A stretch of DNA of 64,000 nucleotides from an uncultured Actinomycetota bacterium (GTDB lineage: Bacteria; Actinomycetota; Thermoleophilia; RBG-16-64-13), in contig CAWDOM010000005.1 in the NCBI GenBank assembly GCA_963803925.1, positions 134,295-198,294 of the forward strand. The letters run 5' to 3'. The number at the start of each line of letters is the position of its first letter. Position 1 is the first letter of the stretch. The notes below the pieces were generated by a model, which was given only the letters and a program-made list of their open reading frames with translations, was not told where the DNA came from and did no database searches. Below, piece by piece: positions 1 to 64,000 of this stretch. The position numbers and the translations under genes were made by a program.

Positions 1-2037
1 ACGTGACCGGCGGCGGCGCCCTTGAACAGCATCGGCTTCGCGCCGGTGATCGGGTCGGGACGGCTCAGCAGGATCCGCTGGGTGTCGCGCGACGCGCGGA
101 TGTACCACTTGTCGGCGTAGTCGTCGTCGTTGCCGTACTTGGGAGCCTTCAGGCACATCTGGCGGATGTCCTCGTGACCTTCCCAGTTGGCGTCCATGGC
201 CTCGAGCAACTGCGCCATGGTGAGCTTCTTCTGGTCGAAGACCAGGTACTCGATGCCGGTCAGGTAGTCGCCGACGTCGCAGATGCCCTTGTCGCCGACC
301 CAGGAGGCCTTGCCTTCCGGGTAGCGGCAGCCACCTTCGCGGGAGGTCAGACCGGCGGGGATGCAGTCGCGGTAGAGCATGCCGGCCCGGTACCCGCTCA
401 TGGGGCTGTTGGCGTTCTCGGTGGTCCACCAGATGAAGTAGTGGTCGCGCATACGGTCCGCGAAGTAGTCCTCCTGGACGAGGAACGCCTCGTAGATCTG
501 CTCCAGGGTCATGTTACGCACGTCACCGGTGTGCGGGCCGACCTGCAGCCCGGTGCGCGGGTCGAGACCGTCGTGCAGGGTGACCTCGATGACCTTGGTC
601 TGCACCAGGTTGAGGGCGCCGGCCATGTGCTCGGCGCATTCCAGGTGATAGCCGAGGCAGCCCGACTGCGTTCCAGTTGCAGGCGTCCTCGATCGGTACG
701 CCGCGATCGAGATAGCGCTGAGTGCCCATCTCGTCGTTCAAGAAGGCGGGGTTGCCGCCGCCGAACTCACGGTTGCACTTCAGAGCGTGGACGATGAAGT
801 TCTCGTCCTGATTCTCGTGGTAGCGGACGTAGACGGCCGGCTCGGACAGGTGGATCTGGGCCATGACGTCGAGGCACCATCCAGGAGAGCTCGTTGGTCA
901 GGTCGTTGCCGTCTTTGTCGCGGCCGCAGAGCGTCACGTTCGGCAGCTGGCTGCCCGGAGCTGCACGATGCTCGCGCTTGATGGTGACCAGGTTCTCGAC
1001 CTCGCGGATCTTCAGCCACATGGCGCCGATCAGCTCGGCGGCCTGATCGCGGGTGATCTTGCCGCTCTCGATGTCGGCCTTGTAGTACGGATACCAGAAC
1101 TGGTCGATGCGCCCAACCGGCACCTCGGCACGGTCGGAGCTCTCTTTCCATGCCGCCAGGTGCATGAAGCGGACCGACTGGACGGCTTCCCAGAAGTCGC
1201 GCGGCGGCTCGGCCGGGACACGGTCGCACACATCGGCGATCTTCACGAGTTCGGCCTTGCGCACCGGGTCGGTGCACTTCTCGGCCATCTCGAGCGCCAG
1301 CGTCGGCGTGCCGCTTCGCGAAGGTGATGACGGCCTCGAACATGATGACGATGGACTTCAGCAGGTACCACTTGCGCAGAGCGTTGGAACTCGCACGCAA
1401 CTCGCCGAAGCCCTCGGCCTTCATCGTCGCCATCTCATCCTTGGCCAGGCCGATGACGTAGTTGAATCCGTTGTTGACGCACGTCGCCGTTGGGCTGCAC
1501 CACGCCGCCGCCGAAGGCGCCGTTGCCCTGGAACAGACCGCGGTCGGGATTCTCACGCACCGCGCGACCTTCCATGAGCATGGCATGGTCGAACAGAAGG
1601 TTGAAGTGCTCCTTGCCGAGTTCGTCTTCCAGGGCGACGTTGACGTAGTTGACCGGGTTCATGTGCTCGACCCAGTACTCGGCGTCGGCCTTGAGCTTCT
1701 GCAGGTCGTCAGGATCGATGACCGTCGAGGAGATGTCGCTCAGCTTGCGGTCGAACTTGCCGCTCTCGCACATGGCGAGGATCTCGCGCGGCTTCATGGC
1801 GCAGGTGACGTTGTTGCCGCGGATGAACTTGGTCGACGAACCGACGATGATCTCGGGGTCGCGGATGAGGATGGGGCAGTTCTCGAGCCTCTTCTGGAAG
1901 GTCTTGGCCCACCGGAAGTCGATAGGCAGGGCCTCGGTCTCTTTCCAGGATTCGGTGAACAGCAGCGTGTCGTCCACGTAGACCTGAGGCGCCGAGTCTT
2001 CCCACTCCTTCTTGAGCTTCTTGAGACGATCGGTCAT
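1..2037 (-). pseudogene. Glycyl radical enzyme (PFL/glycerol-dehydratase-like). The N-terminal ~680 codons are fragmented by at least 4 frame changes, and the gene continues beyond the window start.
   Basis: Minus-strand fragments 1435..2037, 767..1288 and 523..864 carry GRE N-domain motifs (TESWKETEALPIDFRWAKTFQKRLENCPILIRDPEIIVGS; DFWEAVQSVRFMHLAAW; PAFLNDEMG) in three different frames. The C-terminal Gly-radical motif would lie upstream of coordinate 1. Confidence 0.6.
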
Positions 2038-2181
2038 GACTACGACGGAAGCGGATCTCCTCAGCAGCCTCCGGATGGATCGTACGCCAGGATGACCGGG
2101 GCGATCTTCGGATTCTCAGATGCCATTCTGTCTCCCTTCACGACGCACGTAGAACTAGGGCAGCCTATCGGCTACTAGTCA

Positions 2182-2197
2182 GTTCCGTATACGGAAC
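2182..2197. promoter_or_regulatory. Perfect 16-bp palindrome GTTCCGTATACGGAAC, flanked by extra GAAC half-sites, in the upstream region of the GRE gene. Candidate operator.
   Basis: Read directly from the sequence. It lies about 30 bp downstream of a TTGACA-N17-AAGAAT promoter-like element on the minus strand, in the AT-richer 2038..2260 intergenic region. Confidence 0.4.
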
Positions 2198-2260
2198 AGT
2201 GTTCTGTATTCTGCGAACTACATTCTTCCTAAAAACGTGCGGTTTGTCAACCCTGGGAGC

Positions 2261-3025
2261 TCACCAGGCGGTCCAGCCCCCGTCGACAACCAGGTGCGCC
2301 CCCGTTATGTAGCTGGATTCATCCGATGCGAAGAACAACGCTGCGTTCACCACGTCGTCAGGTGTGCCCACGCGCCCCAGCAGTATCCGCTGCGGGACGT
2401 CCTCGGTCACTTCCAGTTCCTTGTCGAACCCACCTCTCTTCTCGGGGTTCGAGATCATTCCAGGCACTATCGTGTTGGATCGTACGCCGTGCACGGCCAA
2501 TTCCCGCGCCAACGCCCGCGAAATGGCCAACACTCCACCCTTTGCCGCCGCATGAGCGACGACACCGATTGGTTGTCCGGCTATGCCCGCGATCGACGAG
2601 ACGTTGACGATCGACCCGCCTCCCGACTTCGTCATGAGCGGAACAGCGGCCTGCACCATATAGAAAACAAGGCTGAGCTCGTTGTCGATCGTGAAGCGCC
2701 AATCCTCGAGCGTCATATCGCCCAACCACGCAAAACGTGGGCCCGCGGCGTTGTTGTACAAGATGTCCAGACGACCGTATGTTCGCTCAGTCAAGTCCAC
2801 GAGACTCCGGGCGGCATTCGGATCGCTCAGATCCACCGGCTCGAGCGACACCATGCTGCCCCCGTTCTCACGAACCTGGAGCACGGTCCGCCGATTGCCC
2901 TCCACGTTGATGTCGCAGCCCACGATCCTCGCGCCCTCGCGGGCGAAGCGCAAAGCCGCTGCGCGTCCCATTCCCTGCGCAGTGCCCGTTATTATCGCTA
3001 CCTTGCCTTCCAACCGTCCGTCCAC
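2261..3025 (-). CDS. Short-chain dehydrogenase/reductase (SDR) family oxidoreductase
   Basis: 254 aa with TGTAQGMGRA Rossmann motif, NNAG, and S...Y...K catalytic residues. A GAGGAG RBS sits upstream of the ATG. Confidence 0.85.
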   Translation of the reverse strand: MDGRLEGKVAIITGTAQGMGRAAALRFAREGARIVGCDINVEGNRRTVLQVRENGGSMVSLEPVDLSDPNAARSLVDLTERTYGRLDILYNNAAGPRFAWLGDMTLEDWRFTIDNELSLVFYMVQAAVPLMTKSGGGSIVNVSSIAGIAGQPIGVVAHAAAKGGVLAISRALARELAVHGVRSNTIVPGMISNPEKRGGFDKELEVTEDVPQRILLGRVGTPDDVVNAALFFASDESSYITGAHLVVDGGWTAW

Positions 3026-3034
3026 GGCCGCTCC

Positions 3035-4498
3035 TCACGCCTCGATCTGCCGGACGTATTCGAGCGCACTCCTGCCGGCGATGCGACCGGAGTTGAACGC
3101 GAACGCTGAGGAGAGGCCTTGGGAAGTGGTGATCGGGTAGCTGTCCCCATACATCCCGCCCGCATCGAACCCGCCCGCATACAGCCCGGCGATGATGCCG
3201 TTCTTCTTGTCGAGCACCTCCATCTTCTCGTCCACCCTGATGCCCCCCATCGTCCCCAGGGTCGCCGTGTGGGCCTTCACTGCATAGTAAGCGGGCCCGA
3301 GCAACGGGCGGAGAAATGCCCGATCCTTGGCGAACCGCCCGTCGTGCCCCTTCGCGCAATGGGCGTTGTACTCGTCCACGGTCGCCTGCAAGGTCGCCGG
3401 CTCGATGCCGATCTGCCCGGCGAGGGCCTTCAACGAATCGGCCATGAACACCTCGTCGCTACCGGCGGAGATCGCCGACTCCATCTCCTTTCTCGCGTTC
3501 ACGGGCTTGTACCCGGCCAAGAACATCAACCCCAGGCTGCGGTCGATGCCGCGGTCGAGTTGACACTCGATGATGGAGTCGTCGAAGAGGCTGTACGTAA
3601 AACCGTCAGCGCTCCAGCGGGCGTTCACGTTGCCGGAGTTCGTGTCACACAGGGCGACGCTCTCGTCGCAGAACCTCTCTCCGCGAACGGTGACCCAGAG
3701 ATCGGGTTGCACCGACACCACCTCAACGTCGGTGCAGCCGAGCGCGAACTCGGGACCAACCGGCCCGACCCGGATCATCTCCTGTGCCCGCAGTCCCTCT
3801 TCGGCCGCCCCGGCCTCCCAGGCCATGCGGATGCCGTCGCCCATCTTGCCGGCGTTGCCCCACGCGAACAGATTCACGTCCAGATCGTAGCCGGTGTACT
3901 TCTTCACCCAGTCCCTGTTGTTCACGTAGCCACCGGTCGCGATGATCACGGCTTTGGCAGTCACCGGCAGTTCCTCGCCGTCCCGGTCGACCACCGCGCC
4001 CGTGATGCGGCCGCCCGCCTTGGCCAGCGCGGCGACCCGCGTTTCCGTTACGATCCGCACGCCTTTGCTCTTCGCGTGGTCCACGAGGGCCTTAACTACC
4101 GCTTCGCCGGTGCCCTCCACGACGTGGTACGTAGAGGGGACACCGGGCATCATCGTCATCTGACCCGTGAACTTCACTCCCTGGTGTTTCAACCAGGCTA
4201 TGGTCGCCGCCGACTCGTCGACTATCGCCCGCACCAGAGAGGCATTCGCCTTCCAATGACTGTATTCCATGATGCTCTTGAAGGCATCGTCCCTGCTGTA
4301 GTCGATGAAGCGTTCGCGCTGCATCTCGCTCTCGACGGCGAAGGTGCCGCGGAAGAAGTTCGAGGTGCCACCCAACGCGCGTTGCTTCTCGAAGACGACA
4401 ACATCCGCTCCCCCTTCGGCAAGGGTCAGCGCCGCTGCCAGACCGGTCGCGCCCGAACCCGCGACCAGTACGTCGACCTGTGCAGGAATAGTAGTCAT
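3035..4498 (-). CDS. FAD-dependent flavoprotein, fumarate-reductase / 3-ketosteroid-dehydrogenase-like (FAD_binding_2 family), paralog 1
   Basis: Has the VAGSGATGLAAAL dinucleotide motif and C-terminal GTMGGIRVD...GLYAGG. Start chosen at the internal Met (MTTIPAQVDV), which has a GGAGGAT RBS and avoids overlap with the downstream VOC gene. The ORF track extends to 4582. Confidence 0.8.
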   Translation of the reverse strand: MTTIPAQVDVLVAGSGATGLAAALTLAEGGADVVVFEKQRALGGTSNFFRGTFAVESEMQRERFIDYSRDDAFKSIMEYSHWKANASLVRAIVDESAATIAWLKHQGVKFTGQMTMMPGVPSTYHVVEGTGEAVVKALVDHAKSKGVRIVTETRVAALAKAGGRITGAVVDRDGEELPVTAKAVIIATGGYVNNRDWVKKYTGYDLDVNLFAWGNAGKMGDGIRMAWEAGAAEEGLRAQEMIRVGPVGPEFALGCTDVEVVSVQPDLWVTVRGERFCDESVALCDTNSGNVNARWSADGFTYSLFDDSIIECQLDRGIDRSLGLMFLAGYKPVNARKEMESAISAGSDEVFMADSLKALAGQIGIEPATLQATVDEYNAHCAKGHDGRFAKDRAFLRPLLGPAYYAVKAHTATLGTMGGIRVDEKMEVLDKKNGIIAGLYAGGFDAGGMYGDSYPITTSQGLSSAFAFNSGRIAGRSALEYVRQIEA

Positions 4499-4529
4499 AT
4501 CCTCCGCCGATCTTTGGACTCGGTGCCGA

Positions 4530-5459
4530 CTAGTGTGGGATGAAGACGAACTCGATGGGTATGCCGTCGGGATCGCGGGCATACACGAATTCGCCGGGGT
4601 CAGGATGGCCCGGCCCTGCGTCGAGCACTTTCGGACCGCAGAGAAGACTCATGCCCGCCTGAACCAGGTCCCCGGCGGTACGCTGAATGTCCTTGCAGTC
4701 GAACGCCACCTGCAGGTGGCCGAAGTCACCCCACAGCGCCGAGAAAGGAAGCGACCTGCCCCGAGGATCGAGGGTCTCGAAGATCTCGATCATGCCCTGC
4801 GTCTCCCCGTCCGCCGAAAGCAAGCAGGAACGGACACGGCTGCCCACCGACCCAGCCACCTCATCGACCAGACCCGAGAAACTCTCGTGGACGTCTGCGA
4901 CGACCTGTAAGCCCAGGAAATCGCGGTAGAAGCACAGCGAGCGGTCGAGGTCGCTGACAGCCACGCCGGCTGAGCAGGCGCCACCGAACATCTGCCCGGC
5001 GCCCGCGGCGCCCGACCTAATCTCCACCAAGTTGTCCTCGGGATCCCTGCAGTACACGAACTGGTACGTGCCCAGTCCGGGAATCTCGGTCGTCCTCGGC
5101 ACCGAGCAGAAATCGACCCGGTCTCTGAGCGCCTCCCACGCCGAGCCGACATCTTCCGTGGAGAGTGTGATCTTCGAAACGCCGATGTCGCCGTAGCGAA
5201 CACCCTGTCGGATGGGCCGAGGAACCGGGTCCACCATTCTGATGAACTCGATCATGATGCCACCGGCCTTCTGTTGCAGGGTCGCACCATAGAAGACCGT
5301 TCGCGAGGAACGAGTGACCTCGCGCATGATCTCCTGTTCCGACTCCGCGAACTCGGCGAACACCTCAGTGAAGCCCATGAGGTCACGGTAGAAAGCCACC
5401 ATGCCACCCAGGTCTCTCACACCGATCGCCACGTGGTGTACTGCGGAAACTCTAGACAA
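4530..5459 (-). CDS. VOC (glyoxalase / bleomycin-resistance / extradiol-dioxygenase) family protein, two-domain
   Basis: 309 aa with two repeated VOC-like halves (HHVAIGVRDL...; AGVAVSDLDRSL...). TTG start with a GAAGGAGG RBS. Confidence 0.65.
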   Translation of the reverse strand: MSRVSAVHHVAIGVRDLGGMVAFYRDLMGFTEVFAEFAESEQEIMREVTRSSRTVFYGATLQQKAGGIMIEFIRMVDPVPRPIRQGVRYGDIGVSKITLSTEDVGSAWEALRDRVDFCSVPRTTEIPGLGTYQFVYCRDPEDNLVEIRSGAAGAGQMFGGACSAGVAVSDLDRSLCFYRDFLGLQVVADVHESFSGLVDEVAGSVGSRVRSCLLSADGETQGMIEIFETLDPRGRSLPFSALWGDFGHLQVAFDCKDIQRTAGDLVQAGMSLLCGPKVLDAGPGHPDPGEFVYARDPDGIPIEFVFIPH

Positions 5460-5529
5460 CGAGCAGCCTCCTTCTAACGGCGGATTCTCGGCGCGCGCAT
5501 GGCGCCGGGCTCATTATGAGGCCTCCCGC

Positions 5530-7621
5530 CTAGATAGCGCGACCGATCGCGGCGCCGTCGGCAAAGGCGCCGTGCATGTAGCCGAACTCCTTGACGTCAC
5601 CTATTTGGTAGACCTCAGGCGCCCCTTGCACCGAAGACCTGATCGCGTCGGTGCCGGGCTCCAGCGGCAAGGCAAGGATGATGCTGTCGGCCTCAAGGGT
5701 CCTCAGCTCTCCCTCCGCGGTGGTGATCACCAGTCCCTCATCGGTGATCTTCTGGTAGGCGACACCCGCCAGCGCGACCCCGCCCTTCTCCTCAAACCAG
5801 TTGAGCAGCCGCACCGGAGTCAGATAGGGCAGCCCCTCGCCGAGAACCGCGCCCTCCTCGACGATGGTGACCGACCTCCCCCGCTTGACGAGGAACTCCG
5901 CAAGCTGGCAGCCCTGCACTCCGCCGCCCACCACGACGACTCTCTTGCCGACCGGCATGTACCACTTGGTGAGCCGCCCCAGCAACTCCGGCCCGAAGAC
6001 CCTCAAGGCGAGCTTGAGCCTACGATGCAGGGACGCGCTGTCGATGACCTTGGGATCGTCCAGACCGGGTATCGGCGGAACGGCGTTCTTTCCACCCGTC
6101 GCAAGGATGAGCACATCGGGCTTGACGGAGTCGATCAGAGCGCTGTCGACGCTGCGCCCTAGCCGCACCTCCACGCCCAGCTCGGCAAACTGCCGCTTGT
6201 AGTACCGGATCAGACCCAGCAGACTTTCCCGCTCGTGATCCTTGACCACGGCGGCGATGGGGAGCAGCCCGCCCAACTGCGCGGCTGCGTCATAGATGGT
6301 GACGTCGTGACCCCGCAGGGCCGCCACTCTAGCCGCCTCCAACGCGGCCGGTCCGCCGCCGGCGATCATCACCCGCTTCTTCTTTGCAGCCGGCTTGATC
6401 TCGTACTCGCGCTCCTTGCCCGACTCGGGGTTGACCCTACAGCTCTGCGGACCATCGTCCTTGCGCGTGTCGACGCAGTAGCAGCAGCCACAGCAGGGGC
6501 GGATGTCGTCGAGACGGCCGGCCGCCACCTTCCGAGGCAGCTCGTGGTCGGCGATAAGACGTCTGGTCATACCCACGAAGTCGATCTTGCCCTCCCCGAT
6601 GGCTTGATCGCCCAGTTCGGGAGTGAGCCGCCCGGCGCAGAAGACCGGTATGGAGACCGCCCGCTTCACCGCCGCCGCCATATTCAGGTACATACCCGGT
6701 CCGCCATGGCTGATGTCCAACTCGTCCAGATCGAGGTTGGGCACCTCCGGATAGAGGAGCGTCTCAGGGAAGAGCATTTCCAGATACGGCCCGTAGCTGG
6801 AGGCCCTCACTTGAAGGATGTCGGCCCCCGCCGCTTCGAGGTAGGGCGCCATGGCCTCGGCCTCCTCCAAGGTGGTGCCGTTGGTGAGACCGAATTCCCG
6901 GGCGTTGATGTTGGTGGCAACTGGATAGTCCTTGCCGCAGCGCCGCTTGACCTCGCGGATGATGTCGCAGTAGAACCGAGTCCGGTTCTCTATAGTCTGC
7001 GGCCCGTACTCGTCGTCTCGCCGGTTCCAGAACCGGGACAGGAAGCAGTTTATGAGGTGATAGAAGGAGGCGTTGATCTCCACGCCGTCGTATCCGGCTT
7101 TCTTCGGCCAGTTCCACTGAGTGGGCGAAGATATCAACGACGTCGTGGATCTCCAGCACCGTGAGTTGATGGCCGGACTCCCACTCCCAGAAGCTCGGCG
7201 GCATGTCCTCTTGGGCGATTGTCGATGCCGTGATGCGCTCCTGTGGCCCCAACCCGGGCAGCCGAGCGAGCCATGGCCCGGCGTGCATCAGTTGCACGAA
7301 CACGGGGCAATCGTGCTTGTGAACTGCCGCCGTCACGCGGGCGTGCCCCGGCACGTAGCTTTCGTCGTGCAGCCGGAAACCGGTGGGGATGACGTGGGTG
7401 CCCCTCGGCCACTCCACGGCGCAGTTCTCCACGATGACGAGACCCGCCCCGCCCTCGGCTATCGCGCCGTAGAAATCCGCCATCCTGTCGGTGCCATGGC
7501 CGTCTCCGTCGGCGTACCCTGTACCCGCGGCCGTCTTGATGATGCGGTTCTTGGTACGCAGACCCCCGATTGTGCCCGGCTCCAGCAACCTCTCGAGCCG
7601 CCCGGATCCTCCCACTCTCAT
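5530..7621 (-). CDS. Old Yellow Enzyme / 2,4-dienoyl-CoA-reductase-like FMN + FeS + FAD/NAD(P) oxidoreductase, paralog 1. It has a single frameshift near 7105.
   Basis: The N-terminal OYE barrel (ORF 6764..7621) and the continuation (ORF 5530..7137, KKAGYDGVEINA ... RPCCGCCYC ... GGGPAALEAA) are in different frames, meeting at ~7105-7112. About 697 codons in total. Confidence 0.7.
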
Positions 7622-7744
7622 CCTCCAGCAATTGACGTCACCCCACGCTGCGCGACTCTGCCGCTTTCCTCGAACAGTCGTTCACATACCGTACCAATAA
7701 CCCGTCTTGCTTGTCAACGTTTGCGAACGACCGTTTACCTGTGT

Positions 7745-8548
7745 TCATGGCCATTGCAGCCGTCTGGTGCGCGCCATCTTCCAGAGCTCCTCATTGGTGC
7801 CGGGCTGCAGCAGGCAGGCAGGCAAGGGGCACAGCGCCATGAACTCCTCATGGCGCGCCACTATGCTGTTGATTCGCTCCTCGGGCCATGCCCTGTCCCA
7901 TCCCAGCCCGAGATCCTCGTTCACGATGACCACGTGGAAGTCGGTGTGCGGAGGCCTGCGCTCGATGATCGTCGTGACCGCGCACACCTTCGTGGGCCCG
8001 ACACAGTCGTGGCAGCAACCCGACCTGGTACAGGGAGCGGGGGCGCCTTTGCGCCGCAGGTGTTCGGGCGCGATCACGTTCTTCACGCGGTCGATGGCCT
8101 CGTCGAGGCTTTTCACGAGCTTGTTTCGACCAACAACGAGCACGGTGGTCGGATGCCCCCAAACCATGCCGGCGACCCGGTTTCCGGCGCCATCCACGTT
8201 CACCAGCCTTCCGTCTTCTGTCAATGAGTTGCTCCCCGTGAGAAAGACGTCGCACAAGCTCGCTTCGAGCATCGGCCAAAACGAGTTCTCGAACAGCGAG
8301 CGAACGTCGCTCACGTTGCTCGGGATGGAGAACCCATTGATCAGCCGGTTGCCCCGCGCTTCGAGCGCCTCCACGACCCCTATCTGCCGCACACTGGTGG
8401 AATCCCCCGTTCCCACCACCGCCTGGGGATGCACTATGCCGAGTACTATGTCACGAGCCTCCGCGGCATCCTCAGCCGCCCAGCCTTCGATCTGTCTCTG
8501 TCTCAACGCTCTGATGACTCGCGCGATAGCCTGGTCCATTCTGCTCAC
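7745..8548 (-). CDS. LUD-domain (LutC/YkgG-like) protein with a Cys-rich C-terminal tail
   Basis: 267 aa. Motifs resemble the LUD domain (TGDSTSV; FLTGSNSLTEDG...VWGHPT). The C-terminus has CTRSGCCHDC...C and CPLPAC. Confidence 0.4.
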   Translation of the reverse strand: MSRMDQAIARVIRALRQRQIEGWAAEDAAEARDIVLGIVHPQAVVGTGDSTSVRQIGVVEALEARGNRLINGFSIPSNVSDVRSLFENSFWPMLEASLCDVFLTGSNSLTEDGRLVNVDGAGNRVAGMVWGHPTTVLVVGRNKLVKSLDEAIDRVKNVIAPEHLRRKGAPAPCTRSGCCHDCVGPTKVCAVTTIIERRPPHTDFHVVIVNEDLGLGWDRAWPEERINSIVARHEEFMALCPLPACLLQPGTNEELWKMARTRRLQWP

Positions 8549-8573
8549 CTATGTGTACGCTCGTTCACCACCA

Positions 8574-8619
8574 TTGACAGGAGCTTAGCACCTCTGCTAG
8601 GTTAGTGAACAAATGTTAT
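8574..8619 (+). promoter_or_regulatory. Promoter/operator block upstream of TetR paralog 1: TTGACA-N18-TAGGTT-A-GTGAACAA-AT-GTTAT
   Basis: Nearly identical to the block upstream of TetR paralog 2 (23504..23550). Read directly from the sequence. Confidence 0.45.
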
Positions 8620-8849
8620 CTGCAAGTCGCTTGCTCTGGGGGTGCTGGTCTTTCGTGTTTGTGCCCAGGGCACTCTGCCCGGCCGGTCGGTAAGATTCTC
8701 GATGTAGCTTCGGCCCGACCGCGACAAGGAGACAGGCTTTCATGGGCGCAGACGAACAAGAAGCGATCAGACGAGGGGCGGACACGCCGGCCCATACCCC
8801 ACCATCACGACGGGGTGTCCGCGTCGATAAAACGCGCAAACAAGGGCGC

Positions 8850-9437
8850 ATGGCAAAGGAAGAGCGACAGAAGCAGATCGCCGATGTCACCCTTCGGCTC
8901 GTGGCCAAACACGGCGTCCATGGCGCCACCATATCTCGCATCGCCTCGGGGGTCGGGCTTTCTCGAGCCGCCCTCTACAAGTGCTATCCGAATCGCGAGG
9001 CCATGCTCGAAGCCGCGCTCGACCTTCTCATTTCTCGGGTTCCAAGGTGGATAGCCCGCTCGTCGGGCGAGACCGTCTACGAACACCTCATGGATATGGG
9101 CAACCAGTTCGGCCCGTTGGGCACCGCCGAATTCGAGAACTTCACGCATCCCTGGTTCCAGTTCGCGGCGGCGAGCGGGACGGGCAATCTGACCCAGGAG
9201 TTGGCCAAGCGGCATCTGGTCTTCATCCGGGACTTCGCCGTCCTCATCGAGCAGGGAAAGCGCGATGGGAGCATCCGCGAGGATACGGACACGAATCTCA
9301 TAGCCTGGAGTCTGATGATGTGGGCCTGGGCGGCGGACGTCGCCCGCCTGGTCGGGCTGGAGCAGGTCATGGGCACCGGCACGGAGGTCGAGATCTTCAG
9401 GCGCATGCTAGGTGACATCGCGGCTCGGGAGGTATAG
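8850..9437 (+). CDS. TetR/AcrR family transcriptional regulator, paralog 1
   Basis: N-terminal HTH (ATISRIASGVGLSRAALYKCYPNREAML). Start at the internal Met (MAKEERQKQ); the ORF track begins at 8742. About 75% identical to the TetR at 23617. Confidence 0.75.
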   Translation: MAKEERQKQIADVTLRLVAKHGVHGATISRIASGVGLSRAALYKCYPNREAMLEAALDLLISRVPRWIARSSGETVYEHLMDMGNQFGPLGTAEFENFTHPWFQFAAASGTGNLTQELAKRHLVFIRDFAVLIEQGKRDGSIREDTDTNLIAWSLMMWAWAADVARLVGLEQVMGTGTEVEIFRRMLGDIAAREV

Positions 9438-9470
9438 GCATGCCATAGGAGACAAAGGAGGCGTTGCAAT

Positions 9471-9497
9471 GTAGCCACGGGACAGTGTAGCCACGGG
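9471..9497. repeat. Two direct repeats GTAGCCACGGG, 16 bp start-to-start, between the TetR stop and the liv-type operon RBS
   Basis: Read directly: aatGTAGCCACGGGacagtGTAGCCACGGGgcg. Confidence 0.35.
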
Positions 9498-9519
9498 GCG
9501 TGACTTGGAGGAGATAGAC

Positions 9520-10848
9520 ATGAAGGCGACGCGTATCGCATTCGGGGTTCTGTTTCTGGCGTTGATAGTAGGCTTGCTTCCGCTGCTCGCAGCCTGCGGC
9601 GGAGGCGAGGAGACGACGACCACCTCGGCAGCGCAAGTTACTACAACCACTGCCGGCGCAGGGCAGCCTACGACCACATCTGGAGCCGTGCCAGACACCA
9701 CGGCAACGACCGCGGCGGAGGGGCCGGCGCAGACGTACACGATCGGTCTCATCCATTCAATGTCGGGCATGATGGCGGCGGCGTTCAACGCTGTCACCGA
9801 GGCCATGCCTCTGGTTGAGGAAGTGCTCAATGCCAGGGGTGGTTTCACCGTCAACGGCCAGAAGTACACCATCAAGCTCGTCGTAGAAGACGACATGTCC
9901 ACAACTGACGGCGCGATCGCCGCCGCCAAGAAGCTCATTGGGGCAGAAGTCAAGCAGGTCATCGCCCCGCAGTTCATCCCCAACAACGCCGCAATTGCCC
10001 CCATCTGCGAGCAGAACAAGATACTCCGGGTCGTGAGCATCGGCCCGAACCTGACAGAGTATGCGGCGGGAACCAGCCATTACTGCTTTGCCGCCATCTC
10101 GACCGCCGTTGGCGCGCAGGCCACCCTTGACAAGACCTTCGAACTGTACCCCAACGTCAAGAAGATAGCCGTGGTGGCTCTCGATGACCCCGGCATCCAG
10201 GACATCGTCGGCCGGGCGAAGGAGGACTTCCTGAGGCGAGGAATGGAGATCACTCTTGACGAGCAGTTCCCGCCGGATCTCCAGGACTTCTACCCGCTGA
10301 TAACGAAGGCGCTCGCGACCAACCCTGACGCCATCGCGGGAGTGGCCGGCGCACCTCCGTTCGCCAAGGGCCTCCTTGAGTCGATGCGGCAGATGGGCTT
10401 CACCGGCCCGCTGCTGACGGCGGCCGGCTGGGGTGACCCCGTCCAACTCACCCACCTCATCGAGGCGCAGTACGATACCGACTTTCCCATGCAGCAGCCG
10501 GACGTGACCAGCGATCTCATGCCAGACATTGTCAAGGAACTCAAAGCGCTGTCAGACGCCAAAGGCATGACCATGCAGTTGGACTACACCCTGCTCCTGG
10601 GCGGTGTGTGGACCATCGTCCAGGGTATCGAGAAGGCGCAGAGCTTCGACAACGACGCCATCGTCGCAGCCATGGAGACCATGGACTTCGACACCATCTA
10701 CGGGCCCGGCAAGATGGGCGGTGCCGAGAATGTGGCCGGCGTGAACATCGGCCAGAACCGCCTGATGCTGACGCCTATCCCATTCAGCCTCATCAAGGAC
10801 GCCAAGGTCGAATTCCAGTGGCTGCCGGCGCCGGTGCCTGGTACCTGA
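9520..10848 (+). CDS. ABC transporter substrate-binding lipoprotein, Liv-type (periplasmic-binding-protein type 1) family
   Basis: Signal peptide plus lipobox LLAACGGG, a Thr-rich linker, and a PBP1 fold. ATG at 9520 follows a GGAGGAG RBS; the ORF track starts at 9505. Confidence 0.8.
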   Translation: MKATRIAFGVLFLALIVGLLPLLAACGGGEETTTTSAAQVTTTTAGAGQPTTTSGAVPDTTATTAAEGPAQTYTIGLIHSMSGMMAAAFNAVTEAMPLVEEVLNARGGFTVNGQKYTIKLVVEDDMSTTDGAIAAAKKLIGAEVKQVIAPQFIPNNAAIAPICEQNKILRVVSIGPNLTEYAAGTSHYCFAAISTAVGAQATLDKTFELYPNVKKIAVVALDDPGIQDIVGRAKEDFLRRGMEITLDEQFPPDLQDFYPLITKALATNPDAIAGVAGAPPFAKGLLESMRQMGFTGPLLTAAGWGDPVQLTHLIEAQYDTDFPMQQPDVTSDLMPDIVKELKALSDAKGMTMQLDYTLLLGGVWTIVQGIEKAQSFDNDAIVAAMETMDFDTIYGPGKMGGAENVAGVNIGQNRLMLTPIPFSLIKDAKVEFQWLPAPVPGT

Positions 10849-10970
10849 GCGACGGATCGCCTACGGGTCAGTGTCGCTCTTTCGGAGTGCCGGCCGGCGC
10901 CGGGCATCGGAGGAGCGACACCGGCCTTCACACGTCGTTCCGTAGTCGCTGAAGGGAGCCAAGGTCCCAC

Positions 10971-11831
10971 ATGGGTGTAGTCGGGCAAGGAATACTCAAC
11001 GGGTTGTCGTCGGCTGGGATATACATCCTGGTGGCACTGGGGCTGACACTGGTTCTGAGCATCGTCAACATCGTGCAGATGGCCCATGGCGAGTTCTACA
11101 TGGTGGGTTCGTACTGCATGTACTACCTAATGACGCGTCTCGGCCTCAACTTCTTTCTTTCGGTGGTGATCGCCACCATCGTCGTGGGCGGCCTCGGCGT
11201 GATCGTGGAGCGCTTCGGCTTCCGGCCCCTGCAAGGCGACCCGGACCGCTCAATGATCGTGTCCATCGGGCTGATGCTGGCACTCCAGAACATCATGCTC
11301 GCCGTAGCAGGTGGCATCTCCAAGAGCATCAAGAGCCCGTACCCCGGCGTCGTGAGGATCGCGGGCACCACCATCTCATGGGACCGATTGATCATCGTGC
11401 TGGTCGCGGTCTTCTTGGTCGCGGTTCTCTTCTTCTTCATCAAGACGACCAAGACAGGTACAGCCATGCGCGCTATCTCCGAAGATCGAGTCGCCGCGAG
11501 GCTTCAGGGCATCAGCATCAACCGCATCTCGGCAACTGCCATGTGTTTCGGCTGTGGCCTCGCAGCCATCGCCGGAGCCGTCGTCGGCCCGGTCTTCGCG
11601 GTCTCCCCGACAATGGGCAGCTTCGCCCTGATGAAAGGCATCGGAGTGATAATCCTTGGCGGCCTAGGGAGTCTCCCTGGGGCGGTCTGTGGAGGCCTCA
11701 TCATCGGCATGATCGACGGCATCGTGCCGCTCTACACCTCCGCCTATGCGGCCAGCGTCATCTCGTTCGCGATGGTCATCTTGATCTTGCTGGTTCGTCC
11801 TCAGGGGATCCTGGGTCATGAATCCAAATAG
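10971..11831 (+). CDS. Branched-chain-amino-acid-type ABC transporter permease (LivH-like)
   Basis: 286 aa polytopic protein with HAAT-family permease motifs. Confidence 0.8.
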   Translation: MGVVGQGILNGLSSAGIYILVALGLTLVLSIVNIVQMAHGEFYMVGSYCMYYLMTRLGLNFFLSVVIATIVVGGLGVIVERFGFRPLQGDPDRSMIVSIGLMLALQNIMLAVAGGISKSIKSPYPGVVRIAGTTISWDRLIIVLVAVFLVAVLFFFIKTTKTGTAMRAISEDRVAARLQGISINRISATAMCFGCGLAAIAGAVVGPVFAVSPTMGSFALMKGIGVIILGGLGSLPGAVCGGLIIGMIDGIVPLYTSAYAASVISFAMVILILLVRPQGILGHESK

Positions 11832-12800
11832 CTCGCGGAGCTTTCCCTGGCGGCCGGCAACCGTGGCGGCGATACTGGCATTCGTTTGCGCGCTGCCCTT
11901 CATCTTCACCGGCGCGTACGGCCGCCAAGTGCTGGTGGTGTGCGGAATCAACATCATCGTTGCCTGTAGTGTGCGTCTTATCAATCTGACCGGGCAGTTC
12001 TCGCTCGGCACCGGCGCAATGATGACTCTGGGCGGCTATCTTTCAGCCCTCTTGGCAATCCACTATGGCGTGTCGCCCTGGATAGGCTTTGTGATCGCCG
12101 CCGCCGCCGCGTTCGTGGTCGCCTGCTTGTTCGGCATCGCCTTCGTCCGCCTCAAGGGCATGTACTTTGCGATGGTGACGTTGTTCTTCGCGCAGATCGT
12201 GACCCTCATCGTGCTCGATCTGCGCAGTTTCACCGGTGGCATCAACGGGCTCTTCGACATCCCGTGGCCGAACGGTATCCGGGTCGAGACCGCGTTCTTC
12301 TACGTGGTGGTGGCTATCTCTGCGCCGTCTGCCTGCTGGTGTTCTATCTCCTCGAGCACTCACGCTTGGGTTTGGTGTTCCGGGGAATAAGACAGACGGA
12401 GACCCTCTGCGAGAGCGTCGGCATCAACGTTCGCATCATGAAGGTGCTGGCCTTCGGACTCGGTTCGCTCTTCGCCGGGCTCGCCGGCGCATGCTACGGG
12501 CACTACATGCAGGCTCTCAACCCCTCGGCCTTTGGTTTCACGTTCACGCTCTACGCCGTGATCTACATGGTGGTGGGCGGGAGCAATGCGTTCGTGGGGC
12601 CTATCGTGGGCGCAACCGTCTTGACACTGGCGAACAACCTGCTCCGGGCGTTCGCCAAGTTCCAGCCCTTGTTCTTCGCGGCAGTGTTGCTGTTGATCGT
12701 GTTCCTCATGCCTGAGGGACTCGTCGGACTGCCGAAACGGACGATGACCGTGGTCAGCAGATATCGAGAGCGAAGGAGCGCACGTGCTGCTCAGGGTTGA
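11818..12800 (+). pseudogene. LivM-like ABC permease, frameshifted near 12330
   Basis: ORFs 11818..12390 and 12264..12800 are both LivM-like but in different frames. Confidence 0.65.
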
Positions 12801-13554
12801 GGGATTGACCAAGCGGTTCGGAGGCCTGCAGGCCGTCTCCGGACTCGACATGGGCGTCGAGTCCGGGCGAGATCGTCGGACTCATCGGACCCAACGGAGC
12901 CGGCAAGACAACGGTCTTCAATCTGCTGACCGGAGCTCATCGGCCGACGAGCGGCAAGGTGACGTTCTGAGGATAGGGACATCACCGGGTGGAAGCCTCA
13001 CTCGGTGGCGGCGCTGGGCATGGTGCGCACGTTCCAGATCACGAACATCTTCTCGAACTTCACCGTCCAGGAGAATCTGGTTCTCGCATGCAATCTCAAG
13101 GCGGACATCAGCTATTGGGGATCGACATTCCGCACGCGTAGAAGCCGCGCCAAGGAGAAGCAGGTCCTGCAGCGCTGCGACGAGATCCTGGAGACGGTCG
13201 GCCTGCAGAGCGTGAAGACCGCCACTGCCGGCACGCTCGCGCACGGGCACAAGAACCTGCTCGGTATCGCCATCGCTTTGGCGGCCGAACCGAAACTGCT
13301 CCTGCTCGATGAGCCCCTGGCTGGAATGAACGCACACGAGGTGCTCAGGAGGCTCTCGACGTCATCCGCAGGCTGTGGGCGAACGGAACGACTATCTTGC
13401 TGATAGAGCACAACATGAAAGCAGCCATGGCGCTCTGCGAGCGACTGGTGGTCATCAGTTTCGGCAAGAAGATCGCCGAAGGCACACCGGCGGAGATACG
13501 GGCAGAACAGATCGGTGATCGAGGCCTACCTTGGGGACGATACCTATGTTGCTT
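12784..13554 (+). pseudogene. LivG-like ABC ATPase, multiply frameshifted
   Basis: Walker A fragment ([18 protein letters not shown]...), then LivG pieces at 13005..13403 and 13350..13554 in other frames. Confidence 0.65.
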
Positions 13555-14256
13555 GAGTTGCGCAACGTGACGGTCCACTACGGGACGGCCGAAGCAGTAC
13601 GGGACATATCCTTCGGCATAGACGAGGGCGCCGCGGTGAGCGTCATAGGCGCCAATGGAGCCGGCAAGAGCACCATCATCAAGGCCGTCTGCCGGGCTGG
13701 TGAAGCTGCATTCCGGTGAGATCGAGTTCGACGGCAAGCAGGATCGATCGGCTTGTCGGTCGACACGATCGTAGGACGTGGGGTCATGTGCGTCCCGAGG
13801 GCCGAAGGCTGTTCCCCTGGATGAGCGTCGCCGACAACATCAAGATCGGCGCCTACTTGGAGAAAGACAAGAAGGCGATCAAAGGCGAAGCTGGAAGAGG
13901 TCTTCGAGCTGTTCCCACGGTGCAAGGAGAGGTTGAGCCAGAGAGCCGGCAGCCTGAGCGGCGGTGAGCAGCAGATGGTGGCGATCGCCCGGGCGATGAT
14001 GGCCCAAGCCGAGGCTGCTCATGATGGACGAACCTTCGCTGGGCTTGGCGCCCATGGTGATCAATGACCTGGCGACGACGATCATCGAACATCAACAGGA
14101 GCGGCGTGGCCATTCTCCTCGTCGAGCAGAACGCCGGCCTGGTGATGAAGGTGGCCCAGGAAGCTCACGTGCTCGAGGTCGGTGAGATCGTCGCGCAAGG
14201 TCCGGATGAAGGACCTCGTCGACAATGACTCGGTGCGGAGGGCGTTCGTGGGATGA
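13546..14256 (+). pseudogene. LivF-like ABC ATPase, multiply frameshifted
   Basis: [13 protein letters not shown]...GANGAGKSTI, then fragments in shifted frames. The start overlaps the LivG stop (ATGTTGCTTGA). Confidence 0.65.
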
Positions 14257-14268
14257 ACGCAAAGGAGT

Positions 14269-16238
14269 ATGACGTTGTCACTGCCCACAAGATACCCGCA
14301 CGTGTTCCGGCCGATCACTGTCGGCAACATGACGCTCAAGAACCGCATCCAGTTCTCGCCCATCGTGTCTCGTCACGCCGACCCCTACACGGGCACCTCG
14401 CACCAACGACCTGGTGGAGTTCCTCGGCGCCCAGGCCCGCTCGGGCGTGGGTTGGTCACCATCGGCTCGTCGCCCATCGACTTCGATCGGGCCCGCGACT
14501 TCTATGGATGCCTCTCGGTCGTACGGGAGAGCCGACGTGGCCAGCCTGTCGGTGCTCGCCGAGGAGGTGCACCGCTACGGCGCGAAGCTGTCCATCGAAC
14601 TGACCCACGCCGGCGCCGTCAGCGACCCTGCCCTACTCGCCGGCCCGGCCTTCGCGCCCTCGGTCATCCCGGGCATCCACAACCCGCACACCACCAAGGA
14701 GATCGACCGGGCCGAGATGGATGAGGTGAAGCAGCATTGGGTCGACTGCGTGCGACGGGTCAAGCGGGCCGGCTTCGACATGGCCATGATCCACGGCGCT
14801 CATATGAACCTGTTCGCCTCGTTCCTCACCCCGCTACTCAACCACCGCACCGACGATTATGGTGGAAACCCAGAGAACCGCATGAGGTTCCCGCTGGAGG
14901 TCCTCGAAGGCGTGCCGCGAGGAAGCCGGACCGGACTTCGGTCTCGAGCTGCGCATCAGCGGCGACGAGCGTGTGCCGGGTGGCGTGACGCTCGAGGAGC
15001 GCATCGCCTTTCTCAACGCAGCCGCTCCTTACATCGATATGGTCATCGTCTCCACGGGCGGCTTCCTCTTCCCCGAGACGGCCGCATACATGATGGCCGG
15101 CTACCACTTTCCCCACCTGCTGAACGTGGAGACCGCGGCCGAGATCAAGAAGGAGCGTGGACCTCCCGGTCTCGGTGGTCGGCGGCATAACCACCATCGA
15201 TGAGGCCGAGGAGATCCTCGCCGCCGGCAAGGCCGACATCGTGGCCATGGCCAAGGCGCTCATCGCCGACCAGGACCTGGTGACCAAGGCCAAGGTGGGC
15301 AGGGCCGACGAAATCCGCCCCTGCCTGCGCTGCCTCGAGTGCGCGTACGGCGGCCTCATCGGCACCCCCCTGCGCTGCGCAGTGAATCCCCAGGCCGGCC
15401 GTGAGATCAAGTACCGCGAGATCCCCCTCGCTCGAAGGAAGAAACGGGTGCTGGTCATCGGAGGCGGTCCCGCGGGTATGACGGCCGCGCGCGACGCCTG
15501 CGAGCGCGGCCATGAGGTGACCCTGTGGGAGAGGTCGGAGAGACTGGGCGGGCGCCTCTTCGAAGCCGCGGCGTTGCCTCAGAAAGACACGGCCCGCGCC
15601 TACGTCGACTGGGCGATCCGATCGACCATGAAGTGCGGCGCCACGAGTCGTCTGGGCAAGGAGGCTACTCCCGCCGACATCGAGGCGGAGGCGCCCGACG
15701 CGGTCATCGTCGCGGTCGGGGCCGAACACGCCCGGCCACCGCATCGACGGGATCGACCTGCCGCACGTCATGACCGTCTCCGAGGCCGACCTGGGTAGCA
15801 GAAGCCGGTGGATCAGAACCGTGGTTGTCTGCGGAGGCGGGCTCTCCGGCTCAGAGTGCGCCGCCGGACTGGCCATGGCGGGCAAGAAGGTCACGGTGGT
15901 CGACATCCTGCCCGAGGAAGCCCTGTGCCAGGACGCCGTCGACCTTGTCCGGGTCGCCCTTTTCGCACTTCTGAAAGACAAGGGCGTCGAGCGGGTCCAG
16001 GGCGCCGTGAAGAGCCATCACCACGACGGGGGTCGCCATCGACCCTCCCTGACGGTGGCACCATCGAACGTTGCCGGCGGACACAGTGGTCATCGCGTTC
16101 GGCCTCCGGCCGAACGTAGCGATTGTCGAATCACTGCTCAACGTCGTCGCGGAGAGCTATGTGGTGGGGGACTGCAGGAACGTAGGCAGAATCTTCGCAG
16201 CCAATCACGACGCGTTCAACGTCGCCGTGGAGGTGTGA
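14269..16238 (+). pseudogene. OYE / 2,4-dienoyl-CoA-reductase-like oxidoreductase, paralog 2, with about 5 frameshifts
   Basis: OYE and FAD/NAD-domain fragments sit at 14269.., 14414..15190, 14973..15203, 15157..15798 and 15770.. in different frames (FDMAMIHGAHMNLFASFL; RPCLRCLECA; VLVIGGGPAGM). AAAGGAG RBS before the ATG at 14269. Confidence 0.65.
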
Positions 16239-16281
16239 CGTGTGCCCTTCGCCGGCAACAAACGAGCAGCGCCGAGCCAGC

Positions 16282-17475
16282 ATGATCGAGGCGCACATCG
16301 ACTCTCTGCTGCGGCAGAGGCTAGAGACTTTGGAGCGCGCCAAGAACGAAGGGACGAAGGTGGTAGGTTACCTTCCTGGAGGATTCGTACCCGATGAGCT
16401 GATCTACGCGTCGGGAGCGATCCCCTTGTGTCTTGCCGCCGGAGGGGACGGCCGCGTGGCGGATGAGGCGCTCTCGCTCGTGCCGAACGTGATCTGTCCG
16501 TTCGCTCGAGCGCAGATCACCGAGCTGATGCGACAGACCGATCCGTTCTACAACGCGATAGACCTGCTCATCGTTCCCTCGACCTGCCAGCACATGAAGA
16601 AGATCGGCGACATCTGGGAGTTCCAGGAAGGCAGGGAGGTGTTCAAGCTCGGCGTGCCATACGAGCACGACAAGGCCTTCGAGCTCGAGTACTACCGAGA
16701 CCGCCTGTACGCTTTGAAGAAAAGGCTCGAGGCACTCACAGGCAAGAACATCACGGATGACAGACTCTTCGAGGCGGCCGAGACATACAACCATCTGCGG
16801 CTACTTCTGAGGACCTTGGGACAGACGCGCCGGAACGCGCACCAAGAGGACGAAGCGATCAGTACGCTCGAGTTTGCCCGACTCAGCCACGCTTCGTTCT
16901 ACGCGGATCCGGTGGCGATGACCGCGTCGCTCGAGGAGATCTGCGCTGAAATCCCCTCCAGCGCAGATCCCTCGGCCGACATCCCCGGCCTGTCTCTTCG
17001 GAGGCGACCGCGGCTCCTGCTCGTGGGGCCCAACCTGGCGGCCGGAGACTACGACCTGCTGAAGATGGTCGTCGACGCCGGCGCGGACGTAGTCGTCGAG
17101 GACATCTTCGAGGGCATACGCGACTATGGGCAGGTCGTCGACCTGTCCGGGCGCGAGGACTGCTTGGAGGCCCTCGCCAGAGCCTACCTAATCGACAAGA
17201 GACCAGCGGCTTTCATGCGCGGATCGCTGCCCCCGAGGCTCGATCATCTTCTCTACCTGACTCGGGACTTCGCTGTATCGGGCGTGCTCTGGTATCAACT
17301 CCTCTGCTGTGAGTTCTACGATGAGGAGTCCTACTATTTCCAGAGGATGCTGCAGGAGCGCGGCATCCCCATGCTCGTGATCGAGTCCGACTATCACGCC
17401 CTCGACTCGGGGCAGCTCAGAACGAGGTTGGCCGCCTTCGTCGAGACCTTACAGGGAGGTCCAATCGATGCGTGA
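16282..17475 (+). CDS. 2-hydroxyacyl-CoA dehydratase / BcrBC-family (HGD-D domain) subunit, ~400 aa, pair 1
   Basis: Conserved Cys in VICPFARA, TCQHMK and LLCCEFYDEES. Start at the Met that aligns with the paralog at 27100; the ORF track begins at a GTG at 16240, which has a GGAGG RBS and is an alternative start. Confidence 0.7.
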   Translation: MIEAHIDSLLRQRLETLERAKNEGTKVVGYLPGGFVPDELIYASGAIPLCLAAGGDGRVADEALSLVPNVICPFARAQITELMRQTDPFYNAIDLLIVPSTCQHMKKIGDIWEFQEGREVFKLGVPYEHDKAFELEYYRDRLYALKKRLEALTGKNITDDRLFEAAETYNHLRLLLRTLGQTRRNAHQEDEAISTLEFARLSHASFYADPVAMTASLEEICAEIPSSADPSADIPGLSLRRRPRLLLVGPNLAAGDYDLLKMVVDAGADVVVEDIFEGIRDYGQVVDLSGREDCLEALARAYLIDKRPAAFMRGSLPPRLDHLLYLTRDFAVSGVLWYQLLCCEFYDEESYYFQRMLQERGIPMLVIESDYHALDSGQLRTRLAAFVETLQGGPIDA

Positions 17476-18865
17476 GTTGCTGGCACTGTGTGGGTTCGAC
17501 GAGCGTGAGAGCAGTGAGCTCCTCCCCCGCGTTCAGCAGGTCTTCGTTCGCACCGGACTGACCGCCGCGGACATCGAGATCGCGAAGCAACGCTTGACCA
17601 CCTACTACGACATGGAGCTTCGCGGCGTTCGCAGACTGATGGGTCTCTTCCTCAAGGACTTCTGCGATATCGTCCTCATGAGGGAAGACGGCAGAAAACG
17701 CATCGTTCACGCCTGCATGCTGCCGGGGATGGACCTACTCGGATCGGCCATCATGGACAACACGGCGGAGGTCGGGTTGATTAGCCCGAACACCACGTTC
17801 ATGGTCGTCTTGGGCTGCATGTTCGGTAAGTTCGTGCCCGTTCTCGAGGCCGCGGAGAGGCAATGGCTGAAGGCCGGAGCGGTAGCGCATTGCGGTATGG
17901 TGAAGAGCAGGGTCGGGCTGATCAGTCTCGGCCTCATCCCGAGGCCTGACCTGACCATCACATCGGGATACGTCTGCGAGACGAGCCCCAAGGTGAACGA
18001 GATAATCGAACAGGTACACGGCATACCCGCCTGCTTCGTGGACGCCATGGAGGACCGGGAGCTGTGGGAATACCCGGCCGCGTCCCGAGCGACGACCTAC
18101 GCCGCCAAGAGCATGCGGGCCGCCTGTGGGCGAATCGAGCAGGTGACGGGCTTCGGTCTGGCGGACGACATGCTGTGGCGTGTCATCGAGGGTCGAAGGC
18201 CCCTCGATGAAGCCATGAACAGAGTGGCAGAGCTGATCAGAACGGCCGACCCTCTGCCGCTTGGCTCCACTCATTTGAACTTGCTGCTGGCCGTCAACTG
18301 CATTTCGTTTGTCGGAGACCAGCTGCCCGAGGCGATCGACATTCTCGACACTCTGCGGGCCGAGTTGCTGGCCAGAACCCGCAGGGGAGTCGGCGCTACG
18401 CCGAAGGGAGCGCCTCGCGTGCTCGCGATCTTTCCGCACCACCACTCCGATCCTCGCTGGGAGCACCAAGCGAATCAGGCCGGCCTCGCCATAGTCGCCT
18501 TCGATTTCCAAGGAGCTTCGGAACTGGCCGGCTCCGAAGTCGCGATCGCCGACCCCAACGATCCCTACGAAGTCATCGTGCAGAACCTCCACGGGTCGTT
18601 CACTCAGCCCCTGGGCGGACGCATCGCCATCGTGGTCGACTTTTGCAGGCGGTTGAGGGTGGACGGGGTGCTCAATCACTACCACCTCGGGTGCCGGTAC
18701 GTCGTGGGTGACGCGTTGATACTGCGGGATGCGATCGTCAAGGAGCTCGGCATGCCGGTGCTCATGGTCGAATGGGACAACTTCGACCCCCGTTCCTACA
18801 ATCAAGAACAGTATGAAGCCAAGCTGGAGACTTTCAGAACCATGATCGAATCGAGGGTTTCATGA
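17468..18865 (+). CDS. 2-hydroxyacyl-CoA dehydratase / BcrBC-family (HGD-D domain) subunit, 465 aa, pair 1
   Basis: Cys in VLGCMFGKF, HCGMVKSRVG and HYHLGCRY. It overlaps the upstream subunit by 8 nt, consistent with translational coupling. Confidence 0.7.
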   Translation: MRELLALCGFDERESSELLPRVQQVFVRTGLTAADIEIAKQRLTTYYDMELRGVRRLMGLFLKDFCDIVLMREDGRKRIVHACMLPGMDLLGSAIMDNTAEVGLISPNTTFMVVLGCMFGKFVPVLEAAERQWLKAGAVAHCGMVKSRVGLISLGLIPRPDLTITSGYVCETSPKVNEIIEQVHGIPACFVDAMEDRELWEYPAASRATTYAAKSMRAACGRIEQVTGFGLADDMLWRVIEGRRPLDEAMNRVAELIRTADPLPLGSTHLNLLLAVNCISFVGDQLPEAIDILDTLRAELLARTRRGVGATPKGAPRVLAIFPHHHSDPRWEHQANQAGLAIVAFDFQGASELAGSEVAIADPNDPYEVIVQNLHGSFTQPLGGRIAIVVDFCRRLRVDGVLNHYHLGCRYVVGDALILRDAIVKELGMPVLMVEWDNFDPRSYNQEQYEAKLETFRTMIESRVS

Positions 18866-20302
18866 CGGACTCTGGACGCCGTGAGTCAAACGCCGACGCG
18901 ACCGAGCTGTTTGTCGCCAGTTTCCAGAACGCCACGTTCGAGAACCTACCGTCCGAAGTGGTCGAGATCACCAAGCACCAAGTGCTCGACTTCTTCGGTG
19001 TCGCGCTGGGCGGTTCCGGAGAGGCCGGTGTCGCCGAGATGCGCGATCTGGTGCTCGAATGGAGCGGAACGCCGCAGGCCCACGTCTTTCGTTGGGGCGA
19101 CATGGTGCCGGCGCCCGACGCCGCCCAGGTCAACGCGACCATGGCTCACTCGCTCGATTTCGACGACGTCCATGAGGATGCGATCATGCACCCGGGAGTC
19201 GTGGCGATCCCCACAGCCCTTGCCATGAGCGAATATGTCGGAGACGTGGACGGCCGGGAGTTCCTCACCGTGGTTGCCTTGGCTACCGACTTCATCTGTC
19301 GTTGCGGCCTGGCAACCCGGCCAGGCGAGAGCAAGCTGCCGTACGGATGGCACCTGACGACACTCTACGGCGCCATGACGGCAGCCTTTGTCGCTGCCCG
19401 TCTGCTGCGCATGGACGCCGACACCATGACCAGCGCGGTCGGCATCGCGTACCACCAGGCCTCGGGAAACGGCCAGTGTGTGAAAGACGGGGCTCTCACA
19501 AAGCGTATGGGCCCGGGCATGGCCGTGCGGGCAGGCATCGTGTCGGCGCTCATGGCCAAGCGGGGCATCACGGGAGCCCGCAACTGCCTGGAAGGCGCGG
19601 CCGGTCTGTACAACGTCTACCACATGGGTGCCTACTCGCGCGAGAGACTGGTGAACGACCTCGGCGCGCGCTTCGAGGGCCTCAACGTGTCGATCAAGCC
19701 CTATCCCTGCTGCAGGGGCGTGCATGCGTTCATCGATGCCGGCCTGGCCCTTGTCGACCAAGCATGATCTCCGCCCAGACGATGTGGAGAGCATCCTCAT
19801 CCAGTGCGGAGAGGGCACCTACGGGCTTCTGGGCTCTCCGCTTGAGTTCAAGAAGCGGCCTCGCAATCCGGTCGACTCCCAGTTCAGTATCGTCTGGGGA
19901 GTAGCGACGGCTCTGGCGCGGCGCCGCGCGACACTCGCCGACTTCACGTGGGAGGCGATCGGCAGCAGCGACATCCTCGGTCTCTCGACGAAGACTGATG
20001 TGCGGGTGGAGCCCGAGTTCAACCGTGGCGACCAGGGTATCGAGCCCGCACGGGTGACCGTGCGCATGAGAGACGGCGGGGTGTTCGTGGAGCAGTGCGA
20101 CCTACCCACCGGCACGCCTTCGCGGCCGCTCTCCTTCTCCGACATCGAGCGAAAGTTCCGGAGCCTGCTGGAACATGCGGGCCAGCCGATTCCCACCGGT
20201 GCCGCCGACCGGCTCGTGCAGACGGTCGCCCGGCTGGACAACCTTGAGGACACCCGCGATCTCGCCCGTCTGGCGGGACAAGAACAGGGAGTGAAACAAT
20301 GA
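18862..20302 (+). CDS. MmgE/PrpD family protein (2-methylcitrate-dehydratase-like), paralog 1, frameshift near 19740
   Basis: ORFs 18862..19767 and 19724..20302 both carry MmgE/PrpD-family sequence in different frames. ATGA overlaps at both ends. Confidence 0.65.
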
Positions 20303-21222
20303 GATTGGACGGCAAGGTAGCGATCATCACCGGTGGGGGCACAGGCATCGGCAGAGCCATCGCGGAACGCTTCGTCCTGGATGGAGCCGATGTTTGCATT
20401 ACCGGCCGGCGGGTCGAAGTGCTCGAAGCGAGCGCGGCTTCAATGCCGGCCGGCCGGGTGAAAACGTGCGCGGCCGACGTGAGCAACGCGGTAGATGTGG
20501 AACGAGTGGTCGAGAGCGCCCTCTCGTTCGGGCACGGCCTGCACTGTCTCGTCAACAATGCCGGCACCGATCAGCCGATGGCCGGCGTGGCCGATCTCGA
20601 CCCTGCCCTATGGGACCACGTGCTCTCGGTGAACCTCACCGGGCCGTTTCTCATGATGAGGGCCGCCATTCCGCACATGATCGAAGCCGGCGGCGGCGCC
20701 ATCGTGAACATCTCGTCCCTCGCTGGGCTGGTGAACCCCCAGGGTCTACCCGCCTACTGCGCGTCGAAGGGCGGTCTCATCAGTCTTTCGAAACAGGTGG
20801 CAGTTGACTACGGCGTGAACAACGTACGCTGCAATGTGATCTGCCCCGGAGCCACCATGACCGAGATGTTCGTCGGCAGCATGGTGCCATTCGCAGAGGC
20901 CTGCGGCGTCAAGATCGAAGACGTGTTCGGCACCTTCGCCCGCGACATTCCCCTCCGCCGCCTGTCCAGTCCTCACGAGATGGCGGGGTTGTGCAGCTTC
21001 CTGGCGAGTGATGATGCAAGCTTCCTCACGGCCGCTGTGATACCGGTCGACGGCGGCGCCGGTGTTGTCGACGTGTCGGGCGCGGCGATCAACCAGATGG
21101 CTGCACGGTACCTCAGAACGGCAAGCCAGGAGACGAGAGACCGCCCTGCTGTTCCTGCAGCGTCGTACTCTCGGTCTCAGCGGGCCTCTGCGAGCGGCTT
21201 CTTTTTGCCGATCCGCTCGTAG
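20299..21222 (+). CDS. SDR family oxidoreductase, with a ~35-aa C-terminal extension relative to its paralog at 49364
   Basis: TGGGTGIGRA, NNAG and YCASK motifs. The last 46 nt overlap a convergent ORF. Confidence 0.8.
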   Translation: MRLDGKVAIITGGGTGIGRAIAERFVLDGADVCITGRRVEVLEASAASMPAGRVKTCAADVSNAVDVERVVESALSFGHGLHCLVNNAGTDQPMAGVADLDPALWDHVLSVNLTGPFLMMRAAIPHMIEAGGGAIVNISSLAGLVNPQGLPAYCASKGGLISLSKQVAVDYGVNNVRCNVICPGATMTEMFVGSMVPFAEACGVKIEDVFGTFARDIPLRRLSSPHEMAGLCSFLASDDASFLTAAVIPVDGGAGVVDVSGAAINQMAARYLRTASQETRDRPAVPAASYSRSQRASASGFFLPIRS

Positions 21223-21869
21223 AACTCCTCGGGTATGTTCTCTGGGTGCTTGTAGAAGACGTACTCACAGGCTCCGTGCCCGATGGGTTCCGACACCACT
21301 TTGACCCGCACGAACCGCCCAGTGTTCTCAATGGCGAGAGCTTCGGTGATAGGGCAGTGCACGCAGTAGATGGGGAAGTCCTTCTTGCCCCAGGTGACGG
21401 CATGCGGTCCTTCGACTTTCGCCAGACCGACTTCGGAGCTGTAGCCGCCCATCTGGATGATCCGCTCCCCCGACCCGCAGGGCTTCATGCTGAGGCTGAT
21501 CGTCTCGTCGGTCTCGACGATGGTGATCGGCTGCATGTGGCCGCGCAGGCCGCTTGCCGTCTGCTCCACCAAAGAGCGGAGGTCGGTCTTCTCCGGCGGC
21601 TTGAAAACCACCTTCGCCTCGGCGGTGTGGGCCTGCCTCTCCGCTTCTTCGAGCGCCTCGGTGCCGTGATTCTCGTAGATGTAGGTCTGAAGACCGGCAA
21701 CCCAGAACATGTACCCATCGTGGAGGTGGTTGTACTCCTTCTTCATGCGCTGCGCCAGAGTCTTCGCCCTGTCCTTGTCACCGGCGTCGATGGCCTGCGA
21801 CAGGAGGTCCAGGGTCGGCGTCCCCAGCTCCTTCAACTCCTGCTCGGTGAAGAGCCTGTCCTTGCTCAT
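21177..21869 (-). CDS. Hypothetical protein with Cys motifs (C-x4-..; CVHC; HGAC), possibly metal-binding
   Basis: 230-aa ORF with good coding character. I recognise no family. Confidence 0.4.
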   Translation of the reverse strand: MSKDRLFTEQELKELGTPTLDLLSQAIDAGDKDRAKTLAQRMKKEYNHLHDGYMFWVAGLQTYIYENHGTEALEEAERQAHTAEAKVVFKPPEKTDLRSLVEQTASGLRGHMQPITIVETDETISLSMKPCGSGERIIQMGGYSSEVGLAKVEGPHAVTWGKKDFPIYCVHCPITEALAIENTGRFVRVKVVSEPIGHGACEYVFYKHPENIPEEFYERIGKKKPLAEAR

Positions 21870-21925
21870 GATGTCTCCCGTGCGATCGCTTCGCGTCCCG
21901 AACCCGCACTGTCGCGGGCAACCCG

Positions 21926-22678
21926 TTAGTGAGTCGGATCCAAGCCCAGTCGCGTGAGGAGCTTCACCCGGAATTCATCCCCGCCGGAACCAAGGGCCGT
22001 CAAAGTGATAGGCATGCGCTTCAGGCTGTCGAGCACCACGCCGCACATGTCGAACGGAATGCTCAGAAGATGCACGCCCGGGGCAAATACTCCGAGCGCC
22101 CGCATGCCCATGCTGAGTATCGAGGTGTAATTGACCTCGCCGGTGAGATAGGGGTAGACGAAGAGCCACGCGCAGCCGATCACCCCAGTGCTCTTGCTGG
22201 TCCACATGTCTCCCGTGGAGTAGCTCATCGCCCGCAGGACGACTTCCGATTGCTCCTCGCGGGCGGCGATAATCAGAAGATCGGGGTCGCCGGCAAGCTT
22301 GCCGAGGGGCGCCAGCGTCACGTACTCGATGCCGCGCCTGTCCTCCAGCCTCGGTATGTGATCATAGAGGCGGCTCCCCGAGCGGGGGCTATCGAAGACC
22401 TCGAGCCCGGTGCCGTAGACCCCTGACGTGTACACGAGTGGAAGGTCTTTGCCGAGCGCGTAGAGGGCCGCACCACACATGTGATTCTCCGCGGCCGCGT
22501 AGAAAGCGTTGCCCTGTTGGGCGTGACGAAGCATCTCGCAAAGGCGCATGGTGCCGTCGAGACGGGGAACATCCTCCGGAGGATCGACGGAGTACGTCAC
22601 CCCCACTGGTGGAACCTCGAAGCCGATCTCGCTGCCGGCCTCCAACCATCCTTGCTGGTCGAAACCCATGGATATCAC
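21926..22678 (-). CDS. Hypothetical protein, possibly DUF169-like
   Basis: 250-aa ORF. The DUF169 resemblance is weak. Confidence 0.35.
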   Translation of the reverse strand: MISMGFDQQGWLEAGSEIGFEVPPVGVTYSVDPPEDVPRLDGTMRLCEMLRHAQQGNAFYAAAENHMCGAALYALGKDLPLVYTSGVYGTGLEVFDSPRSGSRLYDHIPRLEDRRGIEYVTLAPLGKLAGDPDLLIIAAREEQSEVVLRAMSYSTGDMWTSKSTGVIGCAWLFVYPYLTGEVNYTSILSMGMRALGVFAPGVHLLSIPFDMCGVVLDSLKRMPITLTALGSGGDEFRVKLLTRLGLDPTH

Positions 22679-22724
22679 TGATGCCTCCTATGCCGTCTGT
22701 TCTTGTGGCTGGACGAGCCGGGTG

Positions 22725-23453
22725 TCACGGATAGACCGACTGCCTGAGAGCGAGTGGATCATGGCCTGGGAGGATCGTGCCTCCGAGATCCCTCAGTCGG
22801 TCTAGGCTCTCGTAATACTCCCGGAGGTCGACGTAGAGCGGCCCGGGCCAGAACGACGCACCAACAGGAACATCCATGTTGACATAGTGGGCTATGGTGT
22901 CCCCCGCGAGTACGAACAAGCCGTCGTCGGTATCAACGAGCACGGCTTGGCTTCCCGGAGAGTGCCCCGGAGTCACAATCACCCGAATGCCGTCGGTGAT
23001 CTCGGTTTCACCATCGATGACATCGAGGTCCATGCTCGCCAAGTCGACGTCGTAGGCCTGTATGTGTGCCGCGAGGGGATGGCGCGCGTACTCCAGCTCG
23101 CTCTTCTGTACAACGAAGCGGGCGTTGGGAACGAGACAGTTGCCGGCGCAGTGGTCCAGATGGAGGTGGGTGTTGACGACCAGCCGGATATCCTCCGGCG
23201 CCAGGTCGAACCTCTTGAGCTGCGCCTCCAAGGTATGCTCCGGAATCCGCTTGAAGTCGCCCTTCAGATCCTCCTCCTCCATCGACCCGAAGCCGGTGTC
23301 GACCAACACGGCCTCATCGCCGCTCCGCAGCAACCAGGCCAGAACCACGCCGTCGACGCTGCCTCCAGGCGGCGACATCAGGAGCACCTGGGAGATGTTC
23401 CTAATCGCGGTTGCCAGCACCAGGGGGGCTATCGTCCACTTCTTGCGCGTCAT
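22725..23453 (-). CDS. MBL-fold metallo-hydrolase (lactonase-like)
   Basis: HLHLDHCAGN (HxHxDH) motif and downstream His/Asp ligands. Confidence 0.75.
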   Translation of the reverse strand: MTRKKWTIAPLVLATAIRNISQVLLMSPPGGSVDGVVLAWLLRSGDEAVLVDTGFGSMEEEDLKGDFKRIPEHTLEAQLKRFDLAPEDIRLVVNTHLHLDHCAGNCLVPNARFVVQKSELEYARHPLAAHIQAYDVDLASMDLDVIDGETEITDGIRVIVTPGHSPGSQAVLVDTDDGLFVLAGDTIAHYVNMDVPVGASFWPGPLYVDLREYYESLDRLRDLGGTILPGHDPLALRQSVYP

Positions 23454-23503
23454 CTTCTCGTCTCCCTCCAGTCAAATCGGTGTACAAGCGTTCACATCGG
23501 TTA

Positions 23504-23550
23504 TTGACATCCTATCGCAGCTCCTGATAGTTTTGGTGAACAATCGTTAT
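23504..23550 (+). promoter_or_regulatory. Promoter/operator block upstream of TetR paralog 2: TTGACA-N18-TAGTTT-TG-GTGAACAA-TC-GTTAT
   Basis: AT-rich divergent intergenic region between the MBL hydrolase gene and the TetR gene. Conserved with 8574..8619. Confidence 0.45.
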
Positions 23551-23616
23551 AAAGATTCTGGGCGGAGTGGCGTTGGGACGGACACCAGGGGCTTCTGCCG
23601 GGAGGGTCACCGAGCT

Positions 23617-24345
23617 GTGCGCAAGGGCATTCGAGCAACGCGAGAGCAAAGGCAACGTCAGATCGCCGACGTCACGCTGAAGCTGATCGCCCGGTACGGG
23701 GTCCACGGCGCCACCATCTCGCGTATCGCGTCGGGCATCGGACTAACGCGATCGGCTCTCTACAAGTTCTTCCCCAACCGTGAAGCGATGCTCGGGGGGG
23801 CTCTGGATCTCCTCGTGGAGCGGGTACCCCGGTGGATCGACCAATCGTCCGGACGCGACGTCTACGAGCATTTGATGGACATGGGCAGACAACATGCGCC
23901 GCTGGGCCGGGCGGAATTCGAGTCCTTCACCCGGCCCTGGTTCCAGTTCATCGCGGCCAGCAGCGCGGAGCAGATGACCCACGAGCTGGCCAAGCGTCAG
24001 ATGGTCTTCGTTCAAGACTTCGCGATCCTCGTCGAACAGGGGAAGCGCGACGGAAGCATCCGGGAGGATGTGGACAGCAGTCTGGTCGCGTGGGCTCTCA
24101 TGATGTGGGGATGGGCGGACGACGTCGCCCGTCTGGTCGGGCTGGAGCAGGTGATGGGAACCGAGATGTCGATCGAGATCTTCAGGCGCATGCTCGGGGA
24201 CATAGCCGGTCCTTCTCGCGACTCGGGCGGCGCCCGGGACGAGAGAGCAGGCGCCGGAGGGATTGATGGGCGTGATGGGCGTGATGGGCATGGGGTGCGC
24301 CCCGTCGAAGAAAGCGCGACGATCACAACCGACCCACGACCATGA
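23617..24345 (+). CDS. TetR/AcrR family transcriptional regulator, paralog 2
   Basis: GTG start with a GGAGGG RBS 10 nt upstream. HTH ATISRIASGIGLTRSALYKFFPNREAML. The long upstream part of the ORF track (from 23062) is a Pro/Ser/Arg-rich shadow. Confidence 0.75.
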   Translation: MRKGIRATREQRQRQIADVTLKLIARYGVHGATISRIASGIGLTRSALYKFFPNREAMLGGALDLLVERVPRWIDQSSGRDVYEHLMDMGRQHAPLGRAEFESFTRPWFQFIAASSAEQMTHELAKRQMVFVQDFAILVEQGKRDGSIREDVDSSLVAWALMMWGWADDVARLVGLEQVMGTEMSIEIFRRMLGDIAGPSRDSGGARDERAGAGGIDGRDGRDGHGVRPVEESATITTDPRP

Positions 24346-24638
24346 TCTCGCCGGCGTAGCGGCAATCTCACTTCGCCAGCCTTTCTTCGAGCTCAGGAGG
24401 CGCGCCTGCAGGTATCGGATTTCGATCATGCCGTAACGAAACGCGCCAGCAAGAGAGGTGCAACATGAGGAGAGGAACCGCATCCGTAGTAGTGTCAGCG
24501 CTCCCGGCACCTACATCGTCAAGGCCGCCATGGAGCTATCCGAGTAACGCTTCAGGGCTCAGCGACCGCGATCATTCTGTAACTACGACGATGCTTTCCC
24601 GATGCGGCTCCGACACTCGATCGTGACGAATAGGGGTA

Positions 24639-25289
24639 ATGGTGACTACGCACAACGATGCCGGCTTGGCCCTCGACCCATCAAAGACGGCGCTGCTTCT
24701 TGTCCACTGGCAGAACGAGATAGCGGCTCCCAAGGGGCGCAACGCCCAGGACATGGCACAGCGGGTGCGGGAGAAAGGCATCCTGCGACGCACCCAGGCA
24801 GTGCTCGACGCGACCCGTAGGCGTGGGATGCTCGTAGTGTACGTCAACGGAGTGCATGCTCCAGGCTACCCTGAGTTGGGCGCGAGGACCGTGCCACTGG
24901 CAGCCATGCTCATATCGAGGGGCTCGATGCTGAAGGGCACATGGGGAGTCGAGGTCATCGATGAGCTCAAGCCCATCGACGGCGAGATCGTACTCGACAA
25001 CTACTCGTCCAACGGGTTCTGTGCTACACCGCTCGATCTCATACTGCGCAACCACGGCATCAGCGACTTGGTGATCAGCGGCATAGCCACGCACGTCGCG
25101 GTGGAGTCGACCACGCGGGAGGCCTTCCACATGGGCTACACGGTCTACACGCTGGAGGATTGCTGCACCAGCACCACTCAGGAGATCCACGATTGGAGCA
25201 TCAAGAACACGCTCTCGTTCTTCGGCTTCGTGACCAACTCAGGTAGCTACATAGCCGCCATCGGCGCGGCAGACGGCAAGGAGGCGTAG
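24639..25289 (+). CDS. Isochorismatase-family cysteine hydrolase, paralog 1
   Basis: LLVHWQNE, VISGIATHVAVESTTREA and EDCC catalytic-Cys region. Confidence 0.8.
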   Translation: MVTTHNDAGLALDPSKTALLLVHWQNEIAAPKGRNAQDMAQRVREKGILRRTQAVLDATRRRGMLVVYVNGVHAPGYPELGARTVPLAAMLISRGSMLKGTWGVEVIDELKPIDGEIVLDNYSSNGFCATPLDLILRNHGISDLVISGIATHVAVESTTREAFHMGYTVYTLEDCCTSTTQEIHDWSIKNTLSFFGFVTNSGSYIAAIGAADGKEA

Positions 25290-26138
25290 ATGAGCCGGCT
25301 GGATCTCGAGGACAAGGTGGCCCTGGTAACAGGCGCGGCGGGCAAGCGCGGCATGGGCCATTCGGTGGCTCTGCGGCTGGCGGAGCAGGGGGCCGACGTG
25401 GCGGTGCTCGACATCGCGCCGGCGCCGAGGAGCCTCTTCACCGGTGACGACGGCTGGCGCGGGCTCGACGAGGTGGTCGAGGAGATCGAGGCACTCGGCC
25501 GCAGGGGTCTCGCCTTGGTGGCCGACATCAGCAGCAAAGAGCAGACCGCCCAAGCTGTCGAGGCGGCCGCACAGAAGCTCGGCCGGATCGACGTGCTGGT
25601 GCACTGCGCGGGCATGCGCGGCACGCCCAACGTGAACGTAGTCGACGGCGACGAGGACGAGTGGAAACGGATGTTCGACGTGAACCTCCTGGGTTCGTTC
25701 GTCATCGCGAAGCCGGTCGTGGCGCAGATGGTGCGGCAGGGAGGCGGGGGCAAGATCGTGCTCATCGCCTCGCTCGCCGGACGGGAGGGCGTGAAGGGCA
25801 ACGCCGCCTACGCCGCGTCGAAATGGGGTGTCATCGGCCTGGTGCAGAGCCTCGCCAAAGAGACCGCGGCGCACCGGATCAACGTGAACGCCGTGTGTCC
25901 CGGAATGATCATCACCAACCTGCGCGACCACTGGATCGAGGCCGAGGCCAAGCAGGCCGGCACGACCTCGGAGGAGTACCGGCGGCAAGAGTACGAGAGA
26001 GGCGGCAAGATCGTGCCTCTTGGTCGCATGGGCATGCCCGACGACATAGCCGACGTCGTCTCGTTCCTGGCATCGAAGCACTCGGACTACATGACCGGCC
26101 AGTCGCTCAACGTCTGCGGCGGCCTCGTCATGAACTAG
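25290..26138 (+). CDS. SDR family oxidoreductase
   Basis: TGAAGKRGMG; YAASK; starts immediately after the upstream stop codon. Confidence 0.85.
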   Translation: MSRLDLEDKVALVTGAAGKRGMGHSVALRLAEQGADVAVLDIAPAPRSLFTGDDGWRGLDEVVEEIEALGRRGLALVADISSKEQTAQAVEAAAQKLGRIDVLVHCAGMRGTPNVNVVDGDEDEWKRMFDVNLLGSFVIAKPVVAQMVRQGGGGKIVLIASLAGREGVKGNAAYAASKWGVIGLVQSLAKETAAHRINVNAVCPGMIITNLRDHWIEAEAKQAGTTSEEYRRQEYERGGKIVPLGRMGMPDDIADVVSFLASKHSDYMTGQSLNVCGGLVMN

Positions 26139-26275
26139 AGCCGGCCGGACCGCGACCGCACGCCATGAGCAAGCGATCCGGACAGACGACGGTGGTGCGA
26201 GAACTGGCGTTCATCGGCACCGCCTGCGACTGGAACGTGTGTCTTGGAAGATGATCGCACGCAAGGAGAACCACA

Positions 26276-27058
26276 GTGACCAGATCGTTCGAGAACAAAG
26301 TGGCGCTCGTGACCGGGGCGGCAAGTGGTATCGGGCGGGCCGGGGCCGTGGCCTTCGCCCACGAAGGAGCAAGGGTGCTGGTTACGACCGGTTCTAACGT
26401 CGAGGGCGGCGAGGAGACGGTGCGGCTCATCAAGGACGCGGGCGGCGAAGCCTCGTTTCTCAAGGTCGACGTATCCGACGAGGCCGACGTCGAAGAGATG
26501 GTGACGGCCTGCCTGTCTCGCTACGGAGGGCTCGACTTCGCCTTCAACAACGCAGGGGTCGGGCCCGACGGCAGGCGGATCCCATTCTTCCAGATAGTCG
26601 ACATGCCCAAGGACATCTGGGATCACACGCTCGGTGTCAACGTCACCGGCGCCTTCTTGTGCATGAAGCACGAGTTGCGGCACATGATCGCGCAGGGGTC
26701 GGGGGTGATCGTCAACACGTCGTCGGTGCATCCTCTCAAGGCCAAACCGGGCTCGTGCGCGTACATGGCGAGCAAGGCCGGACTCAACGGCATAACCAAG
26801 ACGGCCGCGCTCGAGGCAGCTCCATACAACGTCAGGGTTAACACCATTATGCCCGGGCCCACGGAGGGAACGCTGCTCGTCGACTACCTTACCGCGGCCC
26901 ATCCGGAACGGAAGGCCGACATGAAGCGGGTCGTCCCGCTGCCCCGCCTCGGCAACACCGACGACATGGCGCAGACACTTATCTGGCTCTGCTCCGACGC
27001 CTCCTCCTTCATCACCGGGCAGTGCCTGGCGGTGGATGGAGGCCTCACCGCAGGCTGA
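26276..27058 (+). CDS. SDR family oxidoreductase
   Basis: TGAASGIGRA; NNAG; YMASK. Confidence 0.85.
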   Translation: MTRSFENKVALVTGAASGIGRAGAVAFAHEGARVLVTTGSNVEGGEETVRLIKDAGGEASFLKVDVSDEADVEEMVTACLSRYGGLDFAFNNAGVGPDGRRIPFFQIVDMPKDIWDHTLGVNVTGAFLCMKHELRHMIAQGSGVIVNTSSVHPLKAKPGSCAYMASKAGLNGITKTAALEAAPYNVRVNTIMPGPTEGTLLVDYLTAAHPERKADMKRVVPLPRLGNTDDMAQTLIWLCSDASSFITGQCLAVDGGLTAG

Positions 27059-27099
27059 TGACGGAACGTTACCGACACGCGGTTGAAAGAACACCAGAC

Positions 27100-28254
27100 A
27101 TGAAGATCCCCCAGATCGGCGCCCTGATGGAGACGAGACTGCAGGACCTGGCAGAAGCCCGCGGCCGCGGCACAAAGGTCGTGGGGTATCTCTCCGGCGG
27201 CTTCGTGCCCGACGAGCTCATCTACGCGTCGGGAGCCATCGCGCTCTGCCTCAGCCATGGCGGCGAGGCCCGGGCGACTGAGCGGGCGCTCGCGCTCGTG
27301 CCCAACGTGATCTGCCCGTTCGCCCGCGCCCAGATCGGCGAGACACTGCTGAGGACCAACCCTTTCTACGCTTCGTTGGACTTGGTGGTAGTGCCGACAA
27401 CCTGCCAGCATCTGAAGCAGGCCGGCGATGTGTGGGAGCACTTCGATGTGGTCGACGTCTTCAAGCTGGGCGTTCCCTACGACTGCCAGGACGACTACGA
27501 ACTCGAGTACTACCGAGACAGACTGGCCGAGCTGAAGAGGGCGCTCGAGCGACTCACCGGCACCCTCATCACCGACGACAAGCTGAACGATGCTATCGCC
27601 GTTCATAACCGGCTGCGCGGGCTGCTGAAGACGCTGAGCCTGGCGCGCCGCGGGCCGCGGCCGGCCGTCGACACCCTCGACTTCGTGCGACTGAACCACC
27701 TCTCCATGTATGCCGACCCCGTCAGCACCTGTGCTGTGCTCGAGACTCTCTGCGGCGCGACCGCCGAGCCGCCGGCGCCCGCGGCGAAGAGACCGCGTGT
27801 GATGTTGATCGGGCCCGCCCTCGCCTTCGGCGATTACGACATCATCAGGATGATCGCCGACGCGGGGGCCGACGTGGTGGTCGAGGAGGTGCTCGAGGGC
27901 ATGCGCGACTACTGGCAGGTCGTCGACGGCCCCGGCGATCCGCTCGACCGGCTCGCGAGAAGCTATCTACTCGGCAAGAAGCCGGCCGCGTTCATGAGGG
28001 GCGCGACCCGCAAGAGGCTCGATTTCGTGCTCGATCTCATCGAGGAGTTCGACGTCGACGGCGTGCTCTGGTACCAGCTGCTCTGCTGTGAGCTCTACGA
28101 CGAGGAGTCGTTCCTCTTCGAGAAGGTGCTGCAGAAACGGGGCATTCCCCTGCTGCTGGTCGAGTCCGACTACCACAACCTCGACGCGGGCCCGGTGCGC
28201 ACGCGGCTGGACGCGTTCGTCGAGATCCTACGAGGCGGGCCGGTCGATGCTTGA
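27100..28254 (+). CDS. 2-hydroxyacyl-CoA dehydratase / BcrBC-family (HGD-D) subunit, ~385 aa, pair 2
   Basis: About 65% identical to 16282..17475, with the same Cys motifs (VICPFARA, TCQHLK, LLCCELYDEES). The ORF track begins at 27022; start chosen by paralog alignment. Confidence 0.7.
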   Translation: MKIPQIGALMETRLQDLAEARGRGTKVVGYLSGGFVPDELIYASGAIALCLSHGGEARATERALALVPNVICPFARAQIGETLLRTNPFYASLDLVVVPTTCQHLKQAGDVWEHFDVVDVFKLGVPYDCQDDYELEYYRDRLAELKRALERLTGTLITDDKLNDAIAVHNRLRGLLKTLSLARRGPRPAVDTLDFVRLNHLSMYADPVSTCAVLETLCGATAEPPAPAAKRPRVMLIGPALAFGDYDIIRMIADAGADVVVEEVLEGMRDYWQVVDGPGDPLDRLARSYLLGKKPAAFMRGATRKRLDFVLDLIEEFDVDGVLWYQLLCCELYDEESFLFEKVLQKRGIPLLLVESDYHNLDAGPVRTRLDAFVEILRGGPVDA

Positions 28255-29674
28255 GCTTCTAGAACTCTGCGGATTCGACGACGGAGAACGTCAGGCTCAG
28301 CTCCCCCGAGTGAAGTCGGCCTTCTCGAGGCTGGACCTGACCGAGGACGACATCAAGACGGCCAAGGAGAGGCTCCACCTCTACTACGACATGGAGTTGT
28401 CGGGCGTCAGGATGATGGTGGGCGTCCTTCTGAAGGACATGGTCGATATCGTGCTGCTTCGCGACGAGGGCGCGCGAAAGGTCATCCATTCGTGCATGGC
28501 GCCGGGATTCGAGGTGCTCGGCACGGCCATCAACACGAACTCCGACGACGTTAGGCTGACCTATCCGAACTTCACATTCATGGCGGTCCTCGGGGGTGTG
28601 TTCGGCAGGTTCGTGCCGGTGCTCGAGGCTGCCGAGCGGTTGTGGCTGCGAGGTGGCATCGTGCGCCACTGCGGCATGGTCAAGGCCAGGGTGGGCCTCA
28701 TGAGCTTGGGACTGCACCCCCGGCCCGACCTGACGGTGACCACAGGCTACCTCTGCGACACCAGTCCGAAATCAAACGAGATCATGGAAGCGGTCTTCGG
28801 CATACCGGCGTACTGCGTCGACCATGTGCAAGATCGCCGGTCCGCCGAGTTCCCCGACGGCAGCCGGCTGACCGTGTTGTCTGCCAAAGGCATGCGCAGG
28901 TTCGGCGCCGTCGTGCAGAGAGAGACCGGCCTCGAGGTGACCGACGAGATGTTGTGGCGGGCCATCCAGGCGCGACGGCCCATCGGACAGGCGATGGATC
29001 GAGTGCTCGACGTGATCCGTCTCAACGACCCTCCACCGCTCGGGGCGACTCATCTCAACCTGCTCGCGGCGCTCGGCCGGCCGCCCTACAAGGAGAGTGA
29101 GATTCCGCGGGTGGTGGAAATCCTCGACACGCTCCGCGATGAGTTGGAGAACCGCGTGCGCGGAGGCGTGGGGGCGGTTCCCAAGGGTGCGCCTCGCATC
29201 CTCGTGCTGTGCCCAAACCATCACTCCGACCCCCGCTTCGAGTACCTGTCCAACCGGCTCGGCCTGAACATCGTAGCCTCCGACTTCAACTTCTCCTCGG
29301 GAGAAGACAGGTCGGGCGCGGGCATCGTCGACCCCAACGACCCATACGATGTCATCTGCCAGCATCCTCACGGCACCCCCGGTCAATGTCTGGGGGGGCG
29401 GGCCCATATCATTCTCGACGTCTGCCGGCGCCTCCGCATCGACGGCGTCATCGACCACTACCACGCGGGTTGCAGGTACATGGCCGCCGACACCGTCGCG
29501 CTGCGCGAAACGGTCACCCGGGAACTGGGTATTCCGGTGCTGGCCTATGAATGGGACAACTTCGACCCCCGTTCGTACAACGAGAAGGACCTGGTGGCCA
29601 ACCTCGAGACGTTCTGGGGAATGGTCGAAACGAGTGGCGGCCCAATCCAGCAAGGAGAAAAACGTCATGAGTGA
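28247..29674 (+). CDS. 2-hydroxyacyl-CoA dehydratase / BcrBC-family (HGD-D) subunit, ~475 aa, pair 2
   Basis: ATG at 28247 overlaps the upstream stop by 8 nt. HCGMVKARVG and HYHAGCRY are conserved, but VLGGVFG replaces VLGCMFG of the paralog. The ORF track starts at 28088. Confidence 0.7.
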   Translation: MLELLELCGFDDGERQAQLPRVKSAFSRLDLTEDDIKTAKERLHLYYDMELSGVRMMVGVLLKDMVDIVLLRDEGARKVIHSCMAPGFEVLGTAINTNSDDVRLTYPNFTFMAVLGGVFGRFVPVLEAAERLWLRGGIVRHCGMVKARVGLMSLGLHPRPDLTVTTGYLCDTSPKSNEIMEAVFGIPAYCVDHVQDRRSAEFPDGSRLTVLSAKGMRRFGAVVQRETGLEVTDEMLWRAIQARRPIGQAMDRVLDVIRLNDPPPLGATHLNLLAALGRPPYKESEIPRVVEILDTLRDELENRVRGGVGAVPKGAPRILVLCPNHHSDPRFEYLSNRLGLNIVASDFNFSSGEDRSGAGIVDPNDPYDVICQHPHGTPGQCLGGRAHIILDVCRRLRIDGVIDHYHAGCRYMAADTVALRETVTRELGIPVLAYEWDNFDPRSYNEKDLVANLETFWGMVETSGGPIQQGEKRHE

Positions 29675-30305
29675 AGCCGTGTCGCGCGTTCTCGACCCCC
29701 GCACGACGGCGCTGCTGCTCTTGCACTGGCAGAACGAACTCGTGAAGCCCGGAGGGAAGATCTACGATCCGATGGGTGGCATCCTCGCGGCGGCCGGCAC
29801 CGTGCAACGCACACAGGCCGTCCTCCAGGCGAGCAGGATCCGCGGTGTGTTTGTCGTCTTCGTGAACGTGGGCCACAGGCGCGGGTACCCCGAATTGGCC
29901 CCCGATCCGGGTCCACTGGCGGCAGGTCTTGTCAGGGCGCAGGCGTTCATCAGGGGGACATGGGGGGCCGAAGTCATCGAAGAACTGCGGCCGCTCGATG
30001 ACGAGATCGAGATCGTCAACTACTCCACGAGCGCTTTCATCTACACCGAACTGGACCTTCTGCTCCGCAACCGAGGCATCACGACCGTCGTTCTCTCCGG
30101 CCTCGCGACCAACTGGGTGGTGGAGAGCACCGCGCGAGACGCCGGCAACAGGGGCTACGCAATCTGGACATTGAGCGACTGCTGCAACAGCTCCAGCCAG
30201 GAGGCACACACTTTCTGCTTGACGAACTCGCTCCCCATGCTGGGCGTCGTCTGCGACTCGGCGTCCTACATTCAGGCTCTGAGCGACCCCGGGCCTGAGC
30301 GGTGA
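29667..30305 (+). CDS. Isochorismatase-family cysteine hydrolase, paralog 2
   Basis: ATG at 29667 with an AAGGAG RBS; overlaps the upstream HGD-D gene by 8 nt. LLLHWQNE...LSDCC. Confidence 0.8.
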   Translation: MSEAVSRVLDPRTTALLLLHWQNELVKPGGKIYDPMGGILAAAGTVQRTQAVLQASRIRGVFVVFVNVGHRRGYPELAPDPGPLAAGLVRAQAFIRGTWGAEVIEELRPLDDEIEIVNYSTSAFIYTELDLLLRNRGITTVVLSGLATNWVVESTARDAGNRGYAIWTLSDCCNSSSQEAHTFCLTNSLPMLGVVCDSASYIQALSDPGPER

Positions 30306-30349
30306 GCGCAACGATCTCATCGGTGAACCACGACACAGGAGCCAAGAAC

Positions 30350-31303
30350 ATGCTCGCAGTAACCGGGGCGACCGGCAAAATCGGAGGCAGAGTGGCGGCC
30401 CGCCTCGCGGCACTCGGTCTCGCGCAGAGAATCATCGCGCGCGATCCGTCGAAGTTGCCGGCCCTGCCCGGCGCGGAAGTTCGCCAGGTCTCCTCCTACG
30501 GCGACCCAGTGGGCATGGGAAAAGCCCTCGCGGGAGTCGATACCCTGTTTCTCGTCTCAGCGCGAGAGATCATGGGTGTGATCATGCAGTCCTACGACCG
30601 CAATGAGCCTGTTCCGTACTACGACCGGCTGCACCAGCATATTTGCGCCGTGTCGGCGGCTGCAGCGGTCGGTGTCAGACACATCGTCTACCTGTCGTTC
30701 CTCAACGCCCAGCCCGATGCGACCTTCTTCGCCGCCCGCGAGCACTACCGCACCGAGGAGTTCATCCGCTCGACCGGCGTTGGGTTCACCTTCATGCGCC
30801 AGGGTCTCTACCTGGACAACGTCCCGGCCCATGTGATGAGCGATGACGTCATGCGTGCACCGGCGGGCCAGGGAAGCGTCGCCTGGATCTCACGCGACGA
30901 TATCGCCGAAGCCGTCGTGGCCGTTCTGACGAGCGCAGGCCACGACGGGCAGACATACGACATCTCCGGGCGAGAGGCGCTCACCATGGCTGAGACGGCC
31001 GATTGTATGTCGGCCGTGCTCGGCAGGAAGATCTCGTACCTCGCTCAGACCCCGCACGAGGCGAGGACCAGTCGCAACATGAGCCGGATGATCGATCTCG
31101 AGCTGGCCCGCCGGGAGAAGACGGGCGACAAGCTGACCGAAACCGAGCTTGAGGGATGGATCTCGCACTACCTCGAGATCGCGACCGGAGAGGCCGGCAC
31201 GATCAGCGACGCTGTCTTTCGCCTCACGGGGCGCCCCGCGGAGACGGTAGCGGAATACCTGCAGAACCATCCTGAGAGCTACAGCTACTTGCTGAAGGGT
31301 TAG
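30350..31303 (+). CDS. NmrA-like / atypical SDR NAD(P)-binding protein
   Basis: MLAVTGATGKIGG start with an AGGAG RBS. An alternative GTG start at 30302 overlaps the upstream stop. Confidence 0.7.
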   Translation: MLAVTGATGKIGGRVAARLAALGLAQRIIARDPSKLPALPGAEVRQVSSYGDPVGMGKALAGVDTLFLVSAREIMGVIMQSYDRNEPVPYYDRLHQHICAVSAAAAVGVRHIVYLSFLNAQPDATFFAAREHYRTEEFIRSTGVGFTFMRQGLYLDNVPAHVMSDDVMRAPAGQGSVAWISRDDIAEAVVAVLTSAGHDGQTYDISGREALTMAETADCMSAVLGRKISYLAQTPHEARTSRNMSRMIDLELARREKTGDKLTETELEGWISHYLEIATGEAGTISDAVFRLTGRPAETVAEYLQNHPESYSYLLKG

Positions 31304-31336
31304 CCACATGGGTCGCACGGAGAGGATGGCTCAGTG

Positions 31337-33220
31337 ATGGGCTACGCGCATGTGTTCAAGCCTTTGAGAATCGGCAGGTTCACTGCGAAGAACCGCGTCG
31401 AGTGCGCGCCTGCCATACCCTTTCTCGCCTCGGAGGACTGCTTCGTCACCCGGGAGCTCGTCGAGTGGTACCGGAGCATAGCCAAAGGCGGCGCGGCCGT
31501 CGTGACCATAGGCGAGACGTCGATCGACTACGAGGACGCCCGCTTGCACGGGCGGGCGAACGTGCTCTGCCTGGGCGACAACCGGTCCATCCACGGTCTG
31601 TCGGTTCTTGCCGAGACCATCCAGCGCTACGACGCCCTCGCCTCCATCGAGCTGAACTACGAAGGGCTCCGCGCGCCGACGGACATGACCGCGGGCGAGA
31701 TCGAGACCGTCATCGAGCGTTTCGCCGATGCGGCAGCCCGCTGCAGACATGCGGGCATGGACATGATCATGATCCATGGAGGCCATGGCCACCTGTTGGG
31801 GAGCTTCTTCTCGCCGGTCACCAATAGGCGCTCCGACCGATACGGGGGAAGCCTTCAGAAACGAGCCCGGCTCGCTCTGGAGGTGCTGGAGGCGGTGCGC
31901 AAGAAGACCGGCAACGATGTCGCCATCGAGTACCGGCTGAGCGCCGACGAGTTGACGCCGGGTGCGCCTTCGGTTGACGAAACCATCGAATTCGCCCAGA
32001 TGATCTCGGACAGGATCGATCTGCTGCATGTGTCGGCGGGCAACATCACGGTGCCCAACACCTGTCCCAGGATGATCCCGCCCATATACCTGCCGCGCGG
32101 CACGAACGTGGAGTATGCGGAGCGCTTCAAGCGCGAGCTGAGCGTCCCGGTGACCGCAGTCGGCTCCCTCACCATGGACATGGCCGAGGAGATCATCGCT
32201 CAGAACAAGGCCGACATGGTCGCCATGATCCGCTCCATCATCGCCGACCCCGATTGCGTGGCGAAGGCGAAGACCGGCCGGCACGCGAGCATACGACCCT
32301 GCGTTCGCTGCAACCGCTGCGTCTCCGAGACCCGAGAGTTCACGCGACCCACTCGCTGCACGGTGAACCCCGTCGCGGGCAGGGAGGCGGAATTCGTGAA
32401 CCTGGCGGCGCCGTCGGGCATAAGAAAGGTCGTTGTGATCGGCGGAGGGCCCGCGGGCATGGAGGCCGCGAAAACGGCGGCCGGGCGTGGCCACGACGTC
32501 GTGCTGTTCGAGAAGGATGCCCGCTTGGGCGGAGCCCTCATCCAGGCGTCGGCTCTGTCATTGAAGAACGACATGAAGACCTACCTCAAGTGGGCGGAGC
32601 GGGCGACGGCGCAGACGCCCGGACTCGAGGTCCGGCTCTCGACTGAAGCGACCGTCGACGCCGTCACGGCGGAGCACCCGGACGTGGTGATCGTCGCCCT
32701 GGGCGGCTCTCCCCGCGTACCCGAACTGCCCGGCATCGACCGGCAGAACGTCATGCTGGCGGGCGATGCTCATGCGGACGGCACGAGGACCGGCGACAAA
32801 GTGGTGGTAGTGGGCGCCGGGATGGTGGGCTGCGAGACGGCTCTGGGTCTTGCTCAGGAGGGCGAATCGGTAGTTCTTGTCGACATGCTGCCCCTCGACC
32901 GGATCGCCCTTGACGCTCACCCGATCAGCAGGACGGCCCTCTTCGCCATGCTGAGGAGCGCTTCTGTCGAGATCGAGGCCCAAACGAAGCTCGAAGCCGT
33001 TACCGCAAGCGGTGTGATCGTCAGCCGTGGCGACGGCAGCAGGGCCGAGATCGCCTGCCACTCTGTGGTGCTCGCCACGGGTGTGACACCCCGCCGCGAG
33101 CCGGAGCGGCTCTTCGAGGCCCTTTGCCACGAGGTTCACGTCATCGGCGATTGCAGACGGGCGGGCGGAAACCTGCGCACGGCCATAGCCGATGGATTCA
33201 ATGCGGCAATCGACATATGA
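31337..33220 (+). CDS. OYE / 2,4-dienoyl-CoA-reductase-like FMN + [4Fe-4S] + FAD/NAD(P) oxidoreductase, paralog 3 (intact)
   Basis: 627 aa with MIHGGHGHLLGSFFSP, RPCVRCNRCV and VVVIGGGPAGMEAA motifs. Confidence 0.8.
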   Translation: MGYAHVFKPLRIGRFTAKNRVECAPAIPFLASEDCFVTRELVEWYRSIAKGGAAVVTIGETSIDYEDARLHGRANVLCLGDNRSIHGLSVLAETIQRYDALASIELNYEGLRAPTDMTAGEIETVIERFADAAARCRHAGMDMIMIHGGHGHLLGSFFSPVTNRRSDRYGGSLQKRARLALEVLEAVRKKTGNDVAIEYRLSADELTPGAPSVDETIEFAQMISDRIDLLHVSAGNITVPNTCPRMIPPIYLPRGTNVEYAERFKRELSVPVTAVGSLTMDMAEEIIAQNKADMVAMIRSIIADPDCVAKAKTGRHASIRPCVRCNRCVSETREFTRPTRCTVNPVAGREAEFVNLAAPSGIRKVVVIGGGPAGMEAAKTAAGRGHDVVLFEKDARLGGALIQASALSLKNDMKTYLKWAERATAQTPGLEVRLSTEATVDAVTAEHPDVVIVALGGSPRVPELPGIDRQNVMLAGDAHADGTRTGDKVVVVGAGMVGCETALGLAQEGESVVLVDMLPLDRIALDAHPISRTALFAMLRSASVEIEAQTKLEAVTASGVIVSRGDGSRAEIACHSVVLATGVTPRREPERLFEALCHEVHVIGDCRRAGGNLRTAIADGFNAAIDI

Positions 33221-33271
33221 AGCCGGGAAATAGCCGAGTACATCGTTCAATGCGACGCTAAGGGGTTCGGA

Positions 33272-34723
33272 ATGAGTGAGATACCTGTGCAAGCCGACGT
33301 GGTCGTGGTCGGCTCTGGTGCGGCAGGCATGTCCGCGGCGGTCACCGCCGCTGAGGGCGGAGCGAGGGTAGTCGTCTTCGAGAAGCAGCGGTCTCTGGGT
33401 GGTACCACCAACTTCCTGCACGGCACGTTCGCCGCCGAGAGCGACATGCAACGCGAGCGCTTCATCGATTTCACACGCGATGAGGCCTTCCGGCACATCA
33501 TGGACTACAGCCATTGGCTGGCGAACCCCTGGCTGGTGCGCGCCATCGTCGACGAGTCGGGGGCGACCATACGTTGGCTGCAGGACCGGGGCGTCGTATT
33601 CACCGACGCGACTATCAACATGCTCGGCTGTCCGCGCACGTATCACATCGTGAAGGGCAAAGGCGAATCCATCGTCAAGGCCCTCGTCACCCAGGCGAAG
33701 GGCAAGGGAGCCGAGGTGCTGCCGGGTCTGCCGGTCACCGCGTTGCTGAAGGAGGGCAACCGAGTCACCGGAGTGCTGGTCGACGACGACGGGCAAGAGG
33801 TCGAGGTGGCTTGCAGGGCCGTCATGCTCGCGACCGGTGGCTTCGCCAACAACAAGGATTGGATCAAGAAGTACTGCGGCCTCGAGCTCGGAGTCGACGT
33901 CATACCGATCGGCAACACCGGCAAGATGGGTGACGGCATCCGCATGGCCTGGGAAGCGGGTGCGGCCGAAGAGGGCATCGAGGTACTCGAGGTTTTCCGA
34001 GTGGCTCCCATTGGTCCGGAGTTCTCCGGCTTCTGCGAGCTCGAGATGGCAGCGATGCAACCCGATCTCTGGGTGACCCCCCTCGGCAAGCGGTTCTGCG
34101 ACGAGACCATCGGCTACTGGGACAGCCATGTCGGCAACGCCAACGTGAAGTGGGGCAAGAGCGGCTACACCTGGAGCGTGTTCGACGATTCGATCATCGA
34201 CAAGATTATGCAAGACGGCATCACCAGGAACATCAGCGTGGAGTTCCTGCCGGGACACAAGCCTCAGAACATCCGCAGGGAGATCCAAGCGGCCATCGAC
34301 AACGGGAGCACCGAGGTGGTGGCAGCCGACTCGGTCGAGCAACTCGCCGCGAAGATGGGCGTCGAACCGGCGATGCTGCGGGCGACGGTCGACGAATACA
34401 ACGCCGTCTGTGCAGACCATCGCGACCCGATATTCGCGAAAGACCGCAAGTATCTTCGCCCCCTGACCGGCCCGCGCTACTACGCCGTCAAGGGCCACAC
34501 GGTATTCCTGGGAACTATGGGCGGCATCAGAATCAACGAGAAGACCGAGGTGCTCGACAAGAAGGATATTGTGATTCCCGGTCTGTACGCGGGTGGCTTC
34601 GACGCCGGTGGCATGTACGGAGACAGCTACCCCATCAAAGGATCGTCAGGCCTTGCCTCGGCCTTCGCCCTTGCCTCCGGACGCATCGCCGGCCAGAACA
34701 TGCTCCAGTATCTCGGAACGTAG
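33272..34723 (+). CDS. FAD-dependent flavoprotein, fumarate-reductase / KstD-like (FAD_binding_2), paralog 2
   Basis: VVGSGAAGMSAAV...GTMGGIRIN...GLYAGGFDAGG. Confidence 0.8.
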   Translation: MSEIPVQADVVVVGSGAAGMSAAVTAAEGGARVVVFEKQRSLGGTTNFLHGTFAAESDMQRERFIDFTRDEAFRHIMDYSHWLANPWLVRAIVDESGATIRWLQDRGVVFTDATINMLGCPRTYHIVKGKGESIVKALVTQAKGKGAEVLPGLPVTALLKEGNRVTGVLVDDDGQEVEVACRAVMLATGGFANNKDWIKKYCGLELGVDVIPIGNTGKMGDGIRMAWEAGAAEEGIEVLEVFRVAPIGPEFSGFCELEMAAMQPDLWVTPLGKRFCDETIGYWDSHVGNANVKWGKSGYTWSVFDDSIIDKIMQDGITRNISVEFLPGHKPQNIRREIQAAIDNGSTEVVAADSVEQLAAKMGVEPAMLRATVDEYNAVCADHRDPIFAKDRKYLRPLTGPRYYAVKGHTVFLGTMGGIRINEKTEVLDKKDIVIPGLYAGGFDAGGMYGDSYPIKGSSGLASAFALASGRIAGQNMLQYLGT

Positions 34724-34877
34724 TTGGACTGCCGGGGCGCTGCCTCTGCTCGACAAGATCACATCCGACCTGGACAAAGGAGGTCATCCGGATAGCGATG
34801 TGATGAGGTCGACGCTTGCCGGGCTGCCGAAGAACGAAAGGCGCGTCCTTTCAGCAGCCCGAGGTGGGTTGGGCCGA

Positions 34878-35051
34878 AGCCCGCCCGTGGGGATGACGCT
34901 CTACGTGATCAAAGGCATAGCACGCGACGTTCCCATCGGGACGATCTTCCGAGGAGCCGTTCCCTTCCTTGCGATGGAGATCATCCTCGTGGCGCTGATC
35001 ATCGCCTTCCCCGTCATTGTGACGTTCCTGCCGAGCATCTCGGCAGGATAG
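34878..35051 (+). pseudogene. Remnant 3-prime end (~55 codons) of a TRAP transporter large-permease (DctM-like) gene
   Basis: GMTLYVIKGIARDVPIGTIFRGAVPFLAMEIILVALIIAFPVIVTFLP resembles a DctM C-terminus. The preceding in-frame sequence looks non-coding. Confidence 0.4.
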
Positions 35052-35120
35052 GCGACCGGCACTGGTTTTGACACCGCGATAGGTCAGGAGCGAGCGATTT
35101 CTGAGACGACCGGTTCTACG

Positions 35121-36632
35121 ATGACCGTGCCTTTGCCGGTGCAATCGGAGCTTCAGCGCCGGCGCCACTATGTGCTCACCGTCGTGTCTATGGGCACATT
35201 CATGACCCCCTTCGACAGCAGCATCATCGCAGTGGCGCTGCCGGCGATGGGCGCGAGCCTGCATCTCAACTACTCGTATGCTCTGTGGGCACAGGCGGCC
35301 TACCTCCTCTTGACGACCGCGCTACTCATTCCCGCCGGCAGGATCGCCGATTCGCGCGGACCCATCCGATACAACCTTGCCGGCAACATCGTCTTCGCCC
35401 TCGGCTCAGCGCTGGCCGGACTTGCCCAGAACGGGCTGATGCTGATCGTCGGCCGCTGCGTCCAGGGCGCCGGCGGCGCGTTCATGTTCGCGACTTCGAC
35501 CGGCATCATCACGGCGGTCTTCCCCCGCTGCCAGCGCGGGAGGGCGATCGGCATCAACCTGACGGCGGGGTACGTCGGCCTGATGGCCGGCCCGGCGGCC
35601 GGCGGGTTCATCGTGGCCCGCCTCGACTGGCGCTGGGTGTTCTTCATCAACCTTCCTGTCGCCGTGGCGGTTCTCGCTGCCGGGTGGACACTCATGAGCG
35701 CGGAGCTTCGCGAGCGGCAGGCCGCGTTGATGGCGCACCGGCCGGCGTGTTCCGAGGGCCGTGGTTTCGTTGCTCGGCGTCATGGTAGAACATCGCTCTG
35801 TCTGCGAAGTGCGGATTGGCAGGCCCCCCTCCTGCTTGCGGCGTTTCTCACAGCCCTCTTCCTCCCCTTGACGTTCTCGCCTCTGTGGGGGTGGAGCAGC
35901 GCTAGAACTATCGGCCTGCTGTTGGCCGCCGTCGTGTTTCTGTTCGCGTTCATCGTGAGAGAAGATCGCGCTACGCAGCCGATGCTCGACCTAGACCTGC
36001 TTCGCGGCAATCGCGTCTTTGCGGTGGCCTGCTCGGCAGCCTTCGTCTACTCCGTGGGGATGTTCGCCGCGATCACCCTCACCGCCGTGTATGCCCAAGT
36101 AGTGCAAGGCCGTTCGGCCGAGCAGGCCGGGCTCATGCTCCTGGTGCAACCGGTTCTCATGGTGCTGATATCCCCCATCGCCGGTCGGCTATCCGACCGA
36201 GTGGGCGCGCGGCCCCTTACCGGCCTCGGCGGGCTCTTGCTGAGCGCCGGCATGATCCAGCTGGCCTTGAGCGGAGACTCGGTCGCGCGCATACTTCTCG
36301 GACTCGCCACGGTGGGAGTGGGGATGGCGGTTTTCAGTTCACCCAACATGTCCGCGATCATGGGAGCCGTGCCGCACCATCAGCTGAACCTCGGCTCCGG
36401 CTTCCAGGCGGCGATGCGCTTTGGTGGACAGGGTTTCTCGATCGCGGTGCTGGGCTCGATCGCCGCCTGGAAGCTCGGTCCTCACGGCGCCCACATCATC
36501 TTCTTGGGCGACAGTGCCTCCGCCGTCAGCGCGTCAGACTTCGCCGACGGCTACCAGGCTGCGATGCTGGTCGGCGCCGGACTGACCTTTCTGGCTTCGC
36601 TGCTCTCATGGCTGGCCCGGCCCGCTCGCTAG
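35121..36632 (+). CDS. MFS transporter (DHA2 / EmrB-QacA-like)
   Basis: 503 aa, about 14 predicted TM segments, MFS motifs (GRIADSRG). The central 30 aa are odd, possibly from compensating frameshifts. Confidence 0.7.
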   Translation: MTVPLPVQSELQRRRHYVLTVVSMGTFMTPFDSSIIAVALPAMGASLHLNYSYALWAQAAYLLLTTALLIPAGRIADSRGPIRYNLAGNIVFALGSALAGLAQNGLMLIVGRCVQGAGGAFMFATSTGIITAVFPRCQRGRAIGINLTAGYVGLMAGPAAGGFIVARLDWRWVFFINLPVAVAVLAAGWTLMSAELRERQAALMAHRPACSEGRGFVARRHGRTSLCLRSADWQAPLLLAAFLTALFLPLTFSPLWGWSSARTIGLLLAAVVFLFAFIVREDRATQPMLDLDLLRGNRVFAVACSAAFVYSVGMFAAITLTAVYAQVVQGRSAEQAGLMLLVQPVLMVLISPIAGRLSDRVGARPLTGLGGLLLSAGMIQLALSGDSVARILLGLATVGVGMAVFSSPNMSAIMGAVPHHQLNLGSGFQAAMRFGGQGFSIAVLGSIAAWKLGPHGAHIIFLGDSASAVSASDFADGYQAAMLVGAGLTFLASLLSWLARPAR

Positions 36633-36675
36633 TCACCGTGCCACGTCGAACTCACGCCTCTTGGGTGCCAGCGGC

Positions 36676-38124
36676 CTATCGCCTCAGGTATAGCAGCATG
36701 CTCGTCGCGGCGAGCCGGCCGGAATTGAAGGCGAAGGCCGAAGCCAGGCCGGACGAGCCCTTGATAGGATAGCTGTCGCCATACATGCCGCCCACGTCGA
36801 AACCACCGGCATAGAGGCCGGGGATGGCGATGTCGTCCTTGTTGACGGCCTCCATCTTGCCGTTGACCCTGATGCCGCCCATCGTTCCCAGAAAGACCGT
36901 TCGACCCTTGACCGCGTAGTACCGGGGGCCGAGGAGGGGCCGGAGAAATCTCGGCTCCTTGGCGAACAGACTATCGCGACCAGCCGCACAATAGCCGTTG
37001 TACTCGTCGACGGTGGCCCTCAGCAGTTCGGCATCGGCACCCATCTTCTCGGCCAACTCCCCTACCGAGTCCGCAGCCACCACTTCGCTACTCCCCCGCT
37101 CGAGAGCCGCCTCGATCTCCTTGAACACGTTCACCGGCCGGTAGCCGGGCATGAAGTCCGCCCCGACGTTGTTGTCGACGCCACGCTCGATCATCTCACC
37201 CAGGATCGCGTCGTCCAGGAGGTTCCAGGTGTAACCATCGCGCGCGTACTTCGCGTTCGCGTTGCCGACGTGCGTATCCCAGAAAGCCACCGTCTCGTCA
37301 CAGAAACGCTCCCCGCGCGGCGTCACCCACAGGTCGGGCTGTGCTGAAGCGATCTCGATGTCGTTCCATGTAGCGAAGTCGGGGGCGAGGGGCGCCACCC
37401 TGAAGAGCTCGAGTAGAGCGACACCCTCCTCCGCGGCGCCGGCCTCCCAGGCCATGCGGATGCCGTCGCCCATCTTCGCGGTGTTGCCGATGGGCACGAC
37501 GTCGCGCCCCAATTCGAAGCCACAGTACCGCTTGATCCACTGCGCGTTGTTGGCGAACCCGCCCGTTGCGATCAGCACGGCGTCGGTCGCGACCTCGGTC
37601 TCCTCCCCGTCCACATCGGCCACGACGCCGGCGACACGACCCTCCTCTTTGACCAGCGAGGTGACCGGCGTCTCGGCCAGGATCACCGCTTCGAGGCTCT
37701 TCGCCCTCACGACGAGGGCTTTCACCACGGCCTCGCCTTTGCCCTTGATAACGTGGTACGTTCGCGGGGCTTCGGGCATGTTGATAGTAGCCTCAGTGAA
37801 CACCACACCCCGCTCCCGCAGCCAACCGATGGTGGAGGCCGACTCGTCGATGATGGCCCTGACCAGCCGGGGATTGGCCCGCCAGTGGCTGTAGTCCATG
37901 ATGCTCTTGAAGGCCTGATCGCGCGTGAAGTCGATGTAGCGCTCACGCTGCATGTCGCTCTCCACGGCGAACGTCCCGTGGATGAAGTTCGTTGTGCCTC
38001 CGAGCGAGCGCTGCTTCTCGAAGACGACAACCTTCACCCCAGCCTCAGCTAGCGTGACCGCGGCCGCGAGGCCGGTCGCGCCGCAACCGACTACGACGGC
38101 ATCGGCCCGCGCCGGGACTTTCAT
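36676..38124 (-). CDS. FAD-dependent flavoprotein, fumarate-reductase / KstD-like (FAD_binding_2), paralog 3
   Basis: VVGCGATGLAAAV...GTMGGIRVN...GLYAGGFDVGG. Confidence 0.8.
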   Translation of the reverse strand: MKVPARADAVVVGCGATGLAAAVTLAEAGVKVVVFEKQRSLGGTTNFIHGTFAVESDMQRERYIDFTRDQAFKSIMDYSHWRANPRLVRAIIDESASTIGWLRERGVVFTEATINMPEAPRTYHVIKGKGEAVVKALVVRAKSLEAVILAETPVTSLVKEEGRVAGVVADVDGEETEVATDAVLIATGGFANNAQWIKRYCGFELGRDVVPIGNTAKMGDGIRMAWEAGAAEEGVALLELFRVAPLAPDFATWNDIEIASAQPDLWVTPRGERFCDETVAFWDTHVGNANAKYARDGYTWNLLDDAILGEMIERGVDNNVGADFMPGYRPVNVFKEIEAALERGSSEVVAADSVGELAEKMGADAELLRATVDEYNGYCAAGRDSLFAKEPRFLRPLLGPRYYAVKGRTVFLGTMGGIRVNGKMEAVNKDDIAIPGLYAGGFDVGGMYGDSYPIKGSSGLASAFAFNSGRLAATSMLLYLRR

Positions 38125-39572
38125 CGCCCGAGATACTTCAGCGCGCTCTTGCCGGCGATGCGCCCCGAGTTGACAGCGAACGCCGAGGCCAGGCCGGACG
38201 AGCCCTTTATGGGATAGCTGTCGCCGTACATGCCTCCAGCGTCGAAGCCGCCCGCGTACAGGCCCGGGATGATGTCGTCCTTCTTGTCGAGCACCTCCAG
38301 CTTGCCGGTCACCTTGATGCCGCCCATGGTGCCGAGGAATACAGTGCGGGCGCGAGTCGCGTAGAACCCCGGACCGACGAGCGGGCGCAGGTAGCGCGCA
38401 TCCTTGGCGAACAGCTCGTCATGACCCTTGGCGCAGTAGCTGTTGTACTCGTCGACAGTCGCCTTCAACACTGCCGGGTCGATCTCAAGCTGTGCGGCAA
38501 GACCTTCCAACGAACCGGCGGCGAACACCTCGCCGCTGCCGTGGTCGAGAGCCGCCTGGATCTCGTTGCGCAGATTGGTCAGCTTGTACCCGGGCGGAAA
38601 GTCCATGCCCACGCCTTTGTCCAGGCCCCACGTCATCAGCCGCTCGACGACAGTGTCGTCGAAGATGCTGAAGGTGCAGCCGTCCTTCATGAACCTTCCC
38701 TGGGCGTTGCCGACCGGGGTGTCCCAGAAAGTGATGGTCTCGTCGCAGAACCGCTCGCCGCGAGCCGTCACCCAAAGGTCGGGCTGCGCCGACGCCTGCT
38801 CCAGGTTGCAGCCCATGGCGAACTCCTCGCCCACCGGTGCCACTCGGAACATTTCGATGGTGCGCACGCCTTCCTCTGCCGCGCCCACTTCCCAGGCCAT
38901 GCGCAACCCGTCTCCGGTCTTGCCCGTGTTGCCCACGGGAAAGAGGTTCACTCCGAGGTCGTAGCCGGTGTACTTCTTGACCCACTCCTTGTTGTTGGCG
39001 TAGCCGCCGCTGGCGACCACGACCGCCTTGACCGCCACTTCGACCTCTTCGCCGTCTGACTCAACGATGACGCCACCGACCCGGTTGCCTTGCTTGAGTA
39101 TGGCCACCACTGGGGTGCCGGGTAGAAACGTCACTCCCTTGGCCCTCGCCTGGTCGACCAGGGCCTTCACGACCGCTTCGCCCCTACCCTTGATGACGTG
39201 GTAGGTGAGCGGCGACTCGGGCATGTTGATGGTCGCGTCGGTGAACACGACACCCTGGCTCTGCAGCCAACCAATGGTCGCACCCGACTCGTCGACGATC
39301 GAGCGCACCAGCCGGGGATTGGCCATCCAGTGACTGTAGTCCATGGTGTTCTTGAAGCACTGGTCGCGCGTGTAGTCCACGTAGCGCTCACGCTGCATGT
39401 CGCTTTCGACGGCGAAGGTGCCCTGGAAGAAGTTCGAGGTGCCCCCCAGAGACCTCTGCTTCTCGAACACGACGACCTTCGCTCCGCCCTCGGCCAGGGT
39501 CAGAGCCGCGGCCAAACCGGTGGCGCCGGAACCGATGACCGCTACGTCAGCATTCTCGGGAATGGAACCCAT
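38121..39572 (-). CDS. FAD-dependent flavoprotein, fumarate-reductase / KstD-like (FAD_binding_2), paralog 4
   Basis: AVIGSGATGLAAAL...GTMGGIKVT. ATGA overlap with paralog 3. Confidence 0.8.
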   Translation of the reverse strand: MGSIPENADVAVIGSGATGLAAALTLAEGGAKVVVFEKQRSLGGTSNFFQGTFAVESDMQRERYVDYTRDQCFKNTMDYSHWMANPRLVRSIVDESGATIGWLQSQGVVFTDATINMPESPLTYHVIKGRGEAVVKALVDQARAKGVTFLPGTPVVAILKQGNRVGGVIVESDGEEVEVAVKAVVVASGGYANNKEWVKKYTGYDLGVNLFPVGNTGKTGDGLRMAWEVGAAEEGVRTIEMFRVAPVGEEFAMGCNLEQASAQPDLWVTARGERFCDETITFWDTPVGNAQGRFMKDGCTFSIFDDTVVERLMTWGLDKGVGMDFPPGYKLTNLRNEIQAALDHGSGEVFAAGSLEGLAAQLEIDPAVLKATVDEYNSYCAKGHDELFAKDARYLRPLVGPGFYATRARTVFLGTMGGIKVTGKLEVLDKKDDIIPGLYAGGFDAGGMYGDSYPIKGSSGLASAFAVNSGRIAGKSALKYLGR

Positions 39573-39582
39573 GCCGAACCTC

Positions 39583-41694
39583 CTAGTAGTTGCCCCAGAA
39601 CTTCACTGCTTGGATCTTCAGCCGGAGATCGCACTGTAGGCAGCGCTCCGACTCATATCTCGCCTCGTCCTCTTGCATGGTGCGGCTCATCTCGCAGAAG
39701 CCGGTCAGCCGTTCTTCGGCCGGGAGCAGGCAGGTCCCGGCGCCGCGGGCAAGCTGCGCGAACCCCTCGCCCGGCCCCAGGCGCGGGTCGAGCTCGGCCA
39801 CGGGCGCCAGCTTGCGGTCTATGCGACCGCTGCCTCCCAGATACTTGTCCATGGCGACTGCCGCCTTGCGACCCGAAGCGATGGCCTTGATCACTGTGGA
39901 TGTGCCGTACACCGCGTCGCCGGCGGCGAACACGCCCTCACGACTGGTCGACAGCGAATACTCGTCGAGCTCCACCAGACCCCGGTCGGTCTTGTCCACC
40001 CCGAACCCCTCAGGGAGGTCTGGCCGCTGGCCGACCGCGAAGATGACAGTGTCGGCGTCGACCACGTGGTTGGAATCGCCCACCGTCTCGATTTGCGGAA
40101 GACCGTTCTCATCGAAGTGGAAGGTGTCAACGTCGAGTAGCTCGACTCCGGTCACCCTGCCATCGCTAGCGTGGATTCGGGTGGAAGTGTGGGCGGCATC
40201 GATTGTGACGCCTTCATCCTCGCCCTGCTCGATCTCCTCGGCGCTCGCGGGCATCTCGGCGCGGCATTCCAGGCAGGCGATGCGGACCTCTTCGGCGCCG
40301 AGGCGTCGCGCCACGCGGGCGCAATCGAATGCCACGTTGCCGCCACCCAGCACGACGACTTTGCCGCCCAGAGCCACCTCGTTGCCCAGACTCACGTCGC
40401 GCAAGAAATCGACGCTGACCAGGGCGCCCTCGCTGTTCGCGCCCGGTAAGCGGAGCTTCGCCCCCTTGTGCGCTCCCACGGCGATCAGCGCCGCGTCGTA
40501 CCCCTCGTCTACGAGCGCGTCGACCGACTCCACCCGCGTGCCGGTCTTGATCATCACCCCAGCGTTCGCGATCTCGTCGATCTCGCTCTTCAGCACCTCG
40601 CGCGGCAGCCGGTACTCGGGCACCCCATAGCGCAACATGCCCCCCGGCTCAGGCAGGGCCTCGAAGACCGTGACCTCGTGCCCCTGCAGACGCAGCGCGT
40701 AGGCCGCCGTCAGGCCGGCCGGCCCGGCGCCCACGATGGCAACTCGCTTGCCGGTGTCGTCTTTGGGCGTGGAGTTTTCTCTCCAGAGCGCCACGTCGTC
40801 CCGAGCCGCCGCGAAACGCTTCAGCTCCCTGATGGAGACCGCTTCGTTCACGTGCCCGCGCCGGCACTCGCTCTCACACGGATGCTCGCACACGTAGCCC
40901 AGCACCAGCGGGAACGGCACCTTCTCTCTGATCACGGCCACGGCGGTCGCGTAGTCGCCCTCCTTGATCGCCCGCACATAGCGGGGAACGTCGATCTCGG
41001 CCGGACACGTGCTCTTGCAGGGAACGAGAGCCGCTTTGCGATTCCTGTCCTGCATGAGCTCTTCTTTGTCCTGTATGGCCCCCGTGGGGCACACTTCGGC
41101 ACACGTCCCGCAGAACCGGCAGCCGGAATCGGCCAGGGATTCGCCTTCGGCGGTGTAGATATATGACTCGCTGCCCCGCTTCTTGTAGTGCAAGACGTTG
41201 ATCTCGCGCAGGTCGCCGCAGGCCCGCACGCACCGGCCGCAGAGCACGCACTTGTTAGGATCGTATACAAGAAGCGGGTTGCGGGCGTTGACCGGCAAGA
41301 GCTTTGGCCGCCTGTTGACACGGAGTTCCTCGACGCCCAGATACTGCTTGAGCGATTGGAGTTCACAGTTGAGGTACTTCTGACAGGTGCCGCATTCCGG
41401 CGGATGCCCTACCAGGAGCAGCTCCATAGCCAGCCTTCGCAGACGGGAGATCTCGTCAGACTGGGTGCGTACGACCAGGCCGTCGGCGACCGGGGTCGAG
41501 CACGCGGCCACCACGCCGTCCACTCCCTCTACCTCGACGACGCAGAGCCGGCAGACGCCTCCCGGCGGCAGATCGGGATGGTCGCACAGGTGAGGCACGT
41601 AGATGCCGGCTTCGAGGGCGGCGTGCAGCAGGCTGCCACCCGTCTCGGCCGTCACCTCGCGGCCGTCGATGGTGAAGCTGACGGTCGCGCTCAT
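39583..41694 (-). CDS. Multidomain FeS flavoprotein: N-terminal [2Fe-2S] ferredoxin (NuoG/FdhA-N-like), two [4Fe-4S] ferredoxin motifs, and a C-terminal glutamate-synthase-small-subunit (GltD)-like FAD/NAD(P)H oxidoreductase
   Basis: 703 aa with CxxC..C cluster motifs (CDHPDL..C..C; CGTCQKYLNC; CVLCGRCVRAC; CRFCGTCAEVCP) followed by VAIVGAGPAGLTAAY ... GDAVYG. Confidence 0.75.
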   Translation of the reverse strand: MSATVSFTIDGREVTAETGGSLLHAALEAGIYVPHLCDHPDLPPGGVCRLCVVEVEGVDGVVAACSTPVADGLVVRTQSDEISRLRRLAMELLLVGHPPECGTCQKYLNCELQSLKQYLGVEELRVNRRPKLLPVNARNPLLVYDPNKCVLCGRCVRACGDLREINVLHYKKRGSESYIYTAEGESLADSGCRFCGTCAEVCPTGAIQDKEELMQDRNRKAALVPCKSTCPAEIDVPRYVRAIKEGDYATAVAVIREKVPFPLVLGYVCEHPCESECRRGHVNEAVSIRELKRFAAARDDVALWRENSTPKDDTGKRVAIVGAGPAGLTAAYALRLQGHEVTVFEALPEPGGMLRYGVPEYRLPREVLKSEIDEIANAGVMIKTGTRVESVDALVDEGYDAALIAVGAHKGAKLRLPGANSEGALVSVDFLRDVSLGNEVALGGKVVVLGGGNVAFDCARVARRLGAEEVRIACLECRAEMPASAEEIEQGEDEGVTIDAAHTSTRIHASDGRVTGVELLDVDTFHFDENGLPQIETVGDSNHVVDADTVIFAVGQRPDLPEGFGVDKTDRGLVELDEYSLSTSREGVFAAGDAVYGTSTVIKAIASGRKAAVAMDKYLGGSGRIDRKLAPVAELDPRLGPGEGFAQLARGAGTCLLPAEERLTGFCEMSRTMQEDEARYESERCLQCDLRLKIQAVKFWGNY

Positions 41695-42833
41695 CGACCC
41701 GCTCCCGGACAGCGCTTGGCCTGCAGGTGCGCCGCGAAGTCGTCGGCAAATAGCTCGGCGGCGCTCAGGGCCGGCAGCGCCGCGCCCTGGCCAAGACTAC
41801 AGATGCTGCCCGGCTTCATGGCCTCGCCCAGCTCGCGCAGCAGATCCATCTGCTCCTCGGTCGCCCGGCCTTCGACGGCCTCGTTCAGAATATCGAGCAC
41901 CTGCCGCGATCCCTCACGGCAGAACACGCACTTGCCGCACGACTCCTCGTGCAGACGGGCGGTGATATCGCGAGCCATCTCGACTCCACACCGCCCGGCC
42001 GCGAACACCTCGACTCCCCCCCAACCCATTCCGGTTCCCGCCTCGCGGAGTGTCTCGTGGTCGATCGGGGTCTCGAGGGCCTCGCCGGCCAGGAAAGGCC
42101 CCGCCGGCCCGCCGAACTGTACGGCCTTGATCTCGGCTGCGCGGAGCGGACGGCCCTCCACTTGCTCTATGGCCGCGCGTATGGTCGTGCCCAACGGCAC
42201 CTCGACCGTGCCGGGCTTCGTCACGTCGCCGAACACCGCGATCACCTTCGTCCCAGCGCCTTCGACGCCGTCCTGCTCGCTGAACACCGCCGCGACCGCC
42301 GCCAGGGTCTCGGCGGTCTCGACCAGCGTCGGCGCGCCCGCGGCTCCGGCCGCGCTGCCGGCGCCGCGCAGATACGGCAGCGGTTGCCTGCCTTCGAGCG
42401 CCCTGATGAGGGCGGTCTCTTCGCCCGTGACGAGAGAGGCGGGCACCTCGACTACGCGAATACCCGCCGCGCCGCTGCCGCCGCTCGCCGGCGCGCCTTC
42501 CACGGCCTGGGTGAGCGCCGCGAACCCCTCGCTCTCAGGATCCACGCACACCACGCACGAATCGGCTCCCACGGCGTGGCCCGCGATCAGCAGACCATCG
42601 AGTACCGCTCGAGGGTTGCGCCGCAGAACGAAACCCGACACCTCCGCCCGCCGGTCGCCATCGACCGCGTTGCAGACCACGACCTTGCCGGCCCCCGGCG
42701 CCTCGCGCACGCGCAGCCAGCGGTCGGCGAGCAGCCGGCCGGCGCCCCCTTGCTCGCGCAACCCGGCCTCTTGCAGACGGGCGATGACTTCTTCGGCCTT
42801 GAGCTCCAGCACCTGCTCGGGAGTCAGGGTCAC
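41691..42833 (-). CDS. NuoF / HoxF-like NADH-dehydrogenase FMN-FeS subunit homolog (SLBB + 4Fe-4S)
   Basis: EQGGAGRLLADRW...VVCNAVDGD... and ESCGKCVFCREG. A GTG start with a GGAGG RBS is preferred; the ORF track's TTG start is at 42848. ATGA overlap with the downstream gene. Confidence 0.6.
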   Translation of the reverse strand: MTLTPEQVLELKAEEVIARLQEAGLREQGGAGRLLADRWLRVREAPGAGKVVVCNAVDGDRRAEVSGFVLRRNPRAVLDGLLIAGHAVGADSCVVCVDPESEGFAALTQAVEGAPASGGSGAAGIRVVEVPASLVTGEETALIRALEGRQPLPYLRGAGSAAGAAGAPTLVETAETLAAVAAVFSEQDGVEGAGTKVIAVFGDVTKPGTVEVPLGTTIRAAIEQVEGRPLRAAEIKAVQFGGPAGPFLAGEALETPIDHETLREAGTGMGWGGVEVFAAGRCGVEMARDITARLHEESCGKCVFCREGSRQVLDILNEAVEGRATEEQMDLLRELGEAMKPGSICSLGQGAALPALSAAELFADDFAAHLQAKRCPGAGR

Positions 42834-43123
42834 ACGACCTCCACCCAATGTCCGATCTCGCCGGGCGCCCTGAACAGAGGCTCGATCGTCGCGCCGAACT
42901 TCTTGAAGTGCTCGGTCGAAAGGTGGTAGGCGATCGCCTTCTCGTCTTCATACTGCTCGTAGAAGATGAAATCGTCGGGGTTCTCGGCCGAGCGATGCAG
43001 CGAATAGAGGATGGCCCCGGGATCGCTCATGACGAGGGGCCGCATCCACGTGTAGGCGGCGATGAACTCCTCTGCCTTGCCCGGCGCTATGTGCACTTCA
43101 GCCGTGATTATCTTCATGATCAA
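42830..43123 (-). CDS. ABM (antibiotic-biosynthesis-monooxygenase-like) domain protein
   Basis: 97 aa; ferredoxin-like ABM pattern. Confidence 0.5.
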   Translation of the reverse strand: MIMKIITAEVHIAPGKAEEFIAAYTWMRPLVMSDPGAILYSLHRSAENPDDFIFYEQYEDEKAIAYHLSTEHFKKFGATIEPLFRAPGEIGHWVEVV

Positions 43124-43169
43124 CCCTCTCTTGTCGTAAGGTTCTACCTACACACCACGCGCGGAGCGA

Positions 43170-44180
43170 TCATCCGAAGTCGATGCCGTAGCCCCGCGCA
43201 TAGAACATCGCCGGCTTCGGCATGAGCATGCGCCACACCTCGCCGCACGCAGACAGATCCTCGGCGCTCAATTCGAGCTCCAGCGCACCGAGGTTCTCGT
43301 CCAACTGCTCGACCGACGACACCCCGCACACGACGGAAGTCACCAGCCGGTCGTGGAGCAGCCAGGCGATCGACAACTGAGACAGGCTGCGGTCGCCCGC
43401 GATCTCCTTCAGCCGTCTGACCGCGCCGAAGTACCTGGGGTCCCATGTGGCGGGATACGGCTTGACGCCCGGAGGTGGCGGCTTGGTGGGGTCGTGCTCG
43501 AGGAATCTGCCCGACAGCATGCCTCCGGCCAGAGCTCCCCAGACATTGATGCCGACTCCCTCGGCTTCGCACAGCTTGGTCATCTCGATCTCACAATCGC
43601 GGGCCACGAGATTCCACACCAACTGGATGCAGTCGGGCCGGGCCAGACCGTGCTTGTCGGCGTGCCAGAGTGCCTTGCACACCTGCCACGCGTAGAAGTT
43701 GGAGAGCCCTACATAGAGGACCTTGCCCTCGCGCACCAGGTCGTTCAGAGTGTCGAGCGACTCCTCGATGGGCGTAGTGTAGTCGGGCTCGTGCAGGTAG
43801 TAGATGTCGACGTAGTCGGTCTGCAGGCGCCTGAGGCTCTCCTCGAGGCTCAGCCTGAGGTGCTTGCGATTGAGTCCCCGGTCGTTGACGCCCGGCCCCG
43901 TGATCGCCGCGACCTTGGTCGTCAGCACCACCGAGTCGCGCCTGCCCTTCAAGGCCCGGCCGACGACCTGCTCGGCCGGTCCGCGTTCGGGCGTGTCCCA
44001 CCTGTCTTTGCCGTAGATGTCGGCTGTGTCGAGGCAGTTGACACCCGCGTCCAACGCCCGGTCGACGATCCGGACCGCGGTCGGCTCATCCACCTTGTTG
44101 CCGAACCAGAGAGTGCCGAGCGCGAGCGCCGACACCTTCAGGCCCGACTTTCCCATCCTGCGGTACTCCATCGGTGACAT
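43170..44180 (-). CDS. Aldo/keto reductase
   Basis: MEYRRMGKSGLKVSALALGT... with D-Y-K-H catalytic residues. GAAGGAGAT RBS. Confidence 0.85.
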   Translation of the reverse strand: MSPMEYRRMGKSGLKVSALALGTLWFGNKVDEPTAVRIVDRALDAGVNCLDTADIYGKDRWDTPERGPAEQVVGRALKGRRDSVVLTTKVAAITGPGVNDRGLNRKHLRLSLEESLRRLQTDYVDIYYLHEPDYTTPIEESLDTLNDLVREGKVLYVGLSNFYAWQVCKALWHADKHGLARPDCIQLVWNLVARDCEIEMTKLCEAEGVGINVWGALAGGMLSGRFLEHDPTKPPPPGVKPYPATWDPRYFGAVRRLKEIAGDRSLSQLSIAWLLHDRLVTSVVCGVSSVEQLDENLGALELELSAEDLSACGEVWRMLMPKPAMFYARGYGIDFG

Positions 44181-44193
44181 GGTGGATCTCCTT

Positions 44194-44901
44194 CTAACCG
44201 CCGAGGTAGGCCTTCTGAACGATGTCGCTGCATCTGATGGCCTCGGCGTCGCCCGAGAAGACCACTCTGCCTACCTCGAGCACGTACCCTGTCTGGCACA
44301 CCCCAAGCGCGAGGTGGGCGTTCTGCTCGACAAGGAGAACACTGATGCCTTCGCCGTTGATCTTCCTTATGACCTCGCCCACCTGCTCGACCACGATGGG
44401 AGCAAGTCCCACGGACGGCTCGTCCAGACACAGCAGACGGGGATTCGCCATGAGCCCTCGTCCGATGGCCAGCATCTGCTGCTCACCACCGCTCAAGGTG
44501 CCCGCGTTCTGCTTCAACCGCTCCTTGAGTCGCGGGAAGAGTTCGAAGACATACGCCATCGAATCGGCGACGCCGCCTTTGTCTCTGCGTACCGTCGCAC
44601 CAAGCTTCAGGTTGGTGTGCACCGGCAGGTAGGGGAAGAGCTGCCGCCCCTCGGGAACCAGCACCAAACCCCTCTTGACCCGCGCGGCGGTCTCCAGACC
44701 TTGCAGGTTCTGGCCGTCGAACCGGATCTGACCGGCCTGGATGGGCACCAGCCCGACCAGTGCCCTGAGGATGGTGCTCTTGCCCGCGCCGTTGGCCCCG
44801 ATGATGGTCACCACTCCGCCCTCGGGCACGTCCACCGTGACGTCCTTGATGGCCAAAGACTTGTGATAGTAGACCGACACGTCTTTGATCTCAACAAACA
44901 T
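44194..44901 (-). CDS. LivF-like ABC transporter ATP-binding protein (intact)
   Basis: GANGAGKST Walker [14 protein letters not shown] signature. Start at MFVEIK; the ORF track extends to 44979. Confidence 0.85.
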   Translation of the reverse strand: MFVEIKDVSVYYHKSLAIKDVTVDVPEGGVVTIIGANGAGKSTILRALVGLVPIQAGQIRFDGQNLQGLETAARVKRGLVLVPEGRQLFPYLPVHTNLKLGATVRRDKGGVADSMAYVFELFPRLKERLKQNAGTLSGGEQQMLAIGRGLMANPRLLCLDEPSVGLAPIVVEQVGEVIRKINGEGISVLLVEQNAHLALGVCQTGYVLEVGRVVFSGDAEAIRCSDIVQKAYLGG

Positions 44902-45652
44902 AGTCGGCTCCAAAGTACGCGGAGATGACCTCCTGGTTGGCCCTGACCTCATCCGGGAGGCCCTCGCAGATCTTCTCACCGAAGCTGATCACCACCACGC
45001 GGTCGCACAGCTTCAAGATCTGCATGTTGTGCTCCACGATGAGCACGGTGATGCCGTTGTCGCGCATGCCGCGAATAGCATCCAAGCTGCGTTGGATCTC
45101 AGAGGGGTTCATGCCCGCCAGCGGCTCGTCCAGCAGGAGCAGCGTGGGCCTCGTTGCGAGAGCCCGGGCCACGCCCAGCATCTTCTGGTGTCCGTGGGCA
45201 AGGTTCCTCGCCAGTTCGTTGGTCACCTTCGAGAGACCGACGATGTCGAGAATCTGATGGGCCATCTCCTCTACGAACTTCTCATTGCGCCGGTACTTCG
45301 GCGTGCCGAAGAAGATGTCCAGGAGGCTCGAGTGCGGATGGAGTTCGAACGAAGAGGTCACGTTCTGAAGCACGGTGAACTCTGGGAACAGAGGGTTGAG
45401 CTGGAACGTGCGCCCGATGCCCAGCTTGGCCACCTGGTTGGGCTGGCTGCGCGTGATATCGATGTCGCGGAACTTGATGGCGCCGCTCGTGACCGGCAAC
45501 ACGCCGGTGATGAGGTTGAAGACCGTCGACTTACCGGCGCCGTTCGGGCCGATGAGACCGACGATCTCGCCCTCGGCGACGTCGATGTCGAAATCGCCGA
45601 CCGCCTTCAGACCACCGAAGCGCTTGGTGAGTCCCCTAATCTCGAGAAGCAT
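44891..45652 (-). CDS. LivG-like ABC transporter ATP-binding protein (intact)
   Basis: GPNGAGKST; LAHGHQKMLGVARALA; [11 protein letters not shown]. Confidence 0.85.
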   Translation of the reverse strand: MLLEIRGLTKRFGGLKAVGDFDIDVAEGEIVGLIGPNGAGKSTVFNLITGVLPVTSGAIKFRDIDITRSQPNQVAKLGIGRTFQLNPLFPEFTVLQNVTSSFELHPHSSLLDIFFGTPKYRRNEKFVEEMAHQILDIVGLSKVTNELARNLAHGHQKMLGVARALATRPTLLLLDEPLAGMNPSEIQRSLDAIRGMRDNGITVLIVEHNMQILKLCDRVVVISFGEKICEGLPDEVRANQEVISAYFGADYVC

Positions 45653-46673
45653 CGGTCGCCACCTCCTTCCTACTCACCATGTTCACAACGCGGCCCTTGA
45701 TCAGCTTCACCAAGCCGACGATGCCGTCGGGCAAGAGGAACGCGATGATGAGCAGTATGGCGGCGGTGACGTACGGAAGATCGCCCTTCAGATCGCGGAA
45801 GAAGAACTCCGGAACGATCAGGAGCACAAGCACTCCCACAGAGGGGCCCCAGAAGCTGTTCAGTCCGCCGACGAGCACGTACATGATGATCAAGAGTGTC
45901 GCGCCAAGACCATAGCTACTCGGGGAGGCGACCCCTGTGTAGTGACAGTAGAAAGCGCCTAGTAGACCCGCGAAGAAACTACTGAACGCGACCGCCAGGA
46001 TACGGTTGCCCCTTTCCCCGATGCCGACACTCGCCGCCACCTGGTGAGATTGAGCTACGGCCTTCATCCTGACGCCGATCCGGCTGAACTCGAATCTGTA
46101 CATGCAGACCAGGCTGACGACCGTCAAACCGAGGCCCAGGTAGTAGTAGTTGGTCCGGTCGCTGAACAACGGCTGCACTCCGCCCAATCCGGTGCTCATG
46201 CCGGTCGTCTTCCCGCCCGCTGTGATGAGGTTCATGATGACGTAGCCCAGAAAGAGCGTGCCCATCGCGTAGTAGACGGTCCGCAGACGCGCAAATGGAA
46301 AAGCGATGATGCTGCCGACGATCGTCGCGGCGACGGCGCCGAGAGGGATGGTTATCCACGGCGACCAATGCAGCCAAACCCCAGGAATCGCGGCGGCGTA
46401 CGCGCCGACGCCCATGAACGCGCCTTGAGCGATGTTGAACTGCCCGGATATAGATATCGTCCTGAAGCCGCTTGACACAACGATGTATACAAACGCGAGG
46501 ATGAGAACATGCATGTAGTAGGACCCGGCTATGGCCAAGGGGAGCAGCGCCAACACGACGATGATCACGCCCACGGAAACCAGGCCGGCCCAGCGCCGTT
46601 CTTTCGCCCCGGAAGCCTCTCCCTTCTTCGCCGGCTCCGGATGCTCTGCAGAGATGGTTTCTATCTCACTCAT
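45636..46673 (-). CDS. LivM-like ABC permease (intact)
   Basis: 345 aa polytopic; HAAT permease. Confidence 0.8.
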   Translation of the reverse strand: MSEIETISAEHPEPAKKGEASGAKERRWAGLVSVGVIIVVLALLPLAIAGSYYMHVLILAFVYIVVSSGFRTISISGQFNIAQGAFMGVGAYAAAIPGVWLHWSPWITIPLGAVAATIVGSIIAFPFARLRTVYYAMGTLFLGYVIMNLITAGGKTTGMSTGLGGVQPLFSDRTNYYYLGLGLTVVSLVCMYRFEFSRIGVRMKAVAQSHQVAASVGIGERGNRILAVAFSSFFAGLLGAFYCHYTGVASPSSYGLGATLLIIMYVLVGGLNSFWGPSVGVLVLLIVPEFFFRDLKGDLPYVTAAILLIIAFLLPDGIVGLVKLIKGRVVNMVSRKEVATDASRD

Positions 46674-47532
46674 GACCGAAGAACCCCTTGGGCCGGATGA
46701 CTAGTAGGGCAAGAACCATGATCGACGCCAGCGCATCGACGACCGCTCCGTTCAAGAAAACCGGCAGCGCCCCGTAGAGCACGCCCAGCAGAGCTCCGAC
46801 GTAGAAGATGCCGTTGAAGCTGCCGAGCCCCGCAAGTATCACGAGCATCAGCACCTTGATGAGCGAGACGTCACCGATGAACGGCGTCAGGTTGTACAGC
46901 GTTCCCATGAACACACCGCCGATGGCGGCGAGCCCGAAACCGACGGCGCAGGCGATAGCGGCGACCTGACTGAAGCGTATGCCCTGCAGAGCGGCGCCTT
47001 CCCTGTTCTGGGTGACTGCCTGCATCCTGGCTCCCCAACGAGAACGATCGACGAACAGGATAATCGCGACCAGCAAGACGACGCCGATACAGAAGGCCAG
47101 GATCCGGTCGGTCTCGATCGGATACGAGCCGAGGTTGGTTGTCCCATTCAGCAATGATGGGATGGAGAGTGCCCTAGTGCCGAGGAACCGGTTGAAGGTG
47201 GTCACGAGGATCGTGGAAAGAGCGATACAAACCATCATCGTACGGTTGAAGTCGGCCTTCATGGGCCTGAACAAGAACCTCTCCACAAGCACGCCGAACG
47301 CAGCGGCGAGCAAGACGGTCAGGGGGAAGGCGACGAATCCAGGCAACTCGAGTTTGACCACCATCAGATAGCAGCCATACGCCGCGGACATGAATATCGC
47401 GCCGTGGGCCAGGTTGAAGATCCCAAGCAAGTTGAGGATGAAGGCGAATCCCACGCCCATCAGGATGTAGACCATCCCGAGTAGGACCACATTGATAACT
47501 GTTTGAACTGCGAGTTCCACTATGTCAACCAA
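46666..47532 (-). CDS. LivH-like ABC permease (intact)
   Basis: 288 aa polytopic. Confidence 0.8.
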   Translation of the reverse strand: MVDIVELAVQTVINVVLLGMVYILMGVGFAFILNLLGIFNLAHGAIFMSAAYGCYLMVVKLELPGFVAFPLTVLLAAAFGVLVERFLFRPMKADFNRTMMVCIALSTILVTTFNRFLGTRALSIPSLLNGTTNLGSYPIETDRILAFCIGVVLLVAIILFVDRSRWGARMQAVTQNREGAALQGIRFSQVAAIACAVGFGLAAIGGVFMGTLYNLTPFIGDVSLIKVLMLVILAGLGSFNGIFYVGALLGVLYGALPVFLNGAVVDALASIMVLALLVIRPKGFFGHE

Positions 47533-47652
47533 TCACGTCTTCTATCGCTGTTGTAGTCGACGAACCGGGAGCCGGCTGGTACGGCGCCTCTCGAGCACCC
47601 GCTCGACGCTCCGCACCAGCCGGCTCGTTCTATATGTCAGCCAGTTAGGTGG

Positions 47653-48942
47653 CTACGGGGTCACGTCCGGGATCATCCAGGGTTTGTACTCAACCTGTCC
47701 GTTGTTGACGAGGCATACTGGGATCGGATTGGCCCACGCGTGGTTGGTCAGACCGTACAACTGGTTCCCGCTCGGGAAGCCGTCACCGTAGAGCGTCGGG
47801 AGGCTGGTCAGCGTCTCCCACTTCTTCGCTACCTCGGTTGGATCGAGACTGTCGGCGGCCTCGATCGCGCCCTTCAGAAGATACAGGGCGTTCGGCGCCA
47901 GTCCGAACACGTGCCGGTTGGGGTCTCCCATCTCCAGCAGCCTCTTCATCACGGGCGCCATGTTCGGGTCGGTAACCTGCTTGCTCAGCACGCCGACGAG
48001 GCCGGTCGCGGCGTCGCCAAGGGCAGCAACCGCCGACGGAGCGTCGATCGGGAAGCCGATGGGCCCTTCGTAGCCCAGCGTGCGCAGCCCCTTGATGATG
48101 CCGAAGAACGACGGGTCGATGCCGATGGTCAGCCATACGGCGTCGGGGTTCTGAGCCTTGATCTTGGCGGCGATCGGATTGTAGTCCTCAGCGTTGGTGG
48201 CAAAGAGCACCGGATCGCCCGAGAGGGTCACACCGGCTCTCTCGGCGACAGCCATGAAGTGCGGCTCGAAGGCCGCGAACGTCGCGTCTTCGGAGGCCAA
48301 GGCCACGGTCTTGATGTCGGGATAGTACTGCTGGAGTGCCTTCAGAGTGGTCGAATGCTGGGTGATCGGGTCGAGACCCAGGAACGCGTAAGGAGTGTTC
48401 GCATTCATCTCGGCCGGATTGAGGCCGTTGTAGTTACCTACGTGCAGCACTTTGTTCTGCTCGAAGATCGGGGTGGTCGCCAGGTTGAAGAACGCGCCCG
48501 GGCCTACCACGAACTGGAGTTTCTCGTCGAGAACGAGCTTGGTGGCGGCGGCGCTGTTGCCGTCGAGGCTGCTCTTGCCGTCTTCGATGACCAGCTCGAT
48601 CTTGTAGCTCTTGCCCTGGACCTTGATGCCACCGTCGTCATTGATCATCTGGGCGACGTATTCGAGGTCCACCTTGTCGGCTGCGTCGACGACCGAGTAC
48701 CAGTCGGTCAGCGACAGGATGGCGCCGATCCTCAGTGTCTCCATCGGGGCGGCACCGGTCGTGTCAGTCGAGGCCGGGGCGGTGGTGGCCGGTCCGGCGG
48801 TGGTGGCCGGGCCCGCGGTGGTCGCCGTGGTGGCTGGGGCAGCGGTCGTGGTGGTCTCGTCGTCGCCTCCACAAGCCGCGAGAAGCAGGCCCAGCGCCAT
48901 CACCAGCAGCAGCACGCCTACTATCCATTTTGACTTCTTCAT
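47653..48942 (-). CDS. ABC transporter substrate-binding lipoprotein, Liv-type family
   Basis: Lipobox LLAACGGDD, Thr/Ala/Pro-rich linker, PBP1 fold. GAGGGGAG RBS. Confidence 0.8.
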   Translation of the reverse strand: MKKSKWIVGVLLLVMALGLLLAACGGDDETTTTAAPATTATTAGPATTAGPATTAPASTDTTGAAPMETLRIGAILSLTDWYSVVDAADKVDLEYVAQMINDDGGIKVQGKSYKIELVIEDGKSSLDGNSAAATKLVLDEKLQFVVGPGAFFNLATTPIFEQNKVLHVGNYNGLNPAEMNANTPYAFLGLDPITQHSTTLKALQQYYPDIKTVALASEDATFAAFEPHFMAVAERAGVTLSGDPVLFATNAEDYNPIAAKIKAQNPDAVWLTIGIDPSFFGIIKGLRTLGYEGPIGFPIDAPSAVAALGDAATGLVGVLSKQVTDPNMAPVMKRLLEMGDPNRHVFGLAPNALYLLKGAIEAADSLDPTEVAKKWETLTSLPTLYGDGFPSGNQLYGLTNHAWANPIPVCLVNNGQVEYKPWMIPDVTP

Positions 48943-49082
48943 GTCACTCCCCTCTACAGGTTACGATACGAACTATTCACGTCTCTTGGCTCCTTCGTCT
49001 TGCGCCCTTGCCCTCATACCCCCTTTCGGATCGCCTCGAGGCGCTCTCCCTGTCGTTCGCCAACTCGGGCGACAGCATGCCG

Positions 49083-49361
49083 CTAGCCGCCACTGTGAAA
49101 CCGTGTCAACAACAACTCGCCCCCCGCCTCTATGGCCTCATCCTTGTCTTGCGGCCATGCGACGGGCCGGCCCTCCGACCTGAGAAAGATCGCGTAGTGC
49201 AACCTGCCCTCGGGATCGAACATGGCGTCACCCAAGCCAGGATTGCGCCGCACGAGTTCGTCGAGCGCACTGCCCACGCTCCAGACGTCACCTTCCATCT
49301 CGGTCGTCTCGGCCGCGGTGAAGCGACGCAGGTCGCCCAATACGCGTACGGTGATGGGCAT
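49083..49361 (-). CDS. MoaD/ThiS-family beta-grasp sulfur-carrier-like protein ending in Gly-Gly
   Basis: 92 aa; C-terminus ...TRFHSGG followed by the stop. Confidence 0.45.
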   Translation of the reverse strand: MPITVRVLGDLRRFTAAETTEMEGDVWSVGSALDELVRRNPGLGDAMFDPEGRLHYAIFLRSEGRPVAWPQDKDEAIEAGGELLLTRFHSGG

Positions 49362-49363
49362 GC

Positions 49364-50194
49364 CTATTCCCCGCCGCCCAGATACTTGGCGGCCAACTGG
49401 TTGATGGCGGCTCCCGACACGTCGACCACCACCGCGCCGCCGTCAACGGGGATGACCGCGGCGGTGAGAAAGCTGGCGTCGTCGCTCGCGAGGAAGCTGC
49501 AGAGTCCGGCCATCTCGCTGGGGGCCGACACCCGCTTCATGGGTATGTCCTGCGAGAAAGTGCGAAAGATCTCCTCGACGGGCAAGTCGCACGCGCCGGC
49601 GAACTCGGTCATGCCGCCACGGAACATGTCGGTCATGGTGGCGCCGGGGCATACGCAGTTGACGCGGATCTTGTGGATGCCGTAGTCAACAGCCGCCTGC
49701 TTGGTGAGGCTCACTAGCCCGGCTTTGGAGACACAATAGGCGGGCAGCCGCGGCGGATTCACGAGCGCGGCGAGAGACGCGATGTTGATAATCGACCCGC
49801 CCCCCGCCTCGATCATGTGGGGGATCGCGGCCTTCATGGTGAGAAACGGGCCGGTGAGGTTGACCTGGAGCACCCGGTTCCAGTCTTCGAGCGCAAGATC
49901 GGCCACCCCGGCCATGGCCTGGTCGATACCCGCGTTGTTCACCAAGATGTGCAGACCCCGCCCGAACGAGAGCGCGGTCGCGACGACTCGGTCCACGGCT
50001 TCGGGATCGCTGACGTCGGCCGCGCAGGTCTTCACCTGGGCGGCGGGCAACGTGGCCGCGACCTCGAGTAGCGGCTCCTCCCGACGGCCTGTGATGACAA
50101 CGCACGCGCCGTCGGCAACGAACCGCTCGGCGATGGCCCTGCCGATGCCGGTGCCGCCACCGGTCACAATCCCCACTCTGCCCTCGAGCCTCAT
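49364..50194 (-). CDS. SDR family oxidoreductase (paralog of 20299..21222)
   Basis: TGGGTGIGRA; YCVSK; ends AAKYLGGGE. Confidence 0.85.
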   Translation of the reverse strand: MRLEGRVGIVTGGGTGIGRAIAERFVADGACVVITGRREEPLLEVAATLPAAQVKTCAADVSDPEAVDRVVATALSFGRGLHILVNNAGIDQAMAGVADLALEDWNRVLQVNLTGPFLTMKAAIPHMIEAGGGSIINIASLAALVNPPRLPAYCVSKAGLVSLTKQAAVDYGIHKIRVNCVCPGATMTDMFRGGMTEFAGACDLPVEEIFRTFSQDIPMKRVSAPSEMAGLCSFLASDDASFLTAAVIPVDGGAVVVDVSGAAINQLAAKYLGGGE

Positions 50195-50255
50195 GTCAGC
50201 CTCCGGCGATCGTAGCCCACAACGGGAGTAGAAATTGACCCTTCAAGCGTACCCC

Positions 50256-51789
50256 TCACTCGCTCAGCGGAGGTGCCGGCACGCCCTTGAGCCTGCCCTT
50301 GCTTATGCCCCAGAAGTCCTCGATAGAGGTGTAGTAATCCATCGCCCGGCCTTCGGCCTTCTCGCGCTCGGCCACCTTGGCGCGGTGGAACTCTTTGATG
50401 TCTTCGGGAATGGGCAGGTTGCCGAAGTCGAGGTAGCGGCAGGCGCCGTCGTTGTCGCGAATTCCGAGCACCTTGTCGGCCGCGTGTACGTTGATCGACA
50501 TGGGCGAATCGAGCACGCCCGCTTCCACGGCCTTGATGGTGCCGACGGCGATATCGCCATCGCCCAACTCAACGACCTTGTCGAGAATCGCGTGCACCTC
50601 AGCCTGGCACACTTCTTCTTCCTGGCGGATCGCCGCGTTGTCGACCTCGAACTTCTGGTCTTTCCAGCAACCCAGGATCCACTGTGCCGCCAGGTAGCTC
50701 TGACGATGCGAATCGGCGCTGGGAACTCCGGCCGCTTCGTCAACGGTCTTCACCGAGACCACGTGGCACCCGCCCATGGCCGCGGTCAGCGCGGTGTAGC
50801 CGATGTAGCCGAAGGCGCTCCCCATCTCCTGCGGGAAGGGGAAGAGCGGCGATTGGCTGCCGAACACCCCCGCGATCTCGACGTCGCTATGGCCGAACTT
50901 GTCGAGATAGTGGCGCATGAGCTTCGGCAGAGAGTGGAAGTCGGCGATGTCCTGGTTCAGGCAACCCTGCAGGTTGACCTGGCAGAAGACGCTCTTCACA
51001 CCCTGCTCGGCCGAGATGAGCGACTCGATGATCTGCGTGGCCATGTTGACGCTCATGGGGATCACGAAGTTGGGCAGCCACCCGTGCGTATCGGTGGTGA
51101 TGATCACCCCGTGATCGGCGTAGTAGCCGATGAGTCTGCCCGTGTACTGGGCAGTCTCGATGCATTCCTCGACCGTAGCCTTCTTGTCGTAGCCGGCGAT
51201 CCAGCCGAAGAAGCTGTTGGGAAACGCGCTCATGCCCGAAGCGAAGGCCATCTCACCCACCAGGGCTTGTCCTATGCGCGACGAGCGGGGGTCGAGGGCC
51301 CCGTCGCACGCCTCGACCACCCTGCGGTTGGCCTTGACGCCGTGGTTGATGATGGGGTAGCCGTTGAGAGCCGCCTTGCCGGTACGGATGCTCTCCTGCG
51401 AGGCCTTTCTCCACCTTGTCGAGCTGCAGATTGCGCGTGTAGCTGTCGGTGGTGAGCGGCAGCAAGTGGATGCCCAACTCGTTGAGAGACCGGATCAACT
51501 CGATCTCCCTGTCCACGAGCGGCGTGCCCTGCCGCGGAAAGAGCGAGATGCGGCCTTCCGCGCGCACCCGCTGGAGGATCTTGTGGAACTTCTTCCCGTC
51601 GGGCAGCGACTTGTGATAGGCGACGGCCTCCTCCAGGTCGACCTCTTTGCCGGTCGGCCAGGTGGCGAGCACTTCCGCGTGCCTCTGCATGAAGACATCT
51701 TCATCCATGCGCTGCTGTTTGACCCTGATCAAAGCCCCTCCTCCAATCTCACTCCGCACGCGTCGGCTCTCGTGGCGTTGTTCAGTCAT
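50256..51789 (-). CDS. Glutamate mutase E-subunit (methylaspartate mutase epsilon, GlmE/MutE)-like protein, frameshift near 51300
   Basis: N-terminus AEVLATWPTGKEVDLEEAVAYHKSLP and a large TIM-barrel body. The two ORFs 51253..51789 and 50256..51320 are in different frames. Confidence 0.55.
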
Positions 51790-53674
51790 AGATGTACAGC
51801 TCTTCGACCTTCTCGGCAGTCGGCACTCCCTCCGCGTCCCAACCCATGAGCGAGTAGTAGTACCTCTTGGCCTTCTCCATCTTCTCGCGGTCGAGAGCGG
51901 CCACGAACGGGCCGGTGGTCTTGTCCTCGTAGAAGCGCGGCGGCAGACGGTCGTCGGCCGCGGTAAGGCCCTGTTTGACGTTGAAGAGGCGAGCGGCCGT
52001 AAGTATGCGTTCCGCGGAACGGATGAGCTCGGCCGTGCTGACGTCCCAGCCGGCCACCGCCTGCAGGATCTCGACCGGCTGTTTGTATGTCACTCCCACG
52101 TACGCGAGGTGGCACGTCAGCAGGCAGTCGTTGAGGAACTCCCTGATGTGGCCCACCTTGAAGAGGGCGACCTTGCGGGGGCCGATCTCGAGCGTAGGCA
52201 CAGTGTCGTAGAATCCCAGTTGGTTGAAATCCTTGATGCCGTGCTCGGCGGCCAGGATATCGTCGTGCACGTTCGCGCAGTGGTCGGCGCCGTTGGGATT
52301 GACCATGAAGCCGAGAGCGAAGGCGGGATTCAGGCGGGGTTCGTGCATGCCCGGATGGACGCCCTTGATCTCGACCGAGTAGGCCTCGGCCCCGCGGCCG
52401 ATCTTCTTGGCAGCCTCGGCCGAGCCCAGCGACAGCAGGTCGCCGATGCCCTCACGCCGGCAGATCATCTCCACCAGCTTGACCAGGGTCGGACCGTCGC
52501 CGAACCGCAGATCGAGCCCACCGGTGTCGTCGAGGGTGAGTAGCCCCTTCTCGAAGCATTCCATCGCGAACGAGACGGTGTTACCCATGGAGATCACATC
52601 GACGCCGAATGCGTTGCAGATCTCGTTGGCCTTGACCATGGCCTCAGCATCGGCCACCTCGAGGTTGGTGCCGAGGGCGCACATGGCCTCGTACTCCGGA
52701 CCGCCGTACTCGGGGTCGACGAAGTAGGGCGCCCCCGATTGAAGCCTCTTCTTGCAGCGGAGCGGGCAACCGAAACAGCCCTCTTGGGGAAGGCCCATCT
52801 TGTCCTTGAGCGCCCCACCGTGGACTTCCTTGATGCCCTCGTCGAACGGAGCGCCTCGCCAGTTGTGCACCGGGAGGTGACCGATGGCTTCCATGCCCAT
52901 CATCTCGGGCCCGCCCGTGCCGAACTCCGGGAGCACCTGCTGGATCCAGAAGTGAGCCCAGTGGTCTTTGGTCAGCCAGTTGTTGAAGGCCTTCATGGCC
53001 TCGCGGTCGTAGACGCGAGGCCGGCCTGTGCCGCGCACCGCGATGGCTTTGAGGTTCTTCGACCCCATGACCGCTCCCAGGCCCCCACGGCCGGCCGCGT
53101 CGAAGGCGCCGTTCATGATGCAGGCATAGGGGATGAGGCTTTCTCCTCCGGGGCCGATCATGGCCACCCGGATGCGCTTGTCGCCGAGTTCCTCGCGGAG
53201 CGCGGTCTGCGTGTCTTTCGTCAGCATGCCCCACAGGGCGCCCGCGTCGCGGATAGTGACGTCACCATCTTTGATGTATAGGTACACCGGCTTCGCGGCC
53301 TTGCCTTCGACGACGAGCACATCGTAGCCGGCCTTCTTCAGCTCCACTCCCCAGTGCTCGCCCGACTGGCACAGGGCGATGCCGCCGCTGAGGGGCGATT
53401 TGGCGCCCGCTCCGTTGCGGCCGGTGGCATAGACGCCGGTGCCGACCACGGGACTGAGGGCGAACACCAGCTTGTTCTCGGGACCGAGAGCATCGGCGCC
53501 GGCCGGTATCTCGCTCAGCAGGATCTGGGCGATCAGGCCCGATCCCCCGATCCACTTACGGTAGTAGTGTTCGTCGCGCTCTTCGGTCGAGACCGTGCCA
53601 CTGGTCAGGTCGACACGCAGGATCCTGCAGGTCATTCCCCCCCAGGACTCAGTGGATGTCGTTTCCTGGGTCAT
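51782..53674 (-). CDS. Tungsten-type aldehyde:ferredoxin oxidoreductase (AOR family)
   Basis: 630 aa. N-terminus WGGMTCRILRVDLTSG, followed by the conserved pterin-binding AOR-family body. Confidence 0.85.
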   Translation of the reverse strand: MTQETTSTESWGGMTCRILRVDLTSGTVSTEERDEHYYRKWIGGSGLIAQILLSEIPAGADALGPENKLVFALSPVVGTGVYATGRNGAGAKSPLSGGIALCQSGEHWGVELKKAGYDVLVVEGKAAKPVYLYIKDGDVTIRDAGALWGMLTKDTQTALREELGDKRIRVAMIGPGGESLIPYACIMNGAFDAAGRGGLGAVMGSKNLKAIAVRGTGRPRVYDREAMKAFNNWLTKDHWAHFWIQQVLPEFGTGGPEMMGMEAIGHLPVHNWRGAPFDEGIKEVHGGALKDKMGLPQEGCFGCPLRCKKRLQSGAPYFVDPEYGGPEYEAMCALGTNLEVADAEAMVKANEICNAFGVDVISMGNTVSFAMECFEKGLLTLDDTGGLDLRFGDGPTLVKLVEMICRREGIGDLLSLGSAEAAKKIGRGAEAYSVEIKGVHPGMHEPRLNPAFALGFMVNPNGADHCANVHDDILAAEHGIKDFNQLGFYDTVPTLEIGPRKVALFKVGHIREFLNDCLLTCHLAYVGVTYKQPVEILQAVAGWDVSTAELIRSAERILTAARLFNVKQGLTAADDRLPPRFYEDKTTGPFVAALDREKMEKAKRYYYSLMGWDAEGVPTAEKVEELYIYD

Positions 53675-53727
53675 TGTCCGTGCACCTCGCGCTCTTGCGT
53701 TCTGCTATCCATAGACGTGGTACCGGC

Positions 53728-54528
53728 CTAGGCGTGCGTCGCGTGGGCCGGCAGGGGCAGGCCGCCAGAGACAGGCAGCACGACCCCGGTGATGTACGAA
53801 GACATGTCGGAAGCCAGGAAGAGCACCGCTTTGGCGACGTCCTCCGGCTCTCCCATGCGCTTGAGAGGAGCCTGATCGGCCATCATCTTGAAGAACGCCG
53901 CGGCTTCCTCGGGGGCCATTTTCTCGACGATCGTGTCGAAGAAGGGCGTCTTGATGGGACCCGGCATGATCGCGTTCACGTAGATGTTGTGAGGACCGAG
54001 TTCGGCGGCCATATCGTAGGTCATGCCGATGACGCCGCCTTTGGCGGCATGGTAGTGCGCATGCGGCGCGGGCGGGCTGATCGCTCCCAGCGACGAGAAG
54101 TGGACGATCTTGCCGTAGCCGTTCGCCTGCATGTGAGGCACCGCTTCTTTGCTGCACAAGAAGTACGACTTGAGGTTCAGGTCGACGACCCCGTCCCAGG
54201 CCTCCTCGGTGAGGAGGGTCAGGTTGGTGGGGTTACCGTGGGCGCCGAGGATCGCGCCGGCGTTGTTGACGAGGATGTCGAGCTTGCCGAAAGCATCGAT
54301 GGTCGCGTCGACCATCTTCTTCACTTGTGCGCTGCTCGTCACGTCGCACTCGACGATGAGCCCCGAGCCTCCCGCCGCTTCGATACCCCTGAGGGTCTCT
54401 CCGGCGCCCTGCATGTCGATGTCGGCGATGGTGACCTTGGCTCCCTCGTGGGCGAACAACTGGCAGATGGAACGCCCCATGCCCTTCGCGCCGCCGGTGA
54501 CGATCGCCACCCGGTTCTCTAGCAACAT
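53728..54528 (-). CDS. SDR family oxidoreductase
   Basis: TGGAKGMGRS; NNAG; YHAAK. AAGGGGAGA RBS. Confidence 0.85.
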   Translation of the reverse strand: MLLENRVAIVTGGAKGMGRSICQLFAHEGAKVTIADIDMQGAGETLRGIEAAGGSGLIVECDVTSSAQVKKMVDATIDAFGKLDILVNNAGAILGAHGNPTNLTLLTEEAWDGVVDLNLKSYFLCSKEAVPHMQANGYGKIVHFSSLGAISPPAPHAHYHAAKGGVIGMTYDMAAELGPHNIYVNAIMPGPIKTPFFDTIVEKMAPEEAAAFFKMMADQAPLKRMGEPEDVAKAVLFLASDMSSYITGVVLPVSGGLPLPAHATHA

Positions 54529-54658
54529 CCCCGTCTCCCCTTCGTTGGGTTGGTCTTCAGCGTCTTGGTCAGTTCCAGATCATCCTGAACGCTCGTTCAA
54601 CAACCTATCACCGCACGCCTGCCCCGTCAAACACACCGGCAGACAGTCCCGTATCCTC

Positions 54659-56971
54659 CTAGAGCCTGATCTCGATATCCCAGAGGTATCCGTCTTCTCT
54701 GCACGCGACCTCGGTAGCTTGGCGTGCGCCACACCAGGGGCAGAAGAACTCCCTGAAGCACATGCGGTCCATCACATCGGTTGCGAACGACATGTACCCC
54801 GGTCCGATAGAGCCGGGCGGACTCTCCTTGACCCTGCAGGCCGACTTGAAGTTCGCCTCGCCGGGGCCCAGGTCTTGGCCACAACCGCAGAGGTAGTGGC
54901 TGCCGGCGGCAGTCTGCACCAGGCTCAGGTTGTCGCTTATGACTACCCGTCCGCCCCCCGGAAGCGAATCGACGGTGCGGCGCTCGTCGAGCCCGGGTAG
55001 CCGCCCACCCAGACGCAGCCGCTTGCTGGCAGTCCGCTCCAGCTTGGTCTTGTCGGGGTCGACATTCCCGCTGTCGTCGCACACCACCGCATACACGCGG
55101 AGGGCTTCCTCGCACGTGGTCTTGCCATCGGAGAGGTCGCGCTGCACCAAGGCCGGCTCTCTGTCGAGGGGATCGCCGTAGCCGGAGAAGTTGGGCAGGT
55201 TGGTCGACCAGACCGACCCCTTCTCCAGTCGCACCGGCGTACCCTTCCAGTATGTGGGCAACTGCTCCCCGGAGACCTCGTCGAGCGTCTGCGGAACCGT
55301 GCCCGCGGCCAGCCGGCCGGCGATGTCGGTCTCGTGCTTCACGTGGTAGAAGGCCCGGCCACCGGGGTTGCCGCCCAGGAGCCCCTGGCACTTCGCGTAG
55401 CTCTCGTTGGTGTAGATGCGCACGTCGAGACTGTCGGTGCCGTGGAGGGTCCATCCCTCCTCCGCCGCGCACCCGCTGCGGAAACGTCCCGCTCCCGCCT
55501 CGTTCACACGGTTGTGCTTCCTCCACAGCGTGAGCACCGGCCAAGCCGTCTCGTTCTCCTCGACGTTCGAGGCTTCCATGCCGGGCACCCAGTAGATGCC
55601 ACCTGTGTCGACACCGTCGCGCCACGGAGAAGAGGGAAGAGCCCCCACCGACATGCCTGAGCTCATGCCCACGAAGAACTGGCCGTACTGGTTGAGGCCG
55701 TTGAAGATCCATCCGCCGTACGCATGGACATCGGAGATGCCGATGGCTTTGTCGCGCAGCGGCTTCTCGGCGCAGGCGATCATCTTGGCGGTGGCGCCCG
55801 TCGCGGTGGCGACGATCATGGGCATGTTGTAGACGCCGGCGCCGCTGACTGCCGCGGGATAGTCCGCACACGTGATAGTGCCGGGCACAGGCCGGAACTT
55901 GACCCGGCGGTTCAAGCCGCCGCAGGCTCCCCCAAGATCGTACGCCAGCATGATGGTGAGCGGCGCGAGGCAGGCGCCCACGAAACCGGCATAAGTGTTG
56001 TTGATGGCCCCGGTCTGCGGCGACGTGCCCTGATTGTCGACGTAGAGGTAGTCGCCCTCTTTTACGATATTGACTTGGCTCACGTAGACGCCACGGTCGC
56101 CTGTGATCGCCGCTTCGGGATAGATGCGCTCCGACCAGCGTCCGTCGGGGATCATGCGGAGCTTCTCGACCACCGACAGTTCGCCGACGTCGAGGGTCTT
56201 GTTCATGACCGCCTTGACCGTCTCGGCGCCGTAACGTTCGAGCAGCTTGAGGATGCGCTCCCGCGAGACGGTGATGCCGGCGAGCGCCGCGTGAAGGTCC
56301 ATGCCCACGGTCGCCGGGATGCGCGACTGACGCAGGAAGAGTTGCTCCATGTCGACGCGCAGCGTACCGCGTTCCACCAGCTTCATGGGCGGAAAGAGCG
56401 GCGGATCCTCCCAGATGTTGGTGGACTCGAGACAGAAGCTCCCGGGCGAAGGTCCGCCGACGTCGCTGTAGTGCACACAGTTGGCCACCCAGCAGAAGAG
56501 CTCGCCGCCCCAGAAGACCGGCGAGGTCAGGCCGGTGTCTTGCTGGTGCGAACTGCCCACATACGGATCGCTGCACAAGAAGACGTCGCCATCGTCGATG
56601 CCGGGGTTCTCGCTGCGGTTCTCGAGGATCCACTTGGTCATGATGCCCAGGGTGTTGCCCAAGTACATGAGGAACGGCCCCAGGAACATCACGTCGCCGT
56701 ACTCGGTCAAGATCGCGCACTGGAAATCGCGGCTGATCATGGTGATCGGCGAGATGCTGAGCGTCTGGATGGTGTTGCCGTTCTCCATGTTGATGTTCTG
56801 GAGGCTATTGCGTATCACCTCGTAGGTGATCGGGTCTACATCGAGTTCCGCGGTCGTCTGCAGCCGGAGTCGCGGACTGATGGAGAGGACGTCGGGCGGC
56901 GCGTAGCCGCGGGCGACGCCGTCCCAGACCACAGGCGTCGCGGCCGTCTTGGTCTGGCTGCCGGCATTCAT
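54659..56971 (-). CDS. Hydantoinase B / oxoprolinase family protein, acetone/acetophenone-carboxylase alpha-like (770 aa), with a C-terminal Cys-rich extension
   Basis: HyuB-like core. The C-terminus has YLCGCGQDL...C...FFCPWCG. Its start overlaps the HyuA-like stop by 4 nt. Confidence 0.7.
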   Translation of the reverse strand: MNAGSQTKTAATPVVWDGVARGYAPPDVLSISPRLRLQTTAELDVDPITYEVIRNSLQNINMENGNTIQTLSISPITMISRDFQCAILTEYGDVMFLGPFLMYLGNTLGIMTKWILENRSENPGIDDGDVFLCSDPYVGSSHQQDTGLTSPVFWGGELFCWVANCVHYSDVGGPSPGSFCLESTNIWEDPPLFPPMKLVERGTLRVDMEQLFLRQSRIPATVGMDLHAALAGITVSRERILKLLERYGAETVKAVMNKTLDVGELSVVEKLRMIPDGRWSERIYPEAAITGDRGVYVSQVNIVKEGDYLYVDNQGTSPQTGAINNTYAGFVGACLAPLTIMLAYDLGGACGGLNRRVKFRPVPGTITCADYPAAVSGAGVYNMPMIVATATGATAKMIACAEKPLRDKAIGISDVHAYGGWIFNGLNQYGQFFVGMSSGMSVGALPSSPWRDGVDTGGIYWVPGMEASNVEENETAWPVLTLWRKHNRVNEAGAGRFRSGCAAEEGWTLHGTDSLDVRIYTNESYAKCQGLLGGNPGGRAFYHVKHETDIAGRLAAGTVPQTLDEVSGEQLPTYWKGTPVRLEKGSVWSTNLPNFSGYGDPLDREPALVQRDLSDGKTTCEEALRVYAVVCDDSGNVDPDKTKLERTASKRLRLGGRLPGLDERRTVDSLPGGGRVVISDNLSLVQTAAGSHYLCGCGQDLGPGEANFKSACRVKESPPGSIGPGYMSFATDVMDRMCFREFFCPWCGARQATEVACREDGYLWDIEIRL

Positions 56972-59147
56972 GACCGCACCTCCCTGTCCGAAGCGTGCAT
57001 GGCGACCGCCTTGCCCGCCGCGCCCCCGAGGGGCCGCGCGGGCTGGTCGAGCCGCAACACGAAGTTGCCGAAAGCGTCGCAGTCCAATGCCTGGTCGACT
57101 CCCACAACGATCGAGGTGTACGGCAGCTCCACCACCGCCGGACCGGCGATCCGATTGCCGTGGCGGAGTTCCCGGCCGTCGTAGACCTCGCTCTCAAGCC
57201 TCTCCATGCGGTCGGGCCAGAAGATGTCGCGAGTGCCCAGGAGGCCGCTGACCGGCACCGGCTTGGTGGAGCCCTCGTCGATCGCCTGCGCGGGCCTCTG
57301 CAGGCGCACCACCGCGTGGATGCGCACGGTCACCAGCTCGACGCCCTGCGACACCACGCCGGCGCCGTGCCCGTAGAGCGCCGTCGTACATCAGCCGGAA
57401 GTCCCGCACGGCTTGGTCGAGCGTGTCTCGAGTGATGTCGCCCGGAGCGATGCGCACGAGCAGGCTGTGCAACCACTGGCCGCTGTAGCGCATGAGACCG
57501 AAGCGCTCGATCTCTACCTCGTGGGCGGCCCTGCCCATCTCGCGCATCTCGGAGATGGCCTGCGTTTCGAGCTCGTCCACGAGGTCGCTCATCTCGTCGA
57601 CCGGTAAGGGAGCGAAGAAGATCTGCTCGCGCTCGATGTTGAGCACCAGATTCGAAGTGGAACAGCCGTAGGCCGACAAAGTCGACGCGCCGTTGCCGAG
57701 GGGAACCACAACACCCTTGACCCCAAGTTCCTGAGCGAAGGCGAAGGCGTGGACCGGCCCGGCGCCGCCGTACGCGTAGACCACGAAGTCGCGCGGGTCG
57801 TAACCGCGCACCACCGTCTGCTGTCTGATCAGCTCCGCGGCCCTGGCGTTGTTGATACGCAGGATGCCGGCCGCCGTCTCCTCGAGACCAAGGCCCACCT
57901 GCTCACCCAGCGCGGCGACGGCCTCGACAGCCGCGTCGCGATCGAGCGGCATGCGCCCACTCAAGAAATGCTCGGGCGAGAGGAGCCCGAGCACGACGTC
58001 GGCGTCGGTGACGGTCGGCTCGGTGCCACCTCGCCGGTAGCACACCGGTCCGGGCACGGCGCCCGCGCTCTCCGGGCCCACCCTGATGGAGCGGCTGAAC
58101 GGATCGAGCCGGGCGATGCTGCCGCCACCGCAGGCTATGGAGGTCGTCTCCAGTTGCGGGAACCTGTAGCGGTAACGATCGACGATCTTCTCGTCACCGA
58201 CCAAGGGCTCGCCGCCGATGATCAGGCCGACCTCGAACGAAGTGCCGCCCATGTCGGTGGCGATGATGTTCTTGTGGCCGAGTTGCCGCGCCAACGACAG
58301 CGAGCCTATGAGGCCCCCCACCGGCCCCGAGCCAAGCGAGGTGAGCGGCATCTCGACGGCTTTGGCCGCCGGCAGAACGCCGCCCGATGTCTGCATGATG
58401 AGCAAGAGGAGTCTTCAGGCCCGTCTCGTGCAGGCGTTCGGCGGCACGCCGGAAGTAGGCGGCCGACGCGGGAGCGATGTAGCTGTTGATGACCGTCGCC
58501 ACGGTCCGCTCGTACTCGCCCATGCGAGGCGCTACCTGGTGCGAGCACGACACGTAGATCTCGGGAGCCACGCGGCGAACTATCTCGAGGGCCCTGAGCT
58601 CGTGATCGGGGTTCTTGAAGCTGAAGAGAAAAGCGATGGCGATGGCGGTGACCCCGGCTTCGACGAGGCTGCGCACAGCCTCTTCGACGGCCGGTTCGTC
58701 GAGAGGCACCAGCTCGGCGCCCTTGTAGTCGACCCTCTCGCATATCTCGCGGATGAGGGCCCTCGGCACGAGCGGCTCGGGTTTGTCGGTCGCGTGCGGG
58801 TCGAACAGGAGGTCGAGTTCGAGTCCGGCGGTACGACCGGTACCCCGCATGATGAGAATCGAGTCGCCGTGTCCGGCGGTGGCAAGCAGTCCGGTGCGCG
58901 CCCCGCGGCGCTCGACGAGCAGGTTGGTGCCAACGGTGGTACCGAGGCTCAAGCGCTCGGTCGACGCGATCAGGTCTGATACCGAGATGCCGCAGTCGTC
59001 GGCCAAGGCCGCCAGAGCGTCGAACACGCCGACAGCGAAGTCCTCCTTAGTCGTCGCCGCCTTGGCGAAGTACAACCGGCCGGCGTCGTCCATCGCCGCA
59101 CAGTCGGTGAATGTACCCCCTCCATCGATGCCGATGTAGTAGCCCAC
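56968..59147 (-). pseudogene. Hydantoinase A / oxoprolinase family (acetone-carboxylase beta-like), at least 2 frameshifts
   Basis: HyuA N-domain at 58194..59147 (MGYYIGIDGGGTFTD), middle at 57194..58405, C-terminus at 56968..57357, all in different frames. GTG start with an AAGGAG RBS. Confidence 0.65.
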
Positions 59148-59169
59148 TCCCCGCTCCTTAGCCCGACTA

Positions 59170-60587
59170 GCTTGTCAGTGCTGATGAGTTCTCGTACGTC
59201 GGCCGACTTCTCGAGCCGGGAGATCGTCTCCACCAGCCGCTCGGCGTTGCCGGCCTTGATCGGCTGGCCCGCGTGCTCGAGGAGCGCCTGGAACTTCCGC
59301 TCGATGTCGGCGAAAGATAGCGGCCGCGAGGGAGTGCCGGTGGGCAGGTCGACCTGCTCGACGAATACCCCGCCGTCATTCATCTTCACAGTCACCCTCG
59401 CCGGTTCGATGCCCTGGTCGCCCCGGTCGAAGGCATGCTCGATCTGAACGTCTGTCTTGGCGGTCAGGCCCAGGATGTCGGGGCTCTTGATGGCGTCCCA
59501 CGTGAAGTCGTCCAAGGTCGACCCGATGCCGGGCCAGGGCGGTGGCGACTCCCCATACGATGCTGAACTGCGAATCGACCGGGTTGCGGGGCTTCGCCTT
59601 GAATTCGAGCGGCGAGCCGAGCAGACCGTACGTGCCCTCGCCACACTGGATGAGGATGCTCTCCACGTCGGTGGGCCGGATGTCGTACTTGGAGGCCAGA
59701 GCGAGACCCGCGTCGGCGAAGGGGTGCACGCCCCTGCAGCAGGGGTAGGGTTTGATCGAGACGTTGATGCCCTCGAAGCGGGCGCCCAACTCGTCGACGA
59801 GCTTCTCCCGCGAGTAAGCGCCCATGTGGTAGACCTTGTAGAGACCGGCTACGCCCTCGAGGCAGTTGTGGGCCCCGGTGATGCCCCGTTGCGCCATCTG
59901 GGCCGAACTGACGCCGCGCGCACGGCCATTCCCGGGCCAAGCCTCTTGGTGTGGGCGCCGTCTTTGACCGACTGGCCGTTGCCCGAGGCCTGGTGATAGG
60001 CGATGCCGACGGCGTTGGTCATGGCCTCGGCGTTGAGGCCGAGTAGACGCGCCGCCACGAACGCGGCGGTCATAGAGCCGTAGAGAGTGGTGAGGTGCCA
60101 CCCGTAGCCGTGGATGCTCTCGCCAGGCCGCGTGGCCAGACCGCACCTGCAGATGAAGTCGGTGCCCAGGGCTACCGCGGCGATGAAGTCGCGACCGCTC
60201 AGCCCCCCGACGTACTCGGCCACGGCGAGCGCGGTCGGAATGGCGACGACTCCCGGATGCATGATGGCATCTTCGTGAACATCGTCGAAATCCAGCGAGT
60301 GCGCCATGGTGGCGTTCAGCTGGGCGGCGTTCGGCACCGGCATCTTGTCGCCGTACCTCAAGATGGTGCTCTGCGGGGCCCCGCCCCACTCCAACATCAG
60401 GTCCCTCAGCTCGGCGATAGCCGCCTCGCCTGAGCCGCCCGAGGGCGACCCCGAAGAAGTCGAGGATCTGGTCCTTGGTTACCTTGACGACTTCAGGGGC
60501 AAGGTCCTTGTACTGAATGTTCTGGAAGTTCTCGACGAACAGCTGCGTCGCATCGGGTCTCGCGTCGCTAGGGGTGGAGCTGGCCAT
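59170..60587 (-). pseudogene. MmgE/PrpD family protein, paralog 2 (~85% identical to paralog 1), at least 3 frameshifts
   Basis: Fragments in ORFs 59376..60692, 59849..60397 and 58970..59644 (ATMAHSLDFDDVHEDAIMHPGVVAIPTALA is identical to paralog 1). Confidence 0.55.
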
Positions 60588-60630
60588 GACATCCTTTCTC
60601 TCAGTGACAGTGCCGGGCAACCGCGACCGG

Positions 60631-61533
60631 CTAAGACAGCAGCGGGCGCGAAAGCGGGAAGTGCAGGTTGACGGCCCCGAACATGGGGCCAAGTTGGCGG
60701 CTCATCTCAGCCGACACGGCGACCATGCGGCGGCCCAACTGCTGGGCGCGCTCTTCGGAGAAGGTCCCGACCGCCACGAGGAAGGCGATGGCACGCTGGC
60801 CACTCGGCGTATCGGTGGCGCTCACGAATATGGCTGTGCTCACCGCGTTGAGTCCCGACCAGGTGGTGCCGAGGTTCATGCCGTATCCAAGTCGCCTGGC
60901 CTCCTCGACCTGCACCCGCAAGAGGTCTCGGTCGATTCCCTCCCGATCGGTCTCGCCGGCCTGGATGATAGAGCTGCTCGATAGGCGCCTTTCGAACTCC
61001 TCGGGAGACAGGGTCGCCAGAAACGCGCGGCCGTGCGCGCCCCAGGTCAGCGGATACCGCTGGCCCACGTCGATGGCCACGTAGTTGCCTCCCGGCGCAT
61101 GCCGGCGGGCGACAATGAACAGTGTCTCTCCCGAGGCGATTCCCAAGTGGAAGCTACAGCCGGTCTCGGCGGCCAGATTCTCCAGGAACGGATAGACCGA
61201 TTGCGCAAGGTCGGTGTTGTTGACCAGTGCGCGGGTGAGCAGAAGGATATTGGGCCCCAGGCGGTAGTTCTTGGTGCGGTCGTTGCGCGTCACCAGCCCC
61301 GCGTTACGGAGCGTGTTGAGAATAGCCAGGCCCTTGCTCTTGCTGATGCCCACCTCTTTGGAGAGCTCAGTGAGTGAGGCCTCGCCCCCCACGATGTTCG
61401 CGAGCCCGAAGAGAAGCCGGATCGACTGATCGACGGCGGGGACGAGTTGAAGGTACGACCCCTTGCCGGCGTCGTCGGCGGGATCGCCTGTTTCGAGTTC
61501 ACTAGGCGGTATCGAGTTCAGCATAGCGTCCAT
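60631..61533 (-). CDS. IclR family transcriptional regulator
   Basis: HTH (LTELSKEVGISKSKGLAILNTLRNAGLV) plus an effector domain. Start taken at the MDAMLNS Met. Upstream in the same frame lies the ferredoxin tail of the neighbouring gene, hence the long ORF in the track. Confidence 0.65.
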   Translation of the reverse strand: MDAMLNSIPPSELETGDPADDAGKGSYLQLVPAVDQSIRLLFGLANIVGGEASLTELSKEVGISKSKGLAILNTLRNAGLVTRNDRTKNYRLGPNILLLTRALVNNTDLAQSVYPFLENLAAETGCSFHLGIASGETLFIVARRHAPGGNYVAIDVGQRYPLTWGAHGRAFLATLSPEEFERRLSSSSIIQAGETDREGIDRDLLRVQVEEARRLGYGMNLGTTWSGLNAVSTAIFVSATDTPSGQRAIAFLVAVGTFSEERAQQLGRRMVAVSAEMSRQLGPMFGAVNLHFPLSRPLLS

Positions 61534-61534
61534 C

Positions 61535-62988
61535 CTATGCGGTTGGCTGGCGTCTGTCAAGCTGGTCTTGCGTTCCAATTTTGTCCCCCTGGCACCTGTT
61601 CGCGTTACTAGGCTGAGCGCTTCCGACCGGCACGCGATGGTGCAGGCGCCACAGCCGAGACACTTCTCTTCGTTCACCCGCACCTTGCCTTTCTCGAGCG
61701 CGATGGCGATACACATGTTGTTCCAACACTGCCCGCAACGAGTGCATTTCTCCGGGTCGAGAACGGCGAAAGCCGGCTGCGCGGCGATATCGAACTCGTC
61801 GGAGTAGGCGATGTAGGGCTGTCCGAGCCCGATCAACTCGTGCGCGCCCGAATAGCCCTGTCGTGCAAGAAAGGCTTCGCAAGAATGCGTTGCTGCGCGA
61901 CAGCAAGGTAGTTCCCTGCTCCATGACACCGGCACAGAGTTGCGTCACGGTCGCTCCCAGCATCATGGCTTCGATGCAGTGCTCGGGTGTCACCAGGCCA
62001 CCGGAGGCAGCGATGTCGATTCCCGGGACGAACCTCGCCACCGCCGCAACGTCCCGGTAGCAGACCCTCCGCATCCACGACCCCGAGGTGAGACAGAAGG
62101 GGTTGGCGCCGGCCAGCGGCCACTGCGGCTTGCCCCGGTTGTAGATGTCGGGCGGGGCGATGCCCACCGCGGCGCCCCCCACATGGATGTACTTCGCCCC
62201 CGCGTCGCGTACCCTCCGGGCGTGGCCCACGATGCGGGGAAACCCCACCTCGGCCGTGAACTTCACTCCCACCGGTATGCCTACCGCGCGCACGACCGCG
62301 CCGACGATACGTCTCTACCAGGTCGGGGTGCTCCGCCATCAAGCCCGCCCTGGGAGTACGGGGGAAACCGCCCCTCGAGCCCGGCCGTCAGCCCATGCCG
62401 CATGCCCGCCTGCAGCGGGCAGTGGAAGTTCAACTCGACGAGGTCGACACCCATTTCTTCGCTCTTTCGCGCCGCGTCGACGTAGGCGTCGGGCAGCCCT
62501 CCGCATCCGATCACCCCTCCGACGATGGGCACGCCCTCAGGCATCTCGCGCTTGAGGTCTTCGATCAGCCTGGCCTGGGCCCGCGCGAGCGCCGCCTCGC
62601 CCTCTACCGACGGCGTGGCTGGGCCCGGCGAGACGGCCGAGTAGAGCCCCTCCAGCCCGTAGGGCGAGGCTCCCGTCACCGCCTTCATGGTCCGCACTCC
62701 CCAGGCGCCACGAGGGCGAGCGGTGCCCGCCGGCGCCTCCTCAATGAGCCGCCGCAGGGTTTCTTCTGTCAGATACGAGACGTTCAGGTAGAGACAGTTC
62801 GAGCCGGCGCGGACGATCCGCCGCAGAAAACGCAGCCGCACCTCGTGCTCGAGCGCCTCGTCGGGCTCGCGATCGCCGAAGTGGCTGCCGCCGCCGATGG
62901 GCGCAAGCCCGATGGGTGACCTGTGCCGCACCCCCGCGAGGGTGACATCGAGGCTGGGCACGCCCCGAGAGCCGGCGCTAGCTGCCAT
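61535..62988 (-). pseudogene. PreA / dihydroorotate-dehydrogenase-family flavoprotein with a C-terminal 2x[4Fe-4S] ferredoxin domain, at least 2 frameshifts
   Basis: VDLVELNFHCP (ORF 62281..62988), IAASGGL...CAGVMEQG (ORF 61535..62293), and CTRCGQC...CLGCGACTIAC in a third frame (upstream part of ORF 60631..61935). Confidence 0.5.
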
Positions 62989-63000
62989 GAGTCTCCCTCC

Positions 63001-63694
<694 letters not shown>

Positions 63695-63705
<11 letters not shown>

Positions 63706-64000
63706 TTGCGGCCGTCCCCAGGTAGGCTTGCACCACTTCAGGGTTGTTGCGGATCTCGTCGGGCGTTCCCTCGGCTATCTTCTTGCCGAAGCTGAGCACG
63801 TGGAATCCCTGGCAGATGCTCATCGCCGCTCTCATGTTGTGTTCGATGAGAAGGATCGTGAGACCGCCTTCCCACAGTTTGCGTACGAGGGCCAAGGTGT
63901 CGTCCACCTCGACGAGGTTCATGCCGGCCAGCGGCTCGTCGAGCATGAGCAGCTTGGGCTCGCACATGAGCGCGAGCGCGATTCCCAGCATGCGTTTGTG
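63695..64000 (-). CDS. LivG-like ABC transporter ATP-binding protein, C-terminal part only (gene continues past the window end)
   Basis: [12 protein letters not shown]...LIEHNM...AYLG; no start codon inside the window. Confidence 0.8.

Follow-up and report, generated by a model that had tools for sequence, protein, structure and literature searches.

The 46-bp block at positions 8574-8619 is the core of a near-consensus promoter that lies between two 16-bp palindromic dyads, O1 and O2, and it is part of a larger unit of 68-72 bp. The unit recurs within the window (the whole stretch of 64,000 nucleotides that was analysed) and at related loci, and its architecture, its recurrence and its conservation under selection were observed directly. 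Its features make it likely that the unit is a stereotyped, two-operator, TetR-controlled promoter-operator cassette that uncultured Actinobacteria use as the shared switch of a catabolic regulon.

Architecture of the promoter-operator cassette

The original prediction described a block shared by the upstream regions of two tetR genes. The sequence and coordinates of the block at 8574-8619 were exact, and its twin was found at 23504-23550. In copy A, TTGACA (8574-8579) is followed after 18 nt by TAGGTT (8598-8603), a single A and GTGAACAAATGTTAT (8605-8619). In copy B, TTGACA (23504-23509) is followed after 18 nt by TAGTTT (23528-23533), TG and GTGAACAATCGTTAT (23536-23550). The two copies are separated by one indel, A against TG, and by no other, as had been proposed. 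A search for the 15-mer GTGAACAANNGTTAT, allowing up to two mismatches, recovered two places in the window, which were copies A and B, both exact, compared to 0.26 expected; chance is no explanation for this match. By aligning both intergenic regions we found a second and better dyad upstream of the -35 hexamer (O1), which had not been reported. The complete unit consists, in order, of O1, a gap of 5-8 bp, TTGACA, N18 with TGN at its end, TAGKTT, a gap of 1-2 nt and O2, and it spans 8553-8620 in cassette A and 23480-23551 in cassette B. The elements of the two cassettes and the adjacent genes are as follows; bit scores of O1 sites refer to a PWM trained on non-window loci only.

7745..8539, minus strand: LUD-domain gene, divergent from tetR1 (Pfam LUD_dom, E = 3.8e-32)
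8553..8568: O1 of cassette A, GTGTAC-N4-GTTCAC, GTGTACGCTCGTTCAC; imperfect dyad of 16 bp, 5 bp upstream of the -35
8574..8579, plus strand: -35 of the tetR1 promoter, TTGACA; TTGAC is invariant in 17/17 aligned cassettes
8595..8603, plus strand: extended -10 of the tetR1 promoter, TGC-TAGGTT; TG-N-TA...T is invariant in the 17 cassettes
8605..8620: O2 of cassette A, GTGAACAAATGTTATC; the element first described as GTGAACAA-NN-GTTAT
8742..9437, plus strand: tetR1, 231 aa (Pfam TetR_N, PF00440, 39.8 bits against a cut-off of 24)
22725..23453, minus strand: metallo-beta-lactamase-fold (MBL), lactonase-like gene, divergent from tetR2 (Pfam)
23480..23495: O1 of cassette B, GTGTACAAGCGTTCAC, 20.6 bits
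23504..23533, plus strand: tetR2 promoter, TTGACA, N18 including TGA, TAGTTT
23536..23551: O2 of cassette B, GTGAACAATCGTTATA
23617..24345, plus strand: tetR2, 242 aa (Pfam TetR_N, 38.1 bits against a cut-off of 24)

O1 and O2 both approximate GTGAACG-NN-CGTTCAC and are versions of one element. The palindrome AACA-NN-TGTT noted previously at the end of the block has the correct axis but not the correct extent, being the inner part of a 16-bp dyad, GTGAACR-NN-YGTTMNN. O1 of cassette A, which lies 14 nt from the LUD start codon, was the best match in the window (22.9 bits), and its position is kept across the 17 aligned cassettes. O2 of cassette A begins 1 nt past the -10, over the expected transcription start, and the orthologous position reads GTGAACGAGCGTTMNC in relatives. 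The O2 sites of both cassettes are weaker dyads, with a distal half of GTTAT compared to GTTCAC in the full dyad; the distal half reads GTTMNC in relatives. In both copies and their orthologues, 1-2 nt separate the -10 from the start of O2, and 5-8 nt separate the end of O1 from the -35. TGN lies directly before the -10 hexamer of every cassette, so that the -10 is of the extended type. A simple promoter scanner missed copy A and gave copy B another -10 (GATAGT, spacer 16); its rule is TATAAT-based and ill-suited to hexamers of the TAGGTT type.

The TetR proteins and their neighbours

TetR1 and TetR2 each contain a TetR_N domain and are 73% identical over 190 aa, in agreement with the suggestion that they are paralogues; their genes lie ~15 kb apart. 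The start of tetR1 was moved from 8850, as first given, to the ATG at 8742, which is the most likely start: it has an AAGGAGA ribosome-binding site, is kept in the L015 orthologue (93% identical) and is used by public gene calls. The AlphaFold model of the TetR has 10 helices and a pLDDT of 79.5, and Foldseek aligned it over its full length to many TetR structures with a TM of 0.7-0.8. The products of tetR1 and tetR2 are TetR-family regulators, with a TetR_N domain above the Pfam gathering threshold and, in the predicted model, a full TetR fold. Across the family, in which identity falls to 49%, the recognition helix (R39, A41, L42, Y43, K44) varies little or not at all, and the helices of TetR1 and TetR2 differ by conservative changes only.

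NCBIfam, PDB sequence and fold comparisons revealed no close characterised relative of the family, and identity to any solved TetR was at most 23%. We considered the known TetR equivalogs (AcnR, KstR, BetI, FadR, RutR and others) and rejected them; NCBIfam scores were 20-32 bits against cut-offs of 118-368, and the PDB sequence and fold matches were generic. The JGI label ‘repressor of aconitase’ on one family member is automatic and found no support here. The family comprised 73 clusters at E <=1e-10, nearly all metagenomic, and those members that carry a name belong to MAGs of uncultured Actinomycetes and Gaiellales. The divergent LUD/tetR1 arrangement is also present in L015, L017, L027, L043 and the P0011 locus, and the divergent MBL/tetR2 arrangement in L003 and L039. 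A DUF169 gene comes after the MBL gene.

Recurrence of the cassette in the window

We searched the 64-kb window with a generic promoter pattern, TTGAC-N15-17-TGNTANNNT, that carries no operator information. Four matches were recovered (A, B, C and D), compared to 0.09 expected, and an operator dyad lay directly downstream in 4/4. The two additional cassettes and the genes behind them are as follows.

7738-7670, minus strand: cassette C; O1 GTAAACGGTCGTTCGC (7738 to 7723), TTGACA (7717 to 7712), N18, TGG-TACGGT (7696 to 7688), AT, O2 GTGAACGACTGTTCGA (7685 to 7670)
5530..7621, minus strand: OYE-type FMN / Pyr_redox_2 reductase gene behind cassette C, ATG at 7621 (Pfam)
54630-54585, minus strand: cassette D; TTGACG (54630 to 54625), N17, TGA-TAGGTT (54610 to 54602), G, O2 TTGAACGAGCGTTCAG (54600 to 54585)
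54528 to 53728, minus strand: SDR gene downstream of cassette D, ATG at 54528 (Pfam)
53674 to 51782, minus strand: aldehyde:ferredoxin oxidoreductase (AOR) gene, downstream of cassette D and the SDR gene (Pfam)

Cassette C starts 6 nt past the LUD stop codon, and the gap between its O1 and TTGACA is 5 nt. The reading frame of the reductase gene behind it shifts at ~7097-7104, as judged by tblastn with the intact 694-aa L015 orthologue as query. Cassette D has no recognisable O1 and lies 30 kb from the nearest tetR; the SDR/AOR pair that follows it spans 51782..54528 on the minus strand. The best window matches of the non-window PWM were the four sites of cassettes A and B and those at 7723-7738, 7670-7685 and 54585-54600. 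At 14 bits or more, this PWM had five matches in the window, compared to a mean of 0.43 in 200 dinucleotide-preserving shuffles. The possibility, raised with the original prediction, that the motif occurs nowhere else was answered by its presence at C and D, before other genes of the same island.

A further site at 26199-26214 (GAGAACTGGCGTTCAT, 13 bits) lies between two SDR genes. Its score is within the shuffled range, it has no -35 or -10 in front, and we assigned it to no cassette.

Recurrence at related loci

Related loci were drawn from genome and metagenome collections. The same architecture was found before the tetR orthologue of L001, L002, L003, L005, L015, L017, L018, L020-L024, L027, L039, L040, L042 and L043, with TetR identity as low as ~55%, and no cassette was found upstream of the tetR of L025 and L026 (~50% identity). 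The cassette also precedes the orthologous OYE-type reductase gene in L001, L015 and L017, a related reductase gene in L006, an Asp/Glu-racemase-like gene in L017 and a GCV_T gene in L040. Taken over the window and the related actinobacterial MAG and metagenome loci, there were ~26 distinct cassettes, and an operator half-site followed the promoter pattern by 1-4 nt in 26/26 distinct matches from the window and the family loci.

In the alignment of 17 cassettes the invariant positions were CGTT..C of O1, TTGAC of the -35, TG.TA...T of the extended -10 and GAA..G.T of O2, and the spacers varied. The two operators depart from the perfect dyad differently, and these departures are conserved: O1 has G or T at position 4 and the distal half of O2 is degenerate. 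The centre-to-centre distance between O1 and O2 was 51-56 bp, with a few outliers where insertions occur, a range that does not support cooperative binding with strict helical phasing. When the seven sites of the window alone were used to build a PWM, it had 31 matches in 126 kb of family loci compared to 2 in 134 kb of loci with unrelated TetRs. The promoter pattern had 21 matches in the family loci and 0 in the unrelated-TetR loci, these control loci being from other phyla and of different base composition.

Selection and duplication

The tetR paralogues lie 15 kb apart and the exact 15-mer occurs at these two places only, as would be expected if promoter sequence had merely been copied with tetR at the duplication and the GTGAAC element had no operator function. 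This explanation is highly improbable and is already largely refuted. Identity between copies A and B was 13/16 in O1, 6/6 in the -35, 5/6 in the -10 and 13/16 in O2, or 37/44 (84%) for the functional elements together, compared to 5/18 in the 18-nt spacer. The four-fold degenerate sites of tetR1 and tetR2 were 47% identical, compared to 36% expected from base composition, indicating that neutral sites are near saturation. The elements were thus kept at 84% identity while synonymous sites and the spacer were randomised. The same elements lie before unrelated genes (C and D) and, with different spacers, before orthologues in many lineages, and the element is a dyad that occurs twice per promoter. 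Moreover, the conserved positions are restricted to the expected contacts of RNA polymerase or a dimeric HTH protein, which speaks against a neutral remnant of duplication. These comparisons indicate that the conservation of A and B reflects selection and not recent duplication.

The initial interpretation, an autoregulatory operator retained after duplication, holds in part. The comparative evidence strongly favours a promoter with an autoregulatory TetR operator that a divergent gene shares, but ‘retained after duplication’ does not fit a unit that is also found before non-tetR genes. Since the unit precedes the reductase gene, the SDR/AOR operon and non-TetR genes elsewhere, it is more aptly viewed as a regulon-wide promoter-operator cassette.

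The very uniform geometry of the unit before non-homologous genes (O1, 5 bp, -35, 17-18 nt, -10, 1-2 nt, O2) could also suggest a mobile or propagated promoter module, its uniformity arising from common descent of the DNA and not from constraint by a regulator. We find this scarcely credible: the spacers of A, B, C and D are without similarity, no terminal repeats or target duplications were seen, and no positions are conserved other than those at which RNA polymerase or a dimeric HTH protein would be expected to touch the DNA. Such a module would be compatible with operator function and is no true alternative to it.

Putative divergent promoters

The intergenic gap is 202 bp between the LUD gene and tetR1 and 163 bp between the MBL gene and tetR2. 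A divergent neighbour is usually regulated by the TetR regulator when fewer than ~200 bp lie between them (PMC3511530), a rule that we take the gaps of 202 and 163 bp to fit. The 14 nt between the LUD start codon and O1 contain the ribosome-binding site, and the MBL start is 26 nt from O1; with starts this close, both divergent transcripts must begin within the cassette. Two candidate hexamers were found on the minus strand.

8582..8590, minus strand: putative extended -10 of the divergent LUD promoter, TGC-TAAGCT, inside the tetR1 promoter spacer
23509..23514, minus strand: putative -10 of the divergent MBL promoter, TAGGAT

The LUD-side hexamer reads TGT-TAAGCT in L015, and on the MBL side TANGNT is present at the aligned position in L003 (TATGCT) and L039 (TACGAT), where the remaining spacer differs. 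A minus-strand TANNNT inside the core promoter was present in 5/5 cassettes with a close divergent gene (a LUD or MBL start within 14-29 nt of O1) and in 0/21 others, the five cassettes representing two lineages rather than five independent events. The TANNNT hexamers were kept despite changes in the adjacent spacer bases. With such a -10, O1 would lie at about ~+7 to +22 of the putative divergent LUD transcript. The co-regulation of the LUD and MBL genes suggested earlier gains support from these spacer-embedded hexamers, from which we infer it. O1 was also kept in cassettes that have no divergent gene (C, L005, L040, L001-OYE, L020 and L042), suggesting that O1 is part of the unit itself.

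The probable binding protein

Co-localisation and co-conservation point to the adjacent TetRs as the probable binders of the dyad. The family TetR is the sole regulator consistently beside the cassettes of the related loci, and the length and symmetry of the dyad suit a TetR homodimer. Dyads of 16 bp lie over the regulator promoter, are conserved above the neutral level and are close to a divergent gene, a combination that is consistent with an autoregulated operator.

The main rival reading is that the dyads are operators of another factor, a global regulator or LexA, and that the adjacent TetRs are mere members of its regulon. The actinobacterial LexA SOS box, TCGAAC-N4-GTTCGA, is likewise a 16-bp dyad and has the GAAC-N4-GTTC core in common with the dyad here (PMC3381160, PMC9380542), and cassette D is 30 kb from any tetR. 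However, the flanks of the LexA box are TC...GA compared to GT...AC in the dyad; bases 1-2 were G and T, not T and C, in 16-17/18 O2 sites and 17/17 O1 sites, and only one of the eight window sites (7670) was within two mismatches of the LexA consensus. Unlike LexA boxes, the sites are paired around catabolic promoters and track the TetR family across genomes, being missing at unrelated TetR loci. Their targets are catabolic enzymes and transporters rather than repair genes, and no other regulator gene is consistently near the cassettes. Control by another factor is improbable on this evidence, and three things led us to reject the LexA box reading: the bases that flank the core, the kind of target genes and the co-occurrence with the TetR family.

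Two further readings were rejected. An ECF-sigma promoter, with GTGAAC as a GGAAC-like -35 and CGTT as the -10, would have its elements 3-4 nt apart in one dyad and not 16-17; neither A nor B has a CGTT at 16-17 nt past O2. For a structured RNA or riboswitch in the leaders, there was no Rfam match in the whole window, and the folding of the leaders was no better than that of shuffles (z = +1.26 and -0.64).

Proposed mechanism

We infer from the sequence comparisons the identity of the binding protein, repression rather than activation, the positions of the transcription starts and the existence of an effector. The block would be the core of a strong housekeeping-sigma promoter (-35 TTGACA, 18-nt spacing, extended -10 TGN-TAGGTT) that a TetR-family repressor keeps off. 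Homodimers of TetR1, TetR2 or both would bind the 16-bp dyad GTGAACG-NN-CGTTCAC at two sites per promoter. Occupancy of O2, 1-2 nt past the -10, would block the tetR promoter at its transcription start and in the region of the open complex, and occupancy of O1, 5-8 bp upstream of the -35, would reinforce repression. Where there is a close divergent gene (LUD at A, MBL at B), O1 would lie just downstream of the opposite-strand -10 in the spacer, such that a single pair of operators could shut both divergent promoters. A small-molecule effector, probably a catabolic substrate or intermediate, would release the repressor. Release would derepress tetR, the downstream transporter and enzyme genes and the divergent gene, together with the operons behind the other copies of the cassette, namely the OYE-type reductase at C and SDR and AOR at D. 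The operators of tetR1-type and tetR2-type loci were indistinguishable, which, along with the near-identical recognition helices, makes cross-regulation between TetR1 and TetR2 likely.

It is very unlikely, in our estimation, that the TetR is instead an activator or dual regulator acting from O1 (centre ~-49.5), with O2 otherwise used, or that the paralogues split O1 and O2 between them. The deviations of O1 and O2 from the perfect dyad are distinct and conserved, O1 is retained even where nothing diverges, and some TetR-fold proteins do activate, with LuxR/HapR-type structures among the fold matches. However, with its near-consensus -35 and extended -10 the promoter should need no activator, an operator across the transcription start is the classic position of a repressor, and the lack of any distinction between tetR1-type and tetR2-type operators argues against a split.

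A broader extension of the repressor model, which we regard as possible but doubtful, is that two or three paralogous TetRs per genome read one operator code and integrate their ligands by competition or heterodimers, the cassette being a portable switch of fixed geometry set before many operons of a catabolic island in uncultured Actinobacteria. The island would be of an anaerobic type, with HGD-D/benzoyl-CoA-reductase-like, OYE-type reductase, AOR, glutamate-mutase-like and hydantoinase/carboxylase-like genes. If true, a shared code of this kind would be unlike a simple circuit of one repressor and one operon.

For a TetR subfamily that is uncharacterised and known from metagenomes only, in uncultured Actinomycetes and Gaiellales-like bacteria, the analysis provides a testable predicted operator (GTGAACG-NN-CGTTCAC), a promoter architecture and a first list of regulon genes. 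The putative regulon joins a LUD-domain protein, an MBL-fold lactonase-like enzyme, a DUF169 protein and OYE-type reductases, and also includes SDRs, an aldehyde:ferredoxin oxidoreductase and LivK-type and TRAP transporters. The cassette offers a handle on the catabolic pathway of these genes and on its inducer, and the putative compact repressor/operator pair is a possible biosensor part.

Comparison with known systems

A literature search for the motif in a TetR context found nothing specific. The mechanism is conventional, consisting of TetR-type autoregulation at palindromic operators, while no description exists of this particular operator, family or regulon. KstR and KstR2 of mycobacteria are TetR repressors of large catabolic regulons, with a short AAC...GTT dyad at many promoters, their own included. 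The KstR motif, TnnAACnnGTTnnA, has a 2-nt centre compared to 4 in the dyad here. KstR was among the weak sequence and fold matches of the TetR (E ~1e-5), a similarity that is generic to TetRs only, and no steroid-catabolism genes are present here.

The tetO arrangement has two operators per control region, as in the cassettes here. TetR/tetO also has palindromic operators over its promoters, and by analogy autoregulation and ligand-induced release would be expected of the cassettes. The proteins have only the generic fold in common with TetR (<=23% identity to any solved TetR). The target of TetR is an efflux pump, whereas those here are catabolic enzymes and uptake transporters, and the promoter-operator unit is reused here at several further operons. 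As in TetR/tetO and other divergent TetR regulators, tetR is divergent from its target across a gap of ~160-200 bp (PMC3511530).

BioQ of C. glutamicum, one of the TetRs with operators of 13-16 bp, recognises a dyad with a similar half-site, TGAAC-N3-GTTAC (PMC9210681), bound by one homodimer. It differs from the system here by its N3 rather than N4 spacing and its biotin regulon, and no specific similarity of the proteins was shown.

Among published operators, REP1 comes closest to the dyad; it is part of rolO, the operator of RolR, which represses resorcinol catabolism in Corynebacterium glutamicum. REP1, TGAAC-N4-GTTCA (PMC9210681), has the half-site and spacing of the core of the dyad here, (G)TGAAC-N4-GTTCA(C), and RolR is an actinobacterial TetR repressor of a catabolic operon, as proposed for TetR1 and TetR2. 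In addition, rolO represses when set directly downstream of a -10 (PMC10415137). In contrast to the paired dyads here, rolO is one site of 29 bp to which a pair of dimers binds, and a second repeat in it, TTCAT-N2-ATGAA, overlaps the first; this second repeat had no match in the window, even with one mismatch. Crystal structures of RolR exist (PMC3086911), and RolR was absent from the best 60 PDB matches of the family profile and from the top 50 fold matches; it is thus no nearer to the family than other TetRs, suggesting that the likeness to RolR is confined to the DNA site. By analogy, the system here would work like RolR and TetR, with its regulators standing outside the RolR group.

Further copies of the cassette within the window

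We recognised a third and a fourth copy of the unit formed by the promoter and its predicted 16-bp dyad operators, O1 upstream of the -35 element and O2 after the -10 element, together with one isolated dyad-like site.

7670-7738, minus strand: cassette C, third copy of the promoter/two-operator unit, complete, starting 6 nt past the stop codon of the LUD-domain gene
54585-54630, minus strand: cassette D, fourth copy, promoter and O2
26199-26214: orphan dyad-like site GAGAACTGGCGTTCAT, 13 bits

The predicted target driven by cassette C is the OYE-type reductase gene. Since cassette C lies directly past the LUD stop codon, the LUD gene is sandwiched between two cassettes, and transcription reading through from the LUD promoter would encounter the O1 of cassette C. 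In cassette D, no recognisable O1 accompanies the promoter and O2. Cassette D is flanked on one side by a hydantoinase-B/acetone-carboxylase-gamma-like gene and on the other by an SDR and aldehyde:ferredoxin oxidoreductase (AOR) pair, and the nearest tetR is 30 kb away. The orphan site sits in a 137-bp gap separating two SDR genes, with no -35 or -10 element ahead of it, and may be a chance occurrence or an internal operator.

Cassettes in related loci

The unit was also found at loci carrying related TetR genes, including one in a related MAG (L040).

L040 3244-3300, plus strand: cassette promoter followed by the perfect dyad GTGAACACCAGTTCAC

The predicted target of this cassette is a GCV_T gene, and its divergent neighbour is a different TetR_N gene. 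Extra cassettes in L004 and L026 have a dyad centre of 3 nt rather than 4 nt. In some orthologues (L017 3780-3860, L018 3780-3850 and L027) the gap between O1 and -35 is enlarged by a 19-32 bp insertion, which in L017 contains a duplicated TTGACA; the phasing of O1 and O2 is therefore not strictly maintained.

Regulator termini, interrupted genes and island content

The N-terminus of TetR1 is extended by a basic stretch of ~36 aa (8742-8849) that is kept in its close orthologue L015. TetR2 ends in a low-complexity, Gly/Arg/Asp-rich tail of ~45 aa (24210-24345) that is missing in TetR1.

Judged against intact orthologues, several regulon genes contain frame changes: the OYE reductase behind cassette C (7097-7104), the second ABC permease (12318-12330), the first ABC ATPase (12860-12969) and a second OYE-like gene (14402-16244), which is split into four frame pieces. 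These changes could stem from long-read assembly indels or from gene decay.

Anaerobic-type catabolic enzymes are abundant in the island around the cassettes (16240-19767, 28088-29674, 50256-51320 and 54659-58405), among whose products are several HGD-D subunits (2-hydroxyacyl-CoA dehydratase/benzoyl-CoA-reductase-like), PrpD/MmgE, a glutamate-mutase E-like protein, AOR, numerous SDRs and a hydantoinase A/B that carries an acetone-carboxylase gamma domain.

Follow-up and report, generated by a model that had tools for sequence, protein, structure and literature searches.

Introduction

The genes described here have their closest described counterparts in the BCR I/HAD family. These are the double-cubane cluster protein DCCP and its reductase DCCP-R (Carboxydothermus hydrogenoformans CHY_0487/0488; PDB 6ENO and 7YYL), the class I benzoyl-CoA reductases (BCRs) BzdNOPQ (PDB 8S02) and MbdONPQ (PDB 9G87/9GAI), and the (R)-2-hydroxyacyl-CoA dehydratases (HADs) with their activators, HadBC/HadI (PDB 3O3M), HgdAB/HgdC and FldBC/FldI. 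To our knowledge, the characterised HAD, class I BCR and DCCP enzymes all depend on an ATP-hydrolysing electron injector (activase or archerase), and we know of no characterised ATP-dependent heterodimeric member of the family that acts on anything other than a CoA thioester. In BzdO, a catalytic pair, Glu65 and His131, lies beside an aqua-[4Fe-4S] cluster.

The ligands of the BzdO cluster are Cys95, Cys128 and Cys380 (PMC11971306), and the electron enters BzdNO through the N-type subunit (PMC11971306, PMC7317905). In DCCP, a seven-cysteine motif binds an [8Fe-9S] cluster, and DCCP genes adjoin the gene for their ATPase (PMC7317905). When the ATPase was omitted and dithionite or Ti(III)-citrate was tried instead, neither forward catalysis by BzdNO nor reduction of the DCCP cluster was obtained (PMC11971306, PMC7317905). 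By itself, BzdNO catalyses the reaction in reverse, as an oxidation, with viologens (PMC11971306). In the view of those who solved the BzdNO structure, it is the need for CoA that currently limits the use of enzymatic Birch-type reduction (PMC11971306).

We examined a 64-kb stretch of DNA from an uncultured anaerobic actinobacterium (hereafter, the window), which carries two gene pairs of this family, A1/B1 and A2/B2, in the following setting.

8742..14253, + strand: TetR regulator and branched-chain-type ABC importer (Pfam; tblastn against the intact genes of locus L001)
14269..16238, + strand: OYE-type flavoenzyme (Oxidored_FMN and Pyr_redox_2; tblastn, with the intact orthologues from L001 and L047 as queries)
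16240..17475, + strand: A1, BzdN/BcrC/HadC-like subunit of the electron-relay type, 411 aa, GTG start
17468..18865, + strand: B1, BzdO/BcrB/HadB-like subunit of the catalytic type, 465 aa
18862..20302, + strand: MmgE/PrpD-family gene (PF03972 and PF19305 on two pieces)
20299..21222, + strand: short-chain dehydrogenase (SDR), last gene of the operon (adh_short and adh_short_C2, E ~1e-52)
~27112..28254, + strand: A2, paralogue of A1 (57% identity; tblastn E 8e-146)
28247..29674, + strand: B2, paralogue of B1 (56% identity; tblastn E 8e-176)

Results

A1 and B1 are a coupled gene pair under purifying selection

A1 and B1 share 8 nt (ATGCGTGA), and a GGGAGG Shine-Dalgarno motif lies upstream, in agreement with a prior inspection of the letters alone (the sequence-only reading), which had described two adjacent, translationally coupled genes. 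That reading began A1 at an ATG at position 16282, giving a protein of 397 aa; since the A subunits of relatives are annotated as 411 aa, the GTG at 16240 is favoured, and a GGAGGTG Shine-Dalgarno motif lies 5 nt before it. A1 residue numbers below refer to the 397-aa version. A single nucleotide separates the stop codon of the OYE gene from the A1 start. When compared with L054, a 91% identical short-read contig in which the genes are intact, A1 and B1 together showed no indel across 2.6 kb, and dN/dS was 0.26 for A1 and 0.13 for B1, so that purifying selection acts on both genes. The second pair has the same organisation, with an 8-nt overlap (ATGCTTGA), the NCBIfam profile and cysteine pattern of A1 in A2 and the invariant residues of B1 in B2. 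Its surroundings, in the order isochorismatase-SDR-SDR-A-B-isochorismatase-NmrA-OYE-FAD_binding_2, are kept in L010, L043, L044 and L050.

[quoted passage not shown]

Both subunits matched PF06050 (HGD-D; cut-off 28.4 bits), A1 with 235.8 bits (E 1.3e-69) and B1 with 114.7 bits (E 8.9e-33), which upholds their original assignment to the 2-hydroxyacyl-CoA dehydratase/benzoyl-CoA reductase family. Among solved structures, A1 was matched best by DCCP (1e-31), followed by BzdN (1.5e-19) and by MbdN and HadC (~1e-15), and the B1 family profile matched DCCP, MbdO, BzdO and HadB. A comparison of profiles and structures had been proposed together with the assignment, and in it an AF2 model of B1 (pLDDT 88.9) gave TM scores of 0.64-0.71 to the same four proteins; the top 20 matches of the fold search, which comprise every one with E <= 0.001, belonged to the HGD-D or BCR I/HAD family. 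All equivalog scores stayed far short of their cut-offs. The DCCP model NF040772 was the top NCBIfam model for both subunits, with 214 bits for A1 and 45 bits for B1 against a cut-off of 350. The BCR models (TIGR02260/02263, class I; TIGR03190/03191, bzd type) gave 72.7 and 71.9 bits for A1 against cut-offs of 421 and 454, and 24.5 and 27 bits for B1 against 487 and 449. For the HadB and HadC models (NF052455 and NF052456), whose cut-offs are 750 and 700, the scores were 24.6 and 81.8 bits. A1/B1 are about equally far in fold from DCCP, BcrBC, BzdNO and HadBC. [quoted passage not shown] A literature search returned no paper on this clade and none on archerase-free members of the family.

Three candidate cluster ligands are retained in each subunit

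Cluster sites were predicted by aligning the sequences to solved structures. In A1, C72 (VICPF), C102 (TCQH) and C343 (CCEF) align with cluster ligands of DCCP (C114, C144 and C374) and BzdN, and are invariant among 29 family A subunits, the sole exception to the pattern being a more distant A-like gene that adjoins another pair in L034. A1 lacks the three second-cubane cysteines of DCCP and BzdN; at the positions of DCCP C76, C95, C309 and C343 it has G, A, F and A, and 3 of the 7 motif cysteines are kept. In B1, C142 (HCGM) and C409 (LGCRY) fall on cluster ligands of BzdO, MbdO and HadB. The sequence-only reading had overlooked the third candidate, C170 of the YVCETS motif; all three match BzdO ligand positions in the alignment and show no variation among 42 sequences. 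The cysteine motifs listed in that reading are aligned with ligands in the case of VICPF, TCQH, CCEF, HCGM and LGCRY, but not in that of GCMFG, whose cysteine (C117) is not conserved across the family. From these alignments, each of A1 and B1 retains three candidate cluster-ligating cysteines.

The surrounding residues of B are the same in clades with and without a linked ATPase (H141, C142, K146, C170, E/D171, T172, K175, H406, C409, R410 and E435), and C393 is likewise common to both, with Tyr in 1 of 42 sequences. Because these active-site residues are identical, the chemistry, and hence the need for an electron of very low potential, should be the same in both clades. The position of BzdO His131 is occupied by T172/S173 in B1 and by Thr or Ser family-wide, whereas the alignment gave no reliable counterpart of Glu65; E/D171, directly after ligand C170, is invariant. 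Most A subunits of the Dehalococcoidia-type group, to which every ATPase-linked locus belongs, have Cys at position 276; those of the actinobacterial clade have Phe or Leu there.

The ATPase genes are absent in cis and adjacent in relatives

No ORF of the 64-kb window that was scanned with Pfam matched PF01869, and a GIDxGSTxxK pattern gave zero matches in its six frames. The pattern was replaced by a profile built from four solved activases (HgdC, HadI, MbdQ and MbdP), which, searched with --max against all six frames of the window, gave a best E of 7.6; the claim that the 64 kb hold no ASKHA-type activase thus stands. We also weighed whether the hydantoinase A/B genes at 54.7-59.2 kb might provide a stand-in ASKHA ATPase, and rejected this because they belong to the Hydantoinase_A/B family and the activase profile, which includes the two cluster cysteines, matches nothing there.

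In nine relatives from Dehalococcoidia and Spirochaetes, 40-46% identical to B1, B is followed at once by two distinct ATPase genes of the BcrAD type, which score about 300 and 220 bits against the activase profile, in the gene order of the Bzd N-O-P-Q layout. No ATPase was found within the flanking DNA covered at any locus of the B1/B2 clade and its small sister group, 12 of which have at least 5 kb on each side; the loss of linkage is therefore clade-wide and not incidental. The Dehalococcoidia MAG W111 has a pair (L017) with no ATPase in the 1.4 kb after B and an ATPase at another locus, L034, which sets a precedent for an ATPase supplied in trans. A genome can also carry more than one paralogous core: the window has two pairs, and a related MAG, MFD02416.bin.2.126, has three loci (L007, L042 and L044).

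A profile of the Dehalococcoidia ATPases recovered from the 5.8-billion set only close orthologues of at least 66% identity, mostly at least 74%. A single high-G+C ATPase candidate from the 50%-representative library (P0242) was set aside, its relatives being Methylomirabilia/Rokubacteria/NC10, as was P0444, on a 1.93-Mb long-read contig, which belongs to a separate conventional cluster, PaaX-ECH-ECH-HGD-D-HGD-D-fused-ATPase. These profile and library searches of related MAGs found no ATPase in any B1/B2-clade genome; they covered related sequences and have no bearing on the window's own genome.

The neighbouring genes are conserved, with frame breaks in several of them

The importer upstream of the OYE gene consists of a binding protein (9505-10848), two permeases and two ATPases; its gene order, with the TetR regulator, is the same in relatives, and in the window frameshifts interrupt the genes for the second permease and the ATPases. 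The OYE gene is broken into at least 6 frame segments, whereas in relatives it is intact, ~650 aa, and at the same position. Its breaks are insertions of 1-2 nt relative to L054, and after their removal dN/dS against L054 was 0.23 and there was no in-frame stop. These observations suggest that the breaks are probably an assembly artefact, so that of the decayed OYE reported from inspection of the letters, the frameshift-broken gene is confirmed and the decay is improbable. Split genes of like kind are common in related long-read MAGs. Since the breaks do not lie at long homopolymers, a homopolymer test of the frameshift sites could not separate sequencing error from mutation; the comparison with L054 told more.

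Downstream, the MmgE/PrpD gene overlaps B1 by 4 nt (ATGA) and is frameshifted at ~19751 by one extra T relative to L054; it is intact (472-474 aa) in relatives, with a dN/dS of 0.12. Orthologues of the SDR, 82-84% identical, come after the pair or PrpD in L001 and L047. Profile matches (PF03972/PF19305 and adh_short) confirmed the MmgE/PrpD and SDR genes named by the sequence-only reading, as well as its view that the context is not that of classical 2-hydroxy-acid fermentation: the scanned ORFs of the window include no CoA-activating gene (CoA-transferase or CoA ligase) and no activator, and the Pfam-scanned ORFs of the 64 kb include no acyl-CoA dehydrogenase or ETF. A module of NuoF-like and NuoG/GltD-like genes with FAD_binding_2 genes lies 7-18 kb from the pair in the window and adjoins the pair in L001; it is operonic with the FAD_binding_2 genes and not with A/B. 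In L052, a flavodoxin gene adjoins the pair.

Discussion

We consider, with moderate confidence, that A1B1 serves as catalytic core in a low-potential reductase that depends on ATP and has its ATPase supplied in trans. The argument is that ATPase genes adjoin B in relatives that share its active-site signature. As these relatives, at 40-46% identity, carry two ATPases, the activase-less enzyme implied by the original description is not established. A1 and B1 would form a heterodimeric iron-sulfur core in which C142, C170 and C409 of B1 bind a [4Fe-4S] cluster that faces the substrate and has one open iron, and C72, C102 and C343 of A1 bind a single relay [4Fe-4S] cluster. A BcrAD/BzdPQ-type ATPase would take an electron from ferredoxin, boost it by ATP hydrolysis and pass it, if electrons flow as in BzdNO, to the A1 cluster, the B1 cluster and the substrate. 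Since more distant relatives have the ATPase beside the corresponding pair, its genes most likely lie in another part of the genome, and it is probably common to several paralogous cores. Stoichiometric low-potential reduction seems more likely than 2-hydroxyacyl-CoA dehydration; the partners would be the co-translated OYE-type ene-reductase, the PrpD-type dehydratase and an SDR, and the substrate presumably an organic acid brought in by the upstream ABC transporter. Counted against an ATPase in trans are the lack of an ATPase in the 64 kb, the clade-wide loss of linkage, the searches of related MAGs that turned up no ATPase in a genome of the clade, and a context with no CoA-activating enzyme.

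The clade-wide absence of ATPases in cis, set beside their adjacency in relatives, could also mean that the actinobacterial clade works without an archerase, drawing electrons from the OYE-type FMN/FAD/[4Fe-4S] flavoenzyme, from ferredoxin or flavodoxin, or from the NuoF plus NuoG/GltD-like module; such a variant may use an easier, non-CoA substrate or the oxidative direction, in which BzdNO runs with viologens when its ATPase is absent (PMC11971306). The tight and conserved OYE-A-B-PrpD coupling, the module and FAD_binding_2 genes beside the pair in L001 and at 7-18 kb in the window, the flavodoxin gene of L052 and the different residues at A position 276 are in keeping with this. We nevertheless judge it unlikely, as the B signature is that of the ATPase-linked relatives, the module is operonic with other genes than A/B, members of the family that work without an archerase are not known (PMC7317905), and the known chemistry of the family calls for stronger donors than those at the level of NAD(P)H or ferredoxin (PMC11971306). 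Quite improbable is the more specific proposal that the actinobacterial clade, including both pairs in the window, has lost the archerase entirely, receives the electron from the co-translated OYE-type flavo-iron-sulfur protein or the neighbouring NuoF/GltD-like, possibly bifurcating, module, and acts on a free acid rather than a CoA thioester.

That A1B1 is an ordinary (R)-2-hydroxyacyl-CoA dehydratase of the HgdAB/FldBC/HadBC type, with a single homodimeric activator and a CoA-transferase elsewhere, would suit its place in HGD-D, the HAD-typical three-cysteine sites of both subunits and the adjacent SDRs, which could produce a 2-hydroxy acid. We regard this as very improbable, given HadB/HadC equivalog scores (25 and 82 bits) far under the cut-offs of 750 and 700, two different, BCR-like ATPase genes in the ATPase-linked members rather than one, a window that lacks any CoA-transferase, acyl-CoA dehydrogenase or ETF among its scanned ORFs, and neighbours of other kinds (OYE, PrpD, isochorismatase, NmrA and KstD-like enzymes). 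The transporter and OYE genes, with their many breaks of frame, and PrpD, with one, might instead mark a decaying, non-functional locus, the remnant of a pathway, but A1/B1 carry no indel and all their ligand cysteines, their dN/dS values and that of the repaired OYE gene are low (0.26, 0.13 and 0.23), no in-frame stop is left in OYE once the insertions are removed, and split genes are frequent in related long-read MAGs, so that we give decay hardly any credence.

Because the clade combines full predicted cluster sites, purifying selection, neighbours that include no CoA-activating gene and an ATPase linkage that depends on lineage, it offers a concrete test case of whether the BCR I/HAD family can use free acids, and of how catalytic cores are matched to unlinked ATPases. 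If the archerase-free, free-acid reading were true, the family would gain its first radical enzyme that needs neither ATP nor CoA; should the genome merely encode the ATPase at another place, A1B1 is an uncharacterised yet conventional member.

Comparison with known systems

The HADs, after which PF06050 is named, share with A1/B1 one three-cysteine site per subunit and, for HadB, a fold similarity of TM 0.70-0.71. They differ in sequence (15-16% identity), in having a single ATPase gene where the ATPase-linked relatives of A1/B1 have two, and in the CoA-transferase and activator genes that the window lacks. DCCP is the best sequence match both of A1 (E 1e-31, 26.6% identity) and of the B-family profile (E 8e-19), has the two-domain fold in common (TM 0.64) and shares 3 of 6 ligand cysteines with A1. 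However, each subunit of the DCCP homodimer carries an [8Fe-9S] cluster, and the DCCP gene adjoins that of its ATPase, whereas A1 and B1 are two diverged subunits with three conserved ligand cysteines each and no adjoining ATPase.

Identity to the Bzd and Mbd proteins is only 16-26%; BzdN has a second cubane that is absent from A1, and BzdO has His131 where B1 has Thr/Ser. The class I BCRs are encoded as a four-gene unit of two catalytic and two ATPase genes, of which the window has the two catalytic genes only, and it lacks the CoA ligase and the dienoyl-CoA hydratase-type downstream pathway. On the side of likeness, Bzd/Mbd and A1/B1 each consist of two paralogous subunits, N-like then O-like, the O-like subunit has its three-cysteine [4Fe-4S] site at homologous positions (TM 0.68-0.69), and in the relatives of A1/B1 two different ATPase genes stand directly 3' of B, as in bzdNOPQ.

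The HGD-D gene pair and its operon

Two adjacent, overlapping HGD-D genes had been reported from the sequence-only reading of the window (G+C 61-67% in 2-kb windows), and we confirmed them as same-strand ORFs whose products both score well over the Pfam HGD-D threshold:

16240..17475, + strand: A1, GTG start, 411 aa
17468..18865, + strand: B1, 465 aa

The ATG at 16282 chosen previously for A1 gives 397 aa. The genes overlap by 8 nt (ATGCGTGA), with a GGGAGG Shine-Dalgarno ahead; the stop of the upstream OYE-type flavoenzyme gene lies 1 nt before the A1 GTG, with GGAGGTG just 5' of this start, and B1 overlaps the downstream MmgE/PrpD gene by ATGA. A second, paralogous pair, A2/B2 (about 27112-29674), carries the same 8-nt overlap and is 57% (A) and 56% (B) identical to A1/B1. 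One TetR regulator gene stands ahead of each A/B operon region (8742-9437 and ~23600-24345, +), and the near-identity of the two over most of their length suggests that the regulatory unit may be duplicated.

The OYE gene is split into at least 6 frame segments, and breaks likewise occur in the second permease, the ABC ATPases and PrpD. Frameshifts affect the following genes:

3-2115, - strand: PFL-like glycyl-radical enzyme, in three pieces
11818-16238, + strand: ABC permease and ATPases, OYE
break at 19751: PrpD
57194-59174, - strand: hydantoinase A
59376-60692, - strand: second PrpD

For comparison we used L054, a short-read contig of 91% identity in which OYE, A, B and PrpD are intact. The breaks were 1-2-nt insertions, as in every case where a close intact relative was available. 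Eight gaps fell within 15.3-16.24 kb and one within PrpD, and the 2.6-kb stretch of A1/B1 had none; frameshifts are very uneven across the window (8 in 0.9 kb of OYE versus 0 in 2.6 kb of A1/B1). With indels taken out, OYE showed a dN/dS of 0.23 and no in-frame stop, so that its earlier description as decayed is probably wrong; the values for A, B and PrpD were 0.26, 0.13 and 0.12. Similar split genes occur in related long-read MAGs. Local assembly or polishing error, perhaps worsened by the paralogues, is more likely than decay.

Family placement and cluster ligands

Against solved structures, A1 matched the double-cubane cluster protein (DCCP; E 1e-31, 26.6% identity), the benzoyl-CoA reductase (BCR) subunit BzdN (E 1.5e-19, 26.0% identity), and MbdN and HadC (E about 1e-15), while the B-family profile matched DCCP, MbdO, BzdO and HadB. 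From these matches, A1 is the N/gamma/beta-type partner and B1 the O/beta/alpha-type catalytic subunit. The AlphaFold model of B1 (pLDDT 88.9, pTM 0.91) is about equally close to DCCP, MbdO, BzdO and HadB (TM 0.64-0.71), and resembles BzdN, MbdN and HadC less than it does these catalytic-type chains. Scores for every curated NCBIfam equivalog fell far under cut-off: double_cubane, 214 (A1) and 45 (B1) bits versus 350; BcrC and BzdN, about 72 (A1) versus 421 and 454; BcrB and BzdO, about 25 (B1) versus 487 and 449; HadC and HadB, 82 and 25 versus 700 and 750. The pair looks functional and represents an uncharacterised variant within a known family of enzymes.

BzdN carries an [8Fe-9S] cluster on six Cys, and BzdO an aqua-[4Fe-4S] cluster on Cys95, Cys128 and Cys380 (PMC11971306); DCCP has a 7-Cys motif (PMC7317905). 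A1 C72/C102/C343 (397-aa numbering) align with DCCP C114/C144/C374 and BzdN C73/C100/C327. Unlike DCCP and BzdN, A1 has G33, F276 and A310 at the other cubane's ligand positions, and therefore should hold a single predicted [4Fe-4S] cluster, as in MbdN and HadC. Most A subunits of the Dehalococcoidia-type group have Cys at position 276, in contrast to Phe/Leu in those of the actinobacterial clade. The ligand positions of DCCP, MbdO, BzdO and HadB are matched in B1 by C142, C170 and C409. These A1- and B1-type cysteines are invariant (30 A-type and 42 B-type sequences), except in a more distant A-like gene adjoining another pair in locus L034. Of the Cys motifs proposed initially, the GCMFG cysteine (C117) varies among relatives, and the ligand candidate C170 had been overlooked. 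The catalytic His131 of BzdO is not kept, T172/S173 standing there in this family; E/D171 is invariant across the B family.

ATPase in the window and in relatives

A Pfam scan of essentially all ORFs with coding-like third-position G+C returned no PF01869 match in the window. An activase profile was built from four sequences: HgdC, identical to PDB 1HUX over 260 residues, and HadI, MbdQ and MbdP, taken from the alignments of the HgdC search against PDB. Run unfiltered against all six frames, it gave a best E-value of 7.6. The ATPase is absent across these 64 kb, as had been claimed.

The nearest database proteins (92-75% identity) are metagenome-derived. With each GTDB species represented by a single genome, scanning yielded 48 loci, all in MAGs, from uncultured Actinomycetes, Gaiellales, Thermoleophilia, Dehalococcoidia, Deltaproteobacteria/Thermodesulfobacteriota, Syntrophorhabdaceae and Spirochaetes. 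The operon recurs in close relatives as binding protein, 2 permeases, 2 ABC ATPases, OYE, A, B, and PrpD and/or SDR, all intact (411 aa for A, 465 aa for B and 650 aa for OYE). Around pair 2 a different gene order is conserved (isochorismatase, SDR, SDR, A, B, isochorismatase, NmrA, OYE, FAD_binding_2), adjoined by a divergent group:

21177-23453, - strand: unknown 230-aa protein, DUF169 and metallo-beta-lactamase-fold genes

The 230-aa protein, which had no Pfam or NCBIfam match, is always accompanied by the other two; it is 81-84% identical in loci L010 and L044, and also occurs in L050. A Dehalococcoidales contig (L021, 285-7487) has four tandem B-type genes versus one A-type gene, and no ATPase within 16 kb.

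At nine loci, 40-46% identical to B1, two different ATPase genes lie directly 3' of B:

L018 8838-13076; also L022-L025, L027, L030, L035, L045: four-gene A-B-ATPase-ATPase unit in Dehalococcoidia and Spirochaetes MAGs

With the activase profile, one ATPase reaches about 300 bits and the other about 220; both have the GIDLGST motif, and the first, which was the one aligned, has the two cluster cysteines. The four-gene unit is very abundant in metagenomes (at least 120 ATPase clusters at ≥66% identity), and we found no paper on it. L053 5440-9710, on a 1.93-Mb long-read contig that shares its ENA accession series (ERZ250394xx) with L001, L050 and L052, carries a PaaX-ECH-ECH-HGD-D-HGD-D cluster of conventional type, in which the double BcrAD-type ATPase is a fusion of 569 aa.

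The clade that includes B1 and B2 in a rough NJ tree comprises Actinomycetota, Thermoleophilia, Gaiellales and one deltaproteobacterial MAG, and is sister to a small deltaproteobacterial/Thermodesulfobacteriota group. ATPase genes are missing from every locus of this clade and its sister, twelve of which include 5 kb or more of flank on each side. Residues surrounding the B cluster do not differ between the clades with and without ATPase genes: H141, C142, K146, C170, E/D171, T172, K175, C393 (Tyr in one sequence), H406, C409, R410 and E435.

Reaction and enzyme neighborhood

Given the two-gene ATPase of the relatives, we consider a reductase that consumes electrons stoichiometrically more likely than a dehydratase activated catalytically. 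Genes for CoA ligase, CoA-transferase, enoyl-CoA hydratase, acyl-CoA dehydrogenase or thiolase were found neither in the 64-kb window nor adjoining the ATPase-linked L018 and L027, whose neighbors are GlcD/GlcF-like proteins, an enolase-superfamily protein, sulfatases and a sulfotransferase; no CoA-pathway genes stand beside the four-gene unit. The window is instead rich in OYE/Pyr_redox_2, KstD-like FAD_binding_2, SDR, glyoxalase, isochorismatase, NmrA, aldo-keto reductase (AKR) and aldehyde:ferredoxin oxidoreductase (AOR) genes and ABC importers. Judged by this gene context, the substrate may be an alicyclic or aromatic free acid. L051, a Thermoleophilia relative, carries genes for thiolase-like, MaoC and acyl-CoA dehydrogenase proteins within 10 kb. 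Other enzyme genes are:

2261-7287, - strand: SDR, FAD_binding_2 flavoprotein, two-domain glyoxalase-fold protein and OYE/Pyr_redox_2 enzyme, in a row
36676-42848, - strand: conserved block of 2-3 KstD/fumarate-reductase-like FAD_binding_2 genes, Fer2/NuoG/Fer4/GltD-like fusion (703 aa) and NuoF-like FMN protein
50256-51494, - strand: glutamate-mutase E-chain homologue, match beginning at profile position 69
51782-53674, - strand: tungsten-type aldehyde:ferredoxin oxidoreductase
54659-59174, - strand: hydantoinase B/A pair (acetone/acetophenone-carboxylase-like)

The four enzyme families at 2261-7287 are those of the Coriobacteriia equol pathway (DHDR, THDR, racemase, DZNR); comparable sets are present at 30302-34723 and in loci L010, L019 and L043. 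No glutamate-mutase S chain was seen in the window. The FAD_binding_2-GltD-like-NuoF-like block also occurs at L001 12321-20290, directly adjoining A-B-SDR genes, and the genes after it encode a Fer4_11 protein and a molybdopterin enzyme.

Source of the electron

Because the catalytic signature is identical, both clades are likely to share their chemistry and, with it, the requirement for an electron at a potential well below that of ferredoxin. Without the ATPase, the reductants tried with BzdNO and DCCP (dithionite, Ti(III) citrate) failed to deliver such an electron (PMC11971306, PMC7317905). The simplest account, and on balance a probable one, is that the ATPase for A1/B1 is encoded elsewhere in the genome. 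It would act in trans, perhaps shared among several cores. Clade genomes carry several (two in the window, three loci in MAG MFD02416.bin.2.126), and the Dehalococcoidia MAG W111 has both a pair with no ATPase in 1.4 kb of downstream sequence (L017) and a separate locus with an ATPase (L034). An enzyme that works with no ATPase at all, taking its electron from the co-translated OYE flavoprotein or from the NuoF/GltD-like module, would fit the clade-wide loss of ATPase linkage and the conserved OYE-A-B coupling, but we consider it unlikely; an enzyme independent of both ATP and CoA seems more doubtful still. The sequence-only interpretation is supported in part: the family and the absence of an ATPase in 64 kb stand, and the missing ATPase most likely lies elsewhere in the genome.

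Among known systems, the window's FAD_binding_2-GltD-like-NuoF-like block resembles Nfn/Stn-type NADH/ferredoxin modules. The A-B-ATPase-ATPase order of the relatives is the bzdNOPQ arrangement of class I BCRs, and their two ATPase genes contrast with the homodimeric activator or reductase used by 2-hydroxyacyl-CoA dehydratases and DCCP, the latter having the homodimeric DCCP-R (PMC7317905).

Follow-up and report, generated by a model that had tools for sequence, protein, structure and literature searches.

The 64-kb window (the whole stretch of DNA that was analysed) holds a real operon, conserved gene by gene among several uncultured anaerobic Actinomycetota, that is best read as a catabolic or respiratory block of these organisms. 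We give roughly even chances to the reading that this conserved block reduces a free cyclic or aromatic carboxylic acid by a radical Fe-S step and reductases like those of the equol pathway, its TRAP transporter having been lost in the source genome. The features are as follows.

21177..21869, minus strand: 230-aa protein, last gene of the divergent operon, conserved
21926..22678, minus strand: DUF169 protein, 250 aa (Pfam PF02596, 105.8 bits)
22725..23453, minus strand: metallo-beta-lactamase-fold (MBL) hydrolase, lactonase-like, 242 aa (Pfam Lactamase_B, 86 bits)
23454..23616, no strand: candidate promoter/operator region for the divergent MBL and TetR genes, predicted from sequence
23617..24345, plus strand: TetR-family regulator, 242 aa (Pfam TetR_N; GTG start, GGGAGGG ribosome-binding site)
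24478..24544, plus strand: dctP deletion scar, last ~14 codons recognisable at 24503-24544
24639..25289, plus strand: Iso1, isochorismatase fold, 216 aa (Pfam PF00857, 123.5 bits)
25290..26138, plus strand: SDR1, classical short-chain dehydrogenase/reductase, 282 aa (Pfam adh_short, adh_short_C2)
26276..27058, plus strand: SDR2, classical short-chain dehydrogenase/reductase, 260 aa (Pfam adh_short_C2, 208.5 bits)
27058..28254, plus strand: alpha subunit, HAD/BCR/DCCP-family Fe-S enzyme, BzdN/HadC-like (Pfam HGD-D, 244.6 bits)
28247..29674, plus strand: beta subunit, BzdO/MbdO/HadB-like, 475 aa (Pfam HGD-D, 113 bits)
29667..30305, plus strand: Iso2, isochorismatase fold, 212 aa (Pfam PF00857, 130 bits; 50% identical to Iso1)
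30302..31303, plus strand: NmrA-like NAD(P)H-dependent reductase, 333 aa (Pfam NmrA, NAD_binding_10)
31334..33220, plus strand: OYE-type ene-reductase with FMN, [4Fe-4S] motif and FAD/NAD(P)H parts, 628 aa (Pfam Oxidored_FMN, Pyr_redox_2)
33272..34723, plus strand: soluble fumarate-reductase-family (FRD-like) flavoprotein, 483 aa (Pfam FAD_binding_2, 182 bits)
34725..34817, plus strand: short remnant like the DctP C-terminus, immediately past the stop codon of the flavoprotein (tblastn, L002 DctP residues 344-374)
34878..35051, plus strand: DctM C-terminal remnant, last 57 codons and stop (Pfam DctM profile positions 368-412 of 413)
35121..36632, plus strand: DHA2-type MFS transporter, 503 aa (Pfam MFS_1; co-directional)

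Extent and conservation of the block

The twelve plus-strand features that the first-pass annotation had placed at 23617-36632 are borne out in domains, coordinates and direction by GC3 frame analysis and Pfam. Of the extent that it proposed, the run from TetR to the FRD-like gene stands; the MFS gene is not part of the conserved cluster, and the unit begins further left than 23617, the divergent genes at 21177-23453 belonging to it. The stretch collinear with relatives is 21115-36670 (~15.5 kb). The look of a 'super-cluster' comes from the placing of the block between two other clusters of the window, which in the relative MFD02416 occupy a different contig.

The annotation had proposed one functional unit and had named a non-conserved order in relatives as evidence to the contrary; order and orientation proved to be kept in L001/L007, L002, L003-L006, L037 and L038. 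At least six related Actinomycetota MAGs share the order TetR, Iso1, SDR, SDR, HGD-D alpha and beta, (Iso2), NmrA, OYE/FAD/FeS and FRD-like flavoprotein, and the divergent trio of MBL-lactonase, DUF169 and 230-aa protein likewise keeps its order. The close relatives are Microflora Danica MAGs; L037 also gives partial matches. Amino-acid identity to the syntenic genes is 69-92% (82-86% for SDR1; 86-92% for SDR2, dN/dS 0.07). All genes tested, among them those for Iso1, Iso2, DUF169 and the 230-aa protein (the FRD-like gene was left out), are under purifying selection, with dS 0.7-1.1 and dN/dS 0.07-0.25 as an average over the whole divergence. This synteny is seen in one lineage; beyond ~60% identity the alpha-beta pair alone persists, and in other phyla this pair is again accompanied by Iso-like, DUF169, TRAP, SDR and FRD-like genes.

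Gaps from Iso1 to the FRD-like gene measure -8 to 137 nt, with overlapping start and stop codons among the operon genes, and terminator-like sites did not exceed shuffle expectation (9 seen vs 7.6 +/- 3.0 expected). Across 10 kb, the ten enzyme genes show neither frame disruption nor premature stop and are equal or nearly equal in length to those of relatives.

Promoter region and divergent genes

A single sigma-70-like site, TTGACA-16-GATAGT at 23504-23531, occurs in 21000-37000, and a palindrome lies at 23542-23557, likewise between the MBL and TetR genes; the -35/-10 elements and a flanking inverted CGTTCAC...GTGAAC pair are kept in L001 and L002. The TetR protein, a paralogue (72% identical) of that at 8742-9437 and 80-87% identical to its positional counterparts in L001 and L002, would act as a repressor between the divergent operon and the packed Iso1-to-FRD-like operon.

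In the divergent operon, the MBL protein has an HLHLDH motif in its translation and is nearest in NCBIfam to AiiA (94 bits) and 4-pyridoxolactonase (82 bits), far under the cut-offs; its gene and that of DUF169 are syntenic in relatives. The 230-aa protein, without a match in Pfam or NCBIfam, is syntenic and 81-84% identical in L001, L002 and L037 (dN/dS 0.11-0.16). In DUF169, C47, H66, C68 and C169 are invariant; its AF2 model (pLDDT 90) gave no PDB fold match.

The Fe-S enzyme and its partners

The domains of the HGD-D pair, to which the annotation had assigned radical dehydration or reduction, are confirmed; the window lacks the activating ATPase on which such a step normally depends, a point that the annotation had not raised. 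The low-potential electron for an enzyme of this type normally comes from a BcrAD/HgdC-type ATPase. Of 85 loci, 39 have BcrAD_BadFG genes following alpha-beta, and many more distant alpha-beta homologues have one or two adjoining; the window contains none, and nor do the +/-10 kb neighbourhoods of the Actinomycetota relatives.

The alpha subunit, whose likely start at 27100 gives 384 aa, has DCCP 6ENO (E 1.9e-39), BzdN and HadC as its nearest solved structures; for beta, the start of which was placed by paralogue alignment, these are MbdO, DCCP, BzdO and HadB. The three-Cys sites were mapped against BzdN/BzdO/HadB/HadC with the ligand list of PMC11971306. Alpha keeps only the equivalents of BzdN C73/C100/C327 (C86, C116, C344), those of C36/C263/C293 being absent; in beta, the invariant C142, C170 and C409 align with the three cluster ligands of HadB/BzdO, and Ser stands at the position of the BzdO catalytic His131. 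Judged from the aligned residues, three Cys per subunit imply one putative [4Fe-4S] in each of alpha and beta, thus single cubanes and not the [8Fe-9S] cluster of BzdN/DCCP.

Iso1 and Iso2 had been taken to provide a hydrolysis step. Aligned to RutB, biuret hydrolase and 3KL2, Iso1 (dN/dS ~0.1) has Ala for the nucleophile Cys, His for Asp and Asn for Lys; Iso2 has H-N-V in place of D-K-C, and H-N-A or H-N-V replaces the triad in every orthologue of either protein. Both have lost the whole catalytic triad and are therefore not hydrolases. Iso2 occurs in L003 and L005 but not in L001 or L002, and its orthologues adjoin alpha-beta in L039 and L040. In Dehalococcoidia (L018, L019, L024, L027) the DUF169 gene immediately precedes alpha-beta, and in L040 it lies beside the Iso-like gene near alpha-beta. 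Iso-like and DUF169 genes adjoin alpha-beta in three phyla, and also each other without it, as a tight pair in L086/L087. Iso1, Iso2 and DUF169 probably serve the Fe-S enzyme as partners, binding a ligand or acting as auxiliaries.

Reductases

No enzyme of the block, SDR1 included, reaches any curated NCBIfam equivalog cut-off. The OYE enzyme has a CxxCxxC...C motif, is also 628 aa long in relatives, and scores 399 bits for BaiCD (cut-off 825) and 396 for bilirubin reductase (cut-off 750); its nearest solved structures are 2-naphthoyl-CoA reductase 6QKG (NCR; E 1.5e-67) and 2,4-dienoyl-CoA reductase 1PS9 (DCR), both of which act on CoA esters. The FRD-like flavoprotein, which has three paralogues elsewhere in the window (the ORFs at 3035, 36676 and 38121; 60-67% identity), scores 347 bits for vinyl phenol reductase VprA (cut-off 600) and is nearest in structure to Shewanella Fcc3 and urocanate reductase. 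The NmrA-like protein is nearest to YtfG quinone oxidoreductase, triphenylmethane reductase and SimC7 ketoreductase. By family and size alone, the OYE, SDR1 and FRD-like proteins (628, 282 and 483 aa) resemble the daidzein-to-equol trio of OYE, then SDR, then FRD-like enzyme (DZNR 644, DHDR 286 and THDR 486 aa).

Transport

In relatives the operon itself encodes DctP, DctQ and DctM, which make up a TRAP carboxylate transporter; TRAP genes are likewise found on the flanks of alpha-beta in the Desulfobacterota loci L013 and L014, as well as in L008 and L011. The relatives' DctP solute-binding protein keeps the carboxylate-binding Arg, the role of which has been described (PMC3610893). The window has deleted the operon's own DctP and DctQ/DctM. 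Nucleotide homology to L002 ends at 24478 and restarts at 24502, the skipped L002 6400-7478 being dctP; two independent short-read assemblies have an identical Iso1 and ~375 nt of gene-free sequence upstream. The remnant at 34725..34817 is 39% identical to L002 DctP (E 4.5e-5), and an equivalent stretch follows the L002 flavoprotein gene; dctQ and the first 377 residues of DctM have been deleted between 34817 and 34878, and what follows is 79% identical to L002 DctM residues 378-434 (tblastn). The 'DctM remnant' is therefore the scar of a loss, and TRAP uptake is impossible in the source genome. Transport by the MFS protein, as had been suggested, is doubtful: it lies outside the conserved cluster, the actual transporter of which is deleted here. 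Uptake may occur by another transporter, perhaps this adjacent MFS, or the pathway may be at an early stage of loss.

Proposed pathway and alternatives

An unsaturated or cyclic acid, as first proposed, is a plausible substrate in view of the relatives' in-operon TRAP and the conserved DctP Arg; nothing specific points to the steroid or terpenoid that had also been named. A cyclic or aromatic carboxylic acid would be imported, with a lactone possibly as the form taken up or as an intermediate, and would undergo a series of reductions as the free acid, not as a CoA ester. The alpha/beta enzyme may perform the chemically hard step, either a ring reduction or a dehydration or dehydroxylation of the ketyl-radical type, with a low-potential electron from an ATPase that has to lie elsewhere in the genome or to have a substitute. 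The OYE/FAD/FeS ene-reductase, the FRD-like flavoprotein, the two SDRs and the NmrA-type reductase would carry out C=C and C=O reductions.

A classical CoA-ester pathway with its missing parts elsewhere (a distant CoA ligase or transferase and a distant HgdC/BcrAD-type ATPase) is a possible but less favoured explanation, to which we assign somewhat over a quarter of the probability. Alpha/beta would then be a 2-hydroxyacyl-CoA dehydratase or aryl-CoA reductase and the OYE enzyme a dienoyl-CoA or aryl-CoA reductase, which accords with its closest solved relatives. To our knowledge, every biochemically characterised catabolic HGD-D member (HadBC, BzdNO, MbdNO) acts on CoA thioesters; a distant Dehalococcoidales group (36% identity) lies beside acyl-CoA dehydrogenase-like and carboxyltransferase-like genes and an ATPase; and HAD-type activators act catalytically, so linkage to the dehydratase genes is not required. 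The earlier remark that a CoA ligase or transferase is lacking, however, holds for the window and extends to the relatives: no AMP-binding or CoA-transferase domain occurs among ~60 scanned ORFs of the window, no PS00455 motif on six-frame translation of the window or of the loci from eight relatives, and no CoA ligase signature, AMP-binding gene or CoA-transferase gene in the +/-10 kb flanks of close relatives. The missing ATPase, the Ser in place of His131, and the resemblance of the other reductases to enzymes of free compounds (VprA, urocanate reductase, YtfG, triphenylmethane reductase) also count against CoA esters.

The block might instead be a non-functional relic, eroding like the neighbouring paralogous cluster 2 (8742-21222), in which comparison with L009 shows 10 or more frame changes; several further genes of the window are split or truncated, and the window is rearranged relative to L010. 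With both TRAP loci deleted beside so disrupted a cluster, this copy may be nearing inactivation. The intact enzyme genes and the low dN/dS, averaged though it is over the whole divergence, make a relic unlikely, and frame changes outside the block may be long-read assembly errors. An efflux or detoxification unit, in which the oxidoreductases modify a toxic compound and the DHA2 pump exports the product, is quite improbable. TetR regulators are commonly paired with DHA2 efflux pumps, the MFS protein is nearest the NCBIfam efflux_EmrB subfamily, and distant same-family MFS genes adjoin alpha-beta in L030, L032 and L035; but its score is under the subfamily cut-off (183.5 bits vs 230), the relatives' clusters all lack an MFS counterpart and have the uptake-type TRAP instead, and a 397-nt gap with transporter debris, not conserved in relatives, parts it from the operon. 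Smallest of all is the probability left to an accretion of unrelated oxidoreductases without a common pathway, the null hypothesis of the annotation. Paralogous SDR, OYE and FRD-like genes are unusually numerous in the window, which is also rearranged, but accretion is refuted by the gene-for-gene synteny at dS ~1, with the overlapping codons and the recurrence of alpha-beta with the same gene families in other phyla also against it.

Gene Content and Operon Structure

The high G+C content of the window (61-67%) crowded the raw lists of open reading frames (ORFs) with spurious frames, and one coding frame per locus was obtained by codon-position GC analysis in combination with Pfam. All domains that a first-pass annotation had assigned to a 13-kb co-directional redox "super-cluster" (23617-36632) were recovered in place by these two methods, all on the plus strand.

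Genes of the cluster (assigned by codon-position GC analysis and Pfam)
23617-24345, plus strand, TetR regulator
24639-25289, plus strand, Iso1, isochorismatase fold
25290-26138, plus strand, SDR1
26276-27058, plus strand, SDR2
27058/27100-28254, plus strand, HGD-D alpha subunit
28247-29674, plus strand, HGD-D beta subunit
29667-30305, plus strand, Iso2, isochorismatase fold
30302-31303, plus strand, NmrA-like protein
31334-33220, plus strand, 628-aa protein with OYE-FMN domain, [4Fe-4S] motif, and FAD/NAD(P)H domain
33272-34723, plus strand, 483-aa fumarate-reductase-family (FRD-like) flavoprotein
34878-35048, plus strand, DctM C-terminal fragment
35121-36632, plus strand, MFS protein

From Iso1 to the FRD-like flavoprotein, genes overlap or are separated by at most 137 nt, and start codons and ribosome-binding sites are plausible for the operon genes. 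Terminator-like sites were not in excess of the shuffle expectation, and an Rfam scan of the 64 kb gave no RNA family or riboswitch at gathering score. No curated cut-off was reached when all cluster proteins were compared with the NCBIfam equivalogs, so no name could be transferred to any of them. The tRNA call of ARAGORN at 3692-3774 on the minus strand, of undetermined type and with an anticodon of two bases, falls within an FAD_binding_2 coding region and is almost certainly a false positive.

Conservation of the Block

Searching for alpha homologues returned proteins of 74-89% identity encoded on long metagenome contigs; their neighbourhoods, together with a scan of one genome per GTDB species, were scored by tblastn. 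These genes recurred with unchanged order and orientation in at least six uncultured Actinomycetota assemblies (loci L001/L007, L002, L003-L006, L037, and L038), which bears out the earlier reading of the cluster as one unit. The common layout has, on the left, a divergent trio (a 230-aa protein, a DUF169 protein, and an MBL-fold hydrolase), TetR, and DctP (sometimes with DctQ/DctM), and, on the right, Iso1, SDR1, SDR2, alpha, beta, (Iso2), NmrA, OYE, and the FRD-like flavoprotein, with DctQ/DctM at the end in some loci. Pairwise dS is 0.7-1.1, near saturation, and dN/dS is 0.07-0.25 for all genes tested, including Iso1, Iso2, DUF169, and the 230-aa protein, the FRD-like gene not being among them. 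Gene order kept at a dS of about 1, together with purifying selection, speaks against the cluster being an accretion of unrelated oxidoreductases. This synteny is that of a single lineage; below about 60% identity the alpha-beta pair alone is retained. The ten enzyme genes of the block are free of frame disruptions. What is present here is a conserved, TetR-associated operon with intact enzymes under selection and, in the relatives, an internal carboxylate importer.

Compared with the homologous loci L010 and L009, the window is homologous through a paralogous operon up to 21114 and again from 36671, where two FRD paralogues are followed by a NuoG/GltD-like and NuoF-like pair. A 15.5-kb block (21115-36670) therefore lies between genes that are adjacent in L009 and L010. 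In the metagenome-assembled genome (MAG) MFD02416, the block and the flanking clusters of the L009/L010 type are on separate contigs. The block is a real unit, and the appearance of a super-cluster is due to the juxtaposition of separate clusters.

Two observations concern the left part of the block. The intergenic region between the MBL and TetR genes (23454-23616) has a promoter-like site, TTGACA-16-GATAGT, that is kept in L001 (3535-3665) and L002 (5386-5556); in the window and in these two relatives it is flanked by the inverted pair CGTTCAC ... GTGAAC, and the arrangement is a candidate operator for TetR. In L001, a 63-aa integrase-core fragment (rve_2/rve_3; 465-656) lies just beyond the left end of the conserved block, which fits the block having moved between genomic contexts.

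Loss of the TRAP Importer

In the relatives, a DctP-type TRAP system is encoded within the operon: all three genes, dctP, dctQ, and dctM, are intact in L001; in L002, dctP opens the operon and dctQM closes it. The DctP of the relatives is a lipoprotein and keeps the carboxylate salt-bridging arginine (MKGLEIRVPNA), as judged by alignment to MKGLKLRVPNA, which we take to be the corresponding motif of SiaP. The role of this arginine of TRAP solute-binding proteins with the ligand carboxylate has been described (PMC3610893).

Nucleotide homology between the window and L002 jumps from 24478 to 24502, skipping the entire dctP, and from 34817 to 34878, skipping dctQ and DctM residues 1-377; only remnants of the TRAP genes are left (24503-24544, 34725-34817, and 34878-35048). 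The DctM remnant of the first-pass annotation is accordingly present, and it is the scar of the operon's own deleted importer. An identical Iso1 gene with about 375 nt of gene-free upstream sequence occurs in two independent short-read assemblies, as predicted by the dctP deletion, which makes an assembly artefact unlikely. A short DctP-like C-terminal remnant after the flavoprotein stop codon, seen in the window (34725-34817) and in L002 (~16962-17044), suggests that dctP formerly lay at the 3' end of the operon.

Against solved structures, the best matches of the relatives' DctP reach E 1e-27 only. These matches (4PGN, 4PGP, and 4NAP) presumably bind indole or aromatic carboxylates, and they offer a lead only as to the ligand class.

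The MFS gene had been taken as the transporter of the cluster, a role at odds with the tblastn searches, in which it had no counterpart in the clusters of the relatives. Its product is nearest to the DHA2/EmrB efflux pumps, below the subfamily cut-off, and an MFS gene of the same family adjoins alpha-beta in three distant loci. With its importer deleted, the window copy is a less suitable experimental starting point than L001 or L003/L004.

The HGD-D Enzyme

Both subunits carry the HGD-D domain (PF06050; 244.6 and 113.1 bits, cut-off 28.4), and they are 57% (alpha) and 56% (beta) identical to a second pair encoded in the window. Among solved structures, alpha is closest to DCCP (E 1.9e-39), followed by BzdN, HadC, and MbdN; beta is closest to MbdO, followed by DCCP, BzdO, and HadB. 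Scores for the curated families remain far below their cut-offs: for DCCP (NF040772), 213.4 (alpha) and 56.5 bits (beta) versus 350; for bzdN, 87.5 versus 453.8 bits; for bzdO, 30 versus 448.6; and for HadC, 88 versus 700 bits, with E 1.8e-18 for the HadC structure.

In BzdNO, the [8Fe-9S] cluster is ligated by Cys36, Cys73, Cys100, Cys263, Cys293, and Cys327, and the catalytic [4Fe-4S] cluster by Cys95, Cys128, and Cys380 (PMC11971306). The alpha subunit keeps only the equivalents of Cys73, Cys100, and Cys327 (C86, C116, and C344), besides a family-specific invariant C64; in a profile alignment of 31 homologues, the distal-cubane positions C36, C263, and C293 are occupied by Gly, Leu/Phe, and Ala. 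In beta, the invariant C142, C170, and C409 align with the cluster cysteines of HadB, DCCP, and MbdO (the C95/C128/C380 type of BzdO). Ser173, three residues past the second Cys ligand, is found at the position of BzdO His131, and the N-terminal region that bears Glu65 is unalignable. Three cysteines per subunit imply one cubane per subunit, as in the 2-hydroxyacyl-CoA dehydratases; by these ligand criteria, alpha/beta would be neither a double-cubane protein nor a Bzd-type reductase.

Each of the known systems is therefore matched in part. With the Bzd and Mbd benzoyl-CoA reductases, alpha/beta shares a two-subunit HGD-D catalytic module, the similarity of alpha to BzdN/MbdN and of beta to MbdO/BzdO among heteromeric enzymes, and the three cysteines of the catalytic [4Fe-4S] cluster in beta. 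Unlike BzdNOPQ/MbdONQP, it lacks three of the six [8Fe-9S] cysteines in alpha and has Ser in place of BzdO His131, and genes for an ATPase (BzdPQ/BcrAD), a CoA ligase, a ferredoxin, or a dienoyl-CoA hydratase do not accompany it. The dehydratases HadBC (with HadI) and HgdAB (with HgdC) are likewise heterodimers with one three-Cys [4Fe-4S] site per subunit, and their activator works catalytically and so could be unlinked; here, in contrast, neither an activator nor a CoA transferase is adjacent, similarity is lower than to DCCP/BzdN, and beta has about 45 extra N-terminal residues. The best match of alpha, both among solved structures and in NCBIfam, is DCCP of Carboxydothermus (6ENO), but DCCP/DCCP-R is a one-gene homodimer with six Cys ligands and an adjacent ATPase, as opposed to two diverged subunits with three cysteines each and no ATPase. 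DCCP acts on small non-CoA substrates (PMC11971306).

When all ORFs from 85 loci were clustered, an ATPase family (BcrAD_BadFG according to Pfam) was found directly after alpha-beta in 39 of them. One copy is present in the DCCP-like single-gene loci, archaeal ones included, and in an alpha-beta group of 36% identity, mostly Dehalococcoidales; two copies, in the four-gene BCR layout, are present at 45-50% identity in Dehalococcoidia (L020, L021, L024, L029, L036, and L042) and Spirochaetes (L034). With the 39 ATPases of this family as tblastn queries, nothing was found in the 64-kb window at E <= 1e-3, nor within 10 kb on either side of any Actinomycetota, Thermoleophilia, or Desulfobacteraceae relative. 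The ATPase stands beside alpha-beta in so many loci, and not here, that the family is normally ATP-activated and the activator of this clade is unlinked or absent.

Isochorismatase-Fold Proteins and DUF169

Iso1 and Iso2 belong to the isochorismatase fold (PF00857; 123.5 and 130.1 bits, cut-off 27; structure matches 3KL2, E 3.4e-36, and RutB, E 2e-25). The earlier proposal that they act by hydrolysis does not survive alignment to RutB, biuret hydrolase, and 3KL2: the catalytic Asp-Lys-Cys triad is replaced by His-Asn-Ala in Iso1 and His-Asn-Val in Iso2, and it is lost in every orthologue, including copies beside alpha-beta in Dehalococcoidia (L023 and L039) and Thermodesulfobacteriota (L040). 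In the database search, the triad-less subfamily reached down to about 36-38% identity, and canonical E/D-K-C members were seen at 36% identity or less only, among the matches inspected. A triad-less subfamily under purifying selection is functional, and hydrolysis by the known mechanism is excluded. The cysteine hydrolases RutB, BiuH, CSHase, and PncA thus share fold and sequence family with the Iso proteins; unlike them, the Iso subfamily has the triad replaced throughout and is genomically tied to DUF169 proteins and HGD-D pairs.

The DUF169 gene of the divergent trio (21926-22678, minus strand) has counterparts directly upstream of alpha-beta in four Dehalococcoidia loci. In L086 (7231-8615) and L087 (4262-5646), a triad-less Iso gene lies 15 nt downstream of a DUF169 gene with no HGD-D gene nearby, and the two families may work together independently of the Fe-S enzyme. 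Both of these DUF169-Iso pairs stand alone among toxin-antitoxin genes. An Iso-like gene also occurs with DctP and FRD-like genes in L089. The AlphaFold model of the DUF169 protein is confident (pLDDT 90.3, pTM 0.87), and Foldseek gave no significant match to it among solved structures (best E 0.23, TM <=0.24). C47, H66, C68, and C169 are invariant, a set of residues that could bind a metal or Fe-S centre. A literature search on DUF169 found nothing relevant. By exclusion and genomic association only, a binding or auxiliary role is assigned to the Iso-like and DUF169 proteins.

Other Reductases and CoA Activation

The closest solved structures to the 628-aa OYE enzyme are 2-naphthoyl-CoA reductase and 2,4-dienoyl-CoA reductase; it is about equidistant from BaiCD, bilirubin reductase, and the OYEs of mycofactocin systems, at about half the NCBIfam cut-offs. 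Steroid, terpenoid, and bile-acid readings (similarity to BaiCD, the KstD family, and NCR) were rejected as specific assignments, since scores were about half the cut-off or less and about equidistant from several families. The NmrA-like protein resembles quinone, triphenylmethane, and polyketide ketoreductases, and the MBL protein weakly resembles lactonases.

The 483-aa flavoprotein is nearest to the vinyl phenol reductase VprA (347 bits, cut-off 600), with further similarity to Fcc3 and urocanate reductase. In one pairwise phmmer alignment to Fcc3, GKRF is kept, HPT falls in a gap, HHTMGG is LGTMGG, and NRLGG is SYPIKG; we take His365, His504, and Arg545 of Fcc3 to be its fumarate-binding residues and Arg402 (in GKRF) its proton donor. 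On this one alignment and numbering, the carboxylate-binding residues are apparently lost, which suggests a substrate other than fumarate.

The OYE-FAD-FeS enzyme, an SDR, and the FRD-like flavoprotein are encoded together here as in the equol-type pathway of Coriobacteriia (DZNR/DHDR/THDR), in the same phylum and at similar sizes (OYE/FMN-FAD-FeS, 644 aa versus 628 here; SDR, 286 versus 282; FRD-like, 486 versus 483). In that pathway, which leads from daidzein to equol, a free non-CoA aromatic substrate undergoes ene reduction, keto reduction, and deoxygenation in this order (PMC4965515). Unlike it, the present cluster adds alpha/beta, two Iso-like proteins, NmrA, a second SDR, and a TRAP importer (implying a carboxylate), and its operon contains no racemase. 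The likeness is an analogy of logic, families, and sizes.

The first-pass annotation had reported that the window encodes no CoA ligase or transferase. This was corroborated, and extended to the flanks of the relatives: AMP-binding and CoA-transferase domains were not found by Pfam in about 60 scanned ORFs of the window, and the PS00455 motif was absent from all six frames of the window and of eight loci of relatives.

Proposed Pathway and Alternatives

Some of the most demanding reductions in the anaerobic turnover of carbon are catalysed by members of the BCR/2-hydroxyacyl-CoA dehydratase family. To our knowledge, only CoA esters are known as their substrates (for DCCP we know of no physiological substrate), and they depend on an ATP-driven electron activator. 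Nothing in the cluster is categorically new, the parts being known superfamilies and the operon logic familiar; it is the combination that is unusual, that is, a BCR/HAD-family enzyme with a HAD-like cluster complement and no linked activator, in a context of no CoA-activating enzyme, a carboxylate importer, and triad-less Iso and DUF169 partners in three phyla. No description of an HGD-D/Iso-like/DUF169/TRAP combination without activator or CoA ligase was found in the literature searched.

An imported cyclic or aromatic acid might be processed here as the free acid, perhaps by way of a lactone in view of the divergent lactonase-like gene. The alpha/beta enzyme would then perform a difficult, one-electron-initiated step, either dehydration or dehydroxylation beside a carbonyl made by an SDR, or ring reduction, and the OYE enzyme, the FRD-like flavoprotein, the SDRs, and NmrA would carry out C=C and C=O reductions. 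We regard a reductive pathway of this kind, on free acids, as having an even chance of being correct. Its main rival is a conventional CoA-ester pathway in which ligase or transferase and activator are encoded elsewhere. All precedent for the HGD-D enzyme family speaks for CoA esters, as do the nearest solved relatives of the OYE enzyme; with no activating gene of either kind beside the operon in the window or its relatives, we consider this rival rather unlikely. A further reading, which we hold to be improbable, is that alpha/beta, Iso1/Iso2, and DUF169 form an undescribed radical Fe-S system that dehydroxylates or dearomatises a free cyclic acid without a dedicated ATP-dependent activator. 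The low-potential electron would in that case be supplied by DUF169 or by the NuoF-like and GltD-like pair next door, and plant-derived acids (hydroxycinnamates, quinate, shikimate) would be candidate substrates.

If the free-acid pathway is right, the chemistry of the BCR/2-hydroxyacyl-CoA dehydratase family is extended, and a so far unnoticed route for the anaerobic breakdown or respiratory use of plant-derived acids would be indicated; if the CoA-ester pathway is right, the operon adds one more case of a CoA-dependent pathway for aromatic or hydroxy acids whose genes are scattered. The alpha/beta clade occurs widely among uncultured Actinomycetota, Dehalococcoidia, and Desulfobacterota of soil and sediment. 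An undescribed radical Fe-S system, if true, would add a novel anaerobic route to those known in soil Actinomycetota, Dehalococcoidia, and Desulfobacterota. Whichever reading is right, the solute-binding protein of the relatives is a direct experimental handle on the substrate.

Neighbouring Regions

The paralogous operon (8742-21222) encodes TetR paralogue 1 (72% identical to the TetR of the block), an LIV-type ABC transporter, OYE2, the second HGD-D pair (alpha2 and beta2), PrpD/MmgE, and SDR3. Collinear with both L009 and L010, the operon has at least 10 frame changes relative to L009, including those in the permease (~12321), the ATPase (12860-12969), OYE2 (14260-16235, about five shifts), and PrpD (~19751). 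Long homopolymers, the signature of sequencing error, do not clearly coincide with the junctions, and the changes reflect either pseudogenisation or assembly error; the relatives derive from Microflora Danica MAGs, one of which (L037) yields fragmented matches too. SDR3 (20299-21222, plus strand) has 307 aa, as compared with 276 aa in L010 and in the paralogue at 49364-50194 of the window. Its extended 3' end overlaps a convergent gene (21177-21869) exactly at the L010 collinearity break (21114), and the rearrangement probably produced the altered C-terminus as a side effect.

The window is an unusually paralogue-rich redox region, with four FRD-family paralogues (3035-4582, 33272-34723, 36676-38124, and 38121-39572; 60-67% mutually identical), six SDRs, and the remains of three OYE/FAD enzymes. 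On the minus strand (36676-42848), two of the FRD-like paralogues are followed by a 703-aa fusion of NuoG-like 2Fe-2S/4Fe-4S domains with a GltD-like FAD/NAD(P)H domain, and by a NuoF-like protein. The same module stands beside HGD-D genes in L009, L010, and the Desulfobacteraceae locus L012, and it may serve as an NAD(P)H-linked, possibly bifurcating, electron input.

Split or truncated genes occur elsewhere (767-2037, 5530-7137, 50256-51789, 56968-59147, and 59849-60397); among them are a PFL-like glycyl-radical enzyme whose two pieces lack the middle part, an OYE enzyme without its N-terminus, a split glutamate-mutase-E-like gene, a hydantoinase A in three ORFs, and a PrpD fragment. The genes for an aldehyde:ferredoxin oxidoreductase (51782-53674) and for hydantoinase B appear complete.

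Follow-up and report, generated by a model that had tools for sequence, protein, structure and literature searches.

The window, that is, the whole stretch of 64,000 nucleotides analysed here, carries two pairs of HGD-D genes. The second, pair 2, consists of a small (small2) and a large (large2) subunit gene and is followed by a gene for an isochorismatase-fold protein (iso2), while a paralog of the latter (iso1) stands at the head of the same co-directional cluster (Table 1). The genes small2 and large2 overlap by 8 nucleotides (nt) (ATGCTTGA), the stop of large2 and the start of iso2 overlap by 8 nt as well (ATGAGTGA), and the same kind of 8-nt overlap joins the small and large genes of pair 1 (ATGCGTGA). 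The large2/iso2 overlap and the internal AAGGAG of the initial annotation are thus both read in the sequence, and the paralogy of about 65% that it gave for the two pairs is confirmed, with 65.6% identity over 2541 bp of DNA and 58% and 56% identity between the small and large subunit proteins, respectively. Its second isochorismatase paralog also stands, as iso1 matches PF00857 and is 50% identical to iso2. The 8-nt small/large overlap is found at six related loci (L051, L052, L053, L054, L058, L060), and in L051 and L053 the large and iso genes overlap by 4 nt. The dN/dS ratios are 0.13-0.22 for all four genes, and 0.14-0.23 (~0.2) for the iso-like proteins, indicating purifying selection. 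Since both types of overlap recur and dN/dS is low for all four genes, the arrangement is more than chance.

Table 1 Genes and features of the pair 2 cluster and its surroundings in the window.
Feature	Position	Strand	Basis and conservation
Pair 1, HGD-D paralogs (411 aa + 465 aa)	16240..17475 + 17468..18865	+	Pfam
DUF169 protein, divergent neighbouring operon	21926..22678	-	PF02596; adjoins cluster in L001, L041, L051
Metallo-beta-lactamase-fold protein, divergent from TetR-iso operon	22725..23453	-	PF00753; kept in L001, L041, L051, L061
TetR-family regulator, longest ORF	23062..24345	+	PF00440
iso1, triad-less isochorismatase-fold paralog (216 aa), operon head	24639..25289	+	PF00857, E=1e-35, 123.5 bits (cut-off 27 bits)
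SDRa, short-chain dehydrogenase/reductase	25290..26138	+	PF13561/PF00106; kept in L001, L041, L051, L052
SDRb, short-chain dehydrogenase/reductase	26276..27058	+	PF13561/PF00106; kept in L001, L003, L038, L041, L051, L052, L054
small2, small HGD-D subunit, pair 2 (384 aa)	27100..28254	+	PF06050, E=2e-72
large2, large HGD-D subunit, pair 2 (475 aa)	28247..29674	+	PF06050, E=2e-32
AAGGAG, Shine-Dalgarno-like, within large2 coding sequence, 9 nt 5' of iso2 ATG	29652..29657	+	Sequence reading
iso2, isochorismatase-fold protein without triad (212 aa)	29667..30305	+	PF00857, E=4e-38, 131.6 bits (cut-off 27 bits)
NmrA-like NAD(P)-binding protein	30350..31303	+	PF05368/PF13460
Old-yellow-enzyme domain + FAD/NAD(P) domain fusion, BaiCD/FadH-type Fe-S flavoenzyme	31334..33220	+	PF00724 + PF07992
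FAD_binding_2 flavoprotein reductase	33272..34723	+	PF00890
MFS transporter, last gene of co-directional cluster	35121..36632	+	PF07690

The operon is conserved in uncultured anaerobic Actinomycetota, in the order TetR, iso-like, SDR, SDR, small, large and an optional second iso-like gene, followed by the NmrA-like protein, the OYE/FAD flavoenzyme, the FAD_binding_2 reductase and a transporter, which in orthologous clusters is either MFS or TRAP (DctPQM). The true start of the TetR gene is probably at ~23.6 kb, as the HTH lies at aa 201-244 of the longest ORF; in L051, a 239-aa TetR is encoded directly 5' of the iso gene. For the NmrA-like gene, the likely start is the ATG at 30350 with AGGAG ahead of it, and an identical Logan contig gives a 317-aa product. 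No protein of the unit attains the cut-off of any NCBIfam model. The OYE/FAD flavoenzyme, with 399 bits where the BaiCD model requires 825, is not a BaiCD equivalog, and the best match of the FAD_binding_2 reductase, vinyl phenol reductase, gives 347 bits against 600. Pair 1-type clusters with the order OYE-small-large-PrpD-SDR are seen in L042 and L048; in the window, a split MmgE/PrpD gene and then an SDR gene come after pair 1. We read pair 2 as an uncharacterised enzyme of the benzoyl-CoA reductase/2-hydroxyacyl-CoA dehydratase (BCR/HAD) family within a reductive catabolic operon.

Judged by its sequence, pair 2 is a heterodimeric Fe-S enzyme of the BCR/HAD (Pfam HGD-D) superfamily, sharing features with several known systems. 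Like the HAD enzymes (HadBC 3O3M; HgdAB, FldBC, LcdAB), it comprises two HGD-D subunits whose genes lie side by side and overlap, from which the dimer is predicted. As in HadBC, three cysteines per subunit occupy proximal-cubane positions, suggesting one [4Fe-4S]-type cluster each, and large2, like HadB, has a residue other than His at the position of BzdO His131. However, HadBC is just 14-17% identical to pair 2 in structural alignment, and pair 2 reaches 88.5 of the 700 bits that the NCBIfam HadC model requires. Pair 2 further differs from HAD in having no adjacent HgdC/HadI-type activator gene, no CoA transferase or clostridial-type 2-hydroxyacid dehydrogenase in its cluster, a small-then-large gene order and a host from a high-GC actinobacterial lineage. 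The gene order is instead that of class I BCR (BzdNO 8S02, MbdON 9G87), and BzdNO and MbdON are the closest sequence and fold matches for large2. In the large subunit of class I BCR, catalytic Glu65, His131 and Trp46 surround the aqua-[4Fe-4S] cluster. The counterpart of His131 is Thr172 or Ser173 here, while those of Glu65 and Trp46 fall among the first 140 residues, a region that could not be aligned confidently by any sequence method. Unlike class I BCR with its ATPase subunits (P/Q or A/D), pair 2 has no ATPase and no ferredoxin nearby, and the BzdN and BzdO models score 87.6 and 30 bits against cut-offs of 453.8 and 448.6, respectively.

The two subunits point to a set of cofactors different from that of BzdNO. 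The best overall sequence match to small2 in the PDB is the double-cubane cluster protein DCCP (7YYL/6ENO, E=2e-39), which has the same fold, and BzdN and HadC are further matches; taken together, the PDB sequence matches of the two subunits comprise DCCP, BzdN/BzdO, MbdN/MbdO and HadB/HadC. Yet the 7-Cys motif of DCCP, CX19CX18-19CX29CX166-170CX32-34CX32C, is not kept, as three of the ligand positions are Ser, Leu and Ala in small2; DCCP is also a homodimer of one gene product working with the reductase DCCP-R, as opposed to two diverged subunits and no reductase gene here, and the NCBIfam double_cubane model gives 213.5 bits against a cut-off of 350. Six cysteines bind the [8Fe-9S] cluster of BzdN (Cys36/73/100/263/293/327, PMC11971306), whereas small2 reads S/G-C-C-L-A-C at these positions and retains three of the six (C72, C102 and C330), a pattern common to the whole Actinomycetota clade. 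In large2, the invariant cysteines C142, C170 and C409 match the ligand positions of BzdO and HadB; C409 aligns with BzdO C380, C170 with BzdO C128/129 and C142 with DCCP C114, the published BzdO ligands being Cys95/128/380 (PMC11971306). With three cysteines per subunit at proximal-cubane positions, as in HadBC, pair 2 is therefore predicted to hold two [4Fe-4S]-type clusters and not the [8Fe-9S] and [4Fe-4S] clusters of BzdNO, and the one in small2 would be a single [4Fe-4S] bound by C72, C102 and C330. Distant members of the family (37-45% identity) keep 5/6 of the double-cubane cysteines, and two BcrAD_BadFG ATPase genes come after them, giving a gene order that resembles BzdNOPQ.

The AlphaFold2 model of large2 (pLDDT 90.3) matches DCCP, MbdO, BzdO and HadB in Foldseek with TM scores of 0.64-0.68, and large2 is presumed to be the catalytic subunit. 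The initial annotation pointed to a conserved Cys of pair 1 (VLGCMFGKF) being lost in pair 2 (VLGGVFGRF), possibly in the cluster region. The difference is there, at residue 117, but the column is variable among 56 large-subunit homologs (C21, G17, S12, A4, E1, N1), and Gly117 is present in 11/11 sampled close pair 2 orthologs (66-86% identical, P0001-P0013). In the model, residue 117 ends helix 107-118 on its C-terminal side, past strand 102-105 and 25 residues ahead of the first ligand. The variable column and the invariant cysteines elsewhere rule it out as a conserved Cys or cluster ligand. The difference is a subfamily marker at a small-residue position with no bearing on cluster ligation.

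No BcrAD_BadFG activator was detected in the 64-kb window by Pfam scans or tblastn with 18 activator sequences, nor within 10 kb at any Actinomycetota locus by tblastn, so that ATP-dependent activation of pair 2 is proposed purely by family analogy. Two ATPase genes do lie alongside HGD-D in the distant relatives L021-L023, L026, L031, L035, L036, L046, L074 and L078. Likewise, AMP-binding and CoA-transferase domains of a CoA ligase or CoA transferase were absent from the ~50 Pfam-scanned window genes, leaving the thioester substrate typical of BCR/HAD enzymes unaccounted for by this gene set. At related loci, too, CoA ligases and transferases are not among the recurrent neighbour families annotated.

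The iso-like proteins belong to the PF00857 hydrolases (PncA, RutB, BiuH, EntB/PhzD) by fold, with a full-fold domain match for iso2, the core motifs GxxT...E.T and a D-C motif; the nearest solved structure to iso2 is 3KL2 (E=5e-40). The initial annotation called iso2 a cysteine hydrolase, but only the fold holds. Aligned residue by residue to 3KL2, biuret hydrolase and RutB, iso2 has His20, Asn118 and Val151 in place of the catalytic Asp, Lys and Cys, and iso1 has His, Asn and Ala at these positions. The replacements are invariant in the subfamily, with His20, Asn118 and Val/Ile/Ala151 each in 47/47 sampled homologs, alongside ~20 further invariant residues. Lacking the Asp-Lys-Cys triad, the protein that accompanies the HGD-D pair is no cysteine hydrolase. 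True isochorismatases such as EntB and PhzD retain the Asp and Lys and miss only the Cys; this identity is also rejected for iso1 and iso2, which have His and Asn at the Asp and Lys positions. The two proteins form a distinct isochorismatase-fold subfamily under purifying selection, characterised by an invariant His, an invariant Asn and an aliphatic residue. In genomes, they are found with HGD-D pairs and DUF169 and not with genes for pyrimidine, biuret or siderophore pathways.

All eight pair 2-type loci with a readable upstream flank (the window, L001, L038, L041, L051, L052, L054 and L060) contain an iso-like gene in the operon, and an iso1-type gene is kept at the operon head in six loci (L001, L038, L041, L051, L052, L054). 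Only three lineages, those of the window, L051 and L053, have the iso gene directly 3' of the large subunit with translational coupling. Seven of ten close orthologs are without the downstream copy (L001, L003, L038, L041, L054, L060, L061), and in close orthologs of this kind, at least in L001, L003, L038, L041, L054 and L060, NmrA directly follows the large subunit. In the tree, the downstream copy occurs in one subclade only, together with iso-minus relatives. Rearranged combinations of iso and HGD-D recur in L014, L058, L059, L069, L073, L074, L078, L080, L081, L082, L090 and L097, for example as iso-small-large-iso (L059), iso-small-large-ATPase-ATPase (L074, L078), iso-small-large (L069, L080, L090) and large-iso (L082). 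On metagenome contigs, HGD-D adjoins 8/27 triad-less versus 0/37 canonical homologs (Fisher p=5e-4, with counts that are not phylogenetically independent). About 70% of the triad-less homologs have no HGD-D neighbour, and DUF169 was the sole recurrent neighbour found for triad-less iso genes lacking an HGD-D pair (L055-L057, L065, L066, L091). The presence of iso in every readable pair 2 operon, its rearranged recurrence in distant lineages and the confinement of adjacency to the triad-less subfamily support the coupling. The triad-less subfamily is thus a genomic partner that recurs with this HGD-D family, and the link looks real, not incidental. The literature searched contained no description of a coupling between HGD-D and the isochorismatase fold, in agreement with the novelty initially suggested.

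The nature of this partnership allows several explanations. The initial annotation implied a functional three-protein unit, in which the iso-like protein would be a stoichiometric third HGD-D subunit, structural or regulatory, held at a fixed ratio by translational coupling. The overlap and internal AAGGAG in the window, the 4-nt overlaps in L051 and L053, the iso gene abutting the small-subunit start in L060 and the iso genes on each side of the pair in L059 are consistent with such a subunit, and loss of the whole triad would fit a non-enzymatic role. However, while the recurrent link stands, immediate downstream coupling is restricted to three lineages and the downstream copy is missing in most close orthologs. 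Two SDR genes lie between the iso gene and the pair in the window, L001 and L051; the iso gene is convergent in L058 and on the opposite strand in L014. As its placement is variable and the family also occurs next to DUF169 without any HGD-D gene, a fixed three-protein complex is unlikely. In addition, ~20 invariant polar residues, including H20, W21, Q22, N23, E76, N118, E153, R157, D171, C172, C173, E179 and H181, point to the conservation of an active or ligand site and not to a scaffold. The proposed survey for fusion or conserved adjacency found adjacency recurring across lineages, and neither the 120+120 homologs nor the top 150 representatives included an HGD-D/iso fusion. A third subunit is improbable. 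We give a similarly low probability to an amidase or esterase with a relocated nucleophile (e.g., Cys172/Cys173), which would deamidate or de-esterify the substrate ahead of the radical enzyme. The invariance of D171-C172-C173, E179 and H181 and the amidohydrolase nature of the nearest solved or named relatives (biuret hydrolase, RutB, 3KL2) speak for it; yet the canonical catalytic residues have been exchanged at all three positions together, and invariantly so, and the D-C motif at 171-172 is not evidence of relocation, as it is shared by canonical 3KL2, biuret hydrolase and 5BK6, which keep the normal Cys.

Least probable of all is that the adjacency is incidental, with iso2 having arisen by recent insertion or duplication within a gene-dense catabolic island and being functionally unconnected to pair 2. 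The limitation of the downstream copy to a subclade with iso-minus relatives and its lack in seven close orthologs would agree with this, and iso2 is closer to DUF169-linked homologs elsewhere (68-73%) than to iso1 (50%), suggesting recruitment from another context. Against it, every readable pair 2-type operon has an iso-like gene, the pairing is seen again in at least four further lineages in which the genes are ordered differently, only the triad-less subfamily shows adjacency (by the same non-independent counts) and iso2 is under purifying selection. The initial annotation would have called the coupling incidental if the Cys/Gly site lay outside the cluster or active-site region and the adjacency were not conserved in relatives; the site is indeed not a cluster ligand, but the association does recur.

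The explanation we favour, with somewhat better than even confidence, is a BCR/HAD-family radical-type enzyme in a reductive operon, with the iso-like protein as a separate pathway enzyme or binding protein. By analogy, a low-potential electron would reach the cluster of small2, probably via an archerase-type ATPase encoded elsewhere in the genome, and pass on to the open-site cluster of large2. There, driven by this electron, a carbonyl-activated substrate taken up as an organic acid would undergo reduction or dehydration of the ketyl-radical type. The iso-like protein may then act on substrate or product by chemistry without a cysteine nucleophile, a role suggested by neighbourhood and conservation, while the SDR, NmrA, OYE and flavoprotein reductases would carry out the remaining redox steps. 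It could also be speculated, though this is rather improbable, that the distal cubane and the dedicated ATPases have both been lost from the enzyme of this clade, which would work ATP-free on a non-CoA substrate, with the iso-like protein as a new obligate accessory for such chemistry. If so, electrons would come from another source, e.g., the NuoF/GltD-like Fe-S flavoprotein at 39583-42848, and the iso-like protein would either be a subunit or represent a new type of enzyme, for instance a hydratase or isomerase that converts the product of the radical enzyme.

The second pair of HGD-D (PF06050) genes, hereafter pair 2, lies in a co-directional gene block at 24.6-36.6 kb with short gaps or overlaps between genes, within DNA of ~64% GC, and an independent Logan contig carries a gene arrangement identical to that of the window. 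The initial annotation described the two genes of pair 2, an isochorismatase-fold gene on either side of them (iso1 upstream, iso2 downstream), an internal AAGGAG motif, two 8-nt overlaps and ~65% paralogy to an HGD-D pair 1, all of which were borne out. The small and large subunit genes of pair 2 overlap by 8 nt (ATGCTTGA), as do the large subunit gene and iso2 (ATGAGTGA), and an overlap of the same kind is present in pair 1 (ATGCGTGA). The two pairs share 65.6% DNA identity over 2541 bp, with protein identities of 58% for the small and 56% for the large subunit, and iso1 and iso2 are 50% identical. A search for promoters and terminators between 21 and 37.5 kb gave no excess over the shuffled expectation. 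That pair 2 might be a decaying pseudogene, its activator being missing, was considered and rejected, as its dN/dS is 0.13-0.17 and its ORFs are intact.

Features of the window discussed in the text
Feature	Position	Strand	Remarks
FAD_binding_2 paralog	3035-4582		
Pair 1 small subunit gene	16240-17475		
Pair 1 large subunit gene	17468-18865		
Pair 1 cluster	16240-21222		OYE-small-large-MmgE/PrpD-SDR
ORF of ~230 aa	21177-21869	-	adjoins DUF169; coding-like GC3 0.86
DUF169	21926-22678	-	divergent operon
DUF169 with metallo-beta-lactamase-fold gene	21926-23453	-	kept beside cluster
iso1	24639-25289	+	isochorismatase domain
SDR	25290-26138	+	
SDR	26276-27058	+	
Pair 2 small HGD-D subunit	27100-28254	+	384 aa
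Pair 2 large HGD-D subunit	28247-29674	+	475 aa
AAGGAG	29652-29657		9 nt 5' of iso2 ATG
iso2	29667-30305	+	212 aa; isochorismatase domain
NmrA-like	30350-31303	+	
OYE/FAD flavoenzyme	31334-33220	+	
FAD_binding_2 reductase	33272-34723	+	
MFS transporter	35121-36632	+	
Tandem FAD_binding_2 reductases	36676-38124, 38121-39572		36676-39572 together
NuoF-like flavoprotein and 703-aa protein	39583-42848	-	NuoF-like, 385 aa
Split or truncated genes	1435-2037, 5530-7137, 14414-15798, 18862-20302, 50256-51789		
Anaerobic-metabolism markers	50256-51789, 51782-53674, 54659-58405		

Linkage between isochorismatase-like and HGD-D genes recurs among related loci, in varying positions. A copy directly downstream of the large subunit gene is shared by the window, the identical Logan contig and loci L051 and L053 (large subunits 84% and 77% identical, respectively); it is absent from L001, L003, L038, L041, L054, L060 and L061, where an NmrA gene follows 57-222 bp after the large subunit gene. 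An iso-like gene is nevertheless part of the operon in every pair-2-type locus with a readable upstream flank, heading the operon in L001, L038, L041, L051, L052 and L054 and abutting the small subunit gene in L060. In a neighbour-joining tree, the lineages with the downstream copy fall within one subclade, alongside relatives lacking that copy. Distant lineages display further arrangements, including the order MFS-iso-small-large-iso-FeADH-OYE-SDR in L059, convergent iso and HGD-D genes in L058, and iso and HGD-D genes on opposite strands, together with DUF169, in L014. Scanning metagenomes from the iso side returned 80 loci, each typed for its catalytic triad and neighbours. An HGD-D gene lies within 500 bp of 8 of the 27 homologs that lack the Asp-Lys-Cys triad and have at least 1.5 kb of flank, two of the eight being iso-small-large-ATPase-ATPase units (L074, L078), whereas no canonical E/D-K-C homolog, out of 37 in metagenome loci, adjoins an HGD-D gene (Fisher p=5e-4, relatedness ignored).

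The coupling proposed in the initial annotation is thus real as a gene-neighbourhood linkage that recurs across lineages, while a fixed three-protein complex is unlikely, as placement is flexible and the linkage is not universal. These same properties favour a pathway partner rather than a fixed third subunit. No protein fusing HGD-D to iso turned up among either the closest 240 homologs or the best 150 matches out of 1.84 billion representatives; the long hits proved to be iso-iso tandems, most of them canonical. Many representative-library proteins (P0242-P0386) are fusions of two or three isochorismatase domains in tandem, commonly joining a canonical D-K-C domain to a second, degenerate one, which suggests that dead isochorismatase domains often work alongside active ones. 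No publication linking isochorismatase-family genes with HGD-D was found, most subscription journals lying outside the search.

While both iso1 and iso2 match PF00857 strongly, they differ from cysteine hydrolases and true isochorismatases alike at the catalytic triad. Residue-level alignment with 3KL2, biuret hydrolase, the 5BK6/6AZO amidase series and RutB places Val151 (iso2) or Ala (iso1) at the catalytic Cys, His20 or His at the catalytic Asp, and Asn118 or Asn at the catalytic Lys. Across 47 homologs, whose identity reaches down to 49%, His20 and Asn118 never vary, and position 151 holds Val (37), Ile (7) or Ala (3). About 20 more residues are invariant, including W21, Q22, N23, E76, T148, E153 and R157, as are D171, C172, C173, E179 and H181. 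The dN/dS against orthologs is 0.14-0.23, similar to that of the HGD-D subunits. The naming of iso2 as a cysteine hydrolase thus has to be withdrawn, all three catalytic residues being replaced in a pattern that holds throughout the 47 homologs. iso1 and iso2 belong to a distinct subfamily under selection and, judged by sequence, are neither cysteine hydrolases nor decaying copies.

The difference between VLGCMFGKF in pair 1 and VLGGVFGRF in pair 2 was confirmed and falls at residue 117 of the large subunit, yet its reading as the loss of a conserved Cys fails. Among 56 large-subunit homologs (37-86% identical), column 117 is Cys in 21, Gly in 17, Ser in 12, Ala in 4, and Glu and Asn in one each, and the 11 close orthologs of pair 2 that were sampled (66-86% identical, P0001-P0013) have Gly without exception. 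The cysteines invariant in this alignment are C142, C170 and C409. They occupy the ligand positions published for BzdO, Cys95/128/380 (PMC11971306): BzdO Cys380 aligns with C409 and the BzdO Cys128/129 doublet with C170, and C142 aligns with DCCP Cys114, the equivalent of BzdN Cys73. Residue 117 lies 25 residues ahead of the first ligand and, in a high-confidence AlphaFold model (pLDDT 90.3), at the C-terminus of helix 107-118, which follows strand 102-105. The N-terminal 140 residues of the large subunit align confidently to no solved relative; profile matches to the PDB begin only at C142, and when hhalign was used to align the large and small families globally, the part ahead of residue 140 was of low confidence. 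Residue 117 is a variable, small-residue position differing between subfamilies and not a lost ligand.

The small subunit best matches DCCP (E=2e-39), followed by BzdN and HadC. At the six positions of the BzdN [8Fe-9S] ligands, Cys36/73/100/263/293/327 (PMC11971306), it carries Ser/Gly, Cys, Cys, Leu, Ala and Cys, so that cysteines are left only at the three proximal-cubane-equivalent positions. This three-cysteine pattern is that of HadC and is common to both window pairs and all Actinomycetota relatives. In the large subunit, Thr172 or Ser173 occupies the position of BzdO His131, and Foldseek found it about equally similar to DCCP, MbdO, BzdO and HadB (TM 0.64-0.68). No activator ATPase was detected in the 64-kb window, by Pfam on ~50 genes or by tblastn with 18 activator sequences, and the Pfam scans of these ~50 genes revealed no CoA ligase or transferase; for no protein of the unit did an NCBIfam equivalog model come near its cut-off. 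The unit would therefore seem to fall outside HAD, given a score far under cut-off and neither activator nor CoA-activating enzymes among the scanned window genes; outside class I BCR, with three of six double-cubane cysteines and neither His131 nor ATPases; and outside DCCP, whose 7-Cys motif is missing.

More distant family members, 37-45% identical, occur in Dehalococcoidia, Spirochaetes and deltaproteobacterial MAGs. Where their small subunit is alignable, five of the six double-cubane cysteines are kept (four in L035), and two BcrAD_BadFG ATPase genes directly follow the pair in a BzdNOPQ-like order (L021, L022, L023, L026, L031, L035, L036, L046, L074, L078). A Dehalococcoidales contig carries five HGD-D genes in tandem (L019, 285-7487). 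Since distant members keep these cysteines and linked ATPase genes, the actinobacterial branch appears to descend from a BCR-like ancestor and to have lost the distal cubane site together with the linked ATPases. Such a history would agree with the scheme of Fuchs et al. 2025, in which half-loss of the double cubane is proposed as a route to new functions in the superfamily.

DUF169 is the sole recurrent neighbour found for triad-less iso genes without an HGD-D pair (L055-L057, L065, L066, L091), which suggests that an iso-like/DUF169 module exists. It is divergently encoded in the window and likewise in L001, L041 and L051. In the window it is paired with a metallo-beta-lactamase-fold gene and adjoined by an additional ORF, at whose position L051 carries a 238-aa gene (1293-2009) without a Pfam match. 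Literature searches on DUF169, or on steroid 21-dehydroxylation as a possible alpha-ketol substrate, returned nothing relevant.

The pair 1 cluster is conserved in L013, L042 and L048, and its lack of an iso-like gene makes it probable that the two paralogous pairs differ in substrate. Several window genes are split or truncated. MmgE/PrpD, one ORF of 472-497 aa in L042 and in L048, here occupies two overlapping frames, and glutamate mutase E is divided between two ORFs. Fragments of OYE lie both ahead of pair 1 and at 5.5-7.1 kb, and there is a PFL-like N-terminal fragment. As close relatives are long-read 'MFD' MAGs, these splits may be assembly indels, not pseudogenes. Of the four FAD_binding_2 paralogs, the one following the OYE/FAD gene, the only one run against NCBIfam, was closest to the vinyl phenol reductase VprA, under cut-off. 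The tandem pair adjoins the NuoF-like gene and the 703-aa gene, whose product has 2Fe-2S, 4Fe-4S and GltD-like Pyr_redox_2 domains; this set could be a low-potential electron-input or bifurcation-type module. Beyond the pair 2 gene block, markers of anaerobic metabolism comprise a tungsten-type aldehyde:ferredoxin oxidoreductase, hydantoinase/oxoprolinase A and B (acetone-carboxylase-like) and glutamate mutase E.

Taken together, pair 2 is best read as encoding an uncharacterised radical enzyme of the BCR/HAD superfamily whose predicted cluster complement resembles that of HAD. Its operon would serve reductive catabolism under TetR control. The substrate would be an imported organic acid; all versions of the operon carry MFS or TRAP transporters, with TRAP solute-binding proteins encoded in L001 (3378-4523) and L060 (DctP). 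Activation would probably depend on an ATPase encoded elsewhere in the genome; related MAGs hold at least three paralogous pairs each (e.g., L006/L038/L042 and L013/L041/L045), making a shared activator acting in trans plausible. The triad-less iso-like protein, in turn, might act on the substrate or product without a cysteine nucleophile. Overall, this is a well-defined uncharacterised system with no demonstrated new mechanism. The coupling holds, and the finding that a conserved partner family has lost its whole triad adds a further, testable result.

BCR/HAD enzymes catalyse some of biology's hardest reductions, and only a handful of their substrate types are known. The clade occurs widely, in Actinomycetota, Dehalococcoidia and Deltaproteobacteria MAGs from soil and sediment, and its actinobacterial branch illustrates, within one family, how half of a double-cubane site can be lost. 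Unusual features are that window scans revealed no linked activator or CoA-activating gene, and that the recurrent isochorismatase-fold partner is strongly conserved despite replacement of its entire triad. Identifying the substrate would give the family a new reaction and provide a first function for the triad-less isochorismatase subfamily, possibly also for DUF169.
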